From NCBI GenBank assembly GCA_000004985.1, contig GG738860.1: a stretch of 64,000 bases of DNA, one strand, 5' to 3'. The notes under the pieces are model-generated. The model did not search any database, was not told the origin of the DNA, and worked only from the letters and a program-made list of their open reading frames with translations. Both the position numbers and the translations under genes were made by a program. Positions within the stretch are counted from its first letter, which is position 1. Each line of letters opens with the position of its first letter. The stretch comes from Naegleria gruberi. Lineage: Eukaryota. This document shows, one piece after another, positions 1-64,000 of the stretch.

Positions 1-3000
1 NNNNNNNNNNNNNNNNNNNNNNNNNNNNNNNNNNNNNNNNNNNNNNNNNNNNNNNNNNNNNNNNNNNNNNNNNNNNNNNNNNNNNNNNNNNNNNNNNNNN
101 NNNNNNNNNNNNNNNNNNNNNNNNNNNNNNNNNNNNNNNNNNNNNNNNNNNNNNNNNNNNNNNNNNNNNNNNNNNNNNNNNNNNNNNNNNNNNNNNNNNN
201 NNNNNNNNNNNNNNNNNNNNNNNNNNNNNNNNNNNNNNNNNNNNNNNNNNNNNNNNNNNNNNNNNNNNNNNNNNNNNNNNNNNNNNNNNNNNNNNNNNNN
301 NNNNNNNNNNNNNNNNNNNNNNNNNNNNNNNNNNNNNNNNNNNNNNNNNNNNNNNNNNNNNNNNNNNNNNNNNNNNNNNNNNNNNNNNNNNNNNNNNNNN
401 NNNNNNNNNNNNNNNNNNNNNNNNNNNNNNNNNNNNNNNNNNNNNNNNNNNNNNNNNNNNNNNNNNNNNNNNNNNNNNNNNNNNNNNNNNNNNNNNNNNN
501 NNNNNNNNNNNNNNNNNNNNNNNNNNNNNNNNNNNNNNNNNNNNNNNNNNNNNNNNNNNNNNNNNNNNNNNNNNNNNNNNNNNNNNNNNNNNNNNNNNNN
601 NNNNNNNNNNNNNNNNNNNNNNNNNNNNNNNNNNNNNNNNNNNNNNNNNNNNNNNNNNNNNNNNNNNNNNNNNNNNNNNNNNNNNNNNNNNNNNNNNNNN
701 NNNNNNNNNNNNNNNNNNNNNNNNNNNNNNNNNNNNNNNNNNNNNNNNNNNNNNNNNNNNNNNNNNNNNNNNNNNNNNNNNNNNNNNNNNNNNNNNNNNN
801 NNNNNNNNNNNNNNNNNNNNNNNNNNNNNNNNNNNNNNNNNNNNNNNNNNNNNNNNNNNNNNNNNNNNNNNNNNNNNNNNNNNNNNNNNNNNNNNNNNNN
901 NNNNNNNNNNNNNNNNNNNNNNNNNNNNNNNNNNNNNNNNNNNNNNNNNNNNNNNNNNNNNNNNNNNNNNNNNNNNNNNNNNNNNNNNNNNNNNNNNNNN
1001 NNNNNNNNNNNNNNNNNNNNNNNNNNNNNNNNNNNNNNNNNNNNNNNNNNNNNNNNNNNNNNNNNNNNNNNNNNNNNNNNNNNNNNNNNNNNNNNNNNNN
1101 NNNNNNNNNNNNNNNNNNNNNNNNNNNNNNNNNNNNNNNNNNNNNNNNNNNNNNNNNNNNNNNNNNNNNNNNNNNNNNNNNNNNNNNNNNNNNNNNNNNN
1201 NNNNNNNNNNNNNNNNNNNNNNNNNNNNNNNNNNNNNNNNNNNNNNNNNNNNNNNNNNNNNNNNNNNNNNNNNNNNNNNNNNNNNNNNNNNNNNNNNNNN
1301 NNNNNNNNNNNNNNNNNNNNNNNNNNNNNNNNNNNNNNNNNNNNNNNNNNNNNNNNNNNNNNNNNNNNNNNNNNNNNNNNNNNNNNNNNNNNNNNNNNNN
1401 NNNNNNNNNNNNNNNNNNNNNNNNNNNNNNNNNNNNNNNNNNNNNNNNNNNNNNNNNNNNNNNNNNNNNNNNNNNNNNNNNNNNNNNNNNNNNNNNNNNN
1501 NNNNNNNNNNNNNNNNNNNNNNNNNNNNNNNNNNNNNNNNNNNNNNNNNNNNNNNNNNNNNNNNNNNNNNNNNNNNNNNNNNNNNNNNNNNNNNNNNNNN
1601 NNNNNNNNNNNNNNNNNNNNNNNNNNNNNNNNNNNNNNNNNNNNNNNNNNNNNNNNNNNNNNNNNNNNNNNNNNNNNNNNNNNNNNNNNNNNNNNNNNNN
1701 NNNNNNNNNNNNNNNNNNNNNNNNNNNNNNNNNNNNNNNNNNNNNNNNNNNNNNNNNNNNNNNNNNNNNNNNNNNNNNNNNNNNNNNNNNNNNNNNNNNN
1801 NNNNNNNNNNNNNNNNNNNNNNNNNNNNNNNNNNNNNNNNNNNNNNNNNNNNNNNNNNNNNNNNNNNNNNNNNNNNNNNNNNNNNNNNNNNNNNNNNNNN
1901 NNNNNNNNNNNNNNNNNNNNNNNNNNNNNNNNNNNNNNNNNNNNNNNNNNNNNNNNNNNNNNNNNNNNNNNNNNNNNNNNNNNNNNNNNNNNNNNNNNNN
2001 NNNNNNNNNNNNNNNNNNNNNNNNNNNNNNNNNNNNNNNNNNNNNNNNNNNNNNNNNNNNNNNNNNNNNNNNNNNNNNNNNNNNNNNNNNNNNNNNNNNN
2101 NNNNNNNNNNNNNNNNNNNNNNNNNNNNNNNNNNNNNNNNNNNNNNNNNNNNNNNNNNNNNNNNNNNNNNNNNNNNNNNNNNNNNNNNNNNNNNNNNNNN
2201 NNNNNNNNNNNNNNNNNNNNNNNNNNNNNNNNNNNNNNNNNNNNNNNNNNNNNNNNNNNNNNNNNNNNNNNNNNNNNNNNNNNNNNNNNNNNNNNNNNNN
2301 NNNNNNNNNNNNNNNNNNNNNNNNNNNNNNNNNNNNNNNNNNNNNNNNNNNNNNNNNNNNNNNNNNNNNNNNNNNNNNNNNNNNNNNNNNNNNNNNNNNN
2401 NNNNNNNNNNNNNNNNNNNNNNNNNNNNNNNNNNNNNNNNNNNNNNNNNNNNNNNNNNNNNNNNNNNNNNNNNNNNNNNNNNNNNNNNNNNNNNNNNNNN
2501 NNNNNNNNNNNNNNNNNNNNNNNNNNNNNNNNNNNNNNNNNNNNNNNNNNNNNNNNNNNNNNNNNNNNNNNNNNNNNNNNNNNNNNNNNNNNNNNNNNNN
2601 NNNNNNNNNNNNNNNNNNNNNNNNNNNNNNNNNNNNNNNNNNNNNNNNNNNNNNNNNNNNNNNNNNNNNNNNNNNNNNNNNNNNNNNNNNNNNNNNNNNN
2701 NNNNNNNNNNNNNNNNNNNNNNNNNNNNNNNNNNNNNNNNNNNNNNNNNNNNNNNNNNNNNNNNNNNNNNNNNNNNNNNNNNNNNNNNNNNNNNNNNNNN
2801 NNNNNNNNNNNNNNNNNNNNNNNNNNNNNNNNNNNNNNNNNNNNNNNNNNNNNNNNNNNNNNNNNNNNNNNNNNNNNNNNNNNNNNNNNNNNNNNNNNNN
2901 NNNNNNNNNNNNNNNNNNNNNNNNNNNNNNNNNNNNNNNNNNNNNNNNNNNNNNNNNNNNNNNNNNNNNNNNNNNNNNNNNNNNNNNNNNNNNNNNNNNN

Positions 3001-6000
3001 NNNNNNNNNNNNNNNNNNNNNNNNNNNNNNNNNNNNNNNNNNNNNNNNNNNNNNNNNNNNNNNNNNNNNNNNNNNNNNNNNNNNNNNNNNNNNNNNNNNN
3101 NNNNNNNNNNNNNNNNNNNNNNNNNNNNNNNNNNNNNNNNNNNNNNNNNNNNNNNNNNNNNNNNNNNNNNNNNNNNNNNNNNNNNNNNNNNNNNNNNNNN
3201 NNNNNNNNNNNNNNNNNNNNNNNNNNNNNNNNNNNNNNNNNNNNNNNNNNNNNNNNNNNNNNNNNNNNNNNNNNNNNNNNNNNNNNNNNNNNNNNNNNNN
3301 NNNNNNNNNNNNNNNNNNNNNNNNNNNNNNNNNNNNNNNNNNNNNNNNNNNNNNNNNNNNNNNNNNNNNNNNNNNNNNNNNNNNNNNNNNNNNNNNNNNN
3401 NNNNNNNNNNNNNNNNNNNNNNNNNNNNNNNNNNNNNNNNNNNNNNNNNNNNNNNNNNNNNNNNNNNNNNNNNNNNNNNNNNNNNNNNNNNNNNNNNNNN
3501 NNNNNNNNNNNNNNNNNNNNNNNNNNNNNNNNNNNNNNNNNNNNNNNNNNNNNNNNNNNNNNNNNNNNNNNNNNNNNNNNNNNNNNNNNNNNNNNNNNNN
3601 NNNNNNNNNNNNNNNNNNNNNNNNNNNNNNNNNNNNNNNNNNNNNNNNNNNNNNNNNNNNNNNNNNNNNNNNNNNNNNNNNNNNNNNNNNNNNNNNNNNN
3701 NNNNNNNNNNNNNNNNNNNNNNNNNNNNNNNNNNNNNNNNNNNNNNNNNNNNNNNNNNNNNNNNNNNNNNNNNNNNNNNNNNNNNNNNNNNNNNNNNNNN
3801 NNNNNNNNNNNNNNNNNNNNNNNNNNNNNNNNNNNNNNNNNNNNNNNNNNNNNNNNNNNNNNNNNNNNNNNNNNNNNNNNNNNNNNNNNNNNNNNNNNNN
3901 NNNNNNNNNNNNNNNNNNNNNNNNNNNNNNNNNNNNNNNNNNNNNNNNNNNNNNNNNNNNNNNNNNNNNNNNNNNNNNNNNNNNNNNNNNNNNNNNNNNN
4001 NNNNNNNNNNNNNNNNNNNNNNNNNNNNNNNNNNNNNNNNNNNNNNNNNNNNNNNNNNNNNNNNNNNNNNNNNNNNNNNNNNNNNNNNNNNNNNNNNNNN
4101 NNNNNNNNNNNNNNNNNNNNNNNNNNNNNNNNNNNNNNNNNNNNNNNNNNNNNNNNNNNNNNNNNNNNNNNNNNNNNNNNNNNNNNNNNNNNNNNNNNNN
4201 NNNNNNNNNNNNNNNNNNNNNNNNNNNNNNNNNNNNNNNNNNNNNNNNNNNNNNNNNNNNNNNNNNNNNNNNNNNNNNNNNNNNNNNNNNNNNNNNNNNN
4301 NNNNNNNNNNNNNNNNNNNNNNNNNNNNNNNNNNNNNNNNNNNNNNNNNNNNNNNNNNNNNNNNNNNNNNNNNNNNNNNNNNNNNNNNNNNNNNNNNNNN
4401 NNNNNNNNNNNNNNNNNNNNNNNNNNNNNNNNNNNNNNNNNNNNNNNNNNNNNNNNNNNNNNNNNNNNNNNNNNNNNNNNNNNNNNNNNNNNNNNNNNNN
4501 NNNNNNNNNNNNNNNNNNNNNNNNNNNNNNNNNNNNNNNNNNNNNNNNNNNNNNNNNNNNNNNNNNNNNNNNNNNNNNNNNNNNNNNNNNNNNNNNNNNN
4601 NNNNNNNNNNNNNNNNNNNNNNNNNNNNNNNNNNNNNNNNNNNNNNNNNNNNNNNNNNNNNNNNNNNNNNNNNNNNNNNNNNNNNNNNNNNNNNNNNNNN
4701 NNNNNNNNNNNNNNNNNNNNNNNNNNNNNNNNNNNNNNNNNNNNNNNNNNNNNNNNNNNNNNNNNNNNNNNNNNNNNNNNNNNNNNNNNNNNNNNNNNNN
4801 NNNNNNNNNNNNNNNNNNNNNNNNNNNNNNNNNNNNNNNNNNNNNNNNNNNNNNNNNNNNNNNNNNNNNNNNNNNNNNNNNNNNNNNNNNNNNNNNNNNN
4901 NNNNNNNNNNNNNNNNNNNNNNNNNNNNNNNNNNNNNNNNNNNNNNNNNNNNNNNNNNNNNNNNNNNNNNNNNNNNNNNNNNNNNNNNNNNNNNNNNNNN
5001 NNNNNNNNNNNNNNNNNNNNNNNNNNNNNNNNNNNNNNNNNNNNNNNNNNNNNNNNNNNNNNNNNNNNNNNNNNNNNNNNNNNNNNNNNNNNNNNNNNNN
5101 NNNNNNNNNNNNNNNNNNNNNNNNNNNNNNNNNNNNNNNNNNNNNNNNNNNNNNNNNNNNNNNNNNNNNNNNNNNNNNNNNNNNNNNNNNNNNNNNNNNN
5201 NNNNNNNNNNNNNNNNNNNNNNNNNNNNNNNNNNNNNNNNNNNNNNNNNNNNNNNNNNNNNNNNNNNNNNNNNNNNNNNNNNNNNNNNNNNNNNNNNNNN
5301 NNNNNNNNNNNNNNNNNNNNNNNNNNNNNNNNNNNNNNNNNNNNNNNNNNNNNNNNNNNNNNNNNNNNNNNNNNNNNNNNNNNNNNNNNNNNNNNNNNNN
5401 NNNNNNNNNNNNNNNNNNNNNNNNNNNNNNNNNNNNNNNNNNNNNNNNNNNNNNNNNNNNNNNNNNNNNNNNNNNNNNNNNNNNNNNNNNNNNNNNNNNN
5501 NNNNNNNNNNNNNNNNNNNNNNNNNNNNNNNNNNNNNNNNNNNNNNNNNNNNNNNNNNNNNNNNNNNNNNNNNNNNNNNNNNNNNNNNNNNNNNNNNNNN
5601 NNNNNNNNNNNNNNNNNNNNNNNNNNNNNNNNNNNNNNNNNNNNNNNNNNNNNNNNNNNNNNNNNNNNNNNNNNNNNNNNNNNNNNNNNNNNNNNNNNNN
5701 NNNNNNNNNNNNNNNNNNNNNNNNNNNNNNNNNNNNNNNNNNNNNNNNNNNNNNNNNNNNNNNNNNNNNNNNNNNNNNNNNNNNNNNNNNNNNNNNNNNN
5801 NNNNNNNNNNNNNNNNNNNNNNNNNNNNNNNNNNNNNNNNNNNNNNNNNNNNNNNNNNNNNNNNNNNNNNNNNNNNNNNNNNNNNNNNNNNNNNNNNNNN
5901 NNNNNNNNNNNNNNNNNNNNNNNNNNNNNNNNNNNNNNNNNNNNNNNNNNNNNNNNNNNNNNNNNNNNNNNNNNNNNNNNNNNNNNNNNNNNNNNNNNNN

Positions 6001-9000
6001 NNNNNNNNNNNNNNNNNNNNNNNNNNNNNNNNNNNNNNNNNNNNNNNNNNNNNNNNNNNNNNNNNNNNNNNNNNNNNNNNNNNNNNNNNNNNNNNNNNNN
6101 NNNNNNNNNNNNNNNNNNNNNNNNNNNNNNNNNNNNNNNNNNNNNNNNNNNNNNNNNNNNNNNNNNNNNNNNNNNNNNNNNNNNNNNNNNNNNNNNNNNN
6201 NNNNNNNNNNNNNNNNNNNNNNNNNNNNNNNNNNNNNNNNNNNNNNNNNNNNNNNNNNNNNNNNNNNNNNNNNNNNNNNNNNNNNNNNNNNNNNNNNNNN
6301 NNNNNNNNNNNNNNNNNNNNNNNNNNNNNNNNNNNNNNNNNNNNNNNNNNNNNNNNNNNNNNNNNNNNNNNNNNNNNNNNNNNNNNNNNNNNNNNNNNNN
6401 NNNNNNNNNNNNNNNNNNNNNNNNNNNNNNNNNNNNNNNNNNNNNNNNNNNNNNNNNNNNNNNNNNNNNNNNNNNNNNNNNNNNNNNNNNNNNNNNNNNN
6501 NNNNNNNNNNNNNNNNNNNNNNNNNNNNNNNNNNNNNNNNNNNNNNNNNNNNNNNNNNNNNNNNNNNNNNNNNNNNNNNNNNNNNNNNNNNNNNNNNNNN
6601 NNNNNNNNNNNNNNNNNNNNNNNNNNNNNNNNNNNNNNNNNNNNNNNNNNNNNNNNNNNNNNNNNNNNNNNNNNNNNNNNNNNNNNNNNNNNNNNNNNNN
6701 NNNNNNNNNNNNNNNNNNNNNNNNNNNNNNNNNNNNNNNNNNNNNNNNNNNNNNNNNNNNNNNNNNNNNNNNNNNNNNNNNNNNNNNNNNNNNNNNNNNN
6801 NNNNNNNNNNNNNNNNNNNNNNNNNNNNNNNNNNNNNNNNNNNNNNNNNNNNNNNNNNNNNNNNNNNNNNNNNNNNNNNNNNNNNNNNNNNNNNNNNNNN
6901 NNNNNNNNNNNNNNNNNNNNNNNNNNNNNNNNNNNNNNNNNNNNNNNNNNNNNNNNNNNNNNNNNNNNNNNNNNNNNNNNNNNNNNNNNNNNNNNNNNNN
7001 NNNNNNNNNNNNNNNNNNNNNNNNNNNNNNNNNNNNNNNNNNNNNNNNNNNNNNNNNNNNNNNNNNNNNNNNNNNNNNNNNNNNNNNNNNNNNNNNNNNN
7101 NNNNNNNNNNNNNNNNNNNNNNNNNNNNNNNNNNNNNNNNNNNNNNNNNNNNNNNNNNNNNNNNNNNNNNNNNNNNNNNNNNNNNNNNNNNNNNNNNNNN
7201 NNNNNNNNNNNNNNNNNNNNNNNNNNNNNNNNNNNNNNNNNNNNNNNNNNNNNNNNNNNNNNNNNNNNNNNNNNNNNNNNNNNNNNNNNNNNNNNNNNNN
7301 NNNNNNNNNNNNNNNNNNNNNNNNNNNNNNNNNNNNNNNNNNNNNNNNNNNNNNNNNNNNNNNNNNNNNNNNNNNNNNNNNNNNNNNNNNNNNNNNNNNN
7401 NNNNNNNNNNNNNNNNNNNNNNNNNNNNNNNNNNNNNNNNNNNNNNNNNNNNNNNNNNNNNNNNNNNNNNNNNNNNNNNNNNNNNNNNNNNNNNNNNNNN
7501 NNNNNNNNNNNNNNNNNNNNNNNNNNNNNNNNNNNNNNNNNNNNNNNNNNNNNNNNNNNNNNNNNNNNNNNNNNNNNNNNNNNNNNNNNNNNNNNNNNNN
7601 NNNNNNNNNNNNNNNNNNNNNNNNNNNNNNNNNNNNNNNNNNNNNNNNNNNNNNNNNNNNNNNNNNNNNNNNNNNNNNNNNNNNNNNNNNNNNNNNNNNN
7701 NNNNNNNNNNNNNNNNNNNNNNNNNNNNNNNNNNNNNNNNNNNNNNNNNNNNNNNNNNNNNNNNNNNNNNNNNNNNNNNNNNNNNNNNNNNNNNNNNNNN
7801 NNNNNNNNNNNNNNNNNNNNNNNNNNNNNNNNNNNNNNNNNNNNNNNNNNNNNNNNNNNNNNNNNNNNNNNNNNNNNNNNNNNNNNNNNNNNNNNNNNNN
7901 NNNNNNNNNNNNNNNNNNNNNNNNNNNNNNNNNNNNNNNNNNNNNNNNNNNNNNNNNNNNNNNNNNNNNNNNNNNNNNNNNNNNNNNNNNNNNNNNNNNN
8001 NNNNNNNNNNNNNNNNNNNNNNNNNNNNNNNNNNNNNNNNNNNNNNNNNNNNNNNNNNNNNNNNNNNNNNNNNNNNNNNNNNNNNNNNNNNNNNNNNNNN
8101 NNNNNNNNNNNNNNNNNNNNNNNNNNNNNNNNNNNNNNNNNNNNNNNNNNNNNNNNNNNNNNNNNNNNNNNNNNNNNNNNNNNNNNNNNNNNNNNNNNNN
8201 NNNNNNNNNNNNNNNNNNNNNNNNNNNNNNNNNNNNNNNNNNNNNNNNNNNNNNNNNNNNNNNNNNNNNNNNNNNNNNNNNNNNNNNNNNNNNNNNNNNN
8301 NNNNNNNNNNNNNNNNNNNNNNNNNNNNNNNNNNNNNNNNNNNNNNNNNNNNNNNNNNNNNNNNNNNNNNNNNNNNNNNNNNNNNNNNNNNNNNNNNNNN
8401 NNNNNNNNNNNNNNNNNNNNNNNNNNNNNNNNNNNNNNNNNNNNNNNNNNNNNNNNNNNNNNNNNNNNNNNNNNNNNNNNNNNNNNNNNNNNNNNNNNNN
8501 NNNNNNNNNNNNNNNNNNNNNNNNNNNNNNNNNNNNNNNNNNNNNNNNNNNNNNNNNNNNNNNNNNNNNNNNNNNNNNNNNNNNNNNNNNNNNNNNNNNN
8601 NNNNNNNNNNNNNNNNNNNNNNNNNNNNNNNNNNNNNNNNNNNNNNNNNNNNNNNNNNNNNNNNNNNNNNNNNNNNNNNNNNNNNNNNNNNNNNNNNNNN
8701 NNNNNNNNNNNNNNNNNNNNNNNNNNNNNNNNNNNNNNNNNNNNNNNNNNNNNNNNNNNNNNNNNNNNNNNNNNNNNNNNNNNNNNNNNNNNNNNNNNNN
8801 NNNNNNNNNNNNNNNNNNNNNNNNNNNNNNNNNNNNNNNNNNNNNNNNNNNNNNNNNNNNNNNNNNNNNNNNNNNNNNNNNNNNNNNNNNNNNNNNNNNN
8901 NNNNNNNNNNNNNNNNNNNNNNNNNNNNNNNNNNNNNNNNNNNNNNNNNNNNNNNNNNNNNNNNNNNNNNNNNNNNNNNNNNNNNNNNNNNNNNNNNNNN

Positions 9001-12000
9001 NNNNNNNNNNNNNNNNNNNNNNNNNNNNNNNNNNNNNNNNNNNNNNNNNNNNNNNNNNNNNNNNNNNNNNNNNNNNNNNNNNNNNNNNNNNNNNNNNNNN
9101 NNNNNNNNNNNNNNNNNNNNNNNNNNNNNNNNNNNNNNNNNNNNNNNNNNNNNNNNNNNNNNNNNNNNNNNNNNNNNNNNNNNNNNNNNNNNNNNNNNNN
9201 NNNNNNNNNNNNNNNNNNNNNNNNNNNNNNNNNNNNNNNNNNNNNNNNNNNNNNNNNNNNNNNNNNNNNNNNNNNNNNNNNNNNNNNNNNNNNNNNNNNN
9301 NNNNNNNNNNNNNNNNNNNNNNNNNNNNNNNNNNNNNNNNNNNNNNNNNNNNNNNNNNNNNNNNNNNNNNNNNNNNNNNNNNNNNNNNNNNNNNNNNNNN
9401 NNNNNNNNNNNNNNNNNNNNNNNNNNNNNNNNNNNNNNNNNNNNNNNNNNNNNNNNNNNNNNNNNNNNNNNNNNNNNNNNNNNNNNNNNNNNNNNNNNNN
9501 NNNNNNNNNNNNNNNNNNNNNNNNNNNNNNNNNNNNNNNNNNNNNNNNNNNNNNNNNNNNNNNNNNNNNNNNNNNNNNNNNNNNNNNNNNNNNNNNNNNN
9601 NNNNNNNNNNNNNNNNNNNNNNNNNNNNNNNNNNNNNNNNNNNNNNNNNNNNNNNNNNNNNNNNNNNNNNNNNNNNNNNNNNNNNNNNNNNNNNNNNNNN
9701 NNNNNNNNNNNNNNNNNNNNNNNNNNNNNNNNNNNNNNNNNNNNNNNNNNNNNNNNNNNNNNNNNNNNNNNNNNNNNNNNNNNNNNNNNNNNNNNNNNNN
9801 NNNNNNNNNNNNNNNNNNNNNNNNNNNNNNNNNNNNNNNNNNNNNNNNNNNNNNNNNNNNNNNNNNNNNNNNNNNNNNNNNNNNNNNNNNNNNNNNNNNN
9901 NNNNNNNNNNNNNNNNNNNNNNNNNNNNNNNNNNNNNNNNNNNNNNNNNNNNNNNNNNNNNNNNNNNNNNNNNNNNNNNNNNNNNNNNNNNNNNNNNNNN
10001 NNNNNNNNNNNNNNNNNNNNNNNNNNNNNNNNNNNNNNNNNNNNNNNNNNNNNNNNNNNNNNNNNNNNNNNNNNNNNNNNNNNNNNNNNNNNNNNNNNNN
10101 NNNNNNNNNNNNNNNNNNNNNNNNNNNNNNNNNNNNNNNNNNNNNNNNNNNNNNNNNNNNNNNNNNNNNNNNNNNNNNNNNNNNNNNNNNNNNNNNNNNN
10201 NNNNNNNNNNNNNNNNNNNNNNNNNNNNNNNNNNNNNNNNNNNNNNNNNNNNNNNNNNNNNNNNNNNNNNNNNNNNNNNNNNNNNNNNNNNNNNNNNNNN
10301 NNNNNNNNNNNNNNNNNNNNNNNNNNNNNNNNNNNNNNNNNNNNNNNNNNNNNNNNNNNNNNNNNNNNNNNNNNNNNNNNNNNNNNNNNNNNNNNNNNNN
10401 NNNNNNNNNNNNNNNNNNNNNNNNNNNNNNNNNNNNNNNNNNNNNNNNNNNNNNNNNNNNNNNNNNNNNNNNNNNNNNNNNNNNNNNNNNNNNNNNNNNN
10501 NNNNNNNNNNNNNNNNNNNNNNNNNNNNNNNNNNNNNNNNNNNNNNNNNNNNNNNNNNNNNNNNNNNNNNNNNNNNNNNNNNNNNNNNNNNNNNNNNNNN
10601 NNNNNNNNNNNNNNNNNNNNNNNNNNNNNNNNNNNNNNNNNNNNNNNNNNNNNNNNNNNNNNNNNNNNNNNNNNNNNNNNNNNNNNNNNNNNNNNNNNNN
10701 NNNNNNNNNNNNNNNNNNNNNNNNNNNNNNNNNNNNNNNNNNNNNNNNNNNNNNNNNNNNNNNNNNNNNNNNNNNNNNNNNNNNNNNNNNNNNNNNNNNN
10801 NNNNNNNNNNNNNNNNNNNNNNNNNNNNNNNNNNNNNNNNNNNNNNNNNNNNNNNNNNNNNNNNNNNNNNNNNNNNNNNNNNNNNNNNNNNNNNNNNNNN
10901 NNNNNNNNNNNNNNNNNNNNNNNNNNNNNNNNNNNNNNNNNNNNNNNNNNNNNNNNNNNNNNNNNNNNNNNNNNNNNNNNNNNNNNNNNNNNNNNNNNNN
11001 NNNNNNNNNNNNNNNNNNNNNNNNNNNNNNNNNNNNNNNNNNNNNNNNNNNNNNNNNNNNNNNNNNNNNNNNNNNNNNNNNNNNNNNNNNNNNNNNNNNN
11101 NNNNNNNNNNNNNNNNNNNNNNNNNNNNNNNNNNNNNNNNNNNNNNNNNNNNNNNNNNNNNNNNNNNNNNNNNNNNNNNNNNNNNNNNNNNNNNNNNNNN
11201 NNNNNNNNNNNNNNNNNNNNNNNNNNNNNNNNNNNNNNNNNNNNNNNNNNNNNNNNNNNNNNNNNNNNNNNNNNNNNNNNNNNNNNNNNNNNNNNNNNNN
11301 NNNNNNNNNNNNNNNNNNNNNNNNNNNNNNNNNNNNNNNNNNNNNNNNNNNNNNNNNNNNNNNNNNNNNNNNNNNNNNNNNNNNNNNNNNNNNNNNNNNN
11401 NNNNNNNNNNNNNNNNNNNNNNNNNNNNNNNNNNNNNNNNNNNNNNNNNNNNNNNNNNNNNNNNNNNNNNNNNNNNNNNNNNNNNNNNNNNNNNNNNNNN
11501 NNNNNNNNNNNNNNNNNNNNNNNNNNNNNNNNNNNNNNNNNNNNNNNNNNNNNNNNNNNNNNNNNNNNNNNNNNNNNNNNNNNNNNNNNNNNNNNNNNNN
11601 NNNNNNNNNNNNNNNNNNNNNNNNNNNNNNNNNNNNNNNNNNNNNNNNNNNNNNNNNNNNNNNNNNNNNNNNNNNNNNNNNNNNNNNNNNNNNNNNNNNN
11701 NNNNNNNNNNNNNNNNNNNNNNNNNNNNNNNNNNNNNNNNNNNNNNNNNNNNNNNNNNNNNNNNNNNNNNNNNNNNNNNNNNNNNNNNNNNNNNNNNNNN
11801 NNNNNNNNNNNNNNNNNNNNNNNNNNNNNNNNNNNNNNNNNNNNNNNNNNNNNNNNNNNNNNNNNNNNNNNNNNNNNNNNNNNNNNNNNNNNNNNNNNNN
11901 NNNNNNNNNNNNNNNNNNNNNNNNNNNNNNNNNNNNNNNNNNNNNNNNNNNNNNNNNNNNNNNNNNNNNNNNNNNNNNNNNNNNNNNNNNNNNNNNNNNN

Positions 12001-14416
12001 NNNNNNNNNNNNNNNNNNNNNNNNNNNNNNNNNNNNNNNNNNNNNNNNNNNNNNNNNNNNNNNNNNNNNNNNNNNNNNNNNNNNNNNNNNNNNNNNNNNN
12101 NNNNNNNNNNNNNNNNNNNNNNNNNNNNNNNNNNNNNNNNNNNNNNNNNNNNNNNNNNNNNNNNNNNNNNNNNNNNNNNNNNNNNNNNNNNNNNNNNNNN
12201 NNNNNNNNNNNNNNNNNNNNNNNNNNNNNNNNNNNNNNNNNNNNNNNNNNNNNNNNNNNNNNNNNNNNNNNNNNNNNNNNNNNNNNNNNNNNNNNNNNNN
12301 NNNNNNNNNNNNNNNNNNNNNNNNNNNNNNNNNNNNNNNNNNNNNNNNNNNNNNNNNNNNNNNNNNNNNNNNNNNNNNNNNNNNNNNNNNNNNNNNNNNN
12401 NNNNNNNNNNNNNNNNNNNNNNNNNNNNNNNNNNNNNNNNNNNNNNNNNNNNNNNNNNNNNNNNNNNNNNNNNNNNNNNNNNNNNNNNNNNNNNNNNNNN
12501 NNNNNNNNNNNNNNNNNNNNNNNNNNNNNNNNNNNNNNNNNNNNNNNNNNNNNNNNNNNNNNNNNNNNNNNNNNNNNNNNNNNNNNNNNNNNNNNNNNNN
12601 NNNNNNNNNNNNNNNNNNNNNNNNNNNNNNNNNNNNNNNNNNNNNNNNNNNNNNNNNNNNNNNNNNNNNNNNNNNNNNNNNNNNNNNNNNNNNNNNNNNN
12701 NNNNNNNNNNNNNNNNNNNNNNNNNNNNNNNNNNNNNNNNNNNNNNNNNNNNNNNNNNNNNNNNNNNNNNNNNNNNNNNNNNNNNNNNNNNNNNNNNNNN
12801 NNNNNNNNNNNNNNNNNNNNNNNNNNNNNNNNNNNNNNNNNNNNNNNNNNNNNNNNNNNNNNNNNNNNNNNNNNNNNNNNNNNNNNNNNNNNNNNNNNNN
12901 NNNNNNNNNNNNNNNNNNNNNNNNNNNNNNNNNNNNNNNNNNNNNNNNNNNNNNNNNNNNNNNNNNNNNNNNNNNNNNNNNNNNNNNNNNNNNNNNNNNN
13001 NNNNNNNNNNNNNNNNNNNNNNNNNNNNNNNNNNNNNNNNNNNNNNNNNNNNNNNNNNNNNNNNNNNNNNNNNNNNNNNNNNNNNNNNNNNNNNNNNNNN
13101 NNNNNNNNNNNNNNNNNNNNNNNNNNNNNNNNNNNNNNNNNNNNNNNNNNNNNNNNNNNNNNNNNNNNNNNNNNNNNNNNNNNNNNNNNNNNNNNNNNNN
13201 NNNNNNNNNNNNNNNNNNNNNNNNNNNNNNNNNNNNNNNNNNNNNNNNNNNNNNNNNNNNNNNNNNNNNNNNNNNNNNNNNNNNNNNNNNNNNNNNNNNN
13301 NNNNNNNNNNNNNNNNNNNNNNNNNNNNNNNNNNNNNNNNNNNNNNNNNNNNNNNNNNNNNNNNNNNNNNNNNNNNNNNNNNNNNNNNNNNNNNNNNNNN
13401 NNNNNNNNNNNNNNNNNNNNNNNNNNNNNNNNNNNNNNNNNNNNNNNNNNNNNNNNNNNNNNNNNNNNNNNNNNNNNNNNNNNNNNNNNNNNNNNNNNNN
13501 NNNNNNNNNNNNNNNNNNNNNNNNNNNNNNNNNNNNNNNNNNNNNNNNNNNNNNNNNNNNNNNNNNNNNNNNNNNNNNNNNNNNNNNNNNNNNNNNNNNN
13601 NNNNNNNNNNNNNNNNNNNNNNNNNNNNNNNNNNNNNNNNNNNNNNNNNNNNNNNNNNNNNNNNNNNNNNNNNNNNNNNNNNNNNNNNNNNNNNNNNNNN
13701 NNNNNNNNNNNNNNNNNNNNNNNNNNNNNNNNNNNNNNNNNNNNNNNNNNNNNNNNNNNNNNNNNNNNNNNNNNNNNNNNNNNNNNNNNNNNNNNNNNNN
13801 NNNNNNNNNNNNNNNNNNNNNNNNNNNNNNNNNNNNNNNNNNNNNNNNNNNNNNNNNNNNNNNNNNNNNNNNNNNNNNNNNNNNNNNNNNNNNNNNNNNN
13901 NNNNNNNNNNNNNNNNNNNNNNNNNNNNNNNNNNNNNNNNNNNNNNNNNNNNNNNNNNNNNNNNNNNNNNNNNNNNNNNNNNNNNNNNNNNNNNNNNNNN
14001 NNNNNNNNNNNNNNNNNNNNNNNNNNNNNNNNNNNNNNNNNNNNNNNNNNNNNNNNNNNNNNNNNNNNNNNNNNNNNNNNNNNNNNNNNNNNNNNNNNNN
14101 NNNNNNNNNNNNNNNNNNNNNNNNNNNNNNNNNNNNNNNNNNNNNNNNNNNNNNNNNNNNNNNNNNNNNNNNNNNNNNNNNNNNNNNNNNNNNNNNNNNN
14201 NNNNNNNNNNNNNNNNNNNNNNNNNNNNNNNNNNNNNNNNNNNNNNNNNNNNNNNNNNNNNNNNNNNNNNNNNNNNNNNNNNNNNNNNNNNNNNNNNNNN
14301 NNNNNNNNNNNNNNNNNNNNNNNNNNNNNNNNNNNNNNNNNNNNNNNNNNNNNNNNNNNNNNNNNNNNNNNNNNNNNNNNNNNNNNNNNNNNNNNNNNNN
14401 NNNNNNNNNNNNNNNN
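1..14416. other. Run of N (assembly gap or masked sequence); no information
   Basis: 14416 consecutive 'n' characters; first real base is 14417. Confidence 0.99.
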
Positions 14417-14850
14417 TGTTGTTCATTGTTCAATTGATGAGAAATATTAGAGGAAGATGAAGATAATTTCTTTGGAGTGAGCATACTTTTCAATGATGAA
14501 AGACTTTTCTTTCTTTCTTTTAGGGTATTATTCGAAGAAGAGGAAGAATTGGACGAATTGTTGTTGGACGAATTACTAGACGAAATGTTAGCAGCATTGG
14601 CTAAATTATTATTTAATTCAGTTAATAGTGCAGAACTACTGGTAATGGTGAGGGTTCCTCGCTTTGTTGTTGTTGTTGTTGTATTTGATTCTTGTGATGA
14701 GCTGTCAGTGTTGGCATTTGACATTGATGAAACGGATTGGGATCTACGATAGGCATCATTTTCGTTTGGTGATGGTGTTGTAGGTGATGTTGGTTTTTCT
14801 GGAATTGTTATTGGTTGAGAAGACGATGACAGCGACTTTCGTTTAAACAT
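14417..14850 (-). CDS. 5' part of a Ser/Thr/Asn-rich protein of unknown function; continues into the N gap
   Basis: Minus-strand ATG at 14850-14848 (reverse complement of the 'cat' at the end of 'gtttaaacat'). The frame reads MFKRKSLSSSSQPITIPEKPTSPTTPSPNENDAYRRSQSVSSMSNANTDSSSQESNTTTTTTKRGTL... and stays open for about 144 codons to the gap edge. The + strand ORF 14477..14752 is its antisense shadow. Confidence 0.4.
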
Positions 14851-15153
14851 TTTTTTTTATGAAATTTGACAGCTAATGGTTTTGACATTTTATGAATGCA
14901 TAAAGAGATGAACTTGGTCATTCTTCCAAATATTTACCAACAGGCCTTTCTTCTTCTTTCTAATAAAAATTGAACTAGTGTTTTTTTAAAATTTTGTAAA
15001 GTTTTACAACAGATTTGTTTTCCTTCATGTTCGTTCAACAAATATGTTCAAATATAATTGAAAACTATTTCTCCAAATTGATTCTTCAACTATTTGTAAA
15101 AAATTATAATTCTTTGATTTTAAATTTTAAAAAAAAATTCAAAACACTTCAAA

Positions 15154-18100
15154 ATGCAACAAAAGGAGGAATTTATTCATCATTTGGATGGCTTGATGAA
15201 TGTGCAGAATTTGCACGATCAGGGAATGACTCCACAAGATGTTGATTTATTATTGTGGAAGAGAGGTAAAAAATCAAGTGAATTGGTGCATGGCAAGTTG
15301 GAGGAGATGAAGATGGGTGAACAAGAGATTGGGCAATTGATTGATCAATTGTTGGAATCCAAGTCCGATGATCAAGTTAGGGAGAATAGAATTGGTGTTA
15401 TTTTGGCAATTGTTTATGAATTGAGAAGTGAAAAGTTGATTCAATTAATTACTGATAGAAATACTCCTATTATGATTGTTGATTTGATTGTTAAGAATTT
15501 GACAAGAATTTTGAAAGATCAAGATGAATTTATGAAATTTTTCAATGAGAAATATGATAAATTGAATGATCATGTTAGAATTAGAATTGAAAGATGTGTC
15601 AGAAAGACGAAACCAAAGTGGATTCCACAATTGTTGAGTACATTGTTGGAAAGAAAGGCTCCTTCAAGAGAATGCATGTGTACTTTGGGACATTTAGAAT
15701 CAAATCCAGAAAATGACATTTTAATTGTTAAGGTTCTTAAAGATCTTAAAATAGAATTAAATGACATGATGTTCAGTCCATTATTTAGAAAACATACAAA
15801 GGCAATGAGTACTTTTTTGAAAGATAGAATTGAAGAAATATGTGGAAACAATCCTCAGAAAGCAGCTCAATACTTTAACTCGCAAAAATTACCAGTGTTT
15901 CTACTCAAACAGTTTCCTAACTTTGCCTGGGAATTGATTTCAAAGTATTTGGTCAACCCATTCTTGGAAAACAAGTGTCAGAAATTGTATTTGAACAAGT
16001 TTTGGTACATTCCAACATTTTACACTCATCCATCTTTTGTAGAGACGACTGAAAAAATTATTTCACTCACCAAAGATCCTTCCCTCATTCATGCACGTCA
16101 ATTGGTTAACAGACTAACTATCAAACAATTAGCCAAAATATTGTTTGCAATTATTGAAAGTTTTGGATATTCTAGATCAACCCATGCCAAACACTTTATT
16201 GGGATTCTACTCTTTAACAAAGCAAAGCATTATGCCAATAGAAATGTTCTATTCGAAAATATGTATTCACTTGGTTTGAATAAGGAAAAATTCATTAATT
16301 GGATTGTCAATAATTGCCAAACAGATCAAATACCAATGATTTTGAATATTCTACCATGGGATATTGCATCTGCAGTTGCTGAAAGAATATATCAATTGAG
16401 AAAGAAAGAGGTTTTCAAAAATTCTTCTGAGGAGAGTATTTATTGGAAATACTTTTTCAATTTGGATGATAATGATCAAAGAAACCAATTCAAAAATGCA
16501 TGCTCGAATCCAGTTGGTGAAGTAAGAGCTTGTGTTTTGAGAGATTTACTCTTGTGTTCGCTCATGTCTGGAAAGCAAGTGAGAGAAACTTTAGAATTTA
16601 TTGAAACCAGAATGAAAAACGATACAGAGGTTCAATCCAGATTATTCAATCAATATAATAGAGACAACTCAATCGATAGCTTTTTGGGCATTCATTTCAA
16701 AGATCATTCTGAACTAATTCTCAATATTTTAAGCAAGGTAAACTCGTACTCTGCTTCTTCAATTTATCAGGCTCTTATTTCTCAAAATATGACTAATGTA
16801 GAAATTTTGAAGAGAATTATTATTTCAATGGAGAAGACTTCGAATTCTTCGTCTAGAGCAGTTAGTTTCAGAAAGGAAGTTCACCAAGAGTTGATGAATC
16901 ATTTCAAGCCAACTTTGGAGGAAATGGCAAGAAATGGCTCATATGAATTGATTAGTTTCTTATTCGAGTCAATTGAAAATCCAGTTAAATATGATTATAT
17001 CAACGAGTTTGTTGCTAATTACATTGAGAATGTAATCCCTGAAACCACTTCTAATATTCCTCCAAAGCTTCTCAAAGGACTTGTTGAGGTTTATCTCAAA
17101 TCGGATCCAAAGAATATTTCCAAGAGAGTTAAAGTCATTCTTGACAAGTATCCTCTTTCATTTCAATTATCTGTTGTACAGAGAGCACTCTTAGATAAGA
17201 GAAATATTCCAGATCCAGAACTTGTCTCCAAATTCTTACCAGATCACGTTCTCGAATTTGAAGAGTTGAACTTGTCATTGAGTAGTCAATCTCCACTTGT
17301 ATGGAAACCTGAAGTATTGAGTTCTCTCCATCTCGAAACATTTGCTCCTAAACAATTGTTACAATCCTTCTCTACCTATTACAAGGATTATCTGTTTAAG
17401 GTTTGTAGAACTGGAGAAATTAGTAATTTCTACTGTTCTAGGTATTCAGAGTTTTCAGAGAGGAAACAAACTCTACTAATCCTTCCAAAGCTTCTCTATG
17501 AAAGACCAATGTTGGATGACTTGGTTCAATTCATTGATGAGAAGATTCTCTCTAACATTTCCTTGGAGAATGTGGTTCCAACCATGGGTAGAGGAAGAGG
17601 CAGAGGCAGAGGCAGAGGAGGAGGTAGAATGAGTGCACCAAGAAGTGTACCAAGACAACCTCGTGCTATTGAATTGAATGTAGAAGATGCTGCTGTTAAA
17701 TCTTTGGCCAAACTTGTGAGAACTAATTCTCAACATCCACTTGAACATTTAGATTGGATTCTCGAAAATATTACCTCTGAAAATGTAATGTATTTCTACT
17801 CGGCTCTGAACAGATTATCAAAACATGAACCAGGATTCGTAAGGAAATTTATTGAAATTTTAAAAGGAAAGTTTAGTTCAGGACCAAAGGAGAATTTCAC
17901 AATTTCAATTCAAAAGGTTTTCATTTGCTTTTTCAAGCAACATGCAGAATTTTCTGGTAACCATCCTCTCGTCAATGAAATTGCTGACTTTTTGTTACAT
18001 CTTTGGGATTTGAAACTTCATAAGGATGTTCAAGTTGCAATTGTTCAAACAGCCAAAAAAATCATTTCCAAAGCAAAAGAATATGATCTCTATGCAAAAC

Positions 18101-19110
18101 TTGAAAGATTGTTCAAGGATGCTGCCACTCATGAATATCAAGCCGTTGTGGAAGAGCTGGCATTGTATGTTCCAACTTTGAATGAGAAAATAGCTCAAGA
18201 CTTTTTCACATTGAGTTTGCAAGCATTGCAACATAAGGATTCTGGTAATTCTCAATCAAAAGTATGGCACCGTATCTCTCAAGCAGTTCTTAGTCTTGAT
18301 ATGAGAGCTTTTAGTAATTCATTTGATGCAATGTCTCTTTTCAATTCCTATCTCATTGATGCCTTGCTTTTATTCGGTGCTTCTAAGGACACTTCCGTTA
18401 CTGATATTGCTATTGCTACTATTACAACTCAATTATTGGAAAACACAAAGCAAGTGAGCGAACTGTTATTGGAAAAGATTGTAAAACCACTGTTCACAGA
18501 TGACAAACTCAAGACACTTAATCTAGAATTTGATAGACCAATTTCTACAAGATTACAATATTTGGCAAAGCAAATTGCAACAACAATAACTGGAACTTAT
18601 TCAACCATTTCAGAAGAAACCTTGAACGATATTCAACAGTTAATCTTGGATTGGATTGGATTGACTAAAACATTGGAAGAAAGAATTTCACACGCCTGCC
18701 TTGTTTCCAGTATTACAAATTGGTCAAATAAGGATTCGATTATCGAAAACAGTATCAAGAGAGTCGCTAATTTATTTGTTGACATGCCAGATTTGAAAAT
18801 TGCTGGTTTGACAACTTTATGTCACAATTCCAGTCTTTTCATTCTCACAAATGAACACTCTGACAGCACCACCCAAGCTGTTTCTCATATTCTCCAAAAC
18901 CATAGTCAATACTCTCAAGATGAATTAATTCTAGCAGTCGCTCTTCTTAAATTAATTCCAGTCAATCCAGATATTGAAAATCTAATGAAAATCATCAACA
19001 ATCTTACACCAACCTATCCACTTCTTGCCATCACATACTTTATCAAAACTGAAAGTGATCAAGATAAAGGAAAGAATCAACGATTCCCTTTCAGAAGACA
19101 TGGTTATTAA
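15154..19110 (+). CDS. Large (1318 aa) conserved-looking protein of unknown function with an internal RG/RGG box; apparently a single exon
   Basis: Uninterrupted 3957-nt ORF in AT-rich DNA with an AT-rich leader before the ATG at 15154. Contains MGRGRGRGRGRGGGRMSAPRSVPRQPR near residues 810-835. The remainder is non-repetitive with helical-repeat-like composition. I do not recognise the family. Confidence 0.7.
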   Translation: MQQKEEFIHHLDGLMNVQNLHDQGMTPQDVDLLLWKRGKKSSELVHGKLEEMKMGEQEIGQLIDQLLESKSDDQVRENRIGVILAIVYELRSEKLIQLITDRNTPIMIVDLIVKNLTRILKDQDEFMKFFNEKYDKLNDHVRIRIERCVRKTKPKWIPQLLSTLLERKAPSRECMCTLGHLESNPENDILIVKVLKDLKIELNDMMFSPLFRKHTKAMSTFLKDRIEEICGNNPQKAAQYFNSQKLPVFLLKQFPNFAWELISKYLVNPFLENKCQKLYLNKFWYIPTFYTHPSFVETTEKIISLTKDPSLIHARQLVNRLTIKQLAKILFAIIESFGYSRSTHAKHFIGILLFNKAKHYANRNVLFENMYSLGLNKEKFINWIVNNCQTDQIPMILNILPWDIASAVAERIYQLRKKEVFKNSSEESIYWKYFFNLDDNDQRNQFKNACSNPVGEVRACVLRDLLLCSLMSGKQVRETLEFIETRMKNDTEVQSRLFNQYNRDNSIDSFLGIHFKDHSELILNILSKVNSYSASSIYQALISQNMTNVEILKRIIISMEKTSNSSSRAVSFRKEVHQELMNHFKPTLEEMARNGSYELISFLFESIENPVKYDYINEFVANYIENVIPETTSNIPPKLLKGLVEVYLKSDPKNISKRVKVILDKYPLSFQLSVVQRALLDKRNIPDPELVSKFLPDHVLEFEELNLSLSSQSPLVWKPEVLSSLHLETFAPKQLLQSFSTYYKDYLFKVCRTGEISNFYCSRYSEFSERKQTLLILPKLLYERPMLDDLVQFIDEKILSNISLENVVPTMGRGRGRGRGRGGGRMSAPRSVPRQPRAIELNVEDAAVKSLAKLVRTNSQHPLEHLDWILENITSENVMYFYSALNRLSKHEPGFVRKFIEILKGKFSSGPKENFTISIQKVFICFFKQHAEFSGNHPLVNEIADFLLHLWDLKLHKDVQVAIVQTAKKIISKAKEYDLYAKLERLFKDAATHEYQAVVEELALYVPTLNEKIAQDFFTLSLQALQHKDSGNSQSKVWHRISQAVLSLDMRAFSNSFDAMSLFNSYLIDALLLFGASKDTSVTDIAIATITTQLLENTKQVSELLLEKIVKPLFTDDKLKTLNLEFDRPISTRLQYLAKQIATTITGTYSTISEETLNDIQQLILDWIGLTKTLEERISHACLVSSITNWSNKDSIIENSIKRVANLFVDMPDLKIAGLTTLCHNSSLFILTNEHSDSTTQAVSHILQNHSQYSQDELILAVALLKLIPVNPDIENLMKIINNLTPTYPLLAITYFIKTESDQDKGKNQRFPFRRHGY

Positions 19111-19556
19111 ATAAACAATGTAGCGAATCAGTTTACAATGTAATTAAGTTGCGAATTGTGGCTCTTTCCAAAGAAGCAATTAAATTATTCTGGTCAATTA
19201 CCTATTATGAAAAGAACCTATTTTTCAATGAATGTTTGAATCGTTTATTACTTAGTTATTAACAGTCCTACGTACAACGGAAAATGTGAAAATACCAAAT
19301 TAAAATGTTTATTGGGCTCTCCCTTTATCCTATTAACCATTTGTTATTTATCCATGCTACATACGAAAATAATGGTCAGCGTAATAGATGAATTTCAACA
19401 ACTTTGACATCATACCCATTCCACTTTCCTATTCACTGTTGTGTAGGAACAATCGTATACAATTCGTACAGTGGCTAGTTGGTCAAAAATGAACAAGAAT
19501 CAAAACATGATGAATCTTCTCTTACCTGAATTTAAATAAATTTAACTAATGCAATT

Positions 19557-20951
19557 TTACAAGTTTTTGGAGATGATTTCTTGTAATTCCTCAGGTACAA
19601 ATCTAAGTGCTTCTCTGTTTTGTTTTACAGCTTCCAAAGCAATTTCACTATCTAATTTCAATTCCTGAGAGGCAAAACGAATTGCTTCACCATCATTTTT
19701 CACAGCAGCCATAACTAGGTCTCTATCATTCCTGAACGTTTCAGATGCAAAAAATAGTAAATCACCTTCATGAGCAACAGCTTCCAATAGGAAATCCTTG
19801 TTATTGAGAAACTCATCAAGAAATTCGAGTGCATCACCATTTTGTTTGACCGCTGCCATTGCAATTTCTCTATCTTTTTTGAAATGATCTGCAATTTTTT
19901 GAATCATCATACCATTTTGCTTAACAGCTGTCAAAACTACTTGTCTGTCATGTTTTAATTCCTGAGCAGCAAATTCAATAGATCTTCCATCTATTGAAAC
20001 AGCAACAAGAACTATTTCCATATCTTCTTGGAGTGAATAATCAGCATAGTAAAATGCTTGTCCATTTTGTTTGACAGCTGCCAAAATTAATTCTCTATCC
20101 TTTAGTAATTCCTTTGGGACATCTCCATCTGATAATACTTTCCAATTTTGTGATACTGCAGCTATGGCTATTTCTCTATCTTGTTGTAGCTCTTCTTCCA
20201 ATATTGAATAAACTTTTCCATTTTGAGAAACTGCAGCTAAAACTATTTCTCTATCGTTTTTTAATTGTTGATCTACGTATTTGATTGCCTTTCCATTATT
20301 TTTCACAGCTTCCAATACTAGCTCTCTATCTTGTTTTAATTCTTCTGCAGCATGTTTGATACAAGTTCCTGCACATTTTACAATTTCCATCATGAATTCC
20401 CTGTCAGTTTTCAAATTTTTGGAAGCATAGCAAAATGATTTATGGTAATGTTCGACAGCATGCTTTACAACCTCCTTATTATTCCTTAATTTTTTAGATG
20501 CATAAAGCAATGGAGCATAATCTACAGATTCTTTAATTTTCTCCTCCTCAAGCATCATTTTGACATATGGCACATAATCCCACAAGCCAAACAACTGACC
20601 AAGGTAAACTGCATGATACGCTTCATACATGTGCACAGCTTGAAAAACATCATCCACAAAAAAGCTTCTCCACTGAACTAAATCAATACCTTTCTTTGCA
20701 ATATAATTCTTTACTTCCTCCTCCTCATTCATATCTGAAATTATTTTCTCCACTTGCTTTATAATTTTCTTTTGGTTGACCTTGTGCTGAGTGAGTCTTA
20801 GTTTGGTGAGGAGAATTTTGGAGGAAATATTCACATCTAGAATAATAGTGGTTGTAATTTTGTCCTTCAATGATGATGGATTGTGTGGTGGGAGTTTTGG
20901 TTTTTTCTCTGGTGTTGTTGCTTTGATTGAATTGTGTTGTTGTCTTTTCAT
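19557..20951 (-). CDS. DUF4116-type tandem-repeat protein (464 aa)
   Basis: About 9 consecutive 30-35 aa repeats of the form DRE(L/I)VLxAVxQNGxAL(R/K)(F/Y)AsxELKxD, for example DRELVLEAVKNNGKAIKYVDQQLKNDREIVLAAVSQNG... and ...DSEIALEAVKQNREALRFVPEEL. ATG at 20951-20949. Confidence 0.7.
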   Translation of the reverse strand: MKRQQHNSIKATTPEKKPKLPPHNPSSLKDKITTTIILDVNISSKILLTKLRLTQHKVNQKKIIKQVEKIISDMNEEEEVKNYIAKKGIDLVQWRSFFVDDVFQAVHMYEAYHAVYLGQLFGLWDYVPYVKMMLEEEKIKESVDYAPLLYASKKLRNNKEVVKHAVEHYHKSFCYASKNLKTDREFMMEIVKCAGTCIKHAAEELKQDRELVLEAVKNNGKAIKYVDQQLKNDREIVLAAVSQNGKVYSILEEELQQDREIAIAAVSQNWKVLSDGDVPKELLKDRELILAAVKQNGQAFYYADYSLQEDMEIVLVAVSIDGRSIEFAAQELKHDRQVVLTAVKQNGMMIQKIADHFKKDREIAMAAVKQNGDALEFLDEFLNNKDFLLEAVAHEGDLLFFASETFRNDRDLVMAAVKNDGEAIRFASQELKLDSEIALEAVKQNREALRFVPEELQEIISKNL

Positions 20952-21055
20952 TATTTTTTTTGTTTTGGTGATCGAATCGGGAAAATGGAGTTATTGGCAA
21001 GAAGCTGTTCCCTGTGTGACTATTCAAAACTAATATGTTTGAATATTAATCACCA

Positions 21056-21138
21056 GCCCGCGTAGCAGAGTGGTCAAATGCGTAAGACTTAAGATCTTAT
21101 CCCGAATGGGTTCGTGGGTTCGAACCCCACCGCTGGCA
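21056..21138 (+). tRNA. tRNA-Leu (anticodon UAA), type II with long variable arm
   Basis: GCCCGCG-TA-GCAGAGTGGTCAAATGC-G-TAAGA-CTTAAGA-TCTTA-TCCCGAATGGGTTC-GTGGG-TTCGAAC-CCCAC-CGCTGGC-A. Anticodon stem TAAGA/TCTTA is perfect and the loop CTTAAGA gives anticodon TAA. T-arm GTGGG/TTCGAAC/CCCAC is perfect. Near-identical to vertebrate tRNA-Leu-TAA in the D-loop, anticodon and T-arm. The acceptor stem has one C:T mismatch at 4:69. A T6 tract follows 4 nt after the discriminator. Confidence 0.8.
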
Positions 21139-21142
21139 TTCC

Positions 21143-21148
21143 TTTTTT
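21143..21148 (+). terminator. Pol III oligo-T terminator for the tRNA-Leu gene
   Basis: TTTTTT lies 4 nt downstream of the tRNA 3' end (..CGCTGGCA TTCC TTTTTT). Confidence 0.5.
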
Positions 21149-22273
21149 GCTCTCATTTTTTCTCGCTTTTGTACCATTGTGGTTGACTGCTGAAGCACAA
21201 CTCAAGTAATTCCAAGTACTGCTTGTTCTTTTTTCTAAAAGCTTACAGTTAGTTTTTAGCTCACTACTGTTCAAGTAACTTCCTGTAAACCATTGTAATT
21301 TTCATACATTCCATTACAATAGTGTGATCTACGTATGGCGACTCTCTTTAAAAAAATAGTGCACAGATCCTCAACACCATTTTGTGGGTATCAAACCATA
21401 AAAGACTACAAACTATAAAAAAGGCAATATCGGAGTCAATGAACCTTAATAGGAGGAATAAATTCAGAAATGCAACTCTGTTGCTTGCTTAGTTGTGTCA
21501 GAAACTTCATGGCAAGATAATAAGGAAAGAATTTGTGTTTATCTATTTCGGAACAATTGTTTAACATTACCAAATTTTACTGCATTTCGAATAAAAGATG
21601 AGAAACATCTCATGGAGCAAAGAGCCTAAAAAATAGAAATTGATATTTATACAACTGAATTCAATAATCTTCATTCAAGCGGAAGGATTATCGTTTTTTA
21701 TGGTTTGGTTTTGGTTGTGAACTGATTATTAGAAAGTTGTGTGAATTTCAGTTTTTGGAAAGTGTGTTTTATCTTTCAGTTTGTTTGCATTCAATAATCA
21801 AACAATCCAAGTAATTGGATTGCATGGATGACAATTAGCCTACGATCTATTAACTAAATGCTATAGGTAGATTATATACGAAACTATTTCAATTCTCTCT
21901 CTCTTAATCCCAACCATTTAAATCTTAACAGCCCATGTCGCATTTATAGATTTAAACCAGCGCGTTTTGCTTTGTTTTGGTTTGTCAGTGAAACTGTTTC
22001 GAATAATTCAAGCATCATGTCAATTACCCTAGGGTCTCAACACGCTTATATCAACAAATACCCATAAGTATTCAACTTTAAACCCTTTCAATTTGTCCTG
22101 TTACGACGAAAGGCCTCTGGAACCAATTAGAAAAAAACCAGCTTGTGGTGTTTCTTCACTTTTTCGTCTGGTTTAGTTTACTTTAAAAAAACAAGTGAAC
22201 ACTACTACATGTTTAAAGTGAGACAGCAGTGAGAAAGAGTGAGAAACAGTTTAATGTTTATGCAATTCAAAGA

Positions 22274-24075
22274 ATGAACAAACCAACTGAAAGTGTTTCG
22301 AATAATTCTAATAATTATCACTTTACTAATGAAAGTAGTAGTAGTGGAAATACTCCTTTGAATCCTCTTTCAATATCAGCCGAAATACCAAATTCGTACC
22401 ATGTTGAACGGCACAAACTTTCGAATAATAATTCAACAAGTATACGAAATATAATTACTTCATCAGTTGGTGCTAATTCTAATCATCCTACCATGATTGC
22501 ATCTCATAACTATTCTGCTAATGGAATTGATGAACATTCTTCCATCCTACCTTCCATACATAATACTCCTTTCCAATCCAATGAGAATGTTTACTATTCG
22601 AAACCAATCTATTCCAATTTACAATCAAATTCTCCATTTCCCTCATCTTTAGCAATAACAACGATCCATGCTAACAACAACATGCAGAAAGAAAGACTTC
22701 CATCAATTAATCATGTTGTAAATTCTTCATCATCAACTATTCGAAACTCAACATCTCCTCCAACACCATTTATCTCCTCACAAGTTTCACATTCACAACA
22801 CTTTAATCAACACCTTTATGTTGAGGATCATCAGCATTCACAGTACATGATACCATCCAACCAAAATAATCAACTTTCGAATAATAATCAATTACATCCT
22901 TTTGGTGATTCCAACAAGATTTCAGTATCACCATCAGCAGGAAGTCTCGTTTCTTATCAATCACCACCACCGACACAACATGTACCATCAAACTCCATGA
23001 TTAGAAACAATTCGAAACCAAATTTGCATGTCATGAACAATAGCCACAGTAATAACAATCTTTCAAATTTTGATCAAACCAATACTTCAACTACTACCTT
23101 AATTCATCATCACCATCATCAACAACAACAATCACCAATACATGCCACACCTATCATCAATACCCAACAACAGCAACAACAAACACAACAGCAGGATAAT
23201 TATTATCACGATTTTTATGTACCCATTAAAAAGACCAACAAGTTAATGATGAACAACAATTTAAATAATCCAAATTCCCAAAATGCAACTCAAAGTGCAT
23301 CATCATCTTCATCTGCTTCTTTAATAATGAATTCTTCTTCCAATGCTCATAATAATACAACTTCTTCAAATGGAGTGCCCCTAAAATGTTCATTGTGTGA
23401 TCGTGGCATTACGAAACGATATTGGGTAAGAGATTGTAATGTGGATGTGATGAAAACATTTTCAAAGAATGAAGGTATGTTATTGTTGTGAATTTTGTGG
23501 ATGGCTTACTTGTTTTTAATATTGTTTTTTTGTAATGCCGTTGTAATGTGTGAAAAAAATGAATTTTAGCACTTGTTGGAAATTCATGTTGTAAAGCATG
23601 TTATACAAAAGCAAGAAAAATTATCAAAGCTCAAAAACCACCCTCCTCAACCTCAACCTCAACCTCAACAAATATTGATAATTCATCAGTAACAACCAAT
23701 ATAGTAGCAGCAGCAGTAGATAATAGTAATAACATCGTGAATAATTCCTCCTCTGGTGAGAATGATTCCTCATCAAATAATGTAAATAATAATGTTTCAA
23801 TTCAAACAACGACTAGTTCTGTGATGAGTGGAAATTCCACTCCAGAATCACAACAGAGTTTCAATTATCTTAATCTAGGAAGAAATTTGGAGAATTCATT
23901 GATTTCAGGTGAAGTTTTGGAAGAATTGGGTCTTGTCTTGACAAGATCAGATAGTTCAAGCTATTCATCGAGTAAGATTGGAAAAGATAAGAAAAAGTAC
24001 AATCTTCAAGTGGATAGAACTGAGGAAGAGAATGAAATTGTATTCAATATCAAGTTAAAAGTTAATAAGAAATGA
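22274..24075 (+). CDS. Asn/Gln/His/Ser-rich low-complexity protein with a Cys-x2-Cys motif at its single intron; putative zinc-finger transcription factor (2 exons, splice model uncertain)
   Basis: ORF 22229..23491 (first ATG in frame at 22274) plus ORF 23737..24075. Model A: exon 22274..23425 (...CSLCDRGITKRYW | GTAAGA donor), intron 23426..23568 (acceptor ttttAG), exon 23569..24075 in frame. Contains poly-H/poly-Q (HHHHHQQQQ..., QQQQQQTQQQ) and a (CAACCT)n tract. See finding on the alternative GTATGT donor and the GATA-like half-motif. Confidence 0.5.
23641..23670 (+). repeat. (CAACCT)n microsatellite (about 4.5 units) within or adjacent to coding sequence of the zinc-finger gene
   Basis: cctcaacctcaacctcaacctcaaca. 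It lies at the point where two reading frames of that gene diverge. Confidence 0.7.
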
Positions 24076-24076
24076 T

Positions 24077-25909
24077 TTATAATTTACTTCTCTTTTCTGC
24101 TGGAGTTTTGTAACCATCACTTTCGTTACCAATGAGATAATCAGTGGCATTGATTTGCTTGATGAGTTCAATCTTTTCCTTCGAAGGGAGAAGATTGAGT
24201 GGGTGATCTTCAACGAAAATCTTGAGAATTGAAACATTTCTGTTTGAATTCTTTGACATGCAATGTTCCAAAAGGAGAACGGCAACTTGAATGTGAGCAA
24301 TTGTGAAGGCCAAATCTCTTGCAAAGGTTGTCAATACAGCTTGATTCTTTTGGTTGGTTTTGAGATAGTCGACAACATCGTGAACTGCCTTGGTAATTCC
24401 CTTTGAAATGTGAGATACATTGGAAGATGAAGGTGAATTAGCAACACTAACAGCACGGTCAACCCAACTCTTCAAAGTATCTTGACCAGATTCAGGATGT
24501 AACAAAACTCTCAATACATCCAATGAGAGAATATTTGTTGTTCCTTCCCAAATACTCAAAACTTGAGCATCTCTTAATAAACGAGGCATTCCAGAGTCTT
24601 CAGTATAGCCAACACCTCCCAACATTTCCAATCCTTCACTCACAACTTGGAGAGATTTCTTACCAGTGTACAATTTAATGATTGGAATACACAATCTGAG
24701 AATTTGCCTTTCATTTTGATTGGCAATTCCACATTCCTCCTTACCAAGTATTCTGACACAATCCATAACAAAATGCAAACTACCAGTAGTTTCTGCTACC
24801 ATCTTTGAGAGCCATCTCAAATGGAGAGTATTGTGTGCCAAGATTTGTCCCTTATTTACAATTCTTTTTGATGCAAAATCTTGAGCAATATTTACAGCTC
24901 TTCTCATTTTGGCAACAGCACAAATTGAGTTGTAAATTCTAGTTACATTAATCATGGTTGCAATGAATTTAACACCTTGTCCACGAGGACTGATAAGAGT
25001 GGCCTTTGCATTTTTGAGTTCAATTTCAGATGTTGGCATGGCCTTGGTTCCCAACTTGTTCTTGAATTTGTGGAACAAGAGGCCATTCCAATTTTGTCCA
25101 GTTTCATCTTTGGTCTTTAAGAGGAATAGAGAAACCTTATCATCAACTTTTCCAGTCTTTTCATCTTTGATTTTAGCAAGCAAAAGAGCCATTGCAGAGT
25201 CAGAACTACCAAACCACTTGAAACCATTGAGAAGATAATCGAAATCTTTAACTTGAGTGGCAATAGTTTCACATCCAGAAACATCAGATCCACCACTCTT
25301 TTCTGTCATCCACTGATTACTAGTCCAGAATTGTTCAGGATCTCTTGATGTTAAATGTTGTCTACACTCAATCATTAATTGTTCTCTCTTCTTTTCAGCA
25401 TCAGTTAAATTAGTTTTCTTTCTTTCAGAATTGAGAACAGTTTCCAATAATTTAGAAGCTCCATCACCCATAGAAAGAGGACAAGTCTGAACAGCACAAC
25501 TTGGATCATACAAATACAATTTGGCAAATTGATAAACTCTAGCAAATTGACGAAACCTGTCACGCTCGTATCCCAAAGCAATAAGTCCTTCTCTTGCACT
25601 AGTATCATACAATTCCTTCCAAGAAGAATGCATCTCAATTCTGTCAACTCTGTTATGCCAAGCATCATAATGAATTAATTTTGGTTCATTTCTCTCAGCC
25701 AAATCAGACCATTTCCAAATAGTTGATGAAACTTTATCACCAAAAGCAGTCAAATCCTTCATAATATCATCTCGGATTGTGTTATTCTTCTTATCCAGAG
25801 AAAATATGTAACGATCGAGAATTTCCAACAAGGCTTGATCTTCAAGGAATGTATTTCCCAATGTTGGTGCTTCCAATTTGAAACTCTTTTCAAGTGAGAA
25901 AGAAGACAT
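24077..25909 (-). CDS. Acyl-CoA dehydrogenase/oxidase superfamily protein, AidB-like (about 610 aa), intronless
   Basis: C-terminal ACAD signature ...GGVGYTEDSGMPRLLRDAQVLSIWEGTTNILSLDVLRVL... and an N-terminal region like AidB / ACAD10-11 C-terminal domains. The likely start is the second Met (MSSFSLEKSF, 25909); the ORF-track Met at 25957 sits inside an AT-run. The stop at 24077 is 1 nt from the stop of the convergent gene ending 24075. Confidence 0.65.
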   Translation of the reverse strand: MSSFSLEKSFKLEAPTLGNTFLEDQALLEILDRYIFSLDKKNNTIRDDIMKDLTAFGDKVSSTIWKWSDLAERNEPKLIHYDAWHNRVDRIEMHSSWKELYDTSAREGLIALGYERDRFRQFARVYQFAKLYLYDPSCAVQTCPLSMGDGASKLLETVLNSERKKTNLTDAEKKREQLMIECRQHLTSRDPEQFWTSNQWMTEKSGGSDVSGCETIATQVKDFDYLLNGFKWFGSSDSAMALLLAKIKDEKTGKVDDKVSLFLLKTKDETGQNWNGLLFHKFKNKLGTKAMPTSEIELKNAKATLISPRGQGVKFIATMINVTRIYNSICAVAKMRRAVNIAQDFASKRIVNKGQILAHNTLHLRWLSKMVAETTGSLHFVMDCVRILGKEECGIANQNERQILRLCIPIIKLYTGKKSLQVVSEGLEMLGGVGYTEDSGMPRLLRDAQVLSIWEGTTNILSLDVLRVLLHPESGQDTLKSWVDRAVSVANSPSSSNVSHISKGITKAVHDVVDYLKTNQKNQAVLTTFARDLAFTIAHIQVAVLLLEHCMSKNSNRNVSILKIFVEDHPLNLLPSKEKIELIKQINATDYLIGNESDGYKTPAEKRSKL

Positions 25910-26195
25910 TTTCAATAAATTAATAAATAATAATATATATACAGTTATTAATAGCAATACAAAGAGAGAAATCTTTTGAGAGATGAAGATGTGAGAGGAT
26001 CCAACAAGAGAGAGATGTTTTGCTATTTTTTTTTACTATTGTAATCAAAGAGGAAGACTGGAAAAATAATGTCATTACAAAATTTGACCAAGCTTAGGTC
26101 TGGACTTGTTATTAGAAATGTTACTCCATAAATTGATGATTTCTTTAGTGATGGAGAAAAGAATTAACATGAATGGTAGATATTAGACGAAACTT

Positions 26196-26945
26196 TTAAT
26201 GAAGATTACTTTCCAATGCTTCAAAATAAATTTCATCATATAAATCCTCAACAAAAACTCTCATATGATCAACTCTCTTCTTTGCCAATTTCTTTCCAGT
26301 TTCTGTTTTCATCATTGACTCCAAGTGGAATAATTTATCATAGAAATGTTGAATGGCAGAATCGTCAGTGGTAGAAACAGTTGGTTTTGGTGTTTCCGTA
26401 ATTTTCCAATCAACCATTTCAGAAGGTGATTTGAATTGACTTGTAGGTTCATTGAGATAAATTGCTCTTCCCTTAGATCCACTAAAAACAAGACAACGAG
26501 CAACTCCAACAGCTCCAATGGCATCCAATCGATCACTATCTTGAACAACCTTCAATTCAATTGGTAATTCATTAATGTCCAATACTGTATTCTCCTTCAA
26601 TCGTTTAACTTCCTTTGAGAATGAAATATTATCAACAACAAATTGAACTCTTTCAATTAATTGATTTGGAACTTCGAGTGATGATAAATGTTCTTCGATG
26701 GCTCTCTTTGGTGTCAATGCAGTATCGGATTTTTCAACATATTTATGATCGTGAACATCATGCAAATAGGCAGCCAATTCAATAACTTGTAATTTATCTT
26801 CATCAATTACATTTTCACATTTAGCAATGTGTTTGGCTAAATTGACAACTCTTTCCACATGATTAAAATCATGAGATGCATCATACTTGGACATGATTGA
26901 TGCAACCATTTCACGGGTTTTGACAATAATACGAGTCCAATTCAT
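26196..26945 (-). CDS. HD-domain metal-dependent phosphohydrolase, YedJ / YGL101W family (249 aa)
   Basis: Motifs SHDFNHVERVVNLAKHIAK ... AAYLHDVHDHKY ... KVVQDSDRLDAIGAVGVARCLVFSG align with E. coli YedJ (AHDVCHFRRVW ... YFHDIVS ... [25 protein letters not shown]). Intronless. Confidence 0.7.
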   Translation of the reverse strand: MNWTRIIVKTREMVASIMSKYDASHDFNHVERVVNLAKHIAKCENVIDEDKLQVIELAAYLHDVHDHKYVEKSDTALTPKRAIEEHLSSLEVPNQLIERVQFVVDNISFSKEVKRLKENTVLDINELPIELKVVQDSDRLDAIGAVGVARCLVFSGSKGRAIYLNEPTSQFKSPSEMVDWKITETPKPTVSTTDDSAIQHFYDKLFHLESMMKTETGKKLAKKRVDHMRVFVEDLYDEIYFEALESNLH

Positions 26946-27469
26946 TTTCTTCTTCTTTTTGAATAGATATAATTTGCTTGAGGATCTACAACACAGTGTT
27001 GAGAGATTTGTTTGATTTTTTTTTTGAGATTTTCAATAATTATGAATTGGCCATTTATAGGGCAAAGAACTTCGACGGTGAGATGGAAGCTGCAACAATT
27101 TTTTGATTTTTAGTTCGTTACGAGTCGTGGATTGCCTTTGCTATTAATACGCACGCATCCTTTAGATTAGGTTACATGTTTTATTGTATGAATAATACTT
27201 TTAATACATTTAATTATTTAATATTCCGAATAAATTCAATTAAATTCAAATTAAATATTAAAGGAAATATTTAAATAATAATTTTTTAATTTTTATGTGA
27301 GTTTAAATCCTATTGTTGTTGTTGGAAATAACCAATTGATACGAGTGTTTAAATTGTGAGAGAGAGGGAATGATGATGTAAGAATGGAAAACTAGAGACT
27401 TGTTCGTGTGAAAAGCAAAAAGGGGAGTGTAGCATGATATATTCATATAGCAGTAGCATGGTTACTAAT

Positions 27470-27916
27470 TTACTTTTCCTTTGGTGTTTCTTCTGTTTGT
27501 TCGGAAACTTCTTCTTCTTCGATTATTTCTTCTCCTTCTTCTTGTTCACCTTCTTCGTCTTCGGAAGCTCTGACCAGAGACTTATCTTGTTCCTTTTGCT
27601 TTAACAATAATCTCTTCTTTTCTTGAATGGCAATCTTCATTTCTGGTGATAAACTATCATTCAATTCCTTCAAATTAGATTCAGTAGCATAGATAGCAAT
27701 TTTGTTTGGATACAGGAAATTTCTCATATATCCAGCCTTTACTTTAACTACTTCTCCTTCCACTAAAAATTTAAAATCCTTTTTAATAATAACATCGGTA
27801 TTAGCAACACTTCTCACGAATCGTACTTGTTGTGATTCAACAGCAACAAGGGAAGCAACAACATTGTTCTTTCTAAATGATGATGGCACTGTGGCAATTG
27901 AGAAAAGTCTCTTCAT
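27470..27916 (-). CDS. Mitochondrial ribosomal protein L9 (bL9m) with an acidic C-terminal tail
   Basis: N-domain ...KFLVEGEVVKVKAGYMRNFLYPNKIAIYAT matches the bacterial/mitochondrial L9 N-terminal consensus (G-x-VV-V-K-x-GY-x-RNFL-P). The N-terminus MKRLFSIATVPSSFRKNN looks like a presequence. Diverges by 167 bp from the AAA gene. Confidence 0.65.
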   Translation of the reverse strand: MKRLFSIATVPSSFRKNNVVASLVAVESQQVRFVRSVANTDVIIKKDFKFLVEGEVVKVKAGYMRNFLYPNKIAIYATESNLKELNDSLSPEMKIAIQEKKRLLLKQKEQDKSLVRASEDEEGEQEEGEEIIEEEEVSEQTEETPKEK

Positions 27917-28083
27917 TTTTTATTTCATTAAAAAAACAAAAATTCTCAAAGCCTTGGTTCCTTTCTTTCGTTTCTTAAGAAAATAAATATAAAGTCATTT
28001 CGGAAGGCTTTAAAGATTACATATTAATATTAAATAATTATTAAATAGAAGAAGGAGGAGAAATTAGAGGAATTTTTGAAAGG

Positions 28084-30117
28084 ATGGAAAATTCTCAACA
28101 ACAATTTAAAATTGATGTTTTTATTAGTATTAAATCATCATCGAGTCAATATATTAAGAATCATCCACTCTTGTTGAGTTATATATTAATACAATTGGTA
28201 GAACAATCAGAGAAAAAGACACTTGTCTTTACAAATTTCAATCATGTTTTGAAAACTAGTATTTCTCTTCAACAAGAAAGTGTACCAATTGAATTATCAT
28301 TCCGAAGTTTAATTGATAATATTCCAGTATCATCATTTGATTATTTATTCCCGTATACATTGACTCTGGATTCGCCATTGATATATCACTTCAAAGTTTT
28401 GGATGAACACAATGAAGGAAATAATGAATCAACAAATTCGTCATCATCACAAAAGAGAAAGAAATTCTCATGTGGAGGTCTTCAAAAAGAATATGAACAA
28501 TTGAAGAAAACATTGAAACAAATGATTGATTTACGAGAGAATAATGTCAGTGCTGGTGTATTGATACATGGTTTGTCTGGTGTAGGAAAATCACTTCTAG
28601 TTAATACAGTTTTACAAGATTTATTCCAAGAATCGTGTCAACAATCGAATAGTGAAGAAGAAGAACCAAGCATTTTCACAATACACGCATCAATGTTTTC
28701 TAGTAAGGTCTATGGTCAAAACGAAGCCAAAATGAAACAATTCTTCCAAAACCCAAACGAAGAAGGGCATTCTCAATTAATTTATTCATACAAATTTATT
28801 ATACTGGAAGATTTGGAGCAATTAGCTCCATCCAATCAAGTTATACAGGAGAGTTCACTAATGTCAAAGGGTGGTAAAAGATTGGTGAGCACTTTACTTC
28901 ATTGCTTGGATGATTGTCCAAAAAAGAGAATAATTGTAATAGGCATTACAAACCAATTCTCAAAGATTGATTCATCCATAAAGAGGTCAGGAAGATTGGA
29001 TCAAACAGTTATCGAGTGTCCAATTCCAGGAGAAGCAGAGAGACTCAGCATTTTAAAATGTATTTTTGAACAATGTAGTTTGGTAGCTGATGAAAAAGTT
29101 GTAAATAAGGTTGCTGCTGTCACACATGGTTTTGTTGGATCGGATCTGAAATCGTTATGTAATGAGGCTATTCTCCAATATTTCATGAAAACAGAGCCAG
29201 TAGCTCTCGAAGAAGAACAATCAATGATATCTTTAGATTATGAATTTTTCGAGAATGCTCTTGTTCATGTGAGGCCAAGTGCTATCAGACACATCCTTGT
29301 TGAAGTACCAAAAGTTTACTGGGATGATATTGGAGGTCAGGACAATGTCAAACAAGCTCTCAAAGAATCGATCGAATGGCCTTTCAAACACTCTGAGCAC
29401 TTTAAACGAATGAAAATAAGAGCACCAAGAGGTGTGCTTCTTTATGGACCTCCAGGTTGTTCAAAAACGCTGATGGCTAAAGCTTTAGCTACTGAGGCTA
29501 AATTGAACTTTTTGGCTGTGAGAGGTCCTGAGCTGTTCAGCAAATGGGTTGGTGAAAGTGAAAGAGCAGTCCAACAAATTTTCTCAAAGGCAAGACAAGC
29601 TGCTCCAAGCATTATCTTCTTTGATGAGATTGATGGCTTGGGAGTGGAAAGAGGAAGTGGAGGTAACTCTGTTGGTGATAGAGTTCTGTCACAATTACTC
29701 CAAGAATTGGATGGTATTGATCCTTTACAAGGAGTAACGGTAATTGCTGCTACAAATAGACCTGATTTATTGGATAAGGCTCTGCTTAGACCTGGCAGAA
29801 TTGATAGAATGCTCTACGTATCACCACCAGATGAAGCTGCAAGAAGAGAAATTGTGAAAATCCAATTGAAGAAAATGGCAAATATTGTCTCACCAGAGGA
29901 AGTGGAAAAGATTGTTCAATCGACAACTAATTACAGTGGTGCTGAAATGACAGCTCTCTGCAGAGAAGCAGCTTACATTGCACTCCAAGAAGATATCCAC
30001 GCTCAACATGTAGAGTTCAGGCATTTTGAGGAAGCTGTCAAATCAGTTCTTCCAAGAATTACTAAGGATATGCTTGAATTTTACAAGGAGTTTGCCAATA
30101 AAAACAGAGCAGATTAA
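28084..30117 (+). CDS. Two-module AAA+ ATPase (677 aa) with a degenerate D1 and canonical D2 (NVL / SPATA5L1 / Afg2-like)
   Basis: D1 has Walker A GLSGVGKS but a poor Walker B. D2 reads VYWDDIGGQDNVKQALKESIEWPF...GVLLYGPPGCSKTLMAKALATEA...IIFFDEIDGL...ATNRPDLLDKALLRPGRIDRMLYVSPPDE, i.e. classic Walker A/B, second region of homology and arginine fingers. Intronless. Confidence 0.75.
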   Translation: MENSQQQFKIDVFISIKSSSSQYIKNHPLLLSYILIQLVEQSEKKTLVFTNFNHVLKTSISLQQESVPIELSFRSLIDNIPVSSFDYLFPYTLTLDSPLIYHFKVLDEHNEGNNESTNSSSSQKRKKFSCGGLQKEYEQLKKTLKQMIDLRENNVSAGVLIHGLSGVGKSLLVNTVLQDLFQESCQQSNSEEEEPSIFTIHASMFSSKVYGQNEAKMKQFFQNPNEEGHSQLIYSYKFIILEDLEQLAPSNQVIQESSLMSKGGKRLVSTLLHCLDDCPKKRIIVIGITNQFSKIDSSIKRSGRLDQTVIECPIPGEAERLSILKCIFEQCSLVADEKVVNKVAAVTHGFVGSDLKSLCNEAILQYFMKTEPVALEEEQSMISLDYEFFENALVHVRPSAIRHILVEVPKVYWDDIGGQDNVKQALKESIEWPFKHSEHFKRMKIRAPRGVLLYGPPGCSKTLMAKALATEAKLNFLAVRGPELFSKWVGESERAVQQIFSKARQAAPSIIFFDEIDGLGVERGSGGNSVGDRVLSQLLQELDGIDPLQGVTVIAATNRPDLLDKALLRPGRIDRMLYVSPPDEAARREIVKIQLKKMANIVSPEEVEKIVQSTTNYSGAEMTALCREAAYIALQEDIHAQHVEFRHFEEAVKSVLPRITKDMLEFYKEFANKNRAD

Positions 30118-30133
30118 TATCCAAAATTGTTTT

Positions 30134-31558
30134 TTAATAGCTTTGTGGATTCCATTTTGATTTTCCAGAAATAATATCTTCAACATTGTGAGCAAATTCA
30201 TGAGGAACTTCACCATATTGAATTGACAAAATTCTGTCCCATAATTTCATAGCCAATGATTCTTCTTTTGGAGGCACTGGAATTGGATATTCCTTTCCTT
30301 GATAACTGATAGCATTGATTGGAGCAACAACACAAGCAGTACCAGCTCCGAAAGATTCAAGAATTCGTCCATTTTCGACATCCTTGATAAAATCTTCCAT
30401 AGTATAAGTAACTTCTCTAGCAGGTTGTTTGAATTCATTCTTAACAATATGAAGGACAGATGAACGTGTGACACCTGGTAAAATGACTTCTCCCAATGGT
30501 GGTGTAATCAATTCCTTTTCACCATTATCTGCAATTCTATAGAAGAAAATGTTCATTGTACCAACTTCAGTAATTTGATGGTCAGCTCCGAAAAGCCAGA
30601 GTACTTGACTGTATCCCTTTTCAATGGCTTCTAATTGTGGCATGATTGTAGGACCATAATTAGCACCAACTTTAGCATTACCAGTACCACCTGGGAAAGC
30701 TCTCACATATTTTGGATCAGCAAGTAATTTGACTGGAGCAAAACCAGACTTGAAATATGGACCAACTGGAGAACAAATCACAAATAATTTAGCATTATTT
30801 GGTGGCAAGACTCCCAAAGTACGTTCAGTACTAATCACTGTTGGACGAATGTAGAGAGAGTAACCCTTCTTAGCTGGAACCCAATCCTTTTCAACCTTGA
30901 CCAACTCAGCCATGCATTTTATGAATTCTTCTCCTTGGAAATTCTTCATAAATATATTCCGAAAGTGTTTTTATCATTTGTATCATTGTATTGTTTTTGG
31001 AGGTTGGGTAGTGTCAAGTAATTATCATCAGCACAATGATATTAAAATTAAATTAGAAAAATTGTTAGATTATTTGAAAATTCCGAAATTAAAACATACT
31101 GGTAAACCCAATCTTGCACAAGATCTATTGAGTCTGTTTGAATTCATTTCTGGTCTGAACAAAAAGACGTCTTCTCCATTCTTGTAAGCCTTCAAACCTT
31201 CAAAGCATTGAATAGCATAGTGCAGAGATGAACAAGATGGTGGAAGAGTTAAATCATGATATGGAACAATCTTTGGATTACTCCAACCCTTTTCTGAATT
31301 CCAATCAACTTCAAGCATATGATCTGTAAATTGTTTACCAAAGACAAGACCTTCCCAGGCAGGTTTTGTAAGTGGATTTGTTGTTTTTTCAATAGTCAAT
31401 GATGTATGAAGAAAATCACCATATGGACCCTTTCTAATCGAACATTTATCGTCCTTCAATTCATCAACTTGTGTCTTATGGAATGACCTAGAACAGTTGA
31501 ACAAAATTCGTTGTTGGTTAACTCTATTACAAGTGGAAGTAATCGATTTTTTGAGCAT
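30134..31558 (-). CDS. Branched-chain-amino-acid aminotransferase (BCAT, class IV PLP enzyme); 2 exons
   Basis: Exon 1 31558..31100 (...FRPEMNSNRLNRSCARLGLP | GTATGT). Intron 31099..30944 (acceptor ...atgaAG). Exon 2 30943..30134 (NFQGEEFIKCMAELVKVEKDWVP...YIRPTVIST...GGTGNAKVGANYGPT...GTMNIFFY...LPGVTRSSV...GAGTACVVAP). Phases agree with the ORF-track frames. Confidence 0.85.
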
Positions 31559-32161
31559 CTTTTGTGTTATTGTTTGTATTCTCTCTTTTTCAAAAACGTG
31601 GATGTTTACCCGACAATGCAGAGAAAATCTTTCGAGTCTGGAGTTGTTTTTTTAATGTTGGTTTTGGTGTTTGCGCACTCAAAGCATAACAATTAATTGG
31701 CCAGAATACTAACAAAGAGTTGTGGCCTCATCACCATAAACAACATGTCGAGTTTAGGAGTCTTATTTGTGCATTGGTGATGATGGTATTATAATTGTAA
31801 TATTGTGTTGAGTTAATATTTGGACACGGTTTTAATTATTGTTATTGGCGATTAGGTTTGTTGTGTGGCTTCAACGACAAGAATGAGCACCAAAGTGACT
31901 GGACTAGAGTTTACAAAAAGTTCTTGAAGAATCTCCATTTCTATTGGCGGGAATTTTGCTCCGGTTACGAACCAAGCAACGGAACAAACATGTGCTAGAC
32001 TACGGTTTTTTTAAAAGATTTTCTTAAACAATCCAGCTATTAATAAGAAGATTTTTATTAACAGGTTGCTTCGCCAAGTTGATATTTGTGGTTCCACATG
32101 TTTTAATACAGAGCTAGAGAAAATGCAATAATTTAAGTTTTAATAATAAATATATAAATAA

Positions 32162-34941
32162 TTAATAAGTTCCTTGATACATTTCATCAATATATGTTCT
32201 GTACTTTTGAACAATATTGTTACGTTTAAGCTTGAAAGCAGCTGTTAAGAGATCGTTTTCAGGTGACCAAACATCATCAAAGACACGAATGGCCTTAATT
32301 TCTTCATATCTCTTAAGCTTGTAGGTCTTAGCCAATTCTTCCAATGATTTCAAGATGTGTTGTTGGACCTTTGGATGTTTACAAATTTCAGAGAAGGTAC
32401 CAGTAATGCCATTTTCTTCAGCAAATCTCTTGGTTGGACCTGGTTGAGCGATGACAATGGCAACAGGGAATGAACCGAAGCTGTCTCCATAGACCATGAT
32501 ACCATTTGGTGCAACGTATGGACAACCGTTATAGATACTCTCCAATCTTTCCAAAGCAATATATTCACCATGGGATAACTTGACTAAATTCTTAACACGA
32601 TCAATAATTGAAATTGTACCATCCTCATTCCTAAAAAGTTGAATTGTTGAAAAGTAAAAGGTCAAATTAGTATTCAAAAAGAAATGTAAACCTACAATTG
32701 ACCAACATCTCCTGTCAAGAAGTATCCATCTTCCATGAATGCTTCCTTTGTCTTTTCAGGTTGCTTATAGTAACCTAGGGCGACAGAGTTACCTCTGATG
32801 GCAATCTCTCCTCTTGGTACTGGGCTATCTGCCAAATAATTCAAGTGTGGAACTGAGATTAATTTGATTTCAACACATGGAACAACAACACCAGCAACAT
32901 TGGTTTGGAATTTAGCTTCTGGCATTAAAATGACCTAAAGAAATGTTAAATCTTCTCTCCACGATAAATCTTCTACTTACACCTGCAGCACTAGTCTCAG
33001 TAAGACCATATCCTTGGAAGGTACTGGCTCCAAAGCAAACTCTGAAGAATTCTTGACTTTGTTTTGAAAGTGGAGCACCTCCAGAAAGGCATCCTACCAA
33101 TCTTCCACCAGCCATACTCTTAATCTTTCTGAAAATCAAAAAGTTGAACAATGGTGTATCTCTTCCATTCTTAAGAGCATTAAGTTTACAATCATAAGCA
33201 GTCTTGAAAAGCCATTGAATGATTGGTGAACCTGCCTTAATCTTTTCAGAAACACCCTTCTTAATGGTGTCGTATCTGTATGAAAGATATAATAATAAGG
33301 ACATTAGTCGCATATAAAATCATTTCGCACAAACAATCGCAGATTTAAATTAACCAAAAAAAAGCTTGAAAACTTACACTCTTGGTACACCACAAAATAT
33401 TCTTCCGTAATAAATTGAAAAAAATGTACGAAAGATAGTTAAGCACAAATTGACAATATCAGCCACTACTTACTGAGGTGCTACAGCTTCAAGATCACCA
33501 ACAGGTCTGGCAGTCTAATTATTTGAAGTGAATTATGAAACATTGAAATGTTAATAATTATCAAAAAACACTACTTGCCTTAGTTGTAAGAGTTTTGGAG
33601 TTTCCGTATCCGATTTTTCCTGTTTTATGAATGTTGTGAAGTAAACGTGATTTGGTGTGGAATTTGGTAAATAATGATATTGTTGTAACATTTTACATTC
33701 TTTTGAATACTACTACTTACCTCCAAGACCCAAGATGTAATGTTCAGCAGCCATTTCCAAAATGTGAGAAAGTGGAAGATATCCCAAATAAGTCTAGTAT
33801 TACTGTAATGAGCAATCAATTTTAAAATGAGATACTTACTCTATTGTCACATTATTAATAATGGTGAAAAACTGAAATACTTACGGATTCTTGACGTGTG
33901 GCAAACCAAATTGCTCACGTGCACCCACGGAAATCGAAAGTATATTTTTTGCTGTTAGCATTACACCTTTTGGCTAATGATTAGAATACAAATAGATTAG
34001 ATCTGTAAATAATAATTCATAATTACCTTTGAAGTAGTTCCGGAAGTGTACATGACAACAGTCAAACTATCACCTCTTTGTTCTTCCTTAACTGGAATTG
34101 GATTTGTTTCTTGTTTTCCTAATTCTTCAACTTCTTCAAAGGACAAAACAGAAACACCATTCTTTTCCAATTCAGCAATATGCTTTTGAGTTTCTTCCTT
34201 CTTACCTTCCCAAGATGATGCATAGATGAGGTACTTTAAAGTTGGAGTATTTGGAGTAATTTGATAGGCAAGCTTTTTCAATGATGCTTCATTAACTAAC
34301 ATGGCTGGAAGTTCACATTCATTAACAGCCTCAATGAGTGATTCATCACCCAAAGTAGAGTAAACTGTCATTACAGTAATGTTGTATCTCATGCAAGCGT
34401 GGAGAGTCATTAACCATTCCTTACGAGTTTCTTCAAAGATACCAAAAAAGTCCTTAGAGTTCAAGCCAGTGAAACGTGCAATACCACGTGAAAGATTAAT
34501 AATTCTACTATAGATTTGATTGTAGGTTTCATACTTGACATCGTCAAAGTGGAAAACTTCCCAGTCCTTACCATCAAGCTTTTCAACAGACTTATTCTTG
34601 AAAGTACGACTACCAAGCATTGGCAAATCACCAAATTGTTTAACAACATGATCCAACAGTCCGTTGAGTGTAGTTACACCAGGAACTGGAGTGCTAATTA
34701 ATTCCTTTTCATAGCCAACTCTTCTGATTGGCTTTGTTTCTTCACCAGGTTTATAGTTTGGATCATCGACTTGAACAGTATAGGATTTCAAGTGATCAAA
34801 TCTTCCTCTCAAGTCAGCAGGTAAGAAATCCTTACCAAACAAGATTCTAAAGATGATGTAGCAGAAGCGATCCACCAAAGACAAGATGAAGGCGATAATT
34901 TTCAACAGAAGTGATTTTATCATTTTTTTTTGAAAGTTCAT
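32162..34941 (-). CDS. Long-chain-fatty-acid--CoA ligase (ACSL3/4 or Faa1-like acyl-CoA synthetase); about 9 exons
   Basis: Approximate exons on the minus strand (boundaries may be off by 1-2 nt): 34941..34027 (...MYTSGTTSK | GTAATT), 33973..33885 (PKGVMLTAKNILS...GLPHVKN), 33793..33721 (TYLGYLPLSHILEMAAEHYILGLG), 33619..33579 (KIGYGNSKTLTTK | GCAAGT donor), 33514..33474, 33401..33378, 33275..32981 (...MAGGRLVGCLSGGAPLSKQSQEFF...GYGLTETSAAG), 32934..32696 (VILMPEAKFQ...PRGEIAIRGNSVALGYYK...FLTGDVGQ), 32630..32162 (NEDGTISIIDRVKNLVKLSHGEYIALE...LLTAAFKLKRNNIVQKYRTYIDEMYQGTY*). Matches ACSL4 block by block. One exon-exon junction has a frame problem, reported as a finding. Confidence 0.8.
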
Positions 34942-35661
34942 TTACTCAATTTTCCTGTTACCCCTATGTGAAAGCAAACAAGATTTGAAAGAGAGACAAG
35001 ATTTGTCAAGTCATTGTAAAGCCTCGTCCAATGATCCTCGCCATTGATTATCCAATAAATTAGCAGCAAAGGAAAAACCTTTTTGAAAACAGATAATCCC
35101 ATGTCCAGCATGGTTCAAAAATGGTGGTACTGGAAAGATGAAAAATGCATTGGTTCAATGATTACAAACGTATTATTGAAACATCTTCATGGTTGAGAGG
35201 TTCCATCCGCAATCTTCTCTAAAACCAAATTAAGATTGGACAGGCATTTCACCAACTACAGTTTTCCCTCGATCACCAAGTTTATTAAACGACCTTAGAT
35301 TCTGTCTTGATAGTGATTGATTTCTTTTAATGAATAGATCATGAAAAATGGTTTTTCACGATTACAAATTGATTCCCACAAAAGAAAATATCATGATGCA
35401 TTTAAATAATGTACAACCCAACAATCACTACAGCATTTGAAATCCTATCACTTGTTACAACTTTCAACTCTTATTGAGAAAAGTGACAAACATTCCGATT
35501 TGGCAATATTGAATGAACACAACATTGCAAGTGATAAATTATTCAGATAGCCTTTTTTTCATCAAGGCTTGTTAAAAAGAGGCAATCTTTCATTGACTGA
35601 TTAGGACAACTCAGAGTTGAATAATCTCGAATCAAAAAAACAACACAACACACAACATAAG

Positions 35662-36345
35662 ATGAAAGAGAAAGGGAGAAGTGATGATCAGTCTATTGAA
35701 TCGGAATCAAGCCTTACTTTGAGTGATCGTTTTCATCCCTACAAGAAGAAACAACAGATGACCACCTCTCCTCCTATTCCTTCAAGGCAACTGAACACAA
35801 GTAACAATAGGAGAGTGGAACGATCTCTGATGAATACTCAGAGGATATTTGCATCAACAAGTGATGAGTCAACAGCCTCTTCTTCTCTTCATTTGGAGAA
35901 TTTCAAAAAGGCTATTCACACCACCTACTCTTCATCATCGAGTCAAGAAGAAGTTGTAGAAGCAAAGAATAGATGTATCGAGTTAGACATTTCAAAGGAT
36001 ATCAACCTAGTTAGAGAAGAGGATTTTGAATTTTTGGATAATATTGATTTTTCAGATTGTTTAGAATTAGAAATATTCGATTTTGACCAAAGCAGCTTTA
36101 GTATCAACAAGGCTACATCATTGGATGGTGTAAGCACGAGTTGTCAATCTTCACCAGATATCTTTCTAAAGCCTCGATGTAAAGAACCATCAATTGAGTG
36201 GGATAATCATGATGATGATGACTTGTTTCAAATCATCACACCAACTAGTACTAGTCCTTCCAATAGGGAAATAAGCACATTAGAACTCTTACTTGAAACA
36301 CCTTTGGAAAATCTATTGTATCATAATATAGATAATAACGAATGA
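35662..36345 (+). CDS. Ser-rich, acidic hypothetical protein (about 227 aa)
   Basis: ORF 35617..36345 whose first ATG is at 35662 (MKEKGRSDDQSIESESS...). Acidic C-terminal half (DFEFLDNIDFSDCLELEIFDFDQ). No recognisable domain. Confidence 0.45.
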   Translation: MKEKGRSDDQSIESESSLTLSDRFHPYKKKQQMTTSPPIPSRQLNTSNNRRVERSLMNTQRIFASTSDESTASSSLHLENFKKAIHTTYSSSSSQEEVVEAKNRCIELDISKDINLVREEDFEFLDNIDFSDCLELEIFDFDQSSFSINKATSLDGVSTSCQSSPDIFLKPRCKEPSIEWDNHDDDDLFQIITPTSTSPSNREISTLELLLETPLENLLYHNIDNNE

Positions 36346-36439
36346 AAATAAAGCAATTCTCTTCAATTAAATATTTTAAATAATATATTAATTCAAATTA
36401 TTTTAGAAATTAAAATTGAAAATAATTCAATCAAAAAAA

Positions 36440-36664
36440 ATGGTCACAAAAAGAGATATCCTCTCCCTCTACCGAAGGATTTTAAAAACCGGAAATGAAA
36501 CAATCAGATTTACCAACAAGGAATACTTCAAAAGAAGAGTAAGAGAAGAATTTGAAATGGCTGAAGAAATTGTCGGAGATAAGAAACAAAGAGATTTAAT
36601 TAGAGACAAAATGTATGGCAAAGGAGTTGAATTTTTGGAAAAGAAAATTGGTGGAATTATTTAA
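36440..36664 (+). CDS. LYR-motif (Complex1_LYR) family small mitochondrial protein (74 aa)
   Basis: MVTKRDILSLYRRILKTGNETIRFTNKEYFKRRVREEFE... carries the L-Y-R tripeptide plus downstream F, typical of LYRM proteins. ATG at 36440, 94 nt downstream of the preceding gene on the same strand. Confidence 0.55.
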   Translation: MVTKRDILSLYRRILKTGNETIRFTNKEYFKRRVREEFEMAEEIVGDKKQRDLIRDKMYGKGVEFLEKKIGGII

Positions 36665-36722
36665 ATTATATTTGTGATGATGAGAAAATGGTTAAAACAT
36701 GTTTTACAAGTGTTTTAGATTT

Positions 36723-38489
36723 TTACTTTCTCTTTTTTGAAGATCTTTGAGAGTTATCTGAAGAATCGGAACTTCTCTTCTTGTCTTGTTTCGTTTTCAA
36801 TAAACCTTTGGTTGGTGAAAATGTTAAATCGACTGGTAAACTTGGAACAATATCCTTCTTATTGAAAGTTTTAACTTGATTCTTTTCGAGGTCAATTATA
36901 ACCTTCTTCTTTTCTTGTTTTTCTTCAGAAGAGGTAGCAGTACTTGTGATTGGCTTCTTGTCCTTGAGCAGCTTTTTCACGGATTTCACCTTACTTAACA
37001 ATTGATTACGTTTCTTTTCTTCAGCAGCAGCTTCTTCTCTTTCCTTTTGTTCCTTTTCTAATTGAACTTTCTTTTCTTGTTCCAATCTTTCTTGTTCTAA
37101 TTTTTCTTGCTTTTTCTTTTCCTCTTCTTCCTTCTTCTTTTGTTCGGTTGCCTTACTATTATCCTTCTTTTGTTTCTTTTCTTGTGGCGTTGTTTCTACT
37201 TTCTTTTCAGTTTGTTTCTTTTCAGGTTGTTGCTTCTTTTCTTGTGGTTTCTTATTTTCATTAACTTGTTGAGCTTTCTTTTCTTGTTGTTTCTTCTTCC
37301 TTTCAATCTTAGCTTGTTCTTTTTGAGATACAGTAGTTTCAACTTCTTCCAATTCAGAATATAAATCATCGAGAGTAATAATTCTAGTCTTGAATTTTTC
37401 ATAGTATTCAACACAGACATCCGAGTTTTCATATCCAGTCTTGTATTTTTCGAATTCCTTGACAATACGTTCGATATTGACAGGTAAAGGTCTATCTTTA
37501 ACAATTTGTCTGACATTACCAAATTCATCAAGTGGTAAATCTTCATCATCATCTTCATCATCTTCCATAGCATCTCCATTTTCTTCGGTTTCTTCCTCCT
37601 CTTCCTCTTCTTCAGGTTTACTTTCACCTTCAACTGATTGATATTGAGCAAGTAAATCGAACATTTCTTCCTTGTATGTCTTTTTGATACTGTTATTTTC
37701 TGTAGAGGCAAAATCTTTGATGAAGAATTGGACGAATTTCATCAATGCATCTTCATTGAGATGATAGTCAGAATCATTTTCAACTTGAGGACCACCATAT
37801 TGAACCAATTCCAAGAAGAATAATTCTGCAATGTGAATTTGCAAAGATGCTAATAATTTACGTTCCTCATTATTGAAAATACCATCTTCTAAAATGAATT
37901 CAATAAATTCCTCAACTGCTTCTAGTTTGTATTGAGCTGTCTTGTTCAAAAACACGAATGCTTGTTGCATTACTTTTCTCACTAACATTAAATATTTGTC
38001 CATTCTGTGTTTGTCAAGTCTTGGCCATGTTTCAAAGAGTTCATCAAAGAAAGCTCTCAAAAAGGCAATAGGTAATTCGTGTGGAGATGATTCGCCTCCC
38101 TTCACGTGGTGAATACATTCTGCCAAGAGTTGAGCCATTTCGTGTTGTTTAAATTCACCATCACACAGCCAAAATCCGTACAATGCACCTTTCCACAATT
38201 TTCTAAAATCAATAAAATTAGTATCAAGATCCAACTTGTTGAATTTAGTTTCCTTCAAAAATGTTGGGAATCTTTCGGCAGCTCTTGTTCTAAAACCTTC
38301 ATCGGTAGCAGCAAGATCCTTGGTGAGTTTTACTACATTTTCTCTATGGATTTTTAATTGTTCCTCTGTGAATGTATTTTCCTCAACTTTGGATTCCGAT
38401 TTGCTTATCTTCTTTTGTTTGTTGTTACCATTAGTGTTATTATTGGCTTGTTTATTGTTGTTGTTATTAGCTTTTGACTTTTTACCCAT
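36723..38489 (-). CDS. Nucleolar Nop52 / RRP1-like rRNA-processing protein with a long K/E-rich charged tail (588 aa)
   Basis: The N-terminal block ...FRKLWKGALYGFWLCDGEFKQHEMAQLLAECIHH...FLRAFFDELFETWPRLDKHRMDKYLMLVRKVM resembles the Nop52 domain (LFKGLFYCMWMSDKPLxQxELA...). It is followed by an acidic stretch (EEEEEEETEENGDAMEDDEDDDEDL) and a KKQQEKK/EKKKQEK repeat tail (nt about 36990-37330). Confidence 0.6.
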   Translation of the reverse strand: MGKKSKANNNNNKQANNNTNGNNKQKKISKSESKVEENTFTEEQLKIHRENVVKLTKDLAATDEGFRTRAAERFPTFLKETKFNKLDLDTNFIDFRKLWKGALYGFWLCDGEFKQHEMAQLLAECIHHVKGGESSPHELPIAFLRAFFDELFETWPRLDKHRMDKYLMLVRKVMQQAFVFLNKTAQYKLEAVEEFIEFILEDGIFNNEERKLLASLQIHIAELFFLELVQYGGPQVENDSDYHLNEDALMKFVQFFIKDFASTENNSIKKTYKEEMFDLLAQYQSVEGESKPEEEEEEEETEENGDAMEDDEDDDEDLPLDEFGNVRQIVKDRPLPVNIERIVKEFEKYKTGYENSDVCVEYYEKFKTRIITLDDLYSELEEVETTVSQKEQAKIERKKKQQEKKAQQVNENKKPQEKKQQPEKKQTEKKVETTPQEKKQKKDNSKATEQKKKEEEEKKKQEKLEQERLEQEKKVQLEKEQKEREEAAAEEKKRNQLLSKVKSVKKLLKDKKPITSTATSSEEKQEKKKVIIDLEKNQVKTFNKKDIVPSLPVDLTFSPTKGLLKTKQDKKRSSDSSDNSQRSSKKRK

Positions 38490-38855
38490 TTTTTATGCTC
38501 GAACATCATCAACAAATTATTGCAATAATTTTACTTCCTCATTTTTATCAAATTACTTCATCACAATAATTCTGTATCGGAATTTGTGTACTTCAACATT
38601 CACCAAAGGAAATTAGTTGAGTCTATTTGTTATTTCAATGAAACAAAATAGTAATAATAAATACATTTGTTTTCTTGTGATTGGTAGAAGCTATTAATAT
38701 CAACCAATTAAATGTTAAAGAATTCTATTCCAAAGAACACCGCATTCAATAAGAGCTGGCAATTTGCTTGAGCGGCAAACTTTGAAAATTAGCGCCAAAA
38801 AAATTGCAAAAAAAAAATAACACAACAAATAACTTTATAACCCACGAGTAAAAAG
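38490..38855. promoter_or_regulatory. Putative bidirectional promoter region between the divergent Nop52-like and importin-beta genes
   Basis: A 366-bp AT-rich spacer separates the divergent start codons at 38489 (-) and 38856 (+). Contains an A/T homopolymer (aaaaaaattgcaaaaaaaaaataa). Confidence 0.3.
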
Positions 38856-41597
38856 ATGAACATTCAGGATTTCAGAAACTTGATGGATGTGCTCTCGTCC
38901 AACGATAATCAAGTTCGTCAAAACGCTGAAACCCATCTTGCCAATCTTAAGAATAATGACTTGGTATGTTTTTCATTTAATTGTTTTTATTAATCATTTT
39001 AACGTATTTTATTCTCCTCATCACCAACAATAATTTTTCTAGCCTAAATTTATGATTCTGTTAGTAACAGAACTTGCTGATGAAGCTAGACCAAACCATC
39101 TCAGACAATTGGCCGGTCTCCAACTTAAGAACCTTTTAGAATCCAAAGACTCACAAACAAAACATGCTTTAGAACAACAATGGTCCAGACAAGACGAAGA
39201 AACCAAAAATCAAATTAGAAATCAAGTTTTAGTAACACTCCACTCCACATCACAAGAAGCTAGAAAGACTGCTGCTCAAGTCCTCGCCGAATTTGCTTCT
39301 GTAGACTTGGTGCACAATCAATGGCTGAATGTTATTGAAACTGTCCTTAAAAACATTACCGAACCTTCTACACCTTTTGGTATTCAATCTAGCTTGATGG
39401 CCATTGGTTATCTGTGTGATATGTGTAGAGCCCCAGTTTTAAAGCACCAAACAAACCAAATTCTTACAGCTGTTATTCAAGGTATGAGAGAATCAGCAAA
39501 CAACGATATCAAATTTGCTGCCACACAAGCCTTGTTGAATTGTCTTGTTTTTGTTGAAGAAAACTTTTCAAGAGATGTAAGTATTATTATTATTTGAATC
39601 TTATTAATTCTAACTTTATATAGTCTGAAAGAGATTATATTATGCAAACCGTATGTGCATCAACCCAACTTCCAGACCCAAGAATTAGAGAAGTCGCTTT
39701 TGAATGTTTAGTTAAAATCGGATATTTGTACTATGATAAATTGTCACCATACATGGAAGCCATTTTTGGTGTAAGTAGTAATACTATTTTAACAAATTGA
39801 TATTAATTTATTAAAATATAGATCACAACCAAGGCTTTAACTGACCCTAATGAACAACAAGAAGTCCAATTACAAGCTATTGAATTCTGGACATCATTGG
39901 CTGAAACTGAAGCAATTATTCGTGAAGAAATTGATACTGCAATGGAAAATGATACCGAACCAATTAGACAAAGTTTCAATATTATTCTCCAAGCTCTTGC
40001 ACCATTAGTTGAACTTATGACTAAATGTCTTACAAGACAAGAAGAATATCAAGAAGATGGTGATATGTGTGTCAGTAATTATGCTTCAAATTGTATTGCT
40101 GCTATGGCCACTGTTGCTCAAGAAACAATTGTTGACCAAATTATGCCATTCGTTTCATCAAATATTAATAATCCAGATTGGCACTTTAAGGAAGCTGCTA
40201 CTTTGGCATTTTCTGCAATTTTGGATGGTCCAAGAAGAGGTGAAAGAATGAATGAACTTATCAACTCTGCCCTTCCATTCATTATGAGTCATGTTAATGA
40301 TGCAAACACTCTTGTCAAAGATACTTCAGTTTTTGCTCTTGGTAGAATTGCTGAATTCCATCCAGATCCATTGGTTGAAAATCATTTGGAAAATGTCCTC
40401 AAGACTCTTACAATTGCCTTCCAAGATGAAGCTCGTATTTGTAGTAAGGCTTGTTGGACTATTTTGCACATTGCAGAAGCTTTCTCAACTGATGATGATA
40501 GAGCTTCTTATCCACTTTCACAATACTTTAAGATTTTGGCTGAAATGCTCTTACAAGCTACTCTTAGACAAGATGCTTCTGAAAGCAATTTGAGAATCAA
40601 TGCTTATGAAGCTTTATCTGCTCTTGTTCACAGTGCTGCTAGAGATACCTATGAAATTTTGTCACACATTGTTGTTGAATTGTTGAATAGACTTGAACAA
40701 ACTCTTAACCACAGCCAAACTGAAGAAATCTGCTTGATTCAAGGTTTGATGTGTGGTGCTCTTCAAGTTTCTGCTAGAAAGCTCGAATTTAGAATTGTTC
40801 CAACTGCTGATAGAATCATGACCTTCTTGTTGAGAATCTTTGAATCTAAAAGCGCTAATGTTCATGAAGAAGCCTTCCTTGCTGTTGGTGCTGTCGCTGC
40901 TGCCCTTTCTAATGAATTCGACAGATATATGCCTCACTTTTTACCATTCTTATTGACTGGTTTGCAAACATTCCAATACGAACAAATCTGTCTTATCTGT
41001 GTCAACGTTATTGGTGATTTATGTATTGCTTTGAGAGACAAGCTTGCTTCTTATACTGATGCAATCATGGAAGTTCTTTTGAAGAATTTGCAAAACTCTG
41101 AATTGCAAAGAGATGTCAAACCAAACATTATTGCCTCTTTTGGTGATATTGCTCTTGCCATTGGTGTCAGATTTGAAAAATACATGAATTATGTTGGTAC
41201 TGTTTTGAGACAAGCTTGTGAAGCTCATGTTGATGCCACCAACGATGAAATGATTGATTATCTTAATCTTTTGAGAGAAAATATTTTCGAAGCCTATGTT
41301 GGTATTTTACTTGGCTTCAAGAAGGAAAATCCACAACTCTTTATTCCATATGTTGAATCAGTGTTAACCTTTGTCAAGATTGTCTATGAAGATCAAAATA
41401 CTGACCAACCTGTTTTCAATGCTGCTGTTTCTATCGTTAGTGACTTGGCTAATGTTTACGGTGTTGCCATCAAAGGTCCTATGCAACAAGAATTTATTAG
41501 AAATCTTGTCGAAGATGCAGTCAATTCAGCTGAATCAGAGACAAGAAAGATTGGTAATAAGGCTAAGAAGAACTTGAAGAAGATTACTCTCCTCTAA
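38856..41597 (+). CDS. Importin subunit beta-1 (karyopherin beta); 4 exons, 854 aa
   Basis: Exons 38856..38963 (MNIQDFRNLMDVLSSNDNQVRQNAETHLANLKNNDL | GTATGT), 39043..39576 (PKFMILLVTELADEARPNHLRQLAGLQLKNLL...), 39624..39770, 39822..41597. Introns of 79, 47 and 51 nt, all GT..AG and phase 0. Frames agree with ORF-track ORFs 39052.. and 39897... HEAT-repeat protein with a typical importin-beta N-terminus. Confidence 0.9.
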
Positions 41598-41912
41598 ACT
41601 AGTCCATAACAGTGTTTCCACTCCACCCAAATAAGGAGGCACAACAACCTCCAAACCACTCCACCACACTTAACACAAACACATCCACAATCAAAATGGC
41701 ATACTCAATTCGGTCAGATGATGCCTCTAATCCCCCCTCGCCTTTGAATAATTTATAAGTTATACCACCATCCATGTCCCAATCCATTCCATCCACTAAA
41801 CTATCACCACCAAATAATAGTCAAATTATTAAAATAATAACTTGACAGAGCACTCAAATAAACACCACATCCACACATTAAATCATACATCAAAACCATA
41901 CTATTTACACAA

Positions 41913-42485
41913 TTATAATTTATTGACCACACAGTCAATCAATTGAGCCATAACAAGTCTCCCTACTTTGGGCTCTTTCAGTCTTGACAGAAACTCCTTG
42001 GAAAATGCAATACACAATACTAGAGGTTTTTCCAAAACTTGTGTTGGCATTGGAGGTTCCATCATTCCAAATGCTGGTTTGACTGGTTTTGGTTGATACA
42101 AATCTTCAATTAATTTTCTAGCAAATATTGTTTCAATATCAAGGTAAGTCTCTCCCATTGGATGATCCAAAGAAGGAGCTCTTTTTCCAAATAATGTTCT
42201 AATTGAATAGGTAGGTTCAGGTATGTGATCATAATCATCCAGTGGCTCTTCCATAGTGTTGGAAATTGTCATTGTTAGTGCTGATGCATCCTTTTCAGCT
42301 TTAATTACAGTTCCGATCAAGGAATCTAATTGCGAAATTAAAAATACAATTTTATCAGCAAAGACCATTCTTACTACTTCTGTTTTATAGTTAGAATCAA
42401 TACTAAAAGCCTTGTTGATCACATGAATCGGAAATAATCTTTGATCTTGTGCTGATGATATTTCGTGAAGATAATCTGTTGACAT
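41913..42485 (-). CDS. Hypothetical small protein (190 aa), no confident family assignment
   Basis: Intact ORF starting MSTDYLHEISSAQDQRLFPIHVINKAFSIDSNYKTEVVRMVFADKIVFLISQLDSLIGTVIKAEKD... with compact globular composition. Function unknown. Confidence 0.45.
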   Translation of the reverse strand: MSTDYLHEISSAQDQRLFPIHVINKAFSIDSNYKTEVVRMVFADKIVFLISQLDSLIGTVIKAEKDASALTMTISNTMEEPLDDYDHIPEPTYSIRTLFGKRAPSLDHPMGETYLDIETIFARKLIEDLYQPKPVKPAFGMMEPPMPTQVLEKPLVLCIAFSKEFLSRLKEPKVGRLVMAQLIDCVVNKL

Positions 42486-42515
42486 TTTTTCAAAATAATA
42501 TTTAATTTCAAAAAA

Positions 42516-44107
42516 ATGATTAAAAGTAAAAGTTTAATTTCTAGTGTTCGGAACTTTAACCATCAATTTAGAGTGAAGGGATTAATTAATTCATGTTTGA
42601 AAATTAATGCAAATTTTAATAGTCAACACGAATCAACCTTCCGATTTTTTTCTTCATCATCAATGAATAGAAATCGAAATGATGATTTTCTTTACATATT
42701 GAAAATTAGAGGACAAGAACAACCAAATAATTGTGATTCTTTGAGAAAGTTTCCAACTCTTTATTTGGTGGTTGCCCTTTTGGTAGCTGGCTATTCCTAT
42801 TCAATTATTTCATCCCTTCTTTCGTGTAAGTAAATCACCCATATTCTCTGAAAATTCACACAACAAATAAGCTGATATGGTTTTGGATAAGATGATTCAG
42901 GAAGAGAATGGAGAAATTAATTTACAAAAGGCCTCTATCATGCCACTCAGTTGTAAGTTATTACTTGTAATATTTTGTAATCATTTAATGGAATTTTATA
43001 GTATTTGCCCTGTTGAAAATTAAAGAAAAGTATATGGGCAATATTGAGAAAGATCTCGAGTCAAACGATGCAATTAAGAGAAGGAATGCCATTCAAATGA
43101 TTTATCAAATGTGTTTGGATAGATCATTGGCTAAATCAATAATTTTGGAAACTAATTGTCTTGAACGTTTGGTAAATCTGGTACCATACGATAAACAATC
43201 AAACGTATCAAGAGATGAGAGTGACCTAATTATTGGAGTTTTGAAAATGATGAGCTCTATTGAAAATACTCACGAATTCTTATTGGATAATCTTAGTAAA
43301 TGGGTTAAACCATATAGAATACGAAAGGAGTTGCACTCTATAGAGGCATTGGATAATAATTATATTACAATTATATACAATATTCTATCTACACAAAAAT
43401 CCAGACAATTATTAACTGACGAAAGGATTGAGAAACTAATTCAATTGACATTTGAAATATCCAAGGCAAGCACAGATAAGAGAGTGATAAACTTGGCAAA
43501 TTATTCCACTGAAATGCTTGTTAGACAATCTAAGGGAGAACCAGATGATGGTCAAGCAGATTCACTCATGAAAGATTATACTGAAAAGTATGAAATTTTC
43601 AAATTCCTTTCAAACAACATCTCACTTCCATTGCTAGCCTTTGGTTATGCCTTTTTGAGATATAAATGGAGAATTAATAGACAAGGATACAATCATTTTG
43701 GATTCAAGGCTCAAAATCTCAATACACTGTCAATTTACAACTCGTTGAAGAGTGCAGTGGTTGTAAGTGCAATGGCATGGTCTGTAACTTCTTTGGATTT
43801 TTTCGAGTATAGACAGGGGTTGAAAGATCACTCTAATTGCTCAACCAATGAGGAGCTATTTAACAGACTCAAGACTAGGGCATATAGACAGGAAGTTGAA
43901 AAGGTAGCTCAAAACTTCTTGTTCCCATTATTCTTGGCATGGGTTTTGGGTAGAGTGGAATTTATCATACTACCATACATTTTACTTCAGGCAAGCAGTT
44001 CATCTAAACCAAGTAGTTTATTAGAAAATTTAATAGATCTTCCCCCTCAGTATGTAGAATCTCAATTGAATTATATTCAAACAAGCATTGAGACTGAAAA
44101 GAAATAA
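42516..44107 (+). CDS. Multi-pass membrane protein of unknown function; 3 exons
   Basis: Exons about 42516..42825, 42872..42952 and 43002..44107, with GTAAGT donors and introns of 46 and 49 nt. All exons are phase 1 and consistent with ORF 43013... The true start may be a downstream Met (MNRNRNDD... at about 42663), because the first ATG lies only 30 nt from the divergent gene's start. Hydrophobic helices include TLYLVVALLVAGYSYSIISSLL, LPLLAFGYAFLRYKW, AVVVSAMAWSVTSL and FLFPLFLAWVLGRVEFIILPYILL. Confidence 0.5.
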
Positions 44108-44112
44108 ACCCT

Positions 44113-45696
44113 TTACCATTCATCATCTGAATCAGTATCAGAATCCTCTTCGTCATGGATACCAGTGTTAGAGAACTTTTTCATGAGATATGACTTGAAA
44201 CCTTCCTTTTCATTTTCTGTAAAATCAGTTACAGGTGGAGGTGTTGGATTCTTCAAATTGTCCTTAGAGAAAGTCTTGATTTCAGAAAGGAAGTCAGCAG
44301 GCTTTGATGGAAGAGGTGGCTTTGAGACTGGAGGGGAGGTTGGAGTGGCCTTTGGTTTGACCTCAACCTTAATTGGACCTCCTCCCATTGGTGGTGGTGG
44401 TGGAATAGCTCCAACAGGAGGTGGTGGTGGAATAGATCCTCCCATTGGGGGTGGTGGTGGTACAGCAAAACTTCCTCCTCCCATAGGTGGTGGTGGTGGT
44501 GGAATAGATCCCATTGAAACTGGTGGTGGAGGTGGAATACTACCTGCTCCTCCATCATAGTCATCTGAAACATATGAAGTCATTGGTGGAGGTGGTGGAA
44601 CTGATCCTCCCATTGGTGGAGGTGGAGGAACAGATCCCATAGATACAGGCATAGGTGGAGGTGGAGGAACACCACTGGATGGTGAAGAAACTCCAAAAGG
44701 TGGTGGAGGAGGTGGAACTCTTCCTGAAGATGCATCACTAGAGACTGTTCTAATCTCATCAACAATTTGATTGTCATCTTCATGTGCCTTTTGTCTTTGT
44801 TTGGCAACTTTCTTTTCATACTTGTGCATGAGTTTTTGGAGACGTTCTTGAGTCTTTGGATCATTAGCTTCAACACCCATACCTCCCAAAACGTCCAAGT
44901 ATTCAGTTGGAAGACCGCTAGCTTCAAATTGGCCAGTTTCATGATTGATACCAACGTGAGCAGTGTTTTGGAAATTCTTTACAGAGCCCATTCTAAAGTT
45001 TGATCTTGAAGGTCTATTGTCAACTGGTTCTTCGACTGGTTTGACTTCTTCCTTCTTCAAGAACTTATCCTTGACACCTCTAAAGAAACCAAAGACACCA
45101 CCTGCTGCCTTTTCTTCCTTCTTTGGTACAGGACTACTTGGAGAAGATGTTTGAGGGAGTGGATTCTTTGGCTTGTCATTGGATGGCTTACTGATTGATT
45201 CAGGAAGTGGTGGTGGATTACTTGTTGCATTTGATGATACACTAGTTGGTGGAGAAGCAGAGACAACATTAGAGAGACGGTTGTTAACAAAGCTGCTAAA
45301 CTTTGAAGCAGCAGTCTTACTATTCAAGGCAACATTGATACCAACAATTCTATCATCGCTTTCAAAGGAAATAAAATTGTCATTCAATTGTTCAAATTGG
45401 AATTGTTCATAACATTCATGAGACCAAGTAACTTGATTGGTTTCAACATTGATTAGTTTCAAACAAAAGACATTGTTCATCAAATCCTTTCCGAAATAAA
45501 GGGCTCCCCAAATACCAGTATAAGACCATTCTTCTTCACCTTGCATACTTTCATAGATTGAAACAACAGCGCTTTGTTCAACACTCTTTTAAAAATATTA
45601 AGCGAATGATAATTTTATAAATCAACCTACCAAACCCTTAGTGGCAGTGAGAACAACACTAACGTCCAAAGGATCATATAATTCCTTATTGCTCAT
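44113..45696 (-). CDS. WASP-family actin nucleation-promoting factor (WH1/EVH1 - basic - CRIB/GBD - polyproline - WH2 - acidic); 2 exons
   Basis: Exon 1 45696..45631 ([22 protein letters not shown] | GTAGGT), 45-nt intron, exon 2 45585..44113. WH1: ...[61 protein letters not shown]...[60 protein letters not shown]. Nine PPPPP(P)M/V runs. WH2-like [19 protein letters not shown]-terminal acidic tail [13 protein letters not shown]. Confidence 0.85.
44320..44700 (-). repeat. Coding polyproline repeat array (PPPPP(P)-M/V-GGS/SMGS units) inside the WASP gene
   Basis: At least 9 iterations of (cca cct cc)n on the coding strand. Seen on the + strand as ggtgg(t/a)gg(t/a)gg(a/t)... repeats. Confidence 0.8.
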
Positions 45697-45963
45697 TTTT
45701 CTATTTTTTTTAAAATTTGATATTTTTAATAACCTTGATCATCTTGGAACATGCTGATGATGACTATTAAGATATTAAACTTCGTAAGGGCATGGAACCT
45801 TGTTCACTTTTCAATCACGTCTCTTTCAATGCCAGGCAAAACTATTGTTGCACAAATAAATCTTAATATCTTTCACAACTTCCACTAGCATTTATTTTGC
45901 TGCCTGACAGACAACCTATCAACACTTTAATGATTGCCCTGACATTCATATAGCCTTAAAAAA

Positions 45964-47549
45964 ATGAGCAACAGCCAACGAAAAAGTAAGCAATCAACAG
46001 CAGCAGCAGCTCCTCATCAGAAGCTTCTTCATCACAACAGCAACGGGATGAAAGTCTACTATTGTTAGCCTACGAGGGTGAGAATATGAAACGATATCCA
46101 ACAAGAAGAGCATCACAATTAGCAAATGAAGCCTTGGAAATTGATAAGACAGATGATGAAGGTTTGTTTTTTCATCAATTAGGAAATTAAATTGAAACTC
46201 TAATAGATTATATTGACGAGGAAGCAGCTTCATCTAGTGATTCCTTTGATGATGAGGAAACTCTTGAAGCTGACTATGAAAGTGATTCAGATTCACAGAA
46301 AGAAAAACCATCATCTAAACGTAAGTCACTCTGTCAAAATATCAATCAATATTAATTTCATTCGTTTACCTTATTAACAACAGGTTCTCAAATATCAAAA
46401 CCTGCTAGACATGTATTAATGTCATGGTTGGAGGAACACTTTGAGCATCCCTATCCTGATGATAACCAAAAAGAAGAATTGATGAAAAAGACCGGTCTCA
46501 CCATTAATCAAATTAATATTTGGTTTGTAAATTCAAGAATGAGAGTGTGGAAGCCTAGGCATCACGATTCACAAATTACCAAGACTGAACCAAATTCACC
46601 AAATGGAAATTCTGATGGTTCAGGAAGTAAGCCAAGACAAGAGAAGAAAATAGACATGTTGAATGATGAATTGAAATCATCACTTGCAGCTCGAATTAAT
46701 CCAAACAATGCCAATGTTACCAGGACAAATATTGTGGGAAGTTTGCCTAATGGTCTACCAACTCCATCCACAGTCATCTGTAGAGGAAACTTACCTAAAG
46801 AAGCTGTTGATTCATTGCTCAAGTGGTTATTCGATAACTTTAGTCATCCATATCCTTCAGATGCAGAGAAAGATGTATTGGCTGAAGAAACAAATCTTAC
46901 CTTAACACAAGTCAACAATTGGTTCATCAATGCAAGAAGGAGAATATGGAAACCAATTCTCCAAAAAATCAAATCAAAGGGAATGGATAAAGATGAACTC
47001 CTTTCTCAAGGAAAACTATCAGAAGTTGCCAAATCATTCTATAAGGACCAGAAAATTGGGGAAGAGGAACCAACAAAGAGGAAATCTAAAAGCTCCAAAG
47101 GAGGTTACAGCTCAGATCATGAAGAATCCACACCTAAAAAGCAAAAGAGGGACAACTCTCTCCTCATACCTCAAGACCTGATGACCCATACAGAGCCAAC
47201 CATTACAAGAGAATCAACGATCAAAACTAGACCAAAAATTGAAAATAACAAATTAACTCATAGAGAGCTATTCATTGATCAATACAGACTCTCAATGGAG
47301 AATCAAAAGCTTGAGGAAGATATTCATCAAGTCTATGACAGGTATGCCTCAGTTTTGGAAAATATCAGTGAAAAGAATGTGAAACTTCTCTCCCACATTA
47401 CCCTCCTCGAACAAAAGCAACAACAAATAAGATTGAATAATGAACTCTTGAAGAAAGAGGTTGATTTATTGAGAAGTAGTAAGGTGGTGAATTCTAATCC
47501 TTTCAACGTGGGTTCATTCCTCGTGGAAGAATTAGGATCTTCAATGTAA
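45964..47549 (+). CDS. Protein with two tandem TALE-class homeodomains plus a C-terminal coiled coil; 3-4 exons
   Basis: Exons: (optional 45964..45985), 46086..46161, 46207..46320, 46384..47549, all phase 1 with GT..AG introns of 45-63 nt. HD1 is ARHVLMSWLEEHFEHPYPDDNQKEELMKKTGLTINQINIWFVNSRMRVWKP. HD2 is KEAVDSLLKWLFDNFSHPYPSDAEKDVLAEETNLTLTQVNNWFINARRRIWKP. Both have the three-residue TALE insertion (H-P-Y-P) and the WF-x-N-x-R helix 3. Confidence 0.75.
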
Positions 47550-47554
47550 ATTAT

Positions 47555-48268
47555 TTACAAATTTCTGCATGCAGTGACAACATCAGGATGATGCTCAAGG
47601 TAGTACTTTGAAGCAAAATCAATAAACTCACTTGTTGAACCAATTTCTTGATAGTTGTCACCATTTTCTAGAATGATATATGGTGACAAGAATTGTTGTG
47701 ACCATTTACTCCACACAGATTTAAATGGTTTGACAATCCACGAGCTATCAGTATCAATTTTACTCTTCAAATCTAAGACAGCATTGTAGAATTGTTCATG
47801 GTTTGGGTGTGATTGATAATTATTGGTTACTTTTGGTGAATAGTTTGGTAACTTTTCAGCAATACACTTGGCAATATTAAAGCTCTTGAAGCTATCTTGG
47901 TTTTCTGTATTTACATCTGCAATAATGTGAAAGATAGATTTACTGTTTGCCAATCTATCAGTCAGATATTTATCTTTTCCGAGATGACTATAAAATTCCT
48001 TTCTCTTGTAGAGGATAGATGGATTACTAAGTGATCGTTTGATGATGAGTTGATAAAAGATTATTTGAATAACAACGATCGCCAGAATAATCGATAGTTT
48101 AAATGTTCTGGATGAATTCCACAAATTATCCAATAAGCGGCTGAGAGGAGGAAGTGGTTTTTCCTTGTTGCTATTTGATAATGTTGCTGATTTTGAATAT
48201 GACGATTCCGAGAGGGGAATATCAGCAGAGTGAAGATGTGATCGTGAGTGTGTTTGTGGCAGAGTCAT
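47555..48268 (-). CDS. Hypothetical single-TM protein (237 aa)
   Basis: ORF with a hydrophobic segment FKLSIILAIVVIQIIFYQLII near residues 55-77 and no recognisable catalytic motif. Its stop codon is 5 nt from the stop of the convergent homeobox gene. Confidence 0.45.
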   Translation of the reverse strand: MTLPQTHSRSHLHSADIPLSESSYSKSATLSNSNKEKPLPPLSRLLDNLWNSSRTFKLSIILAIVVIQIIFYQLIIKRSLSNPSILYKRKEFYSHLGKDKYLTDRLANSKSIFHIIADVNTENQDSFKSFNIAKCIAEKLPNYSPKVTNNYQSHPNHEQFYNAVLDLKSKIDTDSSWIVKPFKSVWSKWSQQFLSPYIILENGDNYQEIGSTSEFIDFASKYYLEHHPDVVTACRNL

Positions 48269-48428
48269 TTTATTTATTTGTTTTATTTGTCTTTCTTATT
48301 AGGAGGTCACAACTTCAGTTTACAACATCTTTTTGGAAGCCAACTTGGAGTGATGCTGCAGTTTTTCAATCAACGTTTTCAATCCAGTTCCCATTTGCTG
48401 TTCGTATTGTTGCAAAATTAAGTTGTTG

Positions 48429-50015
48429 TTAACAAATATTTAATATAAATATGTGGTTAATATAAAAGAGGTAAAAGTTATTGAAAGTATGCTTAAAAAA
48501 ACTTACAACTTGATTTTGCAAACTGGAGAGGGCTGCAGGATCACAGTAAATAGCATCATGCTTAATGAGAGAATCTATTGAGACTATGGTTGGTTCATCT
48601 ATCTTTCCAGTTGTTGAAATATTTTCGATATTTCCTACACTGGTTGGGAAAATATCCTTAATGATCTTTTTGAATGAAGGATAAATGATTGTTTCAATGT
48701 AAATTTCTGTTGGTTGCCTAACACAAACACCGGTACACATTTCAAAAAGCAAATATCCAAAAGATTCCAAAATAGTTCTTGCATTATTGTTAAATGAATT
48801 TCTAGCAAAGAGTAAAAATTGATCTTCCAATGAAGTTAGTTTGCAGTGGTAGTGAACTCCATTTTCATTGTTTGATTTTTCAATTAGAATATTCTTGGAT
48901 GAGATGTGAGTGTATTCAAATCCAATTTGTGAAAGAGACTTTAAAGCACAAAGTATTTGTCCACTAAATTGACTAATAATGTCAGGATCCATAGTATTTT
49001 CTCTCCTTAATGTTTCAATAAGTTGAGATAGGGTTCCAACTGTATTATGCGAAAGATTGAAAAGAGAGTAGCACCTTCCTTGTCCCAATGAAAAATCGAT
49101 ATGAGAAACTGGCATAATGTATGGAGATAAATTTCCAATATTTGACATCAATTGAATAAAAGACCTTCTCATTGTGGCGTCATTAATCATTACTACTGAT
49201 TGACTGGAACAATTTGTATAAACCATCAGTCCAAAGTTGACTCCCACTGCTGTATTTGATTGTGATGAATTTGATTGTGGTAATGTCACAAAATTAGTAG
49301 AACTGTTAGCACTGTTTGAGCTTGAATTATCATCAAAATGTATATTCTTTGATCCTCTATTCTTAATAGTTTGACAATAAGCTAAGGTTTTGTAAGATGA
49401 AGCATTTAAGGTAAGCAATAATTGAAAGTAACTTGTAACAAAATCTTTCAGAGATTCCTTCTTCTCAATGAGTTCATAATCTGTTGGACGTAAGACGGTT
49501 CTAACTTGATACATTAAATCAATATGACCCAGCACTTTCTTTTGATATAAGCTCACATAATCGGTAATTTGTCTATTCAAATTATTATTCTTATACTTTT
49601 GAATGAGATTTGAAAAACCTTCCTTCAAAATATTTCCACTCGAATCATCTGTTGAAGATTTGTGATGATAATAAGAATTGGACAAGGGAATTGTCTCCTC
49701 ATCATCTGCTTCATTATTAATATTTGATGATTTCACTTTTCTAGTTGAAGAAATTCCAAAAACTTGTAAAACCGATTCCGAATTAATACCCGATTCATAA
49801 TATGAAGCCTCTCTTCTTCTCCTAGTTATTATTCTATAAAGAACCAATCCAACACAGGCAAAAAACACCAACACGACCACAATCATCGAGATGATAAATT
49901 CGGGCTTTAAAATAAATAAAACTTCATCTGTTTCCGCATTAGAAGTTGCCATCGTTGAAGTGGAGTCCACCATTAAGTTATTACTGTTCATTACTTTTAG
50001 AATTTGATCTAACAT
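48429..50015 (-). CDS. Type-I transmembrane protein with a cytoplasmic degenerate protein-kinase-like (pseudokinase) domain (528 aa)
   Basis: TM helix IISMIVVVLVFFACVGLVLY followed by the stop-transfer RRRREA. The C-terminal region has kinase-like subdomains (...HISSKNILIEKSNNENGVHYHCKLTSLEDQ...ESFGYLLFEMCTGVCV...) but no HRD catalytic Asp and no glycine-loop/VAIK motifs. Confidence 0.5.
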   Translation of the reverse strand: MLDQILKVMNSNNLMVDSTSTMATSNAETDEVLFILKPEFIISMIVVVLVFFACVGLVLYRIITRRRREASYYESGINSESVLQVFGISSTRKVKSSNINNEADDEETIPLSNSYYHHKSSTDDSSGNILKEGFSNLIQKYKNNNLNRQITDYVSLYQKKVLGHIDLMYQVRTVLRPTDYELIEKKESLKDFVTSYFQLLLTLNASSYKTLAYCQTIKNRGSKNIHFDDNSSSNSANSSTNFVTLPQSNSSQSNTAVGVNFGLMVYTNCSSQSVVMINDATMRRSFIQLMSNIGNLSPYIMPVSHIDFSLGQGRCYSLFNLSHNTVGTLSQLIETLRRENTMDPDIISQFSGQILCALKSLSQIGFEYTHISSKNILIEKSNNENGVHYHCKLTSLEDQFLLFARNSFNNNARTILESFGYLLFEMCTGVCVRQPTEIYIETIIYPSFKKIIKDIFPTSVGNIENISTTGKIDEPTIVSIDSLIKHDAIYCDPAALSSLQNQVVSFFKHTFNNFYLFYINHIFILNIC

Positions 50016-50324
50016 GATGATGAATTAAATGTGTAGATTTTTTTGTTGAGTTTTTTCGTAAGGTTTGATGGGGAATGTGGCTGAAAGAACCTTGGGAGTG
50101 AATTTTGGAAAGTACTCTTGGAATGGAAAGAATAATTTTCCAATAAAATTTAATATCTCGGAGTGTATTGTAATATGCAATAATCAGATGAAAAGAAGTG
50201 GCGGAAGCAGGTTGGATCTCTCTTTCAAATAATAGTAAGTGGTAGTAGAATAATTAAATTTGTTTTCATTTTGGCGGTAAAAGAAGATTGGCGCCAATAT
50301 TACGTACAAATAATATTCAAAAAA

Positions 50325-51794
50325 ATGTCTCAAATAGAATTGAACATGTCTGCAACACCTTCATTCTCGGGCAACTCTCAGGTGCCACAATCCGAGTTTG
50401 ATCTGGTCAACATGACGGATGAACAACAGAGAGAGTTGGCTGTAGAATTGATTAGAAACACGCCAGAATATAAGGCAGCTTGGGAGCTGGAATTATGGAA
50501 AAAACGAGAAAAAACTGTCTACAAAAAACAACTTGAAGAGAAGGAAAAACAACACTTGAAGAATGTGGAAGCAAAATTAAGAGAGGAATTTAGTAAATAT
50601 GAAAAACAAATCTTGGAACAAAAAGAAATTCTTAAAAGTAAGGAACAACAATACAATCAAGTGTTGGAAGAGATGAATGCAAGAGAGAAACAATTGGTAG
50701 GAGTTGAACTAGAGCTGAGGAGAAGAAAAACAGAGCTAGAAACTGATTATCAAAGAAAAATCGAGCATATGGAACATGTGATTAAAATGGAGAAGGAATC
50801 TTTTCAACAGCGACTGCAATTGGAAACCATTAAAAATCAAGAGCTTCAGAAGAGAATAGACCAACAATTATCTCACGATGTGATGGAACTCAATGAGAGA
50901 ATAACAAAGCTTCAAGTAGAAAATGAATCCCTTGAATCAAAACTTCATCAAGCCACTAATTCCAAACAAAATTACAAAATCCAATGGAAAAAAGTATCTG
51001 AAGAACTGATTAGAACAAAGAAGAAACAAGAATCAGAATTGAGAAAATTACAGCAAAAGATAATTGCTCTCCAAACTTTACAGACCTCTCCATTGACTCC
51101 TTCACAACCACCTCCAATGAATCCATTCTATCCTCACCCAAATATGCCTCAAAATTACCAGTATCCAAATCAAATGAATCCTCACTCTCCATTCTATCCA
51201 TATCCTCCAATGCAATCCCCATTCGATCCGAATAATATGCAACAAAATCCTCAGAATTTCATTCCTCCAAATCAGCAGCAACAAAAGCAAGATGCCGATG
51301 AAATTGGTTCTCTCAAAAAGATGCTTGCCGATCTGATTAAGAAAGAAACAGAAGACAAGAAGGAAGATAGCAAACTCAATACTTCGACATCGAGTTCAGG
51401 ATCTACCTCTTCAACATCCTCAGGAGAGAGCAATCGTAAGGGTAGTAAGAGAACTTCTCCATCGTCTTCCCCTCCCACTGTAAAAACAGCAAACTCCACC
51501 ACAAAGAAAACCTCACCTCCTCGTCAACAACAAACTAAACAGGAAGTTTTTGCCTATCCATCGCCTCATCTCGATAACAGTAGATACGAAGAAGAACCAT
51601 CCTTAAACGAAACCCAAAACGATATTTCTGTTGAGGCTCACAATTTTGCAAATCATGACCAGAACGAGAATGATGAAAGAAGCAGAGAGTTTAAACGATT
51701 ACTCCGAGAGAAATCCAGACTTTTGAAATCTGGAATTTACGATTCAAAGAGTGATATTATTCTAGAAATTGAAAAGAAACTTCAATCTTTGTAA
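50325..51794 (+). CDS. Coiled-coil protein with a Pro/Gln/Tyr-rich segment and a Ser-rich tail (about 489 aa)
   Basis: Long heptad-like region (KQLEEKEKQHLKNVEAKLREEFSKYEKQILEQKEILKSKEQQYNQVLEEMNAREKQLVGVELELRRRKTELE...). Then PPMNPFYPHPNMPQNYQYPNQMNPHSPFYPYPPMQSPFDPNNMQQNPQNF. First ATG in frame at 50325; the ORF track starts at an upstream TTG. Confidence 0.55.
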   Translation: MSQIELNMSATPSFSGNSQVPQSEFDLVNMTDEQQRELAVELIRNTPEYKAAWELELWKKREKTVYKKQLEEKEKQHLKNVEAKLREEFSKYEKQILEQKEILKSKEQQYNQVLEEMNAREKQLVGVELELRRRKTELETDYQRKIEHMEHVIKMEKESFQQRLQLETIKNQELQKRIDQQLSHDVMELNERITKLQVENESLESKLHQATNSKQNYKIQWKKVSEELIRTKKKQESELRKLQQKIIALQTLQTSPLTPSQPPPMNPFYPHPNMPQNYQYPNQMNPHSPFYPYPPMQSPFDPNNMQQNPQNFIPPNQQQQKQDADEIGSLKKMLADLIKKETEDKKEDSKLNTSTSSSGSTSSTSSGESNRKGSKRTSPSSSPPTVKTANSTTKKTSPPRQQQTKQEVFAYPSPHLDNSRYEEEPSLNETQNDISVEAHNFANHDQNENDERSREFKRLLREKSRLLKSGIYDSKSDIILEIEKKLQSL

Positions 51795-51983
51795 ATACTT
51801 ACGAATAATATTCTATCTATTAAGCGAAATAAACTCCAGGAAGTACTTGAAGAGATCATCTGCTTTACACTGTAAAGAAACTATTCATTTCTATTGGATG
51901 CGTGTTTCTCTTAATTCCATCGCTCATTGGAATAACAAGCTTCTTTAAATAAAAAGAAACCGCCAAAATTCACAAGTAAAAAA

Positions 51984-53318
51984 ATGACCCAAAACTCATC
52001 AACACCAACATCACCAATTCTCGGTTCGTCATCGTTTGATGACAACAAATCGGAGGCAAGTTCCACACCTTATGAACCATCCCCAGAGTTATTTAAAAAG
52101 CCAACAAAAACAATCATACAAACATCTGATGATGATTATGACTTTGAAGAAGAGAACGATAATAATAAGAAAGAAGAATCTTCTGATGACGATTCAGCTA
52201 ACAAATACGAAGAAGAAAGAAAAAAGAAAATAGAAAGAAACAAAATGTTACTTGCTAATTTAGGCCTTGGTAATGGTTTATTACCAAAGAATAATAACTC
52301 TACCACAACAAAGAAATCAAGAAGGTCAACCGGAAGTGAAAGTGGTGAACCAACAGAAGTCAGAAGATCTTCCAGACTTTCGTCTAAACCAAAACCAGTC
52401 TACAACTATAGAGAACTTGAAAAGGTAGAAAAAGAATCTAGAAGAGTCATTGCACAAGAGAAAAAGCTAAAGAAGGAAGAACAAAGATTAAAATACTTTT
52501 CAAAGAGAACACTGAGGAAACATCGTGGTGAAGAGGAAGAAAGTGCTGAAGAAACTGATGAAGACACTTACGTTTCCGAATATAATGAAAATAATAAGAG
52601 AAGAAGCTCAAGAAATAAGAAGAAGATTGATTATGCAGGTTTGGAACATGGAGACTCAGAAAGTGAAGGTGAATTTGAAGAATTTGACCAGGTGACAGTA
52701 GTAGTGGAAGAATCTCCAAAAAAGAAAAAGAAAGTCACCAAAAAGAGTACGATTGCTTCTCCAGTATGCTCTTTTTCAAATTTTACAATATCAGATGAAC
52801 ATGCTGTTAGCTACACTGAAATTGGTGGAACAGTTGCTGAGACACCAAGCGATGAGAATATCACTCATGTCGTTACAAAGGTCTACAAGAGAACTCTCAA
52901 ACTCATGTGTGGAATAATTAGAGGAGCTTACATAGTGTCGGAAGATTGGCTCCTGGATTCTTTAGAAAATGGATATTTTGTTGATGAGAAACCATATCTC
53001 ATTAAGGCTGATGGTGTGAGTCTATTACAAGCAAGAAAACGTGCCTTAGCCCAACCAATATTTGCAGATCTCAAATTCTTTATTTGTGATGATGTACAAG
53101 CTCGTGATATTGTAACACAAATCATTGAAACAGGTTCAGGGTCGATTATCACTGCCATTGATGAAATGTTGGAAGAGGACTATGATTTTGAGAATTGCTA
53201 TATTATATACGAAGAGGAAGAGACAAAAGACAAGTATCCAACACTACCAAACGAAGTTTTCAGGACAAAGGAATTTATCTTCACAGCTGCTGTGTCCCAA
53301 AAAATAGAAGATGTGTAG
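51984..53318 (+). CDS. BRCT-domain protein with an acidic/Ser-rich N-terminal region (444 aa)
   Basis: C-terminal ...ITHVVTKVYKRTLKLMCGIIRGAYIVSEDWLLDSLENGYFVDEKPYLIKADGVSLLQARKRALAQPIFADLKFFICDDV... fits a BRCT fold (conserved W and a hydrophobic core). The N-terminal half is charged low-complexity (SDDDSANKYEEERKKKIERNK...). Confidence 0.55.
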   Translation: MTQNSSTPTSPILGSSSFDDNKSEASSTPYEPSPELFKKPTKTIIQTSDDDYDFEEENDNNKKEESSDDDSANKYEEERKKKIERNKMLLANLGLGNGLLPKNNNSTTTKKSRRSTGSESGEPTEVRRSSRLSSKPKPVYNYRELEKVEKESRRVIAQEKKLKKEEQRLKYFSKRTLRKHRGEEEESAEETDEDTYVSEYNENNKRRSSRNKKKIDYAGLEHGDSESEGEFEEFDQVTVVVEESPKKKKKVTKKSTIASPVCSFSNFTISDEHAVSYTEIGGTVAETPSDENITHVVTKVYKRTLKLMCGIIRGAYIVSEDWLLDSLENGYFVDEKPYLIKADGVSLLQARKRALAQPIFADLKFFICDDVQARDIVTQIIETGSGSIITAIDEMLEEDYDFENCYIIYEEEETKDKYPTLPNEVFRTKEFIFTAAVSQKIEDV

Positions 53319-53354
53319 ACAAGAGATGACATTTGACGACATCAAAATTAAAAA

Positions 53355-55484
53355 ATGTCTCGTTTATTTCCTCTGGTTTTGTTATTGGTTTTAGCCATTC
53401 AGCAGATTTATTGCTTTAGAATCATACCTCTCACCACTACATCACCATGTACTGAAATGCAAAAGGAAAGAGTCATTCTCTCCACAGATAGCATGATAGC
53501 ATTTTGTGTTAACAAACAAGGCTCTGAGTGTTCCACTATTAAATACCTGAATGGAAGAAAAGTGATGGTACACAGAGACCTCTCCGATTTGTTTCAATTT
53601 CAACTCGATAGGTACAATGAAATTCATCAGGAAACAATTATACCAATAGTGACACTTGTAACCTCAATCTATGTTGATGCCTTCTTTGGTCATCCAGCAC
53701 TTAATTTTGACAGTTTTGTTGTTCCTTTAAGTACACTCCAAGATGTTCTTCTTCGAATGCCCTCTTTGGAGAATAGTGAAAGACTACTTTTGTGGAGTGA
53801 CCTTAATTTCATTGATGAAATGAGCATGCCTATTCAAGTGGGCACTCTCAATGAAACTAGCAAGTTTGCACTAATTGAAGACACAATTTCTACTGAGTAT
53901 TTTGGGCCTCTTCTTGAAAAATCAAAAAGAAAAACCACAATTGGATATAGAACCTTCAATGAGTTGATACTTTCCAATAGATTTGGACTTGGAAAATTAG
54001 ATTTACTGAAACAAACATTTATCAAAAGATTATTCAATGGTTGTGATTTGAAAATTGAGGAAGTGGAAACGAGCAATTTCACAATTATCAAACAATTTGA
54101 ATCTGTGAAGAATCTCAGTATGAACAATTTAATTGACTTGAATGTATTGTATTGCTTTGAAAAGTCAACTCTTTCATTCTATTCATGCAATGACGGTGTA
54201 CCAGGTACAGTGATTGCCTATGAAATTGAGAAACTTCTCCAGATTACATTTGGATGTCTTCAGCTGTTACTATTGGCAGCAACATTTAACACCAAGTCAA
54301 TCAAGCGCAGACTTTTAGTACCTTATTTGATTCCTCTTTGTTTGATTGTGGCTAGTATATTCTTCTCGATTTTCATGCAACAAGTTTCCAATACATTGAG
54401 GTCTATAGTAACCATTGGAATTACTGCTTTTGTAATTGGGATTTATGGTTCCACTCTTGTTAGATTCTACTATTTAAGGTATTTGTATCGATTTCTTAGC
54501 AATTCAACTGATAAGCAAGTGAAAATTCACAGAATTTTGAGTTCTGAATGGTTTGGGGTTTTGGCAACATTAGTATGCGCCATTCTTCATGTACTCTTTT
54601 GGTTGGCAATCCTCATACCCTATGCAGTTGTTAATGTCTACGAAAGCAATGTATTATTTGGAGTGAATGTCATTTACCTACTGCAAGGAATCATTGGATG
54701 CATTTTGGGTATTGTTTTCATGAGTATTGATATTTTTAACAATCGAAAACTAATTAAGGAAAAGGGACTATTACACTTTTTCACATTTGAAGATCCTTAC
54801 TTCTTGAGATTGGACATCATTAGTTTTTTCATTATCCTTACAAGCCTAATTTTGATTATAATTTTCAACTTGATAGGTCAGGAATGGGCAGATTATTGTT
54901 TGGGCATATGTTCATTCATATCTTTTATTTTCATTTACTGTCTTGGAGGAATGACAGCCATCCTGATTGAATGCTGGAAATTCCTCAAAAGAAAGAGGCG
55001 GCCAATAGAATCTACCTCTCAAAAAATTCAAACAGATATTGAACTACATTTAAAGGATCAACACTTTGTTGAACTATTTAAAAGTTTCTGTGAAAAGGAA
55101 TTTTCACTGGAGAACTTTCTCCTTTACGAACACATTTCTCAACTAAGGACGAGTACTCTCTCTTCTTCAGATAATAGAAGCACCAATTCCATGAACTCAT
55201 CCTCACTAGATCGTTACATCTCAGCGGAGCAATTCTATCAGTTGTGGACTTTATTCTTCAAGCCATTAGCCAAGTATGAAGTTAATCTTCCAGGAAAAGT
55301 CAAGAAACAAATCGAAATAATTTACCACTCAAGAGATGGAACCCCACTAGAAACATTTGAGAATATCGTCCTGACCGAATTGTTATTCAATCTCAAAGAT
55401 ACCTATAGTCGACTTGTAGAGACGAGTGAATTTTCGAGATGGCAATTGGTAAATACCATTCAAACTCAACAGAATATCAAATAA
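53355..55484 (+). CDS. Receptor-like protein: signal peptide, about 250-aa ectodomain, seven predicted TM helices and a C-terminal RGS domain (709 aa)
   Basis: Signal peptide MSRLFPLVLLLVLAIQQIYC. Seven hydrophobic segments between residues about 290 and 560, e.g. LQLLLLAATF..., LIPLCLIVASIFFSIF, IVTIGITAFVIGIYG, VLATLVCAILHVLFWLAILIPY, VIYLLQGIIGCILGIVFMSI, IISFFIILTSLILIIIFNLIG, LGICSFISFIFIYCLGGMTAIL. RGS signature DQHFVELFKSFCEKEFSLENFLLYEHISQLR ... FYQLWTLFFKPLAKYEVNLPGKVKKQI. Confidence 0.7.
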   Translation: MSRLFPLVLLLVLAIQQIYCFRIIPLTTTSPCTEMQKERVILSTDSMIAFCVNKQGSECSTIKYLNGRKVMVHRDLSDLFQFQLDRYNEIHQETIIPIVTLVTSIYVDAFFGHPALNFDSFVVPLSTLQDVLLRMPSLENSERLLLWSDLNFIDEMSMPIQVGTLNETSKFALIEDTISTEYFGPLLEKSKRKTTIGYRTFNELILSNRFGLGKLDLLKQTFIKRLFNGCDLKIEEVETSNFTIIKQFESVKNLSMNNLIDLNVLYCFEKSTLSFYSCNDGVPGTVIAYEIEKLLQITFGCLQLLLLAATFNTKSIKRRLLVPYLIPLCLIVASIFFSIFMQQVSNTLRSIVTIGITAFVIGIYGSTLVRFYYLRYLYRFLSNSTDKQVKIHRILSSEWFGVLATLVCAILHVLFWLAILIPYAVVNVYESNVLFGVNVIYLLQGIIGCILGIVFMSIDIFNNRKLIKEKGLLHFFTFEDPYFLRLDIISFFIILTSLILIIIFNLIGQEWADYCLGICSFISFIFIYCLGGMTAILIECWKFLKRKRRPIESTSQKIQTDIELHLKDQHFVELFKSFCEKEFSLENFLLYEHISQLRTSTLSSSDNRSTNSMNSSSLDRYISAEQFYQLWTLFFKPLAKYEVNLPGKVKKQIEIIYHSRDGTPLETFENIVLTELLFNLKDTYSRLVETSEFSRWQLVNTIQTQQNIK

Positions 55485-55572
55485 AATGTCCTTATTACTC
55501 CTATCCCAACACTCCATCATGAATTTTCACACAAACTTTCACACTGTTAAATAAAATTCCATTACAAAAAAA

Positions 55573-56700
55573 ATGAGCGATAAAGAATCCACACCAAGTC
55601 CATCACCATTATCATCAAATAATTCTCCACCTGTTGCCACAACAACTACCACAACAACAACATTACCAAGTGGTCCTAAACAAGATAATACCAAGAGTTT
55701 TCTTGTCCAATCATCACCACTTGTTTCCTTCATATCGGGAGCAGTTTATGGATGTACCTCCATTGCTGTAGGACAACCTCTCGATACAATTAAAACACTC
55801 ATGCAATCTAGTGCTACTATTAATCAAAATAATGCAACAACATTGGGTGTGATTAAATCAATTTATAAGAAGAATGGTTTTATGGGATTTTATCGTGGAT
55901 CTCTTCCACCTTTGTTTACTGCTTCAGTGTTGAGAAGTTTGCAATTTGGTGGATATGCAATGGCATTACAATATATTATGGAAAATAATGTGTTTTCTGA
56001 TAAGGATTTCAGAAAGGAAAATTTACATGTTTTGGAGGAGAAACCATTTAGTTTGCATCCTGAAATGTTTGCTGCTGGCTGTTTTGGAGGTGCTGCTAGA
56101 GCCATTGTTGGTATGTTTCAATTTTCATGGTCATGTGTTTATTAATAATATTCGAATTATTTCCAAAACATTTTAATAGAAACCCCTGTCGAATATATGA
56201 AAGTCAGATTCCAAACTGAACAACCTTGGAAATTTACTGAATTATATCGTGGATTTACTGCAACACTGTTACGTAACATGTTCCTTTTGGGCAGTTTCTT
56301 TGTTTTTGTTGACTTTTTCACTCAAGAATATAGAAATTTACAAGTGAGACAACATTTGAAATCTCTTGCATCTGATGAAGAAAGAGAAAAGAGCAGAGGT
56401 CAATATTTCGATTTTGCAAAATTGAGTCCATTCTTTACAGGTGGTGTTTGTGCAACTTTGGCTTGGTGGTTAGTTTTCCCATTGGATGTTATTAAGAGTC
56501 AAATTCAAGCTATGAAACCTGATGAACAATTGGGCCTTATGCAAAGAATGAAACATGTTTCAAACACTTTGGGCTTCAGAGGATTTTTCAGAGGAATTGT
56601 ACCTGCTAGTGCTAGATCCATGTTGGCAAATGGTGTTTCAATGATTGCCTTTGCTTATGTTTCATCTCATCTCATTCAAAAATTGGAAAAGAAGGAATAA
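55573..56700 (+). CDS. Mitochondrial carrier family (SLC25) protein; 2 exons
   Basis: Exon 1 55573..56110 (...GAARAIV + g | GTATGT), 69-nt intron, exon 2 56180..56700. Three carrier repeats with signatures PLDTIKTLMQ, PVEYMKVRFQ and PLDVIKSQIQ. The N-terminal extension is Thr/Ser-rich. Confidence 0.85.
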
Positions 56701-56737
56701 ATTTATTCCCAATAAGTCATAAAAGAATGAATTGAAA

Positions 56738-59700
56738 TTACTGTTTGAGTTTCTTTTGAGCTGGCTGTTGTTCAAGTGTTTGCTGACAAGTACTGGAAGA
56801 ACGTTTTGTAATCTTTTGCCATTTTCTTGAAACATGATCCATGCAAAAGTATATTGTTACAATTTCATCATTGAGCTCTTCTGAGTGAATTACATATTGT
56901 TCCTGGCAGTTTCGATTTTCTCCCATGAAAAATGTAAATATCTGTTTTCTTGTTTCCTGTGTGATTTGATTGCATCCCCTTAATAAATTATCCAGATAGT
57001 TGTTGACACGAGAATAATTTTCAGTATAATCATTTGTTAATACCAATTGAGGAGGTTGATAGGTTGAAAGTGAGGCTTGTTGTAAAGTTATTTGTTGCTG
57101 AAGTGAGTTAAGATATTTCAATACCTTTTGAACGTGAGATAAATTCTTCTTTAGTTCATTTTGAGGAGAGCTAATCTTGGTGATGGTTATTTTTCTATAT
57201 TCCTTTCTAATATCAAGGAAAGAAGGGTTACAGAGCTTTTCAATATTCGAAATAACATGATCTCTCTGACCTTGTGTGTTTCTCATTTCAAAAGTTACTC
57301 TATTGGGATCTAACAAGTAGGTTCTCACAGACTCACAGGTGCTACACGGACTAGAACCGACAAACATTCCAGAATTCCTACAATTTGATTTTAAAGGTTC
57401 TATTTTCCAACTCCATGGCAACTGTTGGATATTTTGAATGTGAGTCGATACTATTCCTAATGCACCAGTTATGAGTAATGATAAAGAAGACCCATTCAAT
57501 AGAGAAGCTCTAAAATTACTAGTTTCCAACCATTTAAGTAGTGGAATGAGCACAGATTCCACTCTATCAAATGTGTCGCATCTATTCAATATACTTGAGA
57601 CTATTATGTTAAAATTATCAGGAATACACTCTCTACAAAACATGTATATAAATGAAATGCACATATTTGATGTTAGCTGTGGTTGAGAGGTAAATTCCAT
57701 CCAAATTGAATTTCTCAAAATATCATATGCATATTTGCATTCCTCATTTGTGAAATTGTTTTCACAATAGGTTGCAATGACCATAGCTTGCTCATAAAAC
57801 TTGTTGGTGAGCTCAGGAAGGCACACTTGCATCTTTTCTTGTAATAATTGCTTATTCACTTTTGAGGAGTTCTCAAAGAATATTCCATAACAATTAGTAA
57901 AACACGAAATATTATCCAATAATGATAGTAAAACATCTTCCAAATGTAGAGTATTGTGCAGTGAACAATAAGGAAGTAATAATTGAAAAACTGTCGCATC
58001 TGCCCTTTTCAAAATTGCTGAAATGGCATTTTCTGTGAATGGCATTTGTCTTTCAATCATGTATCTCAAAATGGTGTGAAGATAAGTATTAGGGAGGTGT
58101 TGAGTGGCCAATCTTTCAAAAATCTTATCAAAGAACTCTTTGATAAAAACATTTCCATTAACATCCTTGGAGAATTCATTGATAACAAACTGAACGTGGT
58201 CTATTCTGTCCTGTATTGTAGACTGGAACGCTTTTTGGACGAACTTTTCAATAAATTGATCCTTCAATTGGTTCATTGGGAAGATTCCAACAATGGCACT
58301 CCAACCAAAATCAGATAAACTTGGATGAGCATCAAGATAACATTTCAAAACCTCATAATTTCGAAGTTGAATTATATTCCTAACCATTAAATCTTCTGAA
58401 AGCTTATTTGCACATTTAGGTATAAATTGCAAAAGTTGAGTGAGTGCATTAGGTTTCAGACTTGTTGCTTCCATAAATAATTGTTGGCAAATGTAATCCA
58501 CATCCTGGGTGTGAGCGTAATTGTTGAAGAGGGATGTAGCAAACCTCCTAGAAACAATAACTATGCATCCGTTTCTATACCACTTATCTAAATTGGTTCC
58601 CTCATTACCTGTGTGCTCAATTCGAGAATTTGCAAAGTGTTGATCCTCGAGTCTTTCGTATGGAATTATATTAGAAAGCATCATATTTGATGGCAAACTG
58701 GAAAATGAAGACCCACTAGTTGTTTTCACATTTTTCAAGTTATATCGAACAGTTGGTTCACATATTAGATCACTTCTGACCTCTATTTCTGTCTCAGAAT
58801 CAGAACCACAATCATCACCATCTCCATAATAATCATAGTGATCTCCATCCAATTGTCCACTAACTTCTTTTTCAAATATTCCAATAAATAAATGGAATAA
58901 TAAATGTTCTTGATTGAGTTCAGATAAGAATGTGTACAGCATTTGATCTTTCCCTTTCAGATTCGAAGCTGATAAACCTTCCATAGTATATTTGTGTTCT
59001 AGTAACCAAACAATGAAGGGAGGTTCGGTTTTTTCCCATCTTTCAGATAGGTTTATGAATGATTTCTCCAATTTACTCCTCATATTAAATGAGGGGATGG
59101 AATCCAAAGCCCCATTATAACAAACATTATAAATTAGACATAATCTGTATCCACTCGAAACTCTATTCACCTTATGTTCACAATCACAGAAAAATCCAGT
59201 GTATGAAACCTTATAACTTGAATTCTTTGAAAAATCATAGATTTTTTCATTCCCAGAATGTTTTACAATTAGCTCTCCACCAGAATACACTGAAGGAAGA
59301 TGAATTACCAAAGTTGCAAACATACCACTCTCCTTCTCTGTATCTCTGTGATAATCAAAGTGTCCATCAGTTTCATAGAGAAGCAGTTTGTAAAGACTAT
59401 GAGTAATTCGTTTGTGTTTTGGAATACCAAGTCCATTTCGTAACTCATTTTCAACAATATTTCCCACAAAACCATTCCATTTAGGATTAGAAATAATGAA
59501 TTGGGATGGCTCAAGTTGCCAACTTTTTCTCACAGTTTCATCAATAAGTGTCAGCTCTCCCTTCCCATAAGGTGCCTTTGATGCCACTGAAATGATGTCT
59601 TGAGCTTGATTTAAATTAGTAATAGGGAGAGAGCAATGTTTCAATTCAACAGTTGCTCCACTTTCATTGGATGGTACACAAATTTGTAATCCAGGAAGTC

Positions 59701-60154
59701 CTGGAATATTCTCAACTTCGCCTCCACATGAAAATTCTCCAACACATACATCTGTTTCTGAGCTAGTCAATAAATCAGCCATTTCCTTTGTTGTTTCTGA
59801 ATATCCAATAACCAACTCATCAGGAAGTATCAATGAGTGGCGTTGATATGGTATCGTGAACATAATTGGACTTGTGGGTTTAGGCCTATGAGAATTATCA
59901 AACACAAATGATGACTCAAAAGATTCAGACATTATATTCGGAAGAGGAAATTCCATTGGTTTGAGGGTAATCAGGTTGAAGGTGTTCGTAGATGATGACC
60001 CCTGACTATTATGACTAATTAAATTGTTCAATAATTGTGATGTTGAGAGAATGTCATTGGTACTACTACCAATAGTACTACTAATACCATCACCAGAATT
60101 AATGGTAGTTATATTAGGAGTAGTGGTATTTCCGAGTAGGTTATTAAATTGCAT
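56738..60154 (-). CDS. Large (1138 aa) protein containing a 2-oxoglutarate/Fe(II)-dependent oxygenase (prolyl-hydroxylase-like) domain near residues about 240-340; remainder unknown
   Basis: ...ITHSLYKLLLYETDGHFDYHRDTEKESGMFATLVIHLPSVYSGGELIVKHSG...YTGFFCDCEHKVNRVSSGYRLCLIYNV carries the H-x-D ... H facial triad and the R-x-S 2OG-binding motif in the order typical of P4H/EGLN/Ofd-type dioxygenases. Intronless. Its stop codon is 37 nt from the stop of the convergent mitochondrial carrier gene. Confidence 0.7.
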   Translation of the reverse strand: MQFNNLLGNTTTPNITTINSGDGISSTIGSSTNDILSTSQLLNNLISHNSQGSSSTNTFNLITLKPMEFPLPNIMSESFESSFVFDNSHRPKPTSPIMFTIPYQRHSLILPDELVIGYSETTKEMADLLTSSETDVCVGEFSCGGEVENIPGLPGLQICVPSNESGATVELKHCSLPITNLNQAQDIISVASKAPYGKGELTLIDETVRKSWQLEPSQFIISNPKWNGFVGNIVENELRNGLGIPKHKRITHSLYKLLLYETDGHFDYHRDTEKESGMFATLVIHLPSVYSGGELIVKHSGNEKIYDFSKNSSYKVSYTGFFCDCEHKVNRVSSGYRLCLIYNVCYNGALDSIPSFNMRSKLEKSFINLSERWEKTEPPFIVWLLEHKYTMEGLSASNLKGKDQMLYTFLSELNQEHLLFHLFIGIFEKEVSGQLDGDHYDYYGDGDDCGSDSETEIEVRSDLICEPTVRYNLKNVKTTSGSSFSSLPSNMMLSNIIPYERLEDQHFANSRIEHTGNEGTNLDKWYRNGCIVIVSRRFATSLFNNYAHTQDVDYICQQLFMEATSLKPNALTQLLQFIPKCANKLSEDLMVRNIIQLRNYEVLKCYLDAHPSLSDFGWSAIVGIFPMNQLKDQFIEKFVQKAFQSTIQDRIDHVQFVINEFSKDVNGNVFIKEFFDKIFERLATQHLPNTYLHTILRYMIERQMPFTENAISAILKRADATVFQLLLPYCSLHNTLHLEDVLLSLLDNISCFTNCYGIFFENSSKVNKQLLQEKMQVCLPELTNKFYEQAMVIATYCENNFTNEECKYAYDILRNSIWMEFTSQPQLTSNMCISFIYMFCRECIPDNFNIIVSSILNRCDTFDRVESVLIPLLKWLETSNFRASLLNGSSLSLLITGALGIVSTHIQNIQQLPWSWKIEPLKSNCRNSGMFVGSSPCSTCESVRTYLLDPNRVTFEMRNTQGQRDHVISNIEKLCNPSFLDIRKEYRKITITKISSPQNELKKNLSHVQKVLKYLNSLQQQITLQQASLSTYQPPQLVLTNDYTENYSRVNNYLDNLLRGCNQITQETRKQIFTFFMGENRNCQEQYVIHSEELNDEIVTIYFCMDHVSRKWQKITKRSSSTCQQTLEQQPAQKKLKQ

Positions 60155-60537
60155 AATTAATAATTAAATTATTAAATAATATTAAATCATTGGATTATGT
60201 TCTAATTTCGGAACAGTTTTTCAAATTAATTGTGTTTATAAATCATCCAATTATAATTTATTCCTCAAGAGTTTTGCTCACACCAAGAGAGAGTGCAAAC
60301 AAGAGCTATTAGTTGAATTTTTTTTGTCAAAACTATTCCACCAAATATTCGAATTTGCAAATGAAAGCCCATTTACTTCTAAAACGAGAAAAATTATGTG
60401 TGCTATCTCATCATCCCATACAGTACTTTCCCAAAATAACAACTTTCCAAATTTAATCAATTTTTAAAAAATCAAAAAAAAACTCCTCAATATAAATTCA
60501 AATCATCTCACACACAAGTGAAAAACTCTAAAGAAAA

Positions 60538-61290
60538 ATGGCCTGGAGATGTTCTGGACAAAGTAATGCCGAACTGATTGCCAATCTGTTTAAATCCAAT
60601 ATCATTTCAAGTAATAGTGTCTCGAGGGCAATGTCTCGTACCGATCGTGCACTGTTTTGCAGGAGTGATCATCGAGATTATGCCTACTTGGATCAACCTC
60701 TTCCGATCGGAAATGATGTGACAATATCTGCTCCTCATATGCATGCCTATTGTTTGGAATTGTTGGAAGATCATTTGAAACCAGGAAATAGAGCAATGGA
60801 TGTTGGAAGTGGTAGTGGCTATCTTGTTGCTACTATGGCTGAAATGATGGCTCCACAAGTTGAACATGTGGTTGAAGGAACTAAAATTGTTGGCATTGAA
60901 TATTTGCAATCAATCTATTTATTTGGAAAGGAAAATATTGAAAAGGTTTGTTTGGTAATTATTTTGAATTTTGTAAATTAATTTTGAAAACAGTATCAAA
61001 AAACAAAGGATTTAATGAATCAAGGTATTATTGAAATGATTAAAGGAGATGGATGGAAAGGCTATGCTCAAGGAGGTCCATATCATGCTATTCATGTTGG
61101 AGCAGCTGCATCCACACTTCCTCATGCACTTGTTGAGCAATTGGCAAATGGTGGCAGATTGATCATTCCTGTTGGTGATATAGATCAACACTTGATGGTA
61201 ATTGATAAGGATATCAATGGCAAAGTCACCCAAAAGAAAGTAATGGGAGTGAGATATGTTCCTCTTGTCAACCCAACAAATTGTAAATAA
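60538..61290 (+). CDS. Protein-L-isoaspartate (D-aspartate) O-methyltransferase (PIMT/PCMT); 2 exons
   Basis: Exon 1 60538..60945 (...AYLDQPLPIGNDVTISAPHMHAYCLELL...AMDVGSGSGYLVATMA...ENIEK | GTTTGT), 48-nt intron, exon 2 60994..61290 (...GDGWKGYAQGGPYHAIHVGAAASTLPHALVEQLANGGRLIIPVG...). SAM-binding motifs I, II and III are all present. Confidence 0.9.
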
Positions 61291-61339
61291 TTGTAAAATA
61301 TTTGTACAAAATTAAAATAATTTATAATAAATTAAAGTG

Positions 61340-63556
61340 TTATCTTCTTGGTGTTAAATCACTTAGAGCACGAGCAACAAGTGAATTTCTATTTTTACCA
61401 TAAAGAGGATGGTTTTTCATGAGTAGTAATTGTTCCAAACGTTTCACTATCGTTTCAGCCTCTATGGTTGTCCTAGCTTCATAAAATAGGTTCTCATCAT
61501 CGAATGACAAAACAAAACACTTTGGATTAGTTGAATCACATTCAATTGAACGTAAAGTGGTAATTGGTCTTGTTGGGTGTTTTGTTTTAGATGAATTCAT
61601 CCAACGAGAAGTATTGGCTGGCTTTGAATTATAAATAAATTCTGAATCAAAACTGAGAATTCTCTCTTGTCTGACTCCAAACTTATTTGTCTTGGTAACA
61701 TGGAAAACGTTATCAGTATTATCATAAGTCATGAATGGAAGGGCGTATATTTGTTTTGAAGGTGACCCAATCATATTGGGAGCGGTTGGAGATCCAGATA
61801 TTTCACCTTTAGGTGTTGATTGATCTGTATCAGACTCGTATGCTGCTGTTCTTACAAGAACAACTCTTTCAATCATTGATCCTAAAGAATAAAGTGTCTT
61901 GTCTTTGTAATTTTTGCTAATTTCTTTCAGATTCTTGTCTTTTCCAATAGTATTGATCATGTATTTTTTAGGATCCAAAGAAAAACGTTGACAAAGTACT
62001 TTCTGTAAATCTTTGAGTAATAATTCTGGAGATACTGGAACAAGTTTGAAATAAGTGAGTTGGTAATTTCTGGAATTAATTGGGGATGTGAATGAATTGG
62101 TATTTGGAATGATGGTTGGTGTAGAACATGAATTTTTTGGTGGTGGAAGGAAAACTTGAAGTCTAATATCTTCTAAATTGAATTTTGTAAAAACTTCATC
62201 TCCTCCAAACTTGATATTTAACTCTCTCCTATTTTTAAGATTGGAAGATGAATCATCTTCAGCTCCACTATTTCCACTGGACATTGGTTGAAAATTCCTA
62301 TCAAGTACAAGTGTTAATTTTACATTACCCAACTGTTCAATCATTGTCTTTTCCTTGTTGAGTGGAGGCCAACTTGTATCAGGTTGACCATCTTCTTCTG
62401 CAACTCGTAATTGATAAGCTCTATCGTCAATAGCAATAGGTTCTAGATCAGTTTCTCTTTTATACAGTTCCAGTGCTTTACGAATCAAATCTGTGGCAGT
62501 AAAGTTTAGAGATGTCATTGAACTCACAGTTGGAATGGGCACATTAACTTTGTGAACACCTCCTCGTTTGTGTGGCACAAATGTAGCAATATATCGAACA
62601 GATTGATTTGCTTGTTTAAAATTACTTGAATTATCATGTAAAAGACTACCTCCAATAGCAGGATTTCTTCTTGGTCTCAAATCCATCGACAAGGATGAAT
62701 CTACTGTCGTTTTTGTTGGTATCATCTTGTTAACACCACCAAGTGTAACTTTTTGAAAGATGGAATCTTGTACAGGTGGGTTGACTGGTTGTTGATTTGA
62801 AGAAGTATTTGATTGTTCTACCTGTCTTGTATCTTGCTCGGGTGTTATTGGATTATTTTCCTCTTCACTAACACCATCATCACCTTGATCTCCATTATTT
62901 CTTCTTGGTGTTGTTGTGCCATTGCGAGGAGTTGTTGCTCCTCTTGGTGTTGTTACATTGCCTCGAGGAGTTGTGTTACTTGATGAATTCATTGCTGGCA
63001 TGTTTTGAAGAGGAAGTTGGAGATTAAATTTACCAGGTGATGCAACACCATTCTGTTTTTGTTGTTGTTCTACATGTCTTTTGTGTTCAATAAATAATAA
63101 TTCATAATCTTTTAGATCAAAAGTATCGGGTGGTGTAAATGATGTTGATAATCCTGTATTTCTATTATATCCTCCTTGTTGTTGGGCGCCATATGGATCA
63201 TGATCTGCTCCTGTTGTTGTACTGGAGAAACTTCTTGTTCGAAAGTGTCCAGGATTATTTGAAGATGCTGATCGTTGAATGAGAGGTTGATTGGCTCCAT
63301 TTGTATTGGTTCTTACGAGAGGAAATTGTGCTCCATTTCTTGGTGGTGGTTGAGGAGGTTGAAAAGATGGATTTGTTGTTGTTGATGTAGATTGTATTTT
63401 GAAGGAAGAACTCGTTGATTTTAAAGTACTATTCATCAAACTGTTACCATTACTCACTCCACCCGAAGAGTTATTGTTCAGTAACATTTGATCGTGTATT
63501 CGAGGAAGTGTTGTCCTCTTTGTCTCCTTGAAGTTTGGCTTTTTAAAGTGGAGCAT
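61340..63556 (-). CDS. SIN1 / AVO1 / RIP3-like TORC2 subunit (CRIM domain + central Ras-binding-like region + C-terminal PH-like domain), 738 aa
   Basis: CRIM-like block RYIATFVPHKRGGVHKVNVPIPTVSSMTSLNFTATDLIRKALELYKRE...YQLRVAEEDGQPDTSWPPLNKEKTMIEQLGNVKLTLVL. C-terminal PH-like ...NVFHVTKTNKFGVRQERILSFDSEFIYN...CFVLSFDDENLFYEARTTIEAETIVKRLEQLL. The N-terminal 280 aa are S/T/N/P-rich low complexity. Confidence 0.55.
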   Translation of the reverse strand: MLHFKKPNFKETKRTTLPRIHDQMLLNNNSSGGVSNGNSLMNSTLKSTSSSFKIQSTSTTTNPSFQPPQPPPRNGAQFPLVRTNTNGANQPLIQRSASSNNPGHFRTRSFSSTTTGADHDPYGAQQQGGYNRNTGLSTSFTPPDTFDLKDYELLFIEHKRHVEQQQKQNGVASPGKFNLQLPLQNMPAMNSSSNTTPRGNVTTPRGATTPRNGTTTPRRNNGDQGDDGVSEEENNPITPEQDTRQVEQSNTSSNQQPVNPPVQDSIFQKVTLGGVNKMIPTKTTVDSSLSMDLRPRRNPAIGGSLLHDNSSNFKQANQSVRYIATFVPHKRGGVHKVNVPIPTVSSMTSLNFTATDLIRKALELYKRETDLEPIAIDDRAYQLRVAEEDGQPDTSWPPLNKEKTMIEQLGNVKLTLVLDRNFQPMSSGNSGAEDDSSSNLKNRRELNIKFGGDEVFTKFNLEDIRLQVFLPPPKNSCSTPTIIPNTNSFTSPINSRNYQLTYFKLVPVSPELLLKDLQKVLCQRFSLDPKKYMINTIGKDKNLKEISKNYKDKTLYSLGSMIERVVLVRTAAYESDTDQSTPKGEISGSPTAPNMIGSPSKQIYALPFMTYDNTDNVFHVTKTNKFGVRQERILSFDSEFIYNSKPANTSRWMNSSKTKHPTRPITTLRSIECDSTNPKCFVLSFDDENLFYEARTTIEAETIVKRLEQLLLMKNHPLYGKNRNSLVARALSDLTPRR

Positions 63557-64000
63557 TTTATTCAGAATGTTGCTGTGATGGGATGAGAAGATTGAAGTAG
63601 TTTATTGCTGATGGAGGAAATGTTCGTCTCCTCTTGTTCTTTGCAATGATGAAGGAAATAAAATGGAAAGGTTGTAGACGTTGTTGTTGTGGCGAGAAGA
63701 TGTTATTATTATCTCTCTACAGAGTCTATTTTTTAATTATTAATAATTGTTTTAAATAATACTTTTCAATTGTCTGGAACTTGTGATTGATTTTTCTAAA
63801 TTGAAGACAACGACTAGTTACATGTCGATACTACTTTTGATGAAGAGATGCTTATTCTTTGAGTTTGGAACTTTGTTTCTTTTGTAGATTAGTTGACAAA
63901 TAGGGGAGTAGAGATACTTGATAATAGGTAAGGAAAGTTAATAGGTAAATTCAATACAATAATCGACCAAAACGAAAGCAATGCTTGATATTCCAAATTA

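Follow-up and report, generated by a model that had tools for sequence, protein, structure and literature searches.

In a stretch of Naegleria gruberi nuclear DNA, genes on opposite strands run toward each other and end with as little as a single nucleotide between their stop codons, which raises the question of how two such genes form their mRNA 3' ends and whether their transcripts must overlap. The window, by which we mean the whole stretch of 64,000 nt that was analyzed (contig GG738860.1), consists of N at bases 1 to 14416 and has ~34% GC in the remainder. From the map of open reading frames (ORFs) and from reading the junctions, we found seven opposite-strand gene pairs with facing 3' ends and 1 to 58 nt between the stops:

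Junction 1, 24073..24079: GATA-type zinc-finger gene, plus strand, last exon ~23590-24075, TGA ending at 24075; ACAD11-like acyl-CoA dehydrogenase, minus strand, 24077-25909, TAA at 24077; gap of 1 nt.
Junction 2, 30097..30138: AAA-ATPase, plus strand, stop 30115-30117; BCAT, minus strand, stop 30134-30136; gap of 16 nt.
Junction 3, 36662..36725: LYR-motif gene, plus strand, 36440-36664; Nop52, minus strand, stop 36723-36725; gap of 58 nt.
Junction 4, 44017..44115: 364-aa conserved unknown gene, plus strand, stop 44105-44107; WASP-family gene, minus strand, stop 44113-44115; gap of 5 nt.
Junction 5, 47465..47626: TALE homeobox gene, plus strand, stop 47547-47549; 237-aa gene, minus strand, stop 47555-47557; gap of 5 nt.
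Junction 6, 56694..56740: mitochondrial-carrier gene, plus strand, stop 56698-56700; 2OG-Fe(II) gene, minus strand, stop 56738-56740; gap of 37 nt.
Junction 7, 61288..61342: PCMT gene, plus strand, stop 61288-61290; Sin1 gene, minus strand, stop 61340-61342; AT-rich gap of 49 nt.

The gap coordinates are the mechanical ends of the ORFs, and each junction was then read in the sequence. All six stop-to-stop distances listed in a preliminary description of this DNA (1, 5, 5, 16, 37, and 49 nt) are exact, and the LYR/Nop52 pair (36664/36723, 58 nt) is a seventh that it did not contain. Coding bases are not shared in any pair, the smallest gap being the one nucleotide at 24076, and these are thus not overlapping genes in the true sense. 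Tight convergence had been called pervasive, which holds for 7 of the 9 convergent spacers in the window, a small sample; these are ≤58 nt long, whereas the other two are wide, at 446 nt (19110/19557) and 315 nt (41597/41913). When hidden noncoding RNAs were sought for the two wide spacers, Rfam returned only a tRNA-Leu at 21056-21138. In contrast to the convergent spacers, only 1 of 17 tandem or divergent spacers is ≤58 nt (Fisher P = 4e-4). The convergent median is 37 nt, compared with 189 nt for tandem and 548 nt for divergent spacers in a first tally, and with one further tandem spacer added to that tally, convergent spacers come out shorter than the rest (Mann-Whitney P = 0.0018). Short convergent spacers therefore exceed chance. 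Tandem neighbors can also lie close, as at 53318/53355 (36 nt).

Gaps this short might be an artifact of annotation, and the preliminary description had allowed that mis-called terminal exons, with unrecognized 3' introns, could conceal stops that are really further apart; wrong reading frames would have the same effect. This has not turned out to be the case. The terminal stops of the tight pairs are not mis-called, and the genes are real and convergent, with 11 of the 14 C-termini backed by a motif at the terminus, by a domain extending to the end or nearly so, or by orthologues with the same end position. The last three residues of the ACAD11-like protein are the PTS1 signal SKL, and every orthologue has S[KR]L there. 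Its ORF and that of the AAA-ATPase have 100% identity over the aligned residues to annotated N. gruberi proteins, and both end exactly where the official proteins do. Three lineages keep the AAA-ATPase tail, FY[KR][ED]FA[NS]K[NH]R[AS](D). In the syntenic contig L003, the C-termini of both the LYR-motif gene and Nop52 are conserved, as is the tail of the 364-aa gene, and the acidic C-terminus of WASP (...DSDDEW) has an orthologous counterpart (...SSDEDW), the acidic stretch plus Trp being present in two species. The 237-aa gene shares its C-terminus with P0242 (65% identity, same end). A model joining 47555-48268 and 48429-50015 into one gene by an intron was rejected, as homologues of ~235 aa have the same start and end as the 47555-48268 ORF, which therefore stands alone. 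Among the domains, Mito_carr spans to residue 162 of the 167 of the mitochondrial-carrier protein, in the 91-residue PCMT protein the domain reaches residue 86, and in Sin1, of 738 residues, the PH domain reaches residue 711.

What could still speak for misplaced stops is that the remaining three ends, those of the GATA, TALE, and 2OG genes, have a long ORF as their support (376 codons in the case of TALE), and that the ACAD11 model in the public N. gruberi annotation includes a doubtful 48-nt intron, although an internal one. For the last exon of the GATA gene, ending at 24075, the frame is set by the second finger half. Moreover, any alternative terminal exon would need to sit antisense within the coding sequence of the partner. 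With these points added to the supported C-termini and to the two ends identical to official ones, an annotation artifact is scarcely credible.

How, then, are the 3' ends specified? Direct RNA sequencing of N. gruberi has identified AAUAAA as the top hexamer, 15 to 20 nt upstream of cleavage, and a median 3' untranslated region (UTR) of 39 nt (PMC11529991). The hexamer overlaps 11 to 13% of stops, termed "dual-use," which have a median 3'UTR of ~22 nt, and WGURAA is not considered a signal in this organism (PMC11529991). At the junctions described here, the stop of the 364-aa gene is inside AATAAA (44103-44108), and that of the mitochondrial-carrier gene likewise lies within AATAAA, where a perfect 16-nt palindrome, GGAATAAATTTATTCC (56694-56709), also gives a minus-strand AATAAA to the 2OG-Fe(II) gene. 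The BCAT stop is embedded in ATTAAA (30133-30138, minus strand) and falls within A[AT]TAAA in five species, and the facing AAA-ATPase has AATAAA at 30097-30102, within its last codons and 12 nt upstream of the stop. AGTAAA overlaps the stop of Nop52; at the end of ACAD11, minus-strand AGTAAA and TATAAA coincide in part with the codons for SKL and with the stop. Junction 5 is itself a palindrome, TGTAAAT-T-ATTTACA (47545-47559), and its first AATAAA copies, at 47621 (plus strand) and 47465-47470 (minus strand), are both antisense in the coding sequence of the partner. Of the hexamers in the spacer of junction 7, three are on the plus strand (ATTAAA, AATAAA at 61326, and ATTAAA) and one, TATAAA, is on the minus strand. 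Signals for both strands occupy one short zone at 30097-30138, 56694-56709, and 61300-61334. A shared palindromic poly(A) element was considered as a motif and rejected, since AATAAA-N(0-30)-TTTATT occurs twice in the window versus 1.65 times expected.

Dual-use stops, with AATAAA running across the stop, are found at 19110, 44107, 55484, and 56700, of which 44107 and 56700 belong to tight pairs, and AATAAA is located 3 to 4 codons upstream of the stops at 30117 and 41913. Most other partners in tight pairs have weak variants at the stop or none and are not of the dual-use type. At the junctions at 24075, 44107, and 47549, one or both partners are without a nearby canonical signal. For the WASP, TALE, 237-aa, and 2OG genes, the first AATAAA is 31 to 91 nt past the stop, antisense in the last codons of the partner; that of WASP (44017-44022, minus strand) falls within Ser-Leu-Leu codons of the 364-aa gene. 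The WASP, TALE, and 237-aa genes have no AATAAA or ATTAAA closer than +72 to +91.

Sense-strand AATAAA is purged from the coding sequence. Asn-Lys is written as AAT-AAA only 3 times in the coding sequence of the window versus 17.3 expected (P = 1e-6), with two of the three surviving codon pairs in the last six codons, and the pattern xxA-ATA-AAx is absent versus 6.6 expected. In the antisense direction, 49 copies of AATAAA are kept, and a transcript entering its partner therefore soon reaches a signal. TAA accounts for 23 of 26 stops, and the next base is A in 16 of the 23 (P = 4e-4), which hints at a broader use of NNUAAA than the AAUAAA class counted in PMC11529991.

We find these features best explained, with a probability of about three in four, by genome compaction together with poly(A) signals on or just before the stop or antisense in the last codons of the partner. 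Convergent spacers, having no promoter to house, would have been squeezed until the coding sequences nearly touch, and the squeezing would be tolerated because 3'-end formation in N. gruberi needs very little space. AAUAAA would serve as a strong signal in one of three positions: on the stop (dual-use UAA-A), a few codons upstream, or antisense in the last ~30 codons of the partner. In this proposal the stop-fused, metazoan-type AAUAAA is what permits the spacers to collapse, and with such placement a pair would share one short, two-directional 3'-end region. The mature mRNAs of a pair should then overlap tail to tail, by a predicted ~10 to 45 nt where both signals adjoin the stops and possibly by up to ~200 nt where the first AAUAAA sits in the partner gene. 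Several observations count against this explanation. The GATA-finger gene (stop at 24075) has no recognizable poly(A) hexamer within 500 nt downstream, the stop-site "signals" include the weak variants TGTAAA, AGTAAA, and TATAAA, and the back-to-back AATAAA...TTTATT layout shows no enrichment in the window.

The preliminary description had held that overlap of the 3' ends is obligatory at all six of its junctions. Two 3'UTRs must overlap once their combined length is greater than the gap. Published UTR lengths would make overlap unavoidable at the gaps of 1, 5, 5, and 16 nt, and to this extent the claim stands; at 37 and 49 nt, and across the range of 37 to 58 nt, overlap is predicted to be likely, not obligatory. 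The further statement that every one of these mRNAs must enter the coding region of its partner goes too far, given the pre-stop or on-stop AATAAA at 30097, 44107, and 56700, and cleavage is predicted to fall inside the spacer at the 37-nt gap, at the 49-nt gap, and for the AAA-ATPase gene. Tight control of poly(A) sites and antisense overlap, which had been offered as alternatives, both appear to apply: some partners look tightly terminated, whereas WASP, TALE, and the 237-aa and 2OG genes first meet AATAAA inside the partner.

A reading with no meaningful overlap would have each mRNA cut no more than a few bases past its stop, so that mature transcripts barely touch. The pre-stop or dual-use signals at the AAA-ATPase, BCAT, and two further genes fit such a reading, as do the short published median UTRs (22 nt for dual-use stops, 39 nt overall [PMC11529991]), and gaps of 37 to 58 nt leave room for two short UTRs side by side. 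However, gaps of 1, 5, and 5 nt would demand UTRs of ~0 to 3 nt, in conflict with the published signal-to-cleavage distance of 15 to 20 nt for on-stop signals, and the distant AATAAA or ATTAAA of the WASP, TALE, and 237-aa genes is also at odds with it. We consider cleavage at the stop throughout to be very improbable.

To what extent is the arrangement shared with relatives? The AAA-ATPase/BCAT gap measures 16 nt in N. gruberi, 1 nt in a related metagenomic heterolobosean (ERZ27315067 contig, L008), and 6 nt in Willaertia magna (L007). Between the 364-aa gene and WASP there are 5 nt in N. gruberi and 11 nt in ERZ contig L003, with the same dual-use AATAAA, and the LYR/Nop52 gap is 58 nt in N. 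gruberi and 24 nt in L003. A gap of 99 nt between the 364-aa gene and WASP in L003 was rejected: read on in the +1 frame, the sequence still encodes the conserved tail, so that the real gap is 11 nt and the metagenome contig probably contains a frameshift. On the basis of these comparisons, the tail-to-tail arrangement is old. The arrangement also has its exceptions, as a metallophosphatase gene lies between the AAA-ATPase and BCAT in N. fowleri and N. lovaniensis, and the neighbors of ACAD11 differ in N. fowleri and W. magna, where junction 1 is not conserved. Small samples lead us to expect that convergent spacers are most often under 60 nt in N. gruberi and W. magna and ~130 nt in N. fowleri and N. 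lovaniensis.

Age of this kind bears on whether the tight arrangement is itself selected, with 3' overlaps leading to double-stranded RNA or polymerase collision and so coupling the expression of the partners. The AAA-ATPase and BCAT genes are still 1 to 16 nt apart across N. gruberi, the metagenomic relative, and Willaertia, and so long-kept a junction could mean function instead of neutrality. An antisense AATAAA occurs 68 to 91 nt beyond the WASP stop in both N. gruberi and L003, though at different codons of the partner. Precedents from yeasts count in the same direction, with mRNA duplexes specific to convergent genes at short intergenic distance (PMC6993858) and interference between convergent genes mediated by 3'UTRs (PMC3900390). 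Against selection, partners such as the peroxisomal acyl-CoA dehydrogenase and the GATA factor, or PCMT and Sin1, have no functional relation, a metallophosphatase gene separates the AAA-ATPase from BCAT in N. fowleri and N. lovaniensis, ACAD11 has other neighbors in N. fowleri and W. magna, and gap lengths drift across species. The 36-nt tandem spacer shows that squeezing is not confined to convergent pairs, which argues for general compaction. Selection for coupled expression is thus distinctly unlikely. It is unlikely, though conceivable, that in N. gruberi and its relatives the ends of partners are co-encoded, with the signal of one gene written antisense in the final codons of the other, as the WASP signal within Ser-Leu-Leu codons and the service of GGAATAAATTTATTCC to both strands might suggest. 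Such ends would be long kept, as between Naegleria and Willaertia for the AAA-ATPase and BCAT, and the C-terminal codons and 3'-end signals of two unrelated genes would constrain each other and possibly couple expression. Under the compaction explanation that we prefer, the overlap is regarded as a passive by-product and not as a dedicated regulatory device. We infer this absence of a regulatory role, as we do the cleavage sites and overlap lengths, all of which are predictions.

In annotating or engineering Naegleria, the pathogen N. fowleri among them, one has to reckon with the fact that the DNA past a stop is often coding sequence of the neighbor and not a gene's own 3'UTR or terminator. 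C-terminal tagging or knockout of one gene may harm the poly(A) signal of its partner, and unstranded RNA-seq reads would be misassigned at such junctions. The finding opens no new question; with it, N. gruberi joins the eukaryotes whose promoter-less convergent spacers have collapsed, as a free-living species with a genome of medium size.

Tail-to-tail overlap as such is already well known from yeast, microsporidia, nucleomorphs, and Arabidopsis. Microsporidian and nucleomorph genomes are extremely reduced (~0.5 to 3 Mb), and their transcripts often cover whole neighboring genes; N. gruberi is free-living, with a genome of ~41 Mb. Overlapping transcription in these compacted genomes was reportedly described by Williams and colleagues in PNAS in 2005. 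Intergenic compaction pushes transcripts into neighboring genes there, as is predicted for the tight pairs here, but N. gruberi keeps its promoter-bearing spacers (divergent median, ~550 nt), and only the promoter-less convergent ones have collapsed.

In budding yeast, >20% of genes are in convergent pairs with short spacers and overlapping 3'UTRs (PMC3900390; PMC6993858), and bidirectional termination zones have been described there (bioRxiv 10.1101/2022.11.02.514956). The likeness extends to tail-to-tail coding genes and, as predicted for Naegleria, to one 3'-end zone shared by both strands and to 3'-overlapping mRNAs. Unlike in yeast, the Naegleria spacers are far tighter (1 to 58 nt), and in place of degenerate yeast elements there is an AAUAAA of metazoan type that in many cases is fused to the stop. 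Sense and antisense transcripts of Arabidopsis convergent pairs use one common poly(A) region, as proposed for Naegleria, but those overlaps are long and experimentally mapped (PMC3032780), while the Naegleria overlaps are predicted and mostly short.

The closest precedent for the signals themselves is the description of ultrashort 3'UTRs and dual-use stop/poly(A) signals in Giardia and N. gruberi (PMC11529991). AAUAAA over UAA at 19110, 44107, 55484, and 56700 is of the same kind and fits the published 11 to 13%. An explicit account of convergent 3' overlap in Naegleria was not found in our literature search, and the searched text of PMC11529991 deals with neither convergent neighbors nor transcript overlap; the present finding is the consequence of those short 3' ends for gene pairs. 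Seen beside these systems, tight convergent ends are what one would expect of a densely packed protist genome whose 3' ends are very short.

Seven of the nine convergent gene pairs in the window have stop codons no more than 58 nt apart. Six had been placed in a preliminary description, with stop coordinates and gaps that the ORF map and the junction reads reproduce exactly; the seventh, between an LYR-motif gene and Nop52, had been overlooked.

Tight convergent pairs in the window (stop positions; distance between stops)
24075/24077, convergent, GATA gene and ACAD11-like acyl-CoA dehydrogenase (ORF 24077-25909, minus strand), 1 nt
30117/30134, convergent, two-domain AAA-ATPase and branched-chain aminotransferase (BCAT), 16 nt
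36664/36723, convergent, LYR-motif gene (36440-36664, plus strand) and Nop52, 58 nt
44107/44113, convergent, gene for a 364-aa protein and WASP-family protein, 5 nt
47549/47555, convergent, TALE homeobox protein and gene for a 237-aa protein, 5 nt
56700/56738, convergent, mitochondrial carrier and 2OG-Fe(II) gene, 37 nt
61290/61340, convergent, PCMT and Sin1, 49 nt

In the gene map, convergent spacers (n = 9) measure 446, 1, 16, 58, 315, 5, 5, 37, and 49 nt, two of them (446 and 315 nt) wide. Tandem spacers are 286, 524, 603, 94, 189, 36, 88, and 160 nt, and divergent ones 160, 1322, 167, 717, 562, 548, 872, 309, and 383 nt. Convergent spacers run shorter than the tandem and divergent ones combined (Mann-Whitney p = 0.0018), and spacers of ≤58 nt occur in 7/9 convergent cases versus 1/17 others (Fisher p = 4e-4). 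Coding sequences do not overlap in any window pair, the smallest gap being 1 nt.

Mis-called terminal exons, which the preliminary description had named as evidence that would refute it, are not what motifs, domains, and orthologue ends indicate. The ACAD11 protein ends in KRSKL and its N. fowleri, Willaertia magna, and metagenomic orthologues in SRL or SKL, the peroxisomal signal PTS1, whose position is obligatorily C-terminal. The AAA-ATPase tail is kept in three lineages (FYKEFANKNRAD, FYREFANKNRSD, and FYKDFASKHRA, each running to the stop), the C termini of BCAT orthologues differ in position by a few residues at most, and WASP has an acidic-plus-tryptophan C terminus (DSDDEW in N. gruberi, SSDEDW in the metagenomic contig L003). 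No more than five residues lie between the Mito_carr and PCMT domains and the C terminus, and the PH domain of Sin1 extends to residue 711/738. Homologues of the 237-aa protein are ~235 aa long, the closest having the same end position, and the 364-aa protein's tail (stop 44107) is kept in a related contig. As an intron splits the GATA-type zinc finger (CSLCDRGITKRYW before it, LVGNSCCKAC after it), the frame of that gene's last exon is fixed, and ~160 codons are open up to its TGA. A long ORF is the sole backing for just three ends, those of the GATA, TALE, and 2OG-Fe(II) genes.

Positions 1-14416 are N (scaffold gap or padding); the real sequence, 14417-64000, has ~34% GC, and its ORFs are eukaryotic genes with few, short introns, among them also importin-beta and a DUF4116 repeat protein. 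The sole ARAGORN tRNA gene, also the sole Rfam match at gathering score, is

21056-21138, plus strand, tRNA-Leu(UAA)

An annotated N. gruberi protein has 100% identity to the AAA-ATPase ORF. The ACAD11-like ORF matches a "predicted protein [Naegleria gruberi]" at all aligned residues, and the two differ solely in that the public model (594 aa) is without the 16 residues VLNSERKKTNLTDAEK, in frame in the genome at about 25360-25410 (minus strand). By these two matches the window is nuclear DNA of N. gruberi. The N. fowleri, W. magna, and metagenomic orthologues all have residues that align with this 16-residue segment, and the 48-nt intron of the annotation is probably an error. The 364-codon ORF (43013-44107, plus strand) has a syntenic metagenomic orthologue with 41% identity. 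Among 5.8 billion database proteins, none from N. gruberi is identical or nearly so to its product, whereas other N. gruberi proteins of the window are present; it looks like a real gene absent from the public protein set. Its homology reaches upstream of the first ATG (43034), so that the gene may begin earlier or have a further exon at its 5' end.

In published direct RNA sequencing of N. gruberi, AAUAAA ranks first among the poly(A) hexamers and lies 15-20 nt ahead of the cleavage site; there is an upstream UGUA element and a U-rich downstream element, and true sites are told from others mainly by AAUAAA identity (PMC11529991). The median 3'UTR is 39 nt, and the 11-13% of stops that overlap AAUAAA (dual-use stops) have a median UTR of 22 nt (PMC11529991). 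The window fits this picture. TAA accounts for 23/26 stops and is followed by A in 16/23 cases (background A 0.33; p = 4e-4); four stops (19110, 44107, 55484, and 56700) have AATAAA across them, two more (30117 and 41913) have it 3-4 codons ahead, and the BCAT stop lies inside A[AT]TAAA in 5/5 species. Within coding sequence, sense AATAAA is almost nil versus 49 antisense copies. AAT-AAA for Asn-Lys is found 3 times versus 17.3 expected (p = 1e-6), two of the three within the final six codons of their genes, and the xxA-ATA-AAx pattern 0 times versus 6.6 expected, a strong codon-pair avoidance across the window's coding sequences (e.g., 30097, 41919, and 38451). The only clearly internal sense copy lies near the Nop52 5' end (38451).

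From the published signal-to-cleavage spacing we predicted 3' ends at the junctions. For AAA-ATPase and BCAT, each cleavage site would fall inside the 16-nt spacer or right on its border, giving an overlap of ~12 nt. The carrier mRNA is predicted to end within its 37-nt spacer, and the 2OG-Fe(II) mRNA, using AATAAA at 56702-56707, would end ~20 nt into the carrier coding sequence. The 364-aa gene's mRNA may end ~17 nt into WASP, for which the first AATAAA (44017-44022) lies in its partner's Ser-Leu-Leu codons and predicts a 3'UTR of ~110 nt; the metagenomic WASP orthologue has an antisense AATAAA 68 nt beyond its stop, in a different partner codon. TALE and the 237-aa gene carry UGUA on each stop, and since either one meets an AATAAA only 72-85 nt into its partner, their overlap may approach 200 nt. 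The GATA gene has only AATAAG, ahead of its stop, and neither AATAAA, ATTAAA, nor a common variant occurs in 24076-24576 (plus strand), the 500 nt downstream, all antisense to ACAD11, so that no recognizable hexamer accounts for the 3' end of this mRNA. ACAD11 has only AGTAAA and TATAAA, overlapping its SKL and stop codons. One perfect palindrome (GGAATAAATTTATTCC, 56694-56709) and another palindrome (TGTAAAT-T-ATTTACA, 47545-47559) sit exactly on junctions, but as back-to-back AATAAA/TTTATT is not enriched across the window, we treat them as anecdotes.

The preliminary description held that every one of these mRNAs must enter its partner's coding region. This is borne out in part. Overlap of mature mRNAs should be unavoidable at gaps of 1-16 nt, whereas at 37-58 nt it is likely but not obligatory, and an mRNA whose signal lies ahead of or across its own stop need not run into the partner's coding region.

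Orthologous loci were compared in N. fowleri (L001, L004), N. lovaniensis (L006), and W. magna (L002, L007), and two contigs of one metagenome (ERZ27315067; L003, L008; 39% GC), from a heterolobosean relative, are syntenic with the window.

Junction gaps in related genomes
AAA-ATPase/BCAT: N. gruberi 16 nt; metagenome (L008) 1 nt; W. magna 6 nt
AAA-ATPase/BCAT in N. fowleri and N. lovaniensis: metallophosphatase gene between, its stop 166 and 108 nt, respectively, from the BCAT stop
LYR/Nop52: N. gruberi 58 nt; metagenome (L003) 24 nt
364-aa gene/WASP: N. gruberi 5 nt; metagenome (L003) 11 nt

AAA-ATPase and BCAT abut in N. gruberi, the metagenomic organism, and W. magna; the metallophosphatase gene (L004 12310-13326; L006 12265-13331) was either inserted in the one lineage or lost in the others, in both cases at a very tight junction. 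The 364-aa gene/WASP gap in L003, 99 nt as called, was rejected: at about 7085-7100 the orthologue stops early (after EPFSH), and the +1 frame carries the conserved tail YLQDQYKYIVENVDHGKKQ on as far as a TAA at 7186-7188. A frameshift in the contig, a 1-nt indel from assembly error or of recent origin, is indicated, and with it a real gap of 11 nt. AATAAA lies across this gene's stop in L003 also. Other annotated convergent gaps are 23 and 59 nt in W. magna and 52 and 163 nt in the metagenomic contigs. With the metallophosphatase/BCAT gap counted, those of N. fowleri are 52-421 nt (median about 140) and those of N. lovaniensis 108-377 nt (median about 130). Tight gaps are common to N. gruberi, the metagenomic organism, and Willaertia and weaker in the N. 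fowleri/N. lovaniensis lineage, in small samples. In the latter two species (small samples), each of the three stop codons occurs and TAAA predominates less, parallel to the wider convergent spacers.

The long conservation of the AAA-ATPase/BCAT junction could speak for a regulatory role of tight tail-to-tail junctions. Such spacing is not specific to convergent pairs, however, and we give this role a low probability. The stop at 53318 is followed after 36 nt by the next ATG (53355), with ATTAAA (53347-53352) 2 nt ahead of it, and at 48269-48287 (minus strand) AATAAA occurs three times, in copies that overlap or adjoin, directly ahead of the ATG at 48268. At these sites (53316-53357, 48268-48290) upstream mRNAs probably end inside the next gene's 5' coding region. 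Compaction extends beyond convergent pairs and, because same-strand neighbors are squeezed too, general streamlining is favored over a dedicated antisense mechanism. In the 872-nt "divergent" WASP-TALE spacer, a plus-strand AATAAA is followed 30 nt on by TTTATT (45855-45896), a possible trace of short transcripts missing from the annotation, or of TALE exons further upstream.

For N. gruberi itself, short 3'UTRs and dual-use stops have been described before; the literature searched gave no explicit account of the consequence for convergent pairs in Naegleria. The finding is of practical use in annotation and in genetic manipulation and is a modest scientific surprise, as tail-to-tail overlap is well documented in other eukaryotes, namely yeast, Arabidopsis, microsporidia, and nucleomorphs. 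Overlapping transcription in the latter two was reportedly described by Williams and colleagues in 2005. In Saccharomyces cerevisiae, >20% of genes lie in convergent overlapping pairs, and short spacers go along with interference and mRNA duplexes (PMC3900390, PMC6993858); yeast also has bidirectional termination zones (bioRxiv 10.1101/2022.11.02.514956), while in Arabidopsis poly(A) regions are common to both genes of convergent pairs (PMC3032780).

Follow-up and report, generated by a model that had tools for sequence, protein, structure and literature searches.

Two differentiated TALE homeodomains lie in one polypeptide encoded by a nuclear gene of Naegleria gruberi, and sequence comparison dates their presence in a single chain to the base of Heterolobosea. 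TALE homeodomain proteins are textbook heterodimers, PBX with MEIS in animals and, in plants and algae, KNOX with BELL, a pair whose union marks the zygote. In the reading that we favour, with moderate confidence, the present protein belongs to a TALE family of Heterolobosea and regulates transcription in a sequence-specific manner; its first and second homeodomains (HD1 and HD2) would bind different neighbouring half-sites, and its C-terminal helix would pair chains. The TALE dyad has been proposed to date to near the root of eukaryotes (PMC6219170), and the family may be a natural experiment in which composite-site recognition was built without partner domains.

We find a real, single nuclear gene of an AT-rich heterolobosean amoeba, carried by the + strand of the window (the whole stretch of DNA analysed, 64 kb). 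Its elements are as follows.

46086-46161, 46207-46320 and 46384-47549, + strand: exons of the minimal gene model, 451 aa, with an open spliced translation
46162-46206, + strand: intron of 45 nt (GTTTGT...TAATAG), 22% G+C; splicing restores the frame
46321-46383, + strand: intron of 63 nt (GTAAGT...CAACAG), 27% G+C, interrupting the HD1 N-terminal arm after K-R
47547-47549, + strand: stop codon TAA, end of the minimal gene model
45964-46085, + strand: 5' end, with ATG 45964 in a different frame; 45% G+C, coding-like

The preliminary description proposed three introns, and the conserved positions of two of them speak for their splicing. An intron homologous to 46162-46206 is present in the N. 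fowleri gene (between ..KETHE and DDEV..), and 46321-46383 occupies the identical position in N. fowleri (between ..KDKSK(R) and FNIPK..) and in Willaertia magna (between ..ISAK(R) and LHLPK..). The remaining one, the first in order (45986-46068), is doubtful; because its G+C content is 45%, as against 22-27% in the supported introns, it resembles coding DNA. Reading in frame with ATG 46086, the sequence is open upstream as far as a TAA at 45987, and the part ahead of this ATG encodes ...SSSSSSSEASSSQQQRDESLLLLAYEGEN-M, which is weakly collinear with the N. fowleri N-terminus. The 5' exon structure is as ambiguous as first described, and three alternatives still stand for 45964-46085: a start at ATG 46086, a start at ATG 45964 followed by a 35-nt intron (45986-46020), or a start at ATG 45964 with a 1-nt frame error within 45990-46011. 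The only near-identical sequence, a 2.4-kb metagenome contig (L001, 98.96% identity), ends short of this disputed region; its coding sequence differs by 10 substitutions, all of them outside the two homeodomains. Searching the 64 kb window by tblastn revealed no further homeobox, and an Rfam scan of the window returned one tRNA and nothing else.

That the polypeptide holds two complete TALE-class homeodomains is confirmed by their loops, by Pfam and by the predicted fold.

46308-46559, + strand: homeodomain 1 (residues 60-122), TALE, helix 3 WFVNSRMRVWKP (V50, M54), with the 63-nt intron inside
46770-46958, + strand: homeodomain 2 (residues 193-255), TALE, helix 3 WFINARRRIWKP (I50, R54)

Both have the HPYP loop attributed to them (EHPYPDD in HD1, SHPYPSD in HD2), with P-Y-P starting 24 residues ahead of W48, and the third helices read WFVNSRMR and WFINARRR, as claimed. 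Scanned separately, each domain matches the full 40-position Pfam model Homeobox_KN (PF05920) on its own, HD1 at 70.3 bits (E 1.2e-19) and HD2 at 77.5 bits (E 6.6e-22), the curated cutoff being 24 bits. The two align gap-free and end to end with the homeodomains of MEIS, PKNOX and TGIF. AlphaFold2 predicts two three-helix homeodomains with pLDDT >90, and Foldseek places both predicted folds on MEIS1 at 0.6-0.7 A rmsd. Among solved structures HD1 scores best with MEIS2 (58.8 bits; PBX1, 48.5), and HD2 with PKNOX1 (71 bits), followed by MEIS (70.5), TGIF (62-65) and PBX (43). The distance between the domains, given earlier as about 55 aa, is in fact 70 aa when TALE homeodomains are counted as 63 residues.

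Outside the homeodomains the chain contains the following segments.

46137-46298, + strand: acidic disordered N-terminus (residues 18-56), AlphaFold2 pLDDT <50
46560-46691, + strand: variable part of the spacer (residues 123-166), pLDDT <50, predicted disordered
46692-46769, + strand: ultra-conserved 26-aa motif RINPNNANVTRTNIVGSLPNGLPTPS (residues 167-192), directly before the HD2 N-terminal arm
46986-47054, + strand: two short helices after HD2 (about residues 265-291; AlphaFold2 helices 266-271 and 275-291, pLDDT ~95)
47076-47150, + strand: basic clusters KRK and KKQKR in a disordered region, a sequence pattern
47250-47492, + strand: single helix of 81 residues (353-433), AlphaFold2 pLDDT ~97
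47517-47546, + strand: C-terminal tail FLVEELGSSM, of the pattern F-x-(I/V)-(E/Q)-x-L

The stretch ahead of HD1 measures 59 aa in the minimal model, and its residues 18-57 include 19 D/E and 2 K/R; the acidic segment (residues 18-56) is a candidate activation region. Conservation within the spacer is uneven. Among five orthologues about 3% of columns are invariant at residues 125-164, as against 86% at residues 165-193, which is above the values for HD2 (71%) and HD1 (37%). AlphaFold2 leaves the spacer motif disordered and gives HD1 and HD2 no fixed mutual arrangement (pTM 0.32). The two-helix segment after HD2 is conserved across the orthologue group, and the basic clusters are candidate nuclear localisation signals by their sequence pattern. 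As to the leucine-zipper-like coiled coil proposed for the C-terminus, the peptide in question, residues 374-426, lies inside the long predicted helix, but the heptad score does not favour it, since on this crude measure 44% of shuffled sequences reach the observed value. Coiled-coil formation thus rests on the predicted length of the helix and on its conservation, the pattern EN..L...Y...N..L...LE..Q..L..N..L being common to it and to single-homeodomain paralogues, and the helix is a candidate oligomerisation domain. In four orthologues the tail pattern is separated by 4 residues from the C-terminal end, and it occurs in the last 60 residues of 4 of 21 proteins, compared with a maximum of 3 of 21 in 500 shuffles. 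A Groucho-like protein has been reported in Naegleria (PMC4943189), and its recruitment by the F-x-I-E-x-L tail is a further possibility.

Apart from the N-terminal arm of HD1, which is split by an intron, both homeodomains lie inside one uninterrupted open exon, 46384-47549, and it is therefore very unlikely that they belong to separate mRNAs. Could two neighbouring single-homeodomain genes nevertheless have been read as one? Artefact-like multi-homeodomain entries do occur in our survey (P0125, P0143, P0242). Here, on the other hand, a single ORF runs without a stop codon from HD1 to HD2, the best-conserved peptide of the protein sits in the spacer between them, and three annotated genomes, together with one complete transcript ORF, repeat the layout, so that an annotation artefact is exceedingly improbable. 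The gene is the positional orthologue of N. fowleri FDP41_005113 and W. magna ABK040_010370. The intron before HD1 is at the same place in all three genera, and the flanks are conserved as well, with a WH1+PBD gene upstream and a 237-aa ORF downstream, both on the - strand; orthology is supported by these shared intron positions and flanking genes. Identity to the N. fowleri, N. lovaniensis and W. magna proteins is 42-49% over 82-94% of the length, and the collinearity of the heterolobosean double-TALE proteins is full-length: HD1 with V50 and a hydrophobic residue at 54, RINPNNANVTRTNIVGSLPNGLPTPS, HD2 and the C-terminal helix.

The homeodomains, the spacer motif and the C-terminal helix of the present protein all recur in FDP41_005113, N. 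lovaniensis C9374_002403 and ABK040_010370. The tail is found in both Naegleria orthologues and is absent from the annotated W. magna protein, and under the minimal model the N-terminus is shorter here than in all three. They are annotated only as uncharacterised 'homeobox domain-containing proteins', and the searchable literature yielded no experimental study of these orthologues. The eight closest relatives, from N. fowleri, N. lovaniensis, W. magna (two paralogues), Pharyngomonas kirbyi and metagenomes, all have two domains; in P. kirbyi a complete transcript ORF carries both. An exhaustive search added two more, giving at least ten related proteins. The two-domain layout is old and shared with relatives, not a one-off.

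Comparison of the two domains across the family reveals where they differ. When 10 HD1s are set against 21 HD2 or single homeodomains over 63 aligned columns, two positions alone, 50 and 54, have no residue in common between the sets; both lie within recognition helix 3. V50 together with a hydrophobic residue at 54 is found in 10 of 10 HD1s, the family having M, I or V at 54 in place of R; the present HD1 has M54 and I47, whereas position 54 is I or V and position 47 is N or T in its relatives. The HD2 signature (I50, R54) is that of the single homeodomain in 11 heterolobosean-type paralogues. Identity among relatives is 46-63% for HD1 versus 61-90% for HD2. From these comparisons HD2 appears to be the standard domain of the heterolobosean TALE family and HD1 an extra, faster-evolving one. 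Residue 50 of the homeodomain is a base-reading position. Position 54 is the middle Arg of WFINARRR, and in the crystal structure of TGIF1 on DNA this Arg makes hydrogen bonds to bases of TGACA (PMC6158717). A TGACA-like core is the expected target of HD2, which has I50 and R54 as in MEIS/PREP/TGIF. HD1 keeps the DNA-binding residues W48, F49, N51, R53 and R55, with the base-reading R54 replaced by M/I/V and I50 by V. Most probably the two would bind two different neighbouring half-sites, in which case one chain would read a composite site that elsewhere is read by a TALE heterodimer, and the C-terminal helix may pair chains with each other or with the single-homeodomain paralogues that bear the same helix.

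Alternatively, HD1 may have ceased to bind DNA specifically and may serve as a protein-interaction or autoregulatory module, leaving HD2 alone to read DNA. Its lower share of invariant columns among orthologues and the loss of the base-contacting R54 agree with such a role, and in one metagenome relative (P0152) the domain looks degenerate, which suggests that HD1 may be dispensable. Yet W48, F49, N51, R53 and R55 are invariant in 10 of 10 HD1s, most of which keep a basic N-terminal arm, and the homeodomain model scores are strong. Moreover, a hydrophobic residue at 54 does not keep the homeodomains of PBX and BELL from binding DNA. We therefore regard a non-binding HD1 as unlikely, and retain the reading in which both domains contact DNA.

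The preliminary description suggested an intramolecular heterodimer. The idea is consistent with the difference of HD1 and HD2, without exception, at positions 50 and 54; the protein has no MEIS, PBC, KNOX or BELL partner domain and shows no sign of deriving from two TALE classes. A single-chain heterodimer is a plausible but tentative reading. The functional analogy is with the PBX-MEIS/PREP and KNOX-BELL heterodimers, in which two TALE homeodomains with differing residue 54 occupy adjacent half-sites. There the separate chains are joined via N-terminal PBC/MEIS or KNOX/BELL domains, whereas here the link is covalent. The Hox hexapeptide and the MATalpha2 tail lock a partner homeodomain on DNA. 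By analogy, the protein could be an ancient covalent TALE-TALE equivalent, reading different half-sites, in which the spacer motif locks both domains on DNA; the role of the motif is one that we infer, and the proposal as a whole strikes us as tentative and somewhat unlikely. If true, the covalent pair would be a third, previously undescribed way to assemble a TALE pair.

How did the two domains come together? One answer is gene fusion, with HD1 taken from a PBX/BELL-type protein and HD2 from a MEIS/KNOX-type protein, resulting in a single-chain descendant of the ancestral TALE dyad, a permanent heterodimer free of partners. The hydrophobic residue at 54 in HD1 recalls PBX (I54) and BELL (V54 in P0025), just as R54 in HD2 recalls MEIS/PREP/TGIF. 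Metagenomes also contain short proteins whose only helix 3 is of the HD1 type (P0194, P0254, P0261), and in the domain tree HD1 and HD2 stand apart, although the tandem domains cluster with each other in Creolimax, Heterosigma, Thalassiosira and Ancoracysta. The HD1 profile ranks MEIS/PKNOX (89 bits) above PBX/Exd (74) and TGIF (66-71); the order of the latter two, the reverse of that for HD2, would agree with a fusion, but the best score is to MEIS/PKNOX, with PBX reaching just 74. Likewise, HD1 has V50 and not the G50 of PBC, both HD1 and HD2 end in R-x-W-K-P, Pfam finds no PBC, MEIS, KNOX or POX domain in the protein, and bootstrap support for HD1 with any class is absent. In the neighbour-joining tree (58 homeodomains, 300 bootstraps) HD1 monophyly receives 0-3% support; given this lack of resolution, the tree leaves the choice between internal duplication and fusion undecided. 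Searching a large protein collection with the HD1 profile returned only proteins below about 112 aa, for the most part TALE fragments from fungi and animals, and missed the profile's own source proteins. Nothing that we found shows two TALE classes to have fused, and we think such an origin very unlikely.

The protein fits none of the MEIS, PBC, KNOX, BELL, DUX and HD-Zip classes. At E <= 0.01 Pfam detects no family in it besides two homeodomain families. The MEIS/PREP class is rejected because the Meis_PKNOX_N domain (PF16493, MEIS-A/B) is missing at this threshold; the animal proteins matched in the similarity search do carry it. HD2 is 53% identical to MEIS/PREP (PKNOX) over the aligned core and has the same WFINARRR recognition helix as these and TGIF, but MEIS/PREP proteins have MEIS-A/B and lack a second homeodomain and the long C-terminal helix, and the MEIS homeodomain ends in V-Q-P, in contrast to the W-K-P seen here and in plant KNOX/BELL. 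Membership of the PBC (PBX/Exd) class is excluded by the lack of a Pfam PBC domain and by position 50, where HD1 has V and HD2 has I in place of G50. As for KNOX/BELL, Pfam gives no match to KNOX1/KNOX2/ELK or POX (PF07526), and the N-terminus is short, acidic and predicted disordered. In HD-Zip proteins the homeodomain is not of TALE type and a leucine zipper follows it directly on the C-terminal side, whereas here the long helix begins 97 residues past HD2 and the homeodomains are of TALE type. The PRD-class DUX proteins are likewise set aside, given that both present domains are of TALE type and that DUX4 chains match at 25-37 bits only. The DUX4 linker is about 15 aa, versus the 70 aa spacer of the heterolobosean protein. 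The PDB search gave no two-domain structural match other than DUX4 (PDB 6E8C, 5Z6Z), whose tandem homeodomains jointly recognise a single composite site on DNA; its homeodomains are 60-residue PRD-class domains without the TALE loop, and superposition at 16-20 A rmsd implies that no comparable domain arrangement is predicted.

Tandem TALE homeodomains were at first taken as an exception to a one-homeodomain rule. This view does not hold, as the layout is conserved in at least ten relatives and also occurs in spiralians and in many other protists. Spiralian TALE-IV/SPILE-B genes encode two TALE homeodomains per chain (PMC6118893, PMC8524836), and a 2018 paper called the multi-homeobox state new for the TALE class (PMC6118893). 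The likeness to the present protein lies in the TALE class and in two homeodomains in one chain. By description, on which we set them apart, the spiralian proteins belong to a clade restricted to animals and carry a modified PADRE domain; features of the heterolobosean proteins are the HD1 with V50 and hydrophobic 54, the invariant spacer motif and the C-terminal helix. No relationship to SPILE was detected beyond the TALE class, and no SPILE protein is among the closest 120 matches. Our survey also found the tandem layout in Creolimax, Chromosphaera, Heterosigma, an oomycete, a diatom and Ancoracysta, which by sequence points to repeated origins of tandem TALE proteins among protists. In N. 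gruberi 12 homeobox genes have been found, every one of the TALE type, including the PBC-like 78561 and the MEIS/KNOX-like 79931 (PMC6219170). In the literature we found no description of tandem TALE proteins of Naegleria or Heterolobosea, and a paper on brown-alga TALE proteins does not mention two-domain proteins. Because its layout is old and common to its relatives, the gene is a modest curiosity and not an oddity, an ordinary conserved transcription-factor gene with annotated orthologues. For Naegleria biology the family adds a handful of candidate regulators and a clear prediction, that HD1 and HD2 differ in specificity. Errors of assembly or prediction appear to account for some multi-homeodomain entries in the survey, such as P0125, P0143 and P0242, whose repeated homeodomains are identical.

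A TALE chain with two differentiated homeodomains is a real, ancient and conserved feature of a protein family with annotated orthologues. The 451-aa protein has two Pfam matches, both to Homeobox_KN, and each homeodomain scanned alone passes the 24-bit cutoff of that family, HD1 at 70.3 and HD2 at 77.5 bits. The two tandem TALE homeodomains of the preliminary description are thereby confirmed, with small corrections, and its interpretation is supported in part; binding of a composite site and an origin by fusion are hypotheses. The Pfam scan of the protein matched no other family, the MEIS, PBC, KNOX and BELL partner domains included, and no further homeobox was found anywhere in the 64-kb window. 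The spacer between the domains, earlier put at about 55 aa, measures 70 aa when 63-residue TALE domain boundaries are used. The features of the gene and its neighbours are as follows.

44113-45546, - strand: WH1+PBD (WASP-like) gene, conserved upstream neighbour
46086-46161 and 46207-46320, + strand: two short upstream exons, joined in frame to the 46384-47549 exon
46384-47549, + strand: open exon with both homeodomains inside
Introns of 45 nt (GTTTGT...TAG) and 63 nt (GTAAGT...CAG), + strand: reading frame kept after splicing
46308-46559, + strand: HD1, 63-residue TALE domain, residues 60-122, split by the second intron
46692-46769, + strand: 26-aa spacer motif RINPNNANVTRTNIVGSLPNGLPTPS, residues 167-192, directly before the HD2 N-terminal arm
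46770-46958, + strand: HD2, 63-residue TALE domain, residues 193-255
47517-47546, + strand: C-terminal tail FLVEELGSSM, pattern F-x-(I/V)-(E/Q)-x-L
47555-48268, - strand: 237-aa ORF, downstream neighbour, also adjoining the N. fowleri and W. magna genes

The best full-length matches, all uncharacterised, are N. fowleri FDP41_005113, N. lovaniensis C9374_002403, W. magna ABK040_010370 and one metagenome protein, each with 42-49% identity across 82-94% of the query. Judged from these matches and the conserved neighbours, the window gene is the positional orthologue of the N. fowleri and W. magna genes. Genes are densely spaced in the window, whose G+C content is 26.6%. Of the three introns proposed previously, the 45-nt and 63-nt introns are upheld by comparison, because the N. 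fowleri gene has introns at homologous places (..KETHE|DDEV.. and ..KDKSK(R)|FNIPK..) and the W. magna gene shares the second (..ISAK(R)|LHLPK..). The first, 45986-46068, is doubtful, since its G+C content is 45% whereas that of the two supported introns is 22-27%. Three readings of the 5' end remain: a start at ATG 46086, whose frame is open upstream as far as a TAA at 45987 and encodes ...SSSSSSSEASSSQQQRDESLLLLAYEGEN, weakly collinear with the N. fowleri N-terminus (...KRDESHLLL...); ATG 45964 with a 35-nt intron that ends at 46020; or ATG 45964 with a 1-nt error somewhere in 45990-46011. The homeodomains are unaffected under all three. The stretch 45964-46085, upstream of ATG 46086 and in the same frame, is coding-like (45% G+C) but lacks an in-frame ATG; a 1-nt assembly error, a 35-nt intron or a non-standard start could explain it. 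A metagenome contig with 98.96% identity to the window across 46104-48493 stops short of this disputed region; within the coding sequence it carries 10 substitutions, four synonymous and six not, none in either homeodomain.

How old is the two-domain layout? Two TALE homeodomains are present in each of the eight closest relatives, among them a second W. magna paralogue, one JGI protein and Pharyngomonas kirbyi GECH01004741.1, a complete transcript ORF with both domains; the next 11, of which three are from Acrasis kona and one is from N. fowleri, have one homeodomain each. If Pharyngomonas is the earliest-branching heterolobosean lineage, the layout goes back to the root of Heterolobosea, where it is backed by a transcript. 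When 1.84 billion representatives were searched exhaustively and without a profile, two proteins of the same double-TALE type, P0123 and P0126, were added, together with many unrelated proteins with several TALE homeodomains, a few of which resemble prediction artefacts.

TALE homeodomains per protein in other lineages
Creolimax fragrantissima, ichthyosporean: 3
Chromosphaera perkinsii, ichthyosporean: 4
Heterosigma akashiwo, raphidophyte: 2
Thraustotheca clavata, oomycete: 2
MAST (GSMAST32 assembly), stramenopile: 2
Ancoracysta twista: 2
Thalassiosira exigua, diatom: 2

Tandem TALE proteins are not unique to the heterolobosean family. The tandem domains of the other lineages pair with each other in the domain tree, which suggests independent duplications. 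Chains with three to six or more TALE-like homeodomains were also recorded in other eukaryotes (P0121, P0122, P0124, P0127, P0129, P0130); P0124 is from Creolimax, P0129 from Chromosphaera, and P0121, from a metagenome, has at least six. Two-homeodomain TALE genes have been reported for spiralians (PMC6118893, PMC8524836), the multi-homeodomain state being described in 2018 as not previously seen in the TALE class (PMC6118893). A survey of N. gruberi lists 12 homeobox genes, all TALE, and does not mention the two-domain layout (PMC6219170).

The single-homeodomain paralogues have essentially the same domain as HD2 (...LTQVNNWFINARRR(I/V/L)W(K/R)P). HD1 is more variable among relatives (46-63% identity versus 61-90% for HD2). 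All ten HD1s keep W48, F49, N51, R53 and R55. When they are compared with 21 HD2 or single homeodomains, only two of 63 columns are completely disjoint: position 50, V in HD1s and I in the others, and position 54, V, I or M in HD1s and R in the others. PBX has I54, and the BELL protein in the compared set has V54. The TGIF1-DNA structure shows position 54, the middle arginine of WFINARRR, hydrogen-bonded to bases of the TGACA core (PMC6158717), so the fixed difference sits where specificity is set. It is the best evidence that HD1 and HD2 would read different sequences. Against solved structures HD1 scores 58.8 bits with MEIS2, 48.5 with PBX1 and 33-37 with TGIF, and HD2 71 with PKNOX1, 70.5 with MEIS, 62-65 with TGIF and 43 with PBX; profile scores for HD1 are 89 (MEIS), 74 (PBX/Exd) and 66-71 bits (TGIF). 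By these scores HD1 is less MEIS-like than HD2, yet never closest to PBX. Both domains share an R-x-W-K-P ending, and the neighbour-joining domain tree has no supported node bearing on duplication versus fusion. P0152, a JGI metagenome entry that ends inside HD2, has the PSTVICRGNLPK arm, a normal HD2 start and a degenerate HD1 (..QISSFMDNARAQLWKN), which points to HD1 decay being possible in some lineages.

No part of the protein is better conserved than the spacer motif, with 86% invariant columns across five orthologues (over residues 165-193), compared with 71% for HD2 and 37% for HD1. It is nearly invariant in the window organism, two Naegleria species, Willaertia and one metagenome relative, and is predicted to be disordered despite this conservation. 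We can only guess that it contacts the DNA minor groove or docks on HD1 or a cofactor. The 98.96%-identical metagenome contig has V->L at codon 175, within the motif. In four orthologues the tail pattern is found four residues from the C-terminus, and three paralogues have similar motifs after the long C-terminal helix; the tail was recorded in the window protein and in proteins P0007, P0011 and P0018. Its likeness to the eh1 Groucho-binding motif is loose and a lead only; N. gruberi has a reported Groucho-like gene, but eh1 motifs were not found in its transcription factors (PMC4943189).

AlphaFold2, run on a 19-sequence alignment (mean pLDDT 68.6, pTM 0.32), places both homeodomains above pLDDT 90, adds two helices after HD2 (266-271 and 275-291) and predicts disorder in the N-terminus, the entire spacer and residues 293-350. 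In Foldseek, single domains match MEIS1 and TGIF1, and for the HD1-HD2 pair DUX4 is the only match, with an rmsd of 16-20 A, so that no inter-domain arrangement is predicted. At the C-terminus, where a leucine-zipper-like coiled coil had been proposed, AlphaFold2 predicts a single 81-residue helix (353-433, pLDDT about 97); its heptad statistic is not significant. Because single-homeodomain paralogues have the same sequence pattern, the helix is plausibly a common oligomerisation module.

The WASP-like gene (WH1, PBD, long polyproline runs) appears to have an extra first exon from ATG 45696, with a 45-nt in-frame intron (GTAGGT...AAAAG), and would then span 44113-45696 on the - strand, leaving about 267 nt as a divergent promoter region shared with the TALE gene. 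Two pairs of convergent genes are separated by gaps of only 5 nt: in one, the stop codons end at 47549 (+, the TALE gene) and start at 47555 (-), and the other pair lies at 44107 (+) and 44113 (-). The 3' untranslated region of each gene must therefore run into coding sequence of its neighbour; the N. fowleri locus is packed in the same tight way. The only indel between the metagenome contig and the window over 2.4 kb is an 8-nt intergenic insertion (GCGCCAAA) at 48283-48284, between two - strand genes. The sole Rfam match in the window is a tRNA-Leu (anticodon TAA) at 21056-21138 on the + strand.

Follow-up and report, generated by a model that had tools for sequence, protein, structure and literature searches.

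What kind of enzyme is encoded by a reading frame of 1138 codons in Naegleria gruberi, and is its length genuine? A sequence-only reading of the window (the whole stretch of DNA analysed, 64,000 nucleotides) had placed a prolyl-hydroxylase-like 2-oxoglutarate (2OG)/Fe(II) oxygenase core in a 1138-aa protein, set among about 800 aa of unknown sequence, regarded this enzyme as oddly oversized and bearing a private extension, and asked whether the same fusion occurs in other genomes.

The gene, NAEGRDRAFT_48033 (Table 1), is a complete single-exon open reading frame (ORF) on the minus strand, and the public gene model agrees with all 1138 codons. The plus-strand frame over the same interval holds nothing but stops. 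An artefact, either a mis-joined pair of genes or an oxygenase continued into non-coding DNA or across an overlooked intron, would be compatible with the short introns present in the adjoining Naegleria genes and with the two ends of the protein (113 residues at the N-terminus, ~100 at the C-terminus), which have no homologues and are predicted to be disordered. However, not one stop interrupts the 1138 codons in a genome with 34% GC, a single frame carries every conserved motif between residues 139 and ~1030, and bacterial genes without introns show the identical domain order over their full length. Because the alignment with these homologues, each a single gene in bacteria, extends from the catalytic domain to the C-terminal module, the mis-joined-gene alternative is refuted. 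We therefore consider an artefactual ORF extremely improbable, and for residues ~120–1040 this explanation is essentially refuted.

Table 1. Features of NAEGRDRAFT_48033, with positions counted from the first letter of the window.
Feature	Position	Strand	Remarks
NAEGRDRAFT_48033 / XP_002678876.1, whole gene	56738..60154	-	Single exon, 1138 codons plus stop, predicted start
N-terminal extension, residues 1–113	59816..60154	-	S/T/N-rich, predicted disordered (pLDDT <50; composition); no counterpart in relatives
Catalytic domain, residues 120–348	59111..59797	-	N-terminal helix, small beta unit and catalytic double-stranded beta-helix (PHD/P4H-like)
H269-R-D271	59342..59350	-	HxD iron ligands; no variation in either alignment (56 and 87 sequences)
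H327 to R337	59144..59176	-	Distal iron ligand and predicted 2OG C5-carboxylate binder (H+10); both ≥90% conserved
Second alpha/beta domain, residues 349–545	58520..59110	-	Invariant H387, Y389, K400, D403, G516, N517
Helical region, residues 546–912	57419..58519	-	All-helical, solenoid-like, non-repetitive in sequence (secondary structure; pLDDT 40–89)
CCCH module, residues 913–993	57176..57418	-	Compact alpha-beta-alpha-beta-beta module (model of 835–1045, pLDDT 85.5)
C925, C937, C940, H966	57257..57382	-	Probable CCCH zinc ligands; near-invariant R964 alongside
Basic helix, residues 994–1040	57035..57175	-	Long, downstream of the CCCH module, family-wide; predicted helix 997–1031
C-terminal tail, residues 1041–1138	56741..57034	-	Putative, Naegleria-specific, partly helical, mostly low confidence

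The N-terminal domain is a double-stranded beta-helix (DSBH) with a complete H269-x-D271...H327 facial triad and with R337 placed for the C5 carboxylate of 2OG. Conservation was judged on two family alignments (56 and 87 sequences), which support all four positions. In P4H-type enzymes, the basic residue that binds the C5 carboxylate lies ~9–11 residues past the distal histidine, and R337 falls within this range. The sequence-only reading had recognised the HxD...H arrangement with its basic residue but misplaced three of the four positions, and R331, which it took for the 2OG clamp, is not conserved. NAEGRDRAFT_48033 itself scores 21.8 bits against PF13640, below the Pfam gathering threshold of 27, and 54 of 56 relatives match this family at E ≤ 0.01 (best 8.7e-10). 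Fold, iron triad, and R337 bear out the proposed prolyl-hydroxylase-like oxygenase core. Its nearest structural likeness is to the PHD/EGLN-PPHD-PhyA group, but searches of all PDB sequences for its solved members, with phmmer and with hmmsearch using the family profile, gave no oxygenase match at E ≤ 1.

The oxygenase had been thought to end at residue ~360, but the conserved oxygenase-associated block reaches ~545 and includes a second alpha/beta domain of about five strands and two helices. This domain carries the motifs LLEHxYT, LKGxD, and TGNEG, and its six invariant residues equal the iron ligands in invariance in the family alignments. A Tpa1-like double DSBH is ruled out by hhalign (probability 0.5%) and by the secondary structure of the second domain. 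No relative of the domain was found among PDB sequences or in Pfam, and a Pfam scan of 21 second-domain fragments yielded nothing other than PF13640.

The helical region that follows is conserved across the family yet divergent, exceeds its bacterial counterparts in length, and has weak matches only, to adaptin/HEAT-like and designed-repeat proteins; no HEAT-like or other internal repeats were detected in its sequence. The compact module at 913–993 has the family signature P.DW..C.C..C..L..FL.DP..F..R.HL..D..GSP.TLV.TK. Among 204 instances, the four ligand columns read CCCH in 178, lack all ligands in 14, and are mixed in 12, an all-or-none pattern suggesting that C925, C937, C940, and H966 probably form a zinc site. 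The basic helix downstream has a mean net charge of +7.7 per 100 aa (199 relatives). BLAST alignments to relatives begin at ~104–139, and the sole Naegleria-specific parts are the disordered N-terminus, an acidic insert at ~440–466 in the second domain, and the last ~100 aa, all of which are presumably lineage-specific additions.

Apart from PF13640, no Pfam domain was found in the 56 full-length members. When all PDB sequences were searched, neither the entire protein nor the family profile, second domain, or C-terminal module gave an oxygenase or any other meaningful match, only weak helical-repeat or chance ones, and the non-catalytic parts have no Pfam, PDB, or literature match. The view that the C-terminal part contains no known domain thus stands insofar as nothing in it had been described, but it does hold conserved, unnamed modules, namely the second domain and the probable CCCH module.

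The layout of PHD-like oxygenase, second domain, helical region, CCCH module, and basic helix is shared by a large family, with at least 3,210 sequence clusters recovered in a C-terminal profile search. No fewer than 578 prokaryotic genomes carry the architecture, the majority of them from Planctomycetota. Members are usually about 740–860 aa long, with ~770 aa as the typical figure. NAEGRDRAFT_48033 holds all four conserved blocks in order, every invariant residue, and the CCCH module, and its residues ~120–1040 are conserved in the family. It is an ordinary member of a large unnamed family with lineage-specific disordered additions and not a unique chimera, and neither the odd size nor the private extension is supported; the same fusion is indeed present in other genomes, including as single genes in bacteria. 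The literature, searched for the locus tag as well as for the topic, yielded nothing on the family. Its distribution in eukaryotes is scattered, with lineage-specific expansions in Selaginella (at least eight paralogues) and Heterolobosea (several), and the patchy phyletic pattern includes apparent inter-domain transfers between bacteria and eukaryotes.

Known oxygenases of similar fold differ from this family in architecture. The bacterial PPHD, a Pseudomonas EF-Tu prolyl 4-hydroxylase (PDB 4iw3/4j25), is a single domain of ~200 aa that lacks the second domain, the helical region, and also the zinc module, and it shares no HMM-detectable sequence similarity with the family. The PHDs (EGLN1/PHD2, the Trichoplax PHD, and the Dictyostelium/Toxoplasma PhyA, i.e. 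Skp1 P4H) are smaller, at 200–430 aa. EGLN1/PHD2 has an N-terminal MYND finger, a motif unrelated to the C-terminal CCCH module and with no Pfam match among the 56 members; to our knowledge, HIF is missing from the hosts of the family. In collagen-type P4H alpha subunits (grouped here with the viral/algal vCPH and Cr-P4H), the helical domain is N-terminal, the reverse of the order in NAEGRDRAFT_48033, and neither this protein nor the 56 members have Pfam matches to P4Ha_N or TPR. Collagen-type P4Hs are also secretory/ER enzymes with PDI as beta subunit, whereas no hydrophobic signal or transmembrane segment was found in NAEGRDRAFT_48033. The uS12 ribosomal protein prolyl hydroxylases Tpa1/Ofd1/OGFOD1 have a degenerate DSBH (Ofd1_CTDD) as second domain, unlike NAEGRDRAFT_48033, and lack the helical/zinc C-terminus; PF10637 (Ofd1_CTDD) is matched by none of the 56 members. 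Against the PKHD-type hydroxylases PiuC/YbiX (PRK05467), NAEGRDRAFT_48033 scores 19.6 bits, far under the NCBIfam cutoff of 143; PiuC is ~225 aa long and linked to iron-uptake genes, a linkage not seen at the clustered family loci. TET/JBP nucleic-acid dioxygenases, including the Naegleria NgTet1, are not nearest by structure or sequence. Toxoplasma PHYb, which combines a C-terminal catalytic domain with a D2 domain and is restricted to alveolates (PMC6437050), is ruled out as kin by its architecture.

In prokaryote genomes, the family gene stands alone. No conserved operon partner emerged from six inspected contexts or when the 959 ORFs of 80 loci were clustered, the recurrent clusters being an antisense artefact and families expanded in planctomycetes. 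A link to DinB_2/DUF1801 occurs in two planctomycete loci and is not general across the clustered loci. Toxin–antitoxin genes (AbiEii, ParE/ParD/YafQ, Zeta, PIN/PhdYeFM) lie near the family gene at four of the six inspected loci. Together with the single-gene organisation, the patchy distribution, the lineage-specific expansions, and the apparent transfers, they could indicate a stand-alone effector in biological conflict (defence or stress), with a C-terminal half that would detect signals of invasion or stress and an oxygenase whose target would belong to the host or to the invader. Such a role would explain both the patchy distribution and the accessory-genome location. Yet no defence gene recurs in the 80 loci, the family is very common on the chromosomes of Planctomycetota, where its neighbours are ordinary metabolic genes, and it lacks the nuclease, NTPase, and STAND modules typical of conflict effectors. 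Matches in PADLOC and NCBIfam are far under the cutoffs and confined to the generic 2OG core, with no defence-system protein among those in PADLOC. We therefore judge a defence or stress role to be quite improbable.

We rather favour, with some confidence, a catalytically competent Fe(II)/2OG oxygenase of PHD/P4H-like type that is soluble and intracellular. It most likely hydroxylates protein, probably at prolyl residues, and belongs to an unnamed family. Fe(II)/2OG chemistry is predicted to take place at H269-x-D271...H327, with R337 holding 2OG. The second domain may pack on the catalytic domain and contribute to the substrate pocket, and the helical region and zinc module may bring in a macromolecular substrate or partner, much as collagen P4H uses a TPR-like peptide-binding domain and PHD2 a MYND zinc finger. 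For the favoured protein hydroxylase, the substrate is probably a molecule common to all hosts, since the gene functions with no partner linked to it and has apparently passed from one domain of life to another, between bacteria and eukaryotes. It is also conceivable, though rather unlikely, that an active 2OG oxygenase acts on the base or ribose of a nucleic acid or on a small metabolite; DNA, RNA, or a nucleotide-like ligand would then be bound by the basic zinc module and helix.

Animals, and a number of protists, sense oxygen chiefly through PHD-type protein hydroxylases, and every newly assigned branch of these enzymes (HIF, Skp1, EF-Tu, uS12) has led to a new regulatory pathway. More speculatively, and with a low probability in our view, the family might be a fourth ancient, unrecognised branch of PHD-type oxygen/2OG protein hydroxylation in a single polypeptide, whose accessory modules dock a universal target such as a component of the translation machinery. 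If true, this branch would function in the same way in Planctomycetes, chlamydial symbionts, amoebae, algae, and fungi. For the Naegleria locus alone, the outcome is more modest than for the family, which is now defined by a catalytic site with all its residues and by accessory modules, three in number and conserved, that are unnamed in databases and undescribed in the literature. The 2OG-oxygenase field thereby gains an orphan family with targets for mutation in the catalytic site (H269/D271/H327/R337), the second domain (H387/Y389/K400/D403/N517), and the probable zinc site (C925/C937/C940/H966).

The ORF at 56738..60154 (-) runs for 1138 codons without interruption in a window of ~34% GC; the plus-strand reading of the same interval contains many stops and was rejected. 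Window positions 1-14416 consist of N (masked or padded), with real sequence starting at 14417. By exact-sequence look-up, the ORF is identical to the N. gruberi "predicted protein" XP_002678876.1 / EFC46132.1 / NAEGRDRAFT_48033 (1138 aa, 537-kb scaffold), and it therefore matches the public single-exon gene model. The genes around it are eukaryotic (RGS protein, mitochondrial carrier, PCMT methyltransferase, Sin1, and BRCT protein), and those for the RGS protein, the carrier, and PCMT have one short intron apiece. Only 37 bp separate the end of the query gene from the carrier gene, which is convergent with it, and it is divergent from the PCMT gene across a 383-bp intergenic region. The possibility of a mis-joined gene pair, raised in the sequence-only reading, is ruled out for residues ~120-1040 by full-length alignment with intron-free bacterial genes. 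An artefactual ORF is effectively excluded.

Features of the window and of the query protein (nucleotide positions unless given as residues)
Feature	Position	Strand	Remarks
ORF, 1318 aa, NAEGRDRAFT_65944 "predicted protein"	15154-19110	+	no Pfam match at E<=1e-3
ORF, 528 aa	48429-50015	-	no Pfam match at E<=1e-3
ORF, 507 aa	50271-51794	+	no Pfam match at E<=1e-3
Mitochondrial-carrier gene	55573-56700	+	short GTATGT...TAATAG intron at ~56111-56179
PCMT (isoaspartyl methyltransferase) gene	60538-61290	+	split at ~60981/61015
Second alpha/beta domain	residues 349-545		motifs LLEHxYT, LKGxD, TGNEGxxxxxWY
All-helical region	residues 546-912
Compact module	residues 913-993		signature P.DW...C.C..C..L..FL.DP...F....R.HL...D...GSP.TLV.TK
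Long helix	C-terminal to compact module

The sole Pfam match of the query is PF13640 (2OG-FeII_Oxy_3, residues 257-342), which at 21.8 bits (E 3.8e-4) lies under the gathering score of 27 and is also found in 54 of 56 relatives. The alignments of 56 and of 87 sequences show no variation at L258, Y260, F266, H269, D271, E273, P287, or G292 and conservation of at least 90% at D324, H327, G335, and R337. This identifies H269-R-D271 and H327 as the iron triad and R337, within SGYRLCL ten residues past the distal histidine H327, as the 2OG-binding basic residue. Together with the fold comparison, these results bear out the prolyl-hydroxylase-like 2OG-Fe(II) core proposed from sequence alone, while correcting its residues: the proposed "H-F-D" iron motif (H265-F266-D267) lies four residues too early, with variable H265 and D267 columns, and the proposed "R-V-S" clamp falls on R331, a variable column, instead of R337. 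The query shows the features that define the 2OG-Fe(II) oxygenase superfamily, and its catalytic site, which is of the P4H/PHD type, is intact.

A full-length AlphaFold2 model (87 sequences) has a mean pLDDT of 70.8, rising to about 90 or more over residues 120-545. Compared with known structures, the query scored highest against P. putida PPHD in complex with EF-Tu (14.7) and Trichoplax HIF-PHD (14.6), followed by Dictyostelium PhyA (13.3), PiuC (12.7), viral collagen P4H (12.6), Tpa1 (11.4), OGFOD1 (11.2), AlkB (11.1), PHD2 (11.0), and Naegleria's own TET-like enzyme (9.1). Foldseek, suggested earlier as a check of the oxygenase fold, agreed with this ranking, returning 78 matches at E<=1e-3; among the matches listed, all are PPHD, PhyA, PHD2, or PiuC-type. 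These oxygenase structures share only 13-17% sequence identity with the query, and none of them was recovered when PDB sequences were searched with HMMs. The query lacks the Ofd1_CTDD of Tpa1/Ofd1/OGFOD1 and both the P4Ha_N/TPR region and the secretion signal of collagen P4H alpha, falls outside PiuC/YbiX (19.6 vs. 143 bits) and TET/JBP, and resembles PPHD, PHD, and PhyA in fold only. Its fold and motif are PHD-like, but at the sequence level it belongs to no characterised subfamily. Toxoplasma PHYb, the other "large" protist PHD, also differs in architecture (PMC6437050), and a literature search found no paper on either the locus tag or the family.

A search of 5.8 billion proteins yielded 81 relatives of ~640-1440 aa, both bacterial (Haliscomenobacter, Neochlamydia, Chitinophagaceae, Leptospiraceae, Gammaproteobacteria, and many metagenomic sequences) and eukaryotic (Willaertia, Naegleria lovaniensis, Klebsormidium, Parachlorella, Selaginella, Gracilaria, a chytrid, ascomycetes, and two insects). 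BLAST covers query residues ~139-540 in nearly all of them and reaches ~700 in some, and weak second matches fall at 830-1035; in the multiple alignment, the entire domain architecture is common to the relatives. The ~800 aa of unknown sequence pointed out in the sequence-only reading indeed contain no named domain, but are largely conserved and shared. A profile of the C-terminal half (residues 545-1000), scored against 1.84 billion cluster representatives, matched 3,210 clusters at E<=1e-3, of which 1,930 also pass E<=1e-10. Full-length representatives have ~740-860 aa and the match at ~400-750, which is the same layout; shorter matches are probably truncated metagenomic ORFs. The relatives have no counterpart for the disordered, S/T/N-rich N-terminus (1-113), the acidic insert (~440-466), or the last ~100 residues of the query, and their helical regions are shorter. 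Within the family, the query is typical, with disordered additions specific to its lineage. Unusual architectures include a 1436-aa Klebsormidium protein (P0001) with two oxygenase cores and a metagenomic fragment (P0107) pairing the oxygenase with a subtilase domain.

In the second domain, H387, Y389, K400, D403, G516, and N517 are invariant or nearly so, equalling the iron ligands in conservation. Searches of PDB sequences and Pfam turned up no relative of this domain, and in profile-profile comparison it is unrelated to the DSBH (probability 0.5%); the protein is therefore not a Tpa1/Ofd1-type double DSBH. The helical region, modelled poorly between 700 and 830, gave only weak adaptin/HEAT-like or designed-repeat matches and contains no internal sequence repeats, as the earlier description "non-repetitive" implied.

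Modelled alone, residues 835-1045 (pLDDT 85.5, pTM 0.70) adopt an alpha-beta-alpha-beta-beta topology followed by a 34-residue helix. Among 204 module instances, the columns C925/C937/C940/H966 read C-C-C-H in 178, lack all four in 14, and are mixed in only 12, an all-or-none pattern as predicted by a tetrahedral metal (zinc) site; these residues probably form a CCCH zinc site. The first two putative ligands (residues 925 and 937, spanning 57344-57382 (-)) are separated by an 11-residue insert, RNSGMFVGSSP, giving a Naegleria spacing of C-x11-C-x2-C vs. C-x-C-x2-C in the family, and this loop is modelled at lower confidence. The query is Cys-rich (2.8% vs. 1.07% in neighbouring proteins), as noted earlier for its C-terminal extension, and conservation among its 32 cysteines is limited to five: C325, C339, and the three putative ligands. 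Its sequence contains neither a transmembrane nor a signal-like segment. Net charge per 100 aa is +3.1 in the module and +7.7 in the following helix vs. -2.7 in whole proteins. This basic zinc module, the invariant pocket residues, and the positions of PiuC and AlkB close behind in the structural ranking would suit a nucleic-acid or small-molecule substrate, which we consider unlikely, though a serious competitor to a protein substrate.

The gene is monocistronic at all six bacterial loci that were inspected, and its neighbours there are unrelated. Four of these loci have toxin-antitoxin (TA) genes nearby (AbiEii, DUF4160/DUF2442, ParE/ParD, YafQ, Zeta toxin, and PIN/PhdYeFM at L001, L002/L003, L006, and L007), suggesting accessory-genome regions. 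A prokaryote scan with one genome per species found at least 578 loci, the best 80 of which are mostly from Planctomycetota but also from Polyangiaceae, Methylococcales, Thioploca, Nitrospirales, Holophagales, and Kuenenia. The TA-rich pattern yielded no recurrent partner in these 80 further loci, and after clustering of their 959 flanking ORFs no neighbour family occurred in more than 8 loci. The few recurrent clusters were rejected as partners: they are an antisense artefact and families with massive expansion in Planctomycetes, which lie at varying distances and in varying orientations. The family thus acts as a self-contained single-gene unit. TA-rich neighbourhoods, patchy phylogeny, and paralogue expansions could instead indicate a role in conflict or defence, which seems improbable and less likely than a non-protein substrate.

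In a quick neighbour-joining distance tree of the catalytic region, calculated without support values, the query forms a clade with the N. lovaniensis protein, the two paralogues from Willaertia, and environmental sequences; judged from these sequences, the gene is resident in Heterolobosea and not contamination. In the same unsupported tree, the homologue of the amoeba-symbiont chlamydia Neochlamydia sp. S13 (P0037; locus L002, gene 8001-10220) adjoins chytrid and MMETSP sequences and not other bacteria, a position that hints at host-symbiont gene transfer. The members in Bemisia tabaci (P0041), which in this tree groups with ascomycete sequences, and Bradysia coprophila (P0045) lie on multi-megabase contigs of insect assemblies and could reflect horizontal transfer or assembly contamination. 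Selaginella has at least eight paralogues (P0068-P0076), one of which (P0075) is fused to a GT8 glycosyltransferase domain (PF01501+PF13640).

The query would be an active Fe(II)/2OG oxygenase. Its most probable reaction is hydroxylation of a protein side chain, and the fold ranking and motif spacing make prolyl the leading candidate target residue. Its C-terminal apparatus is conserved and multi-domain, and the gene has no genetic partner. The second domain may form part of the substrate pocket, and recruitment of the substrate or of a partner may fall to the helical region and zinc module; precedents for such recruitment are the MYND finger of PHD2 and, in collagen P4H alpha, the TPR-like peptide-binding domain. 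The single GT8 fusion would fit hydroxylation followed by O-glycosylation. Given that the gene operates independently of linked partners and has been exchanged between bacteria and eukaryotes, it probably targets a molecule that all hosts have in common. The chemistry and core fold are already known, but the family that combines them with an invariant second domain and a probable CCCH module is, although very widespread, uncharacterised and unnamed.
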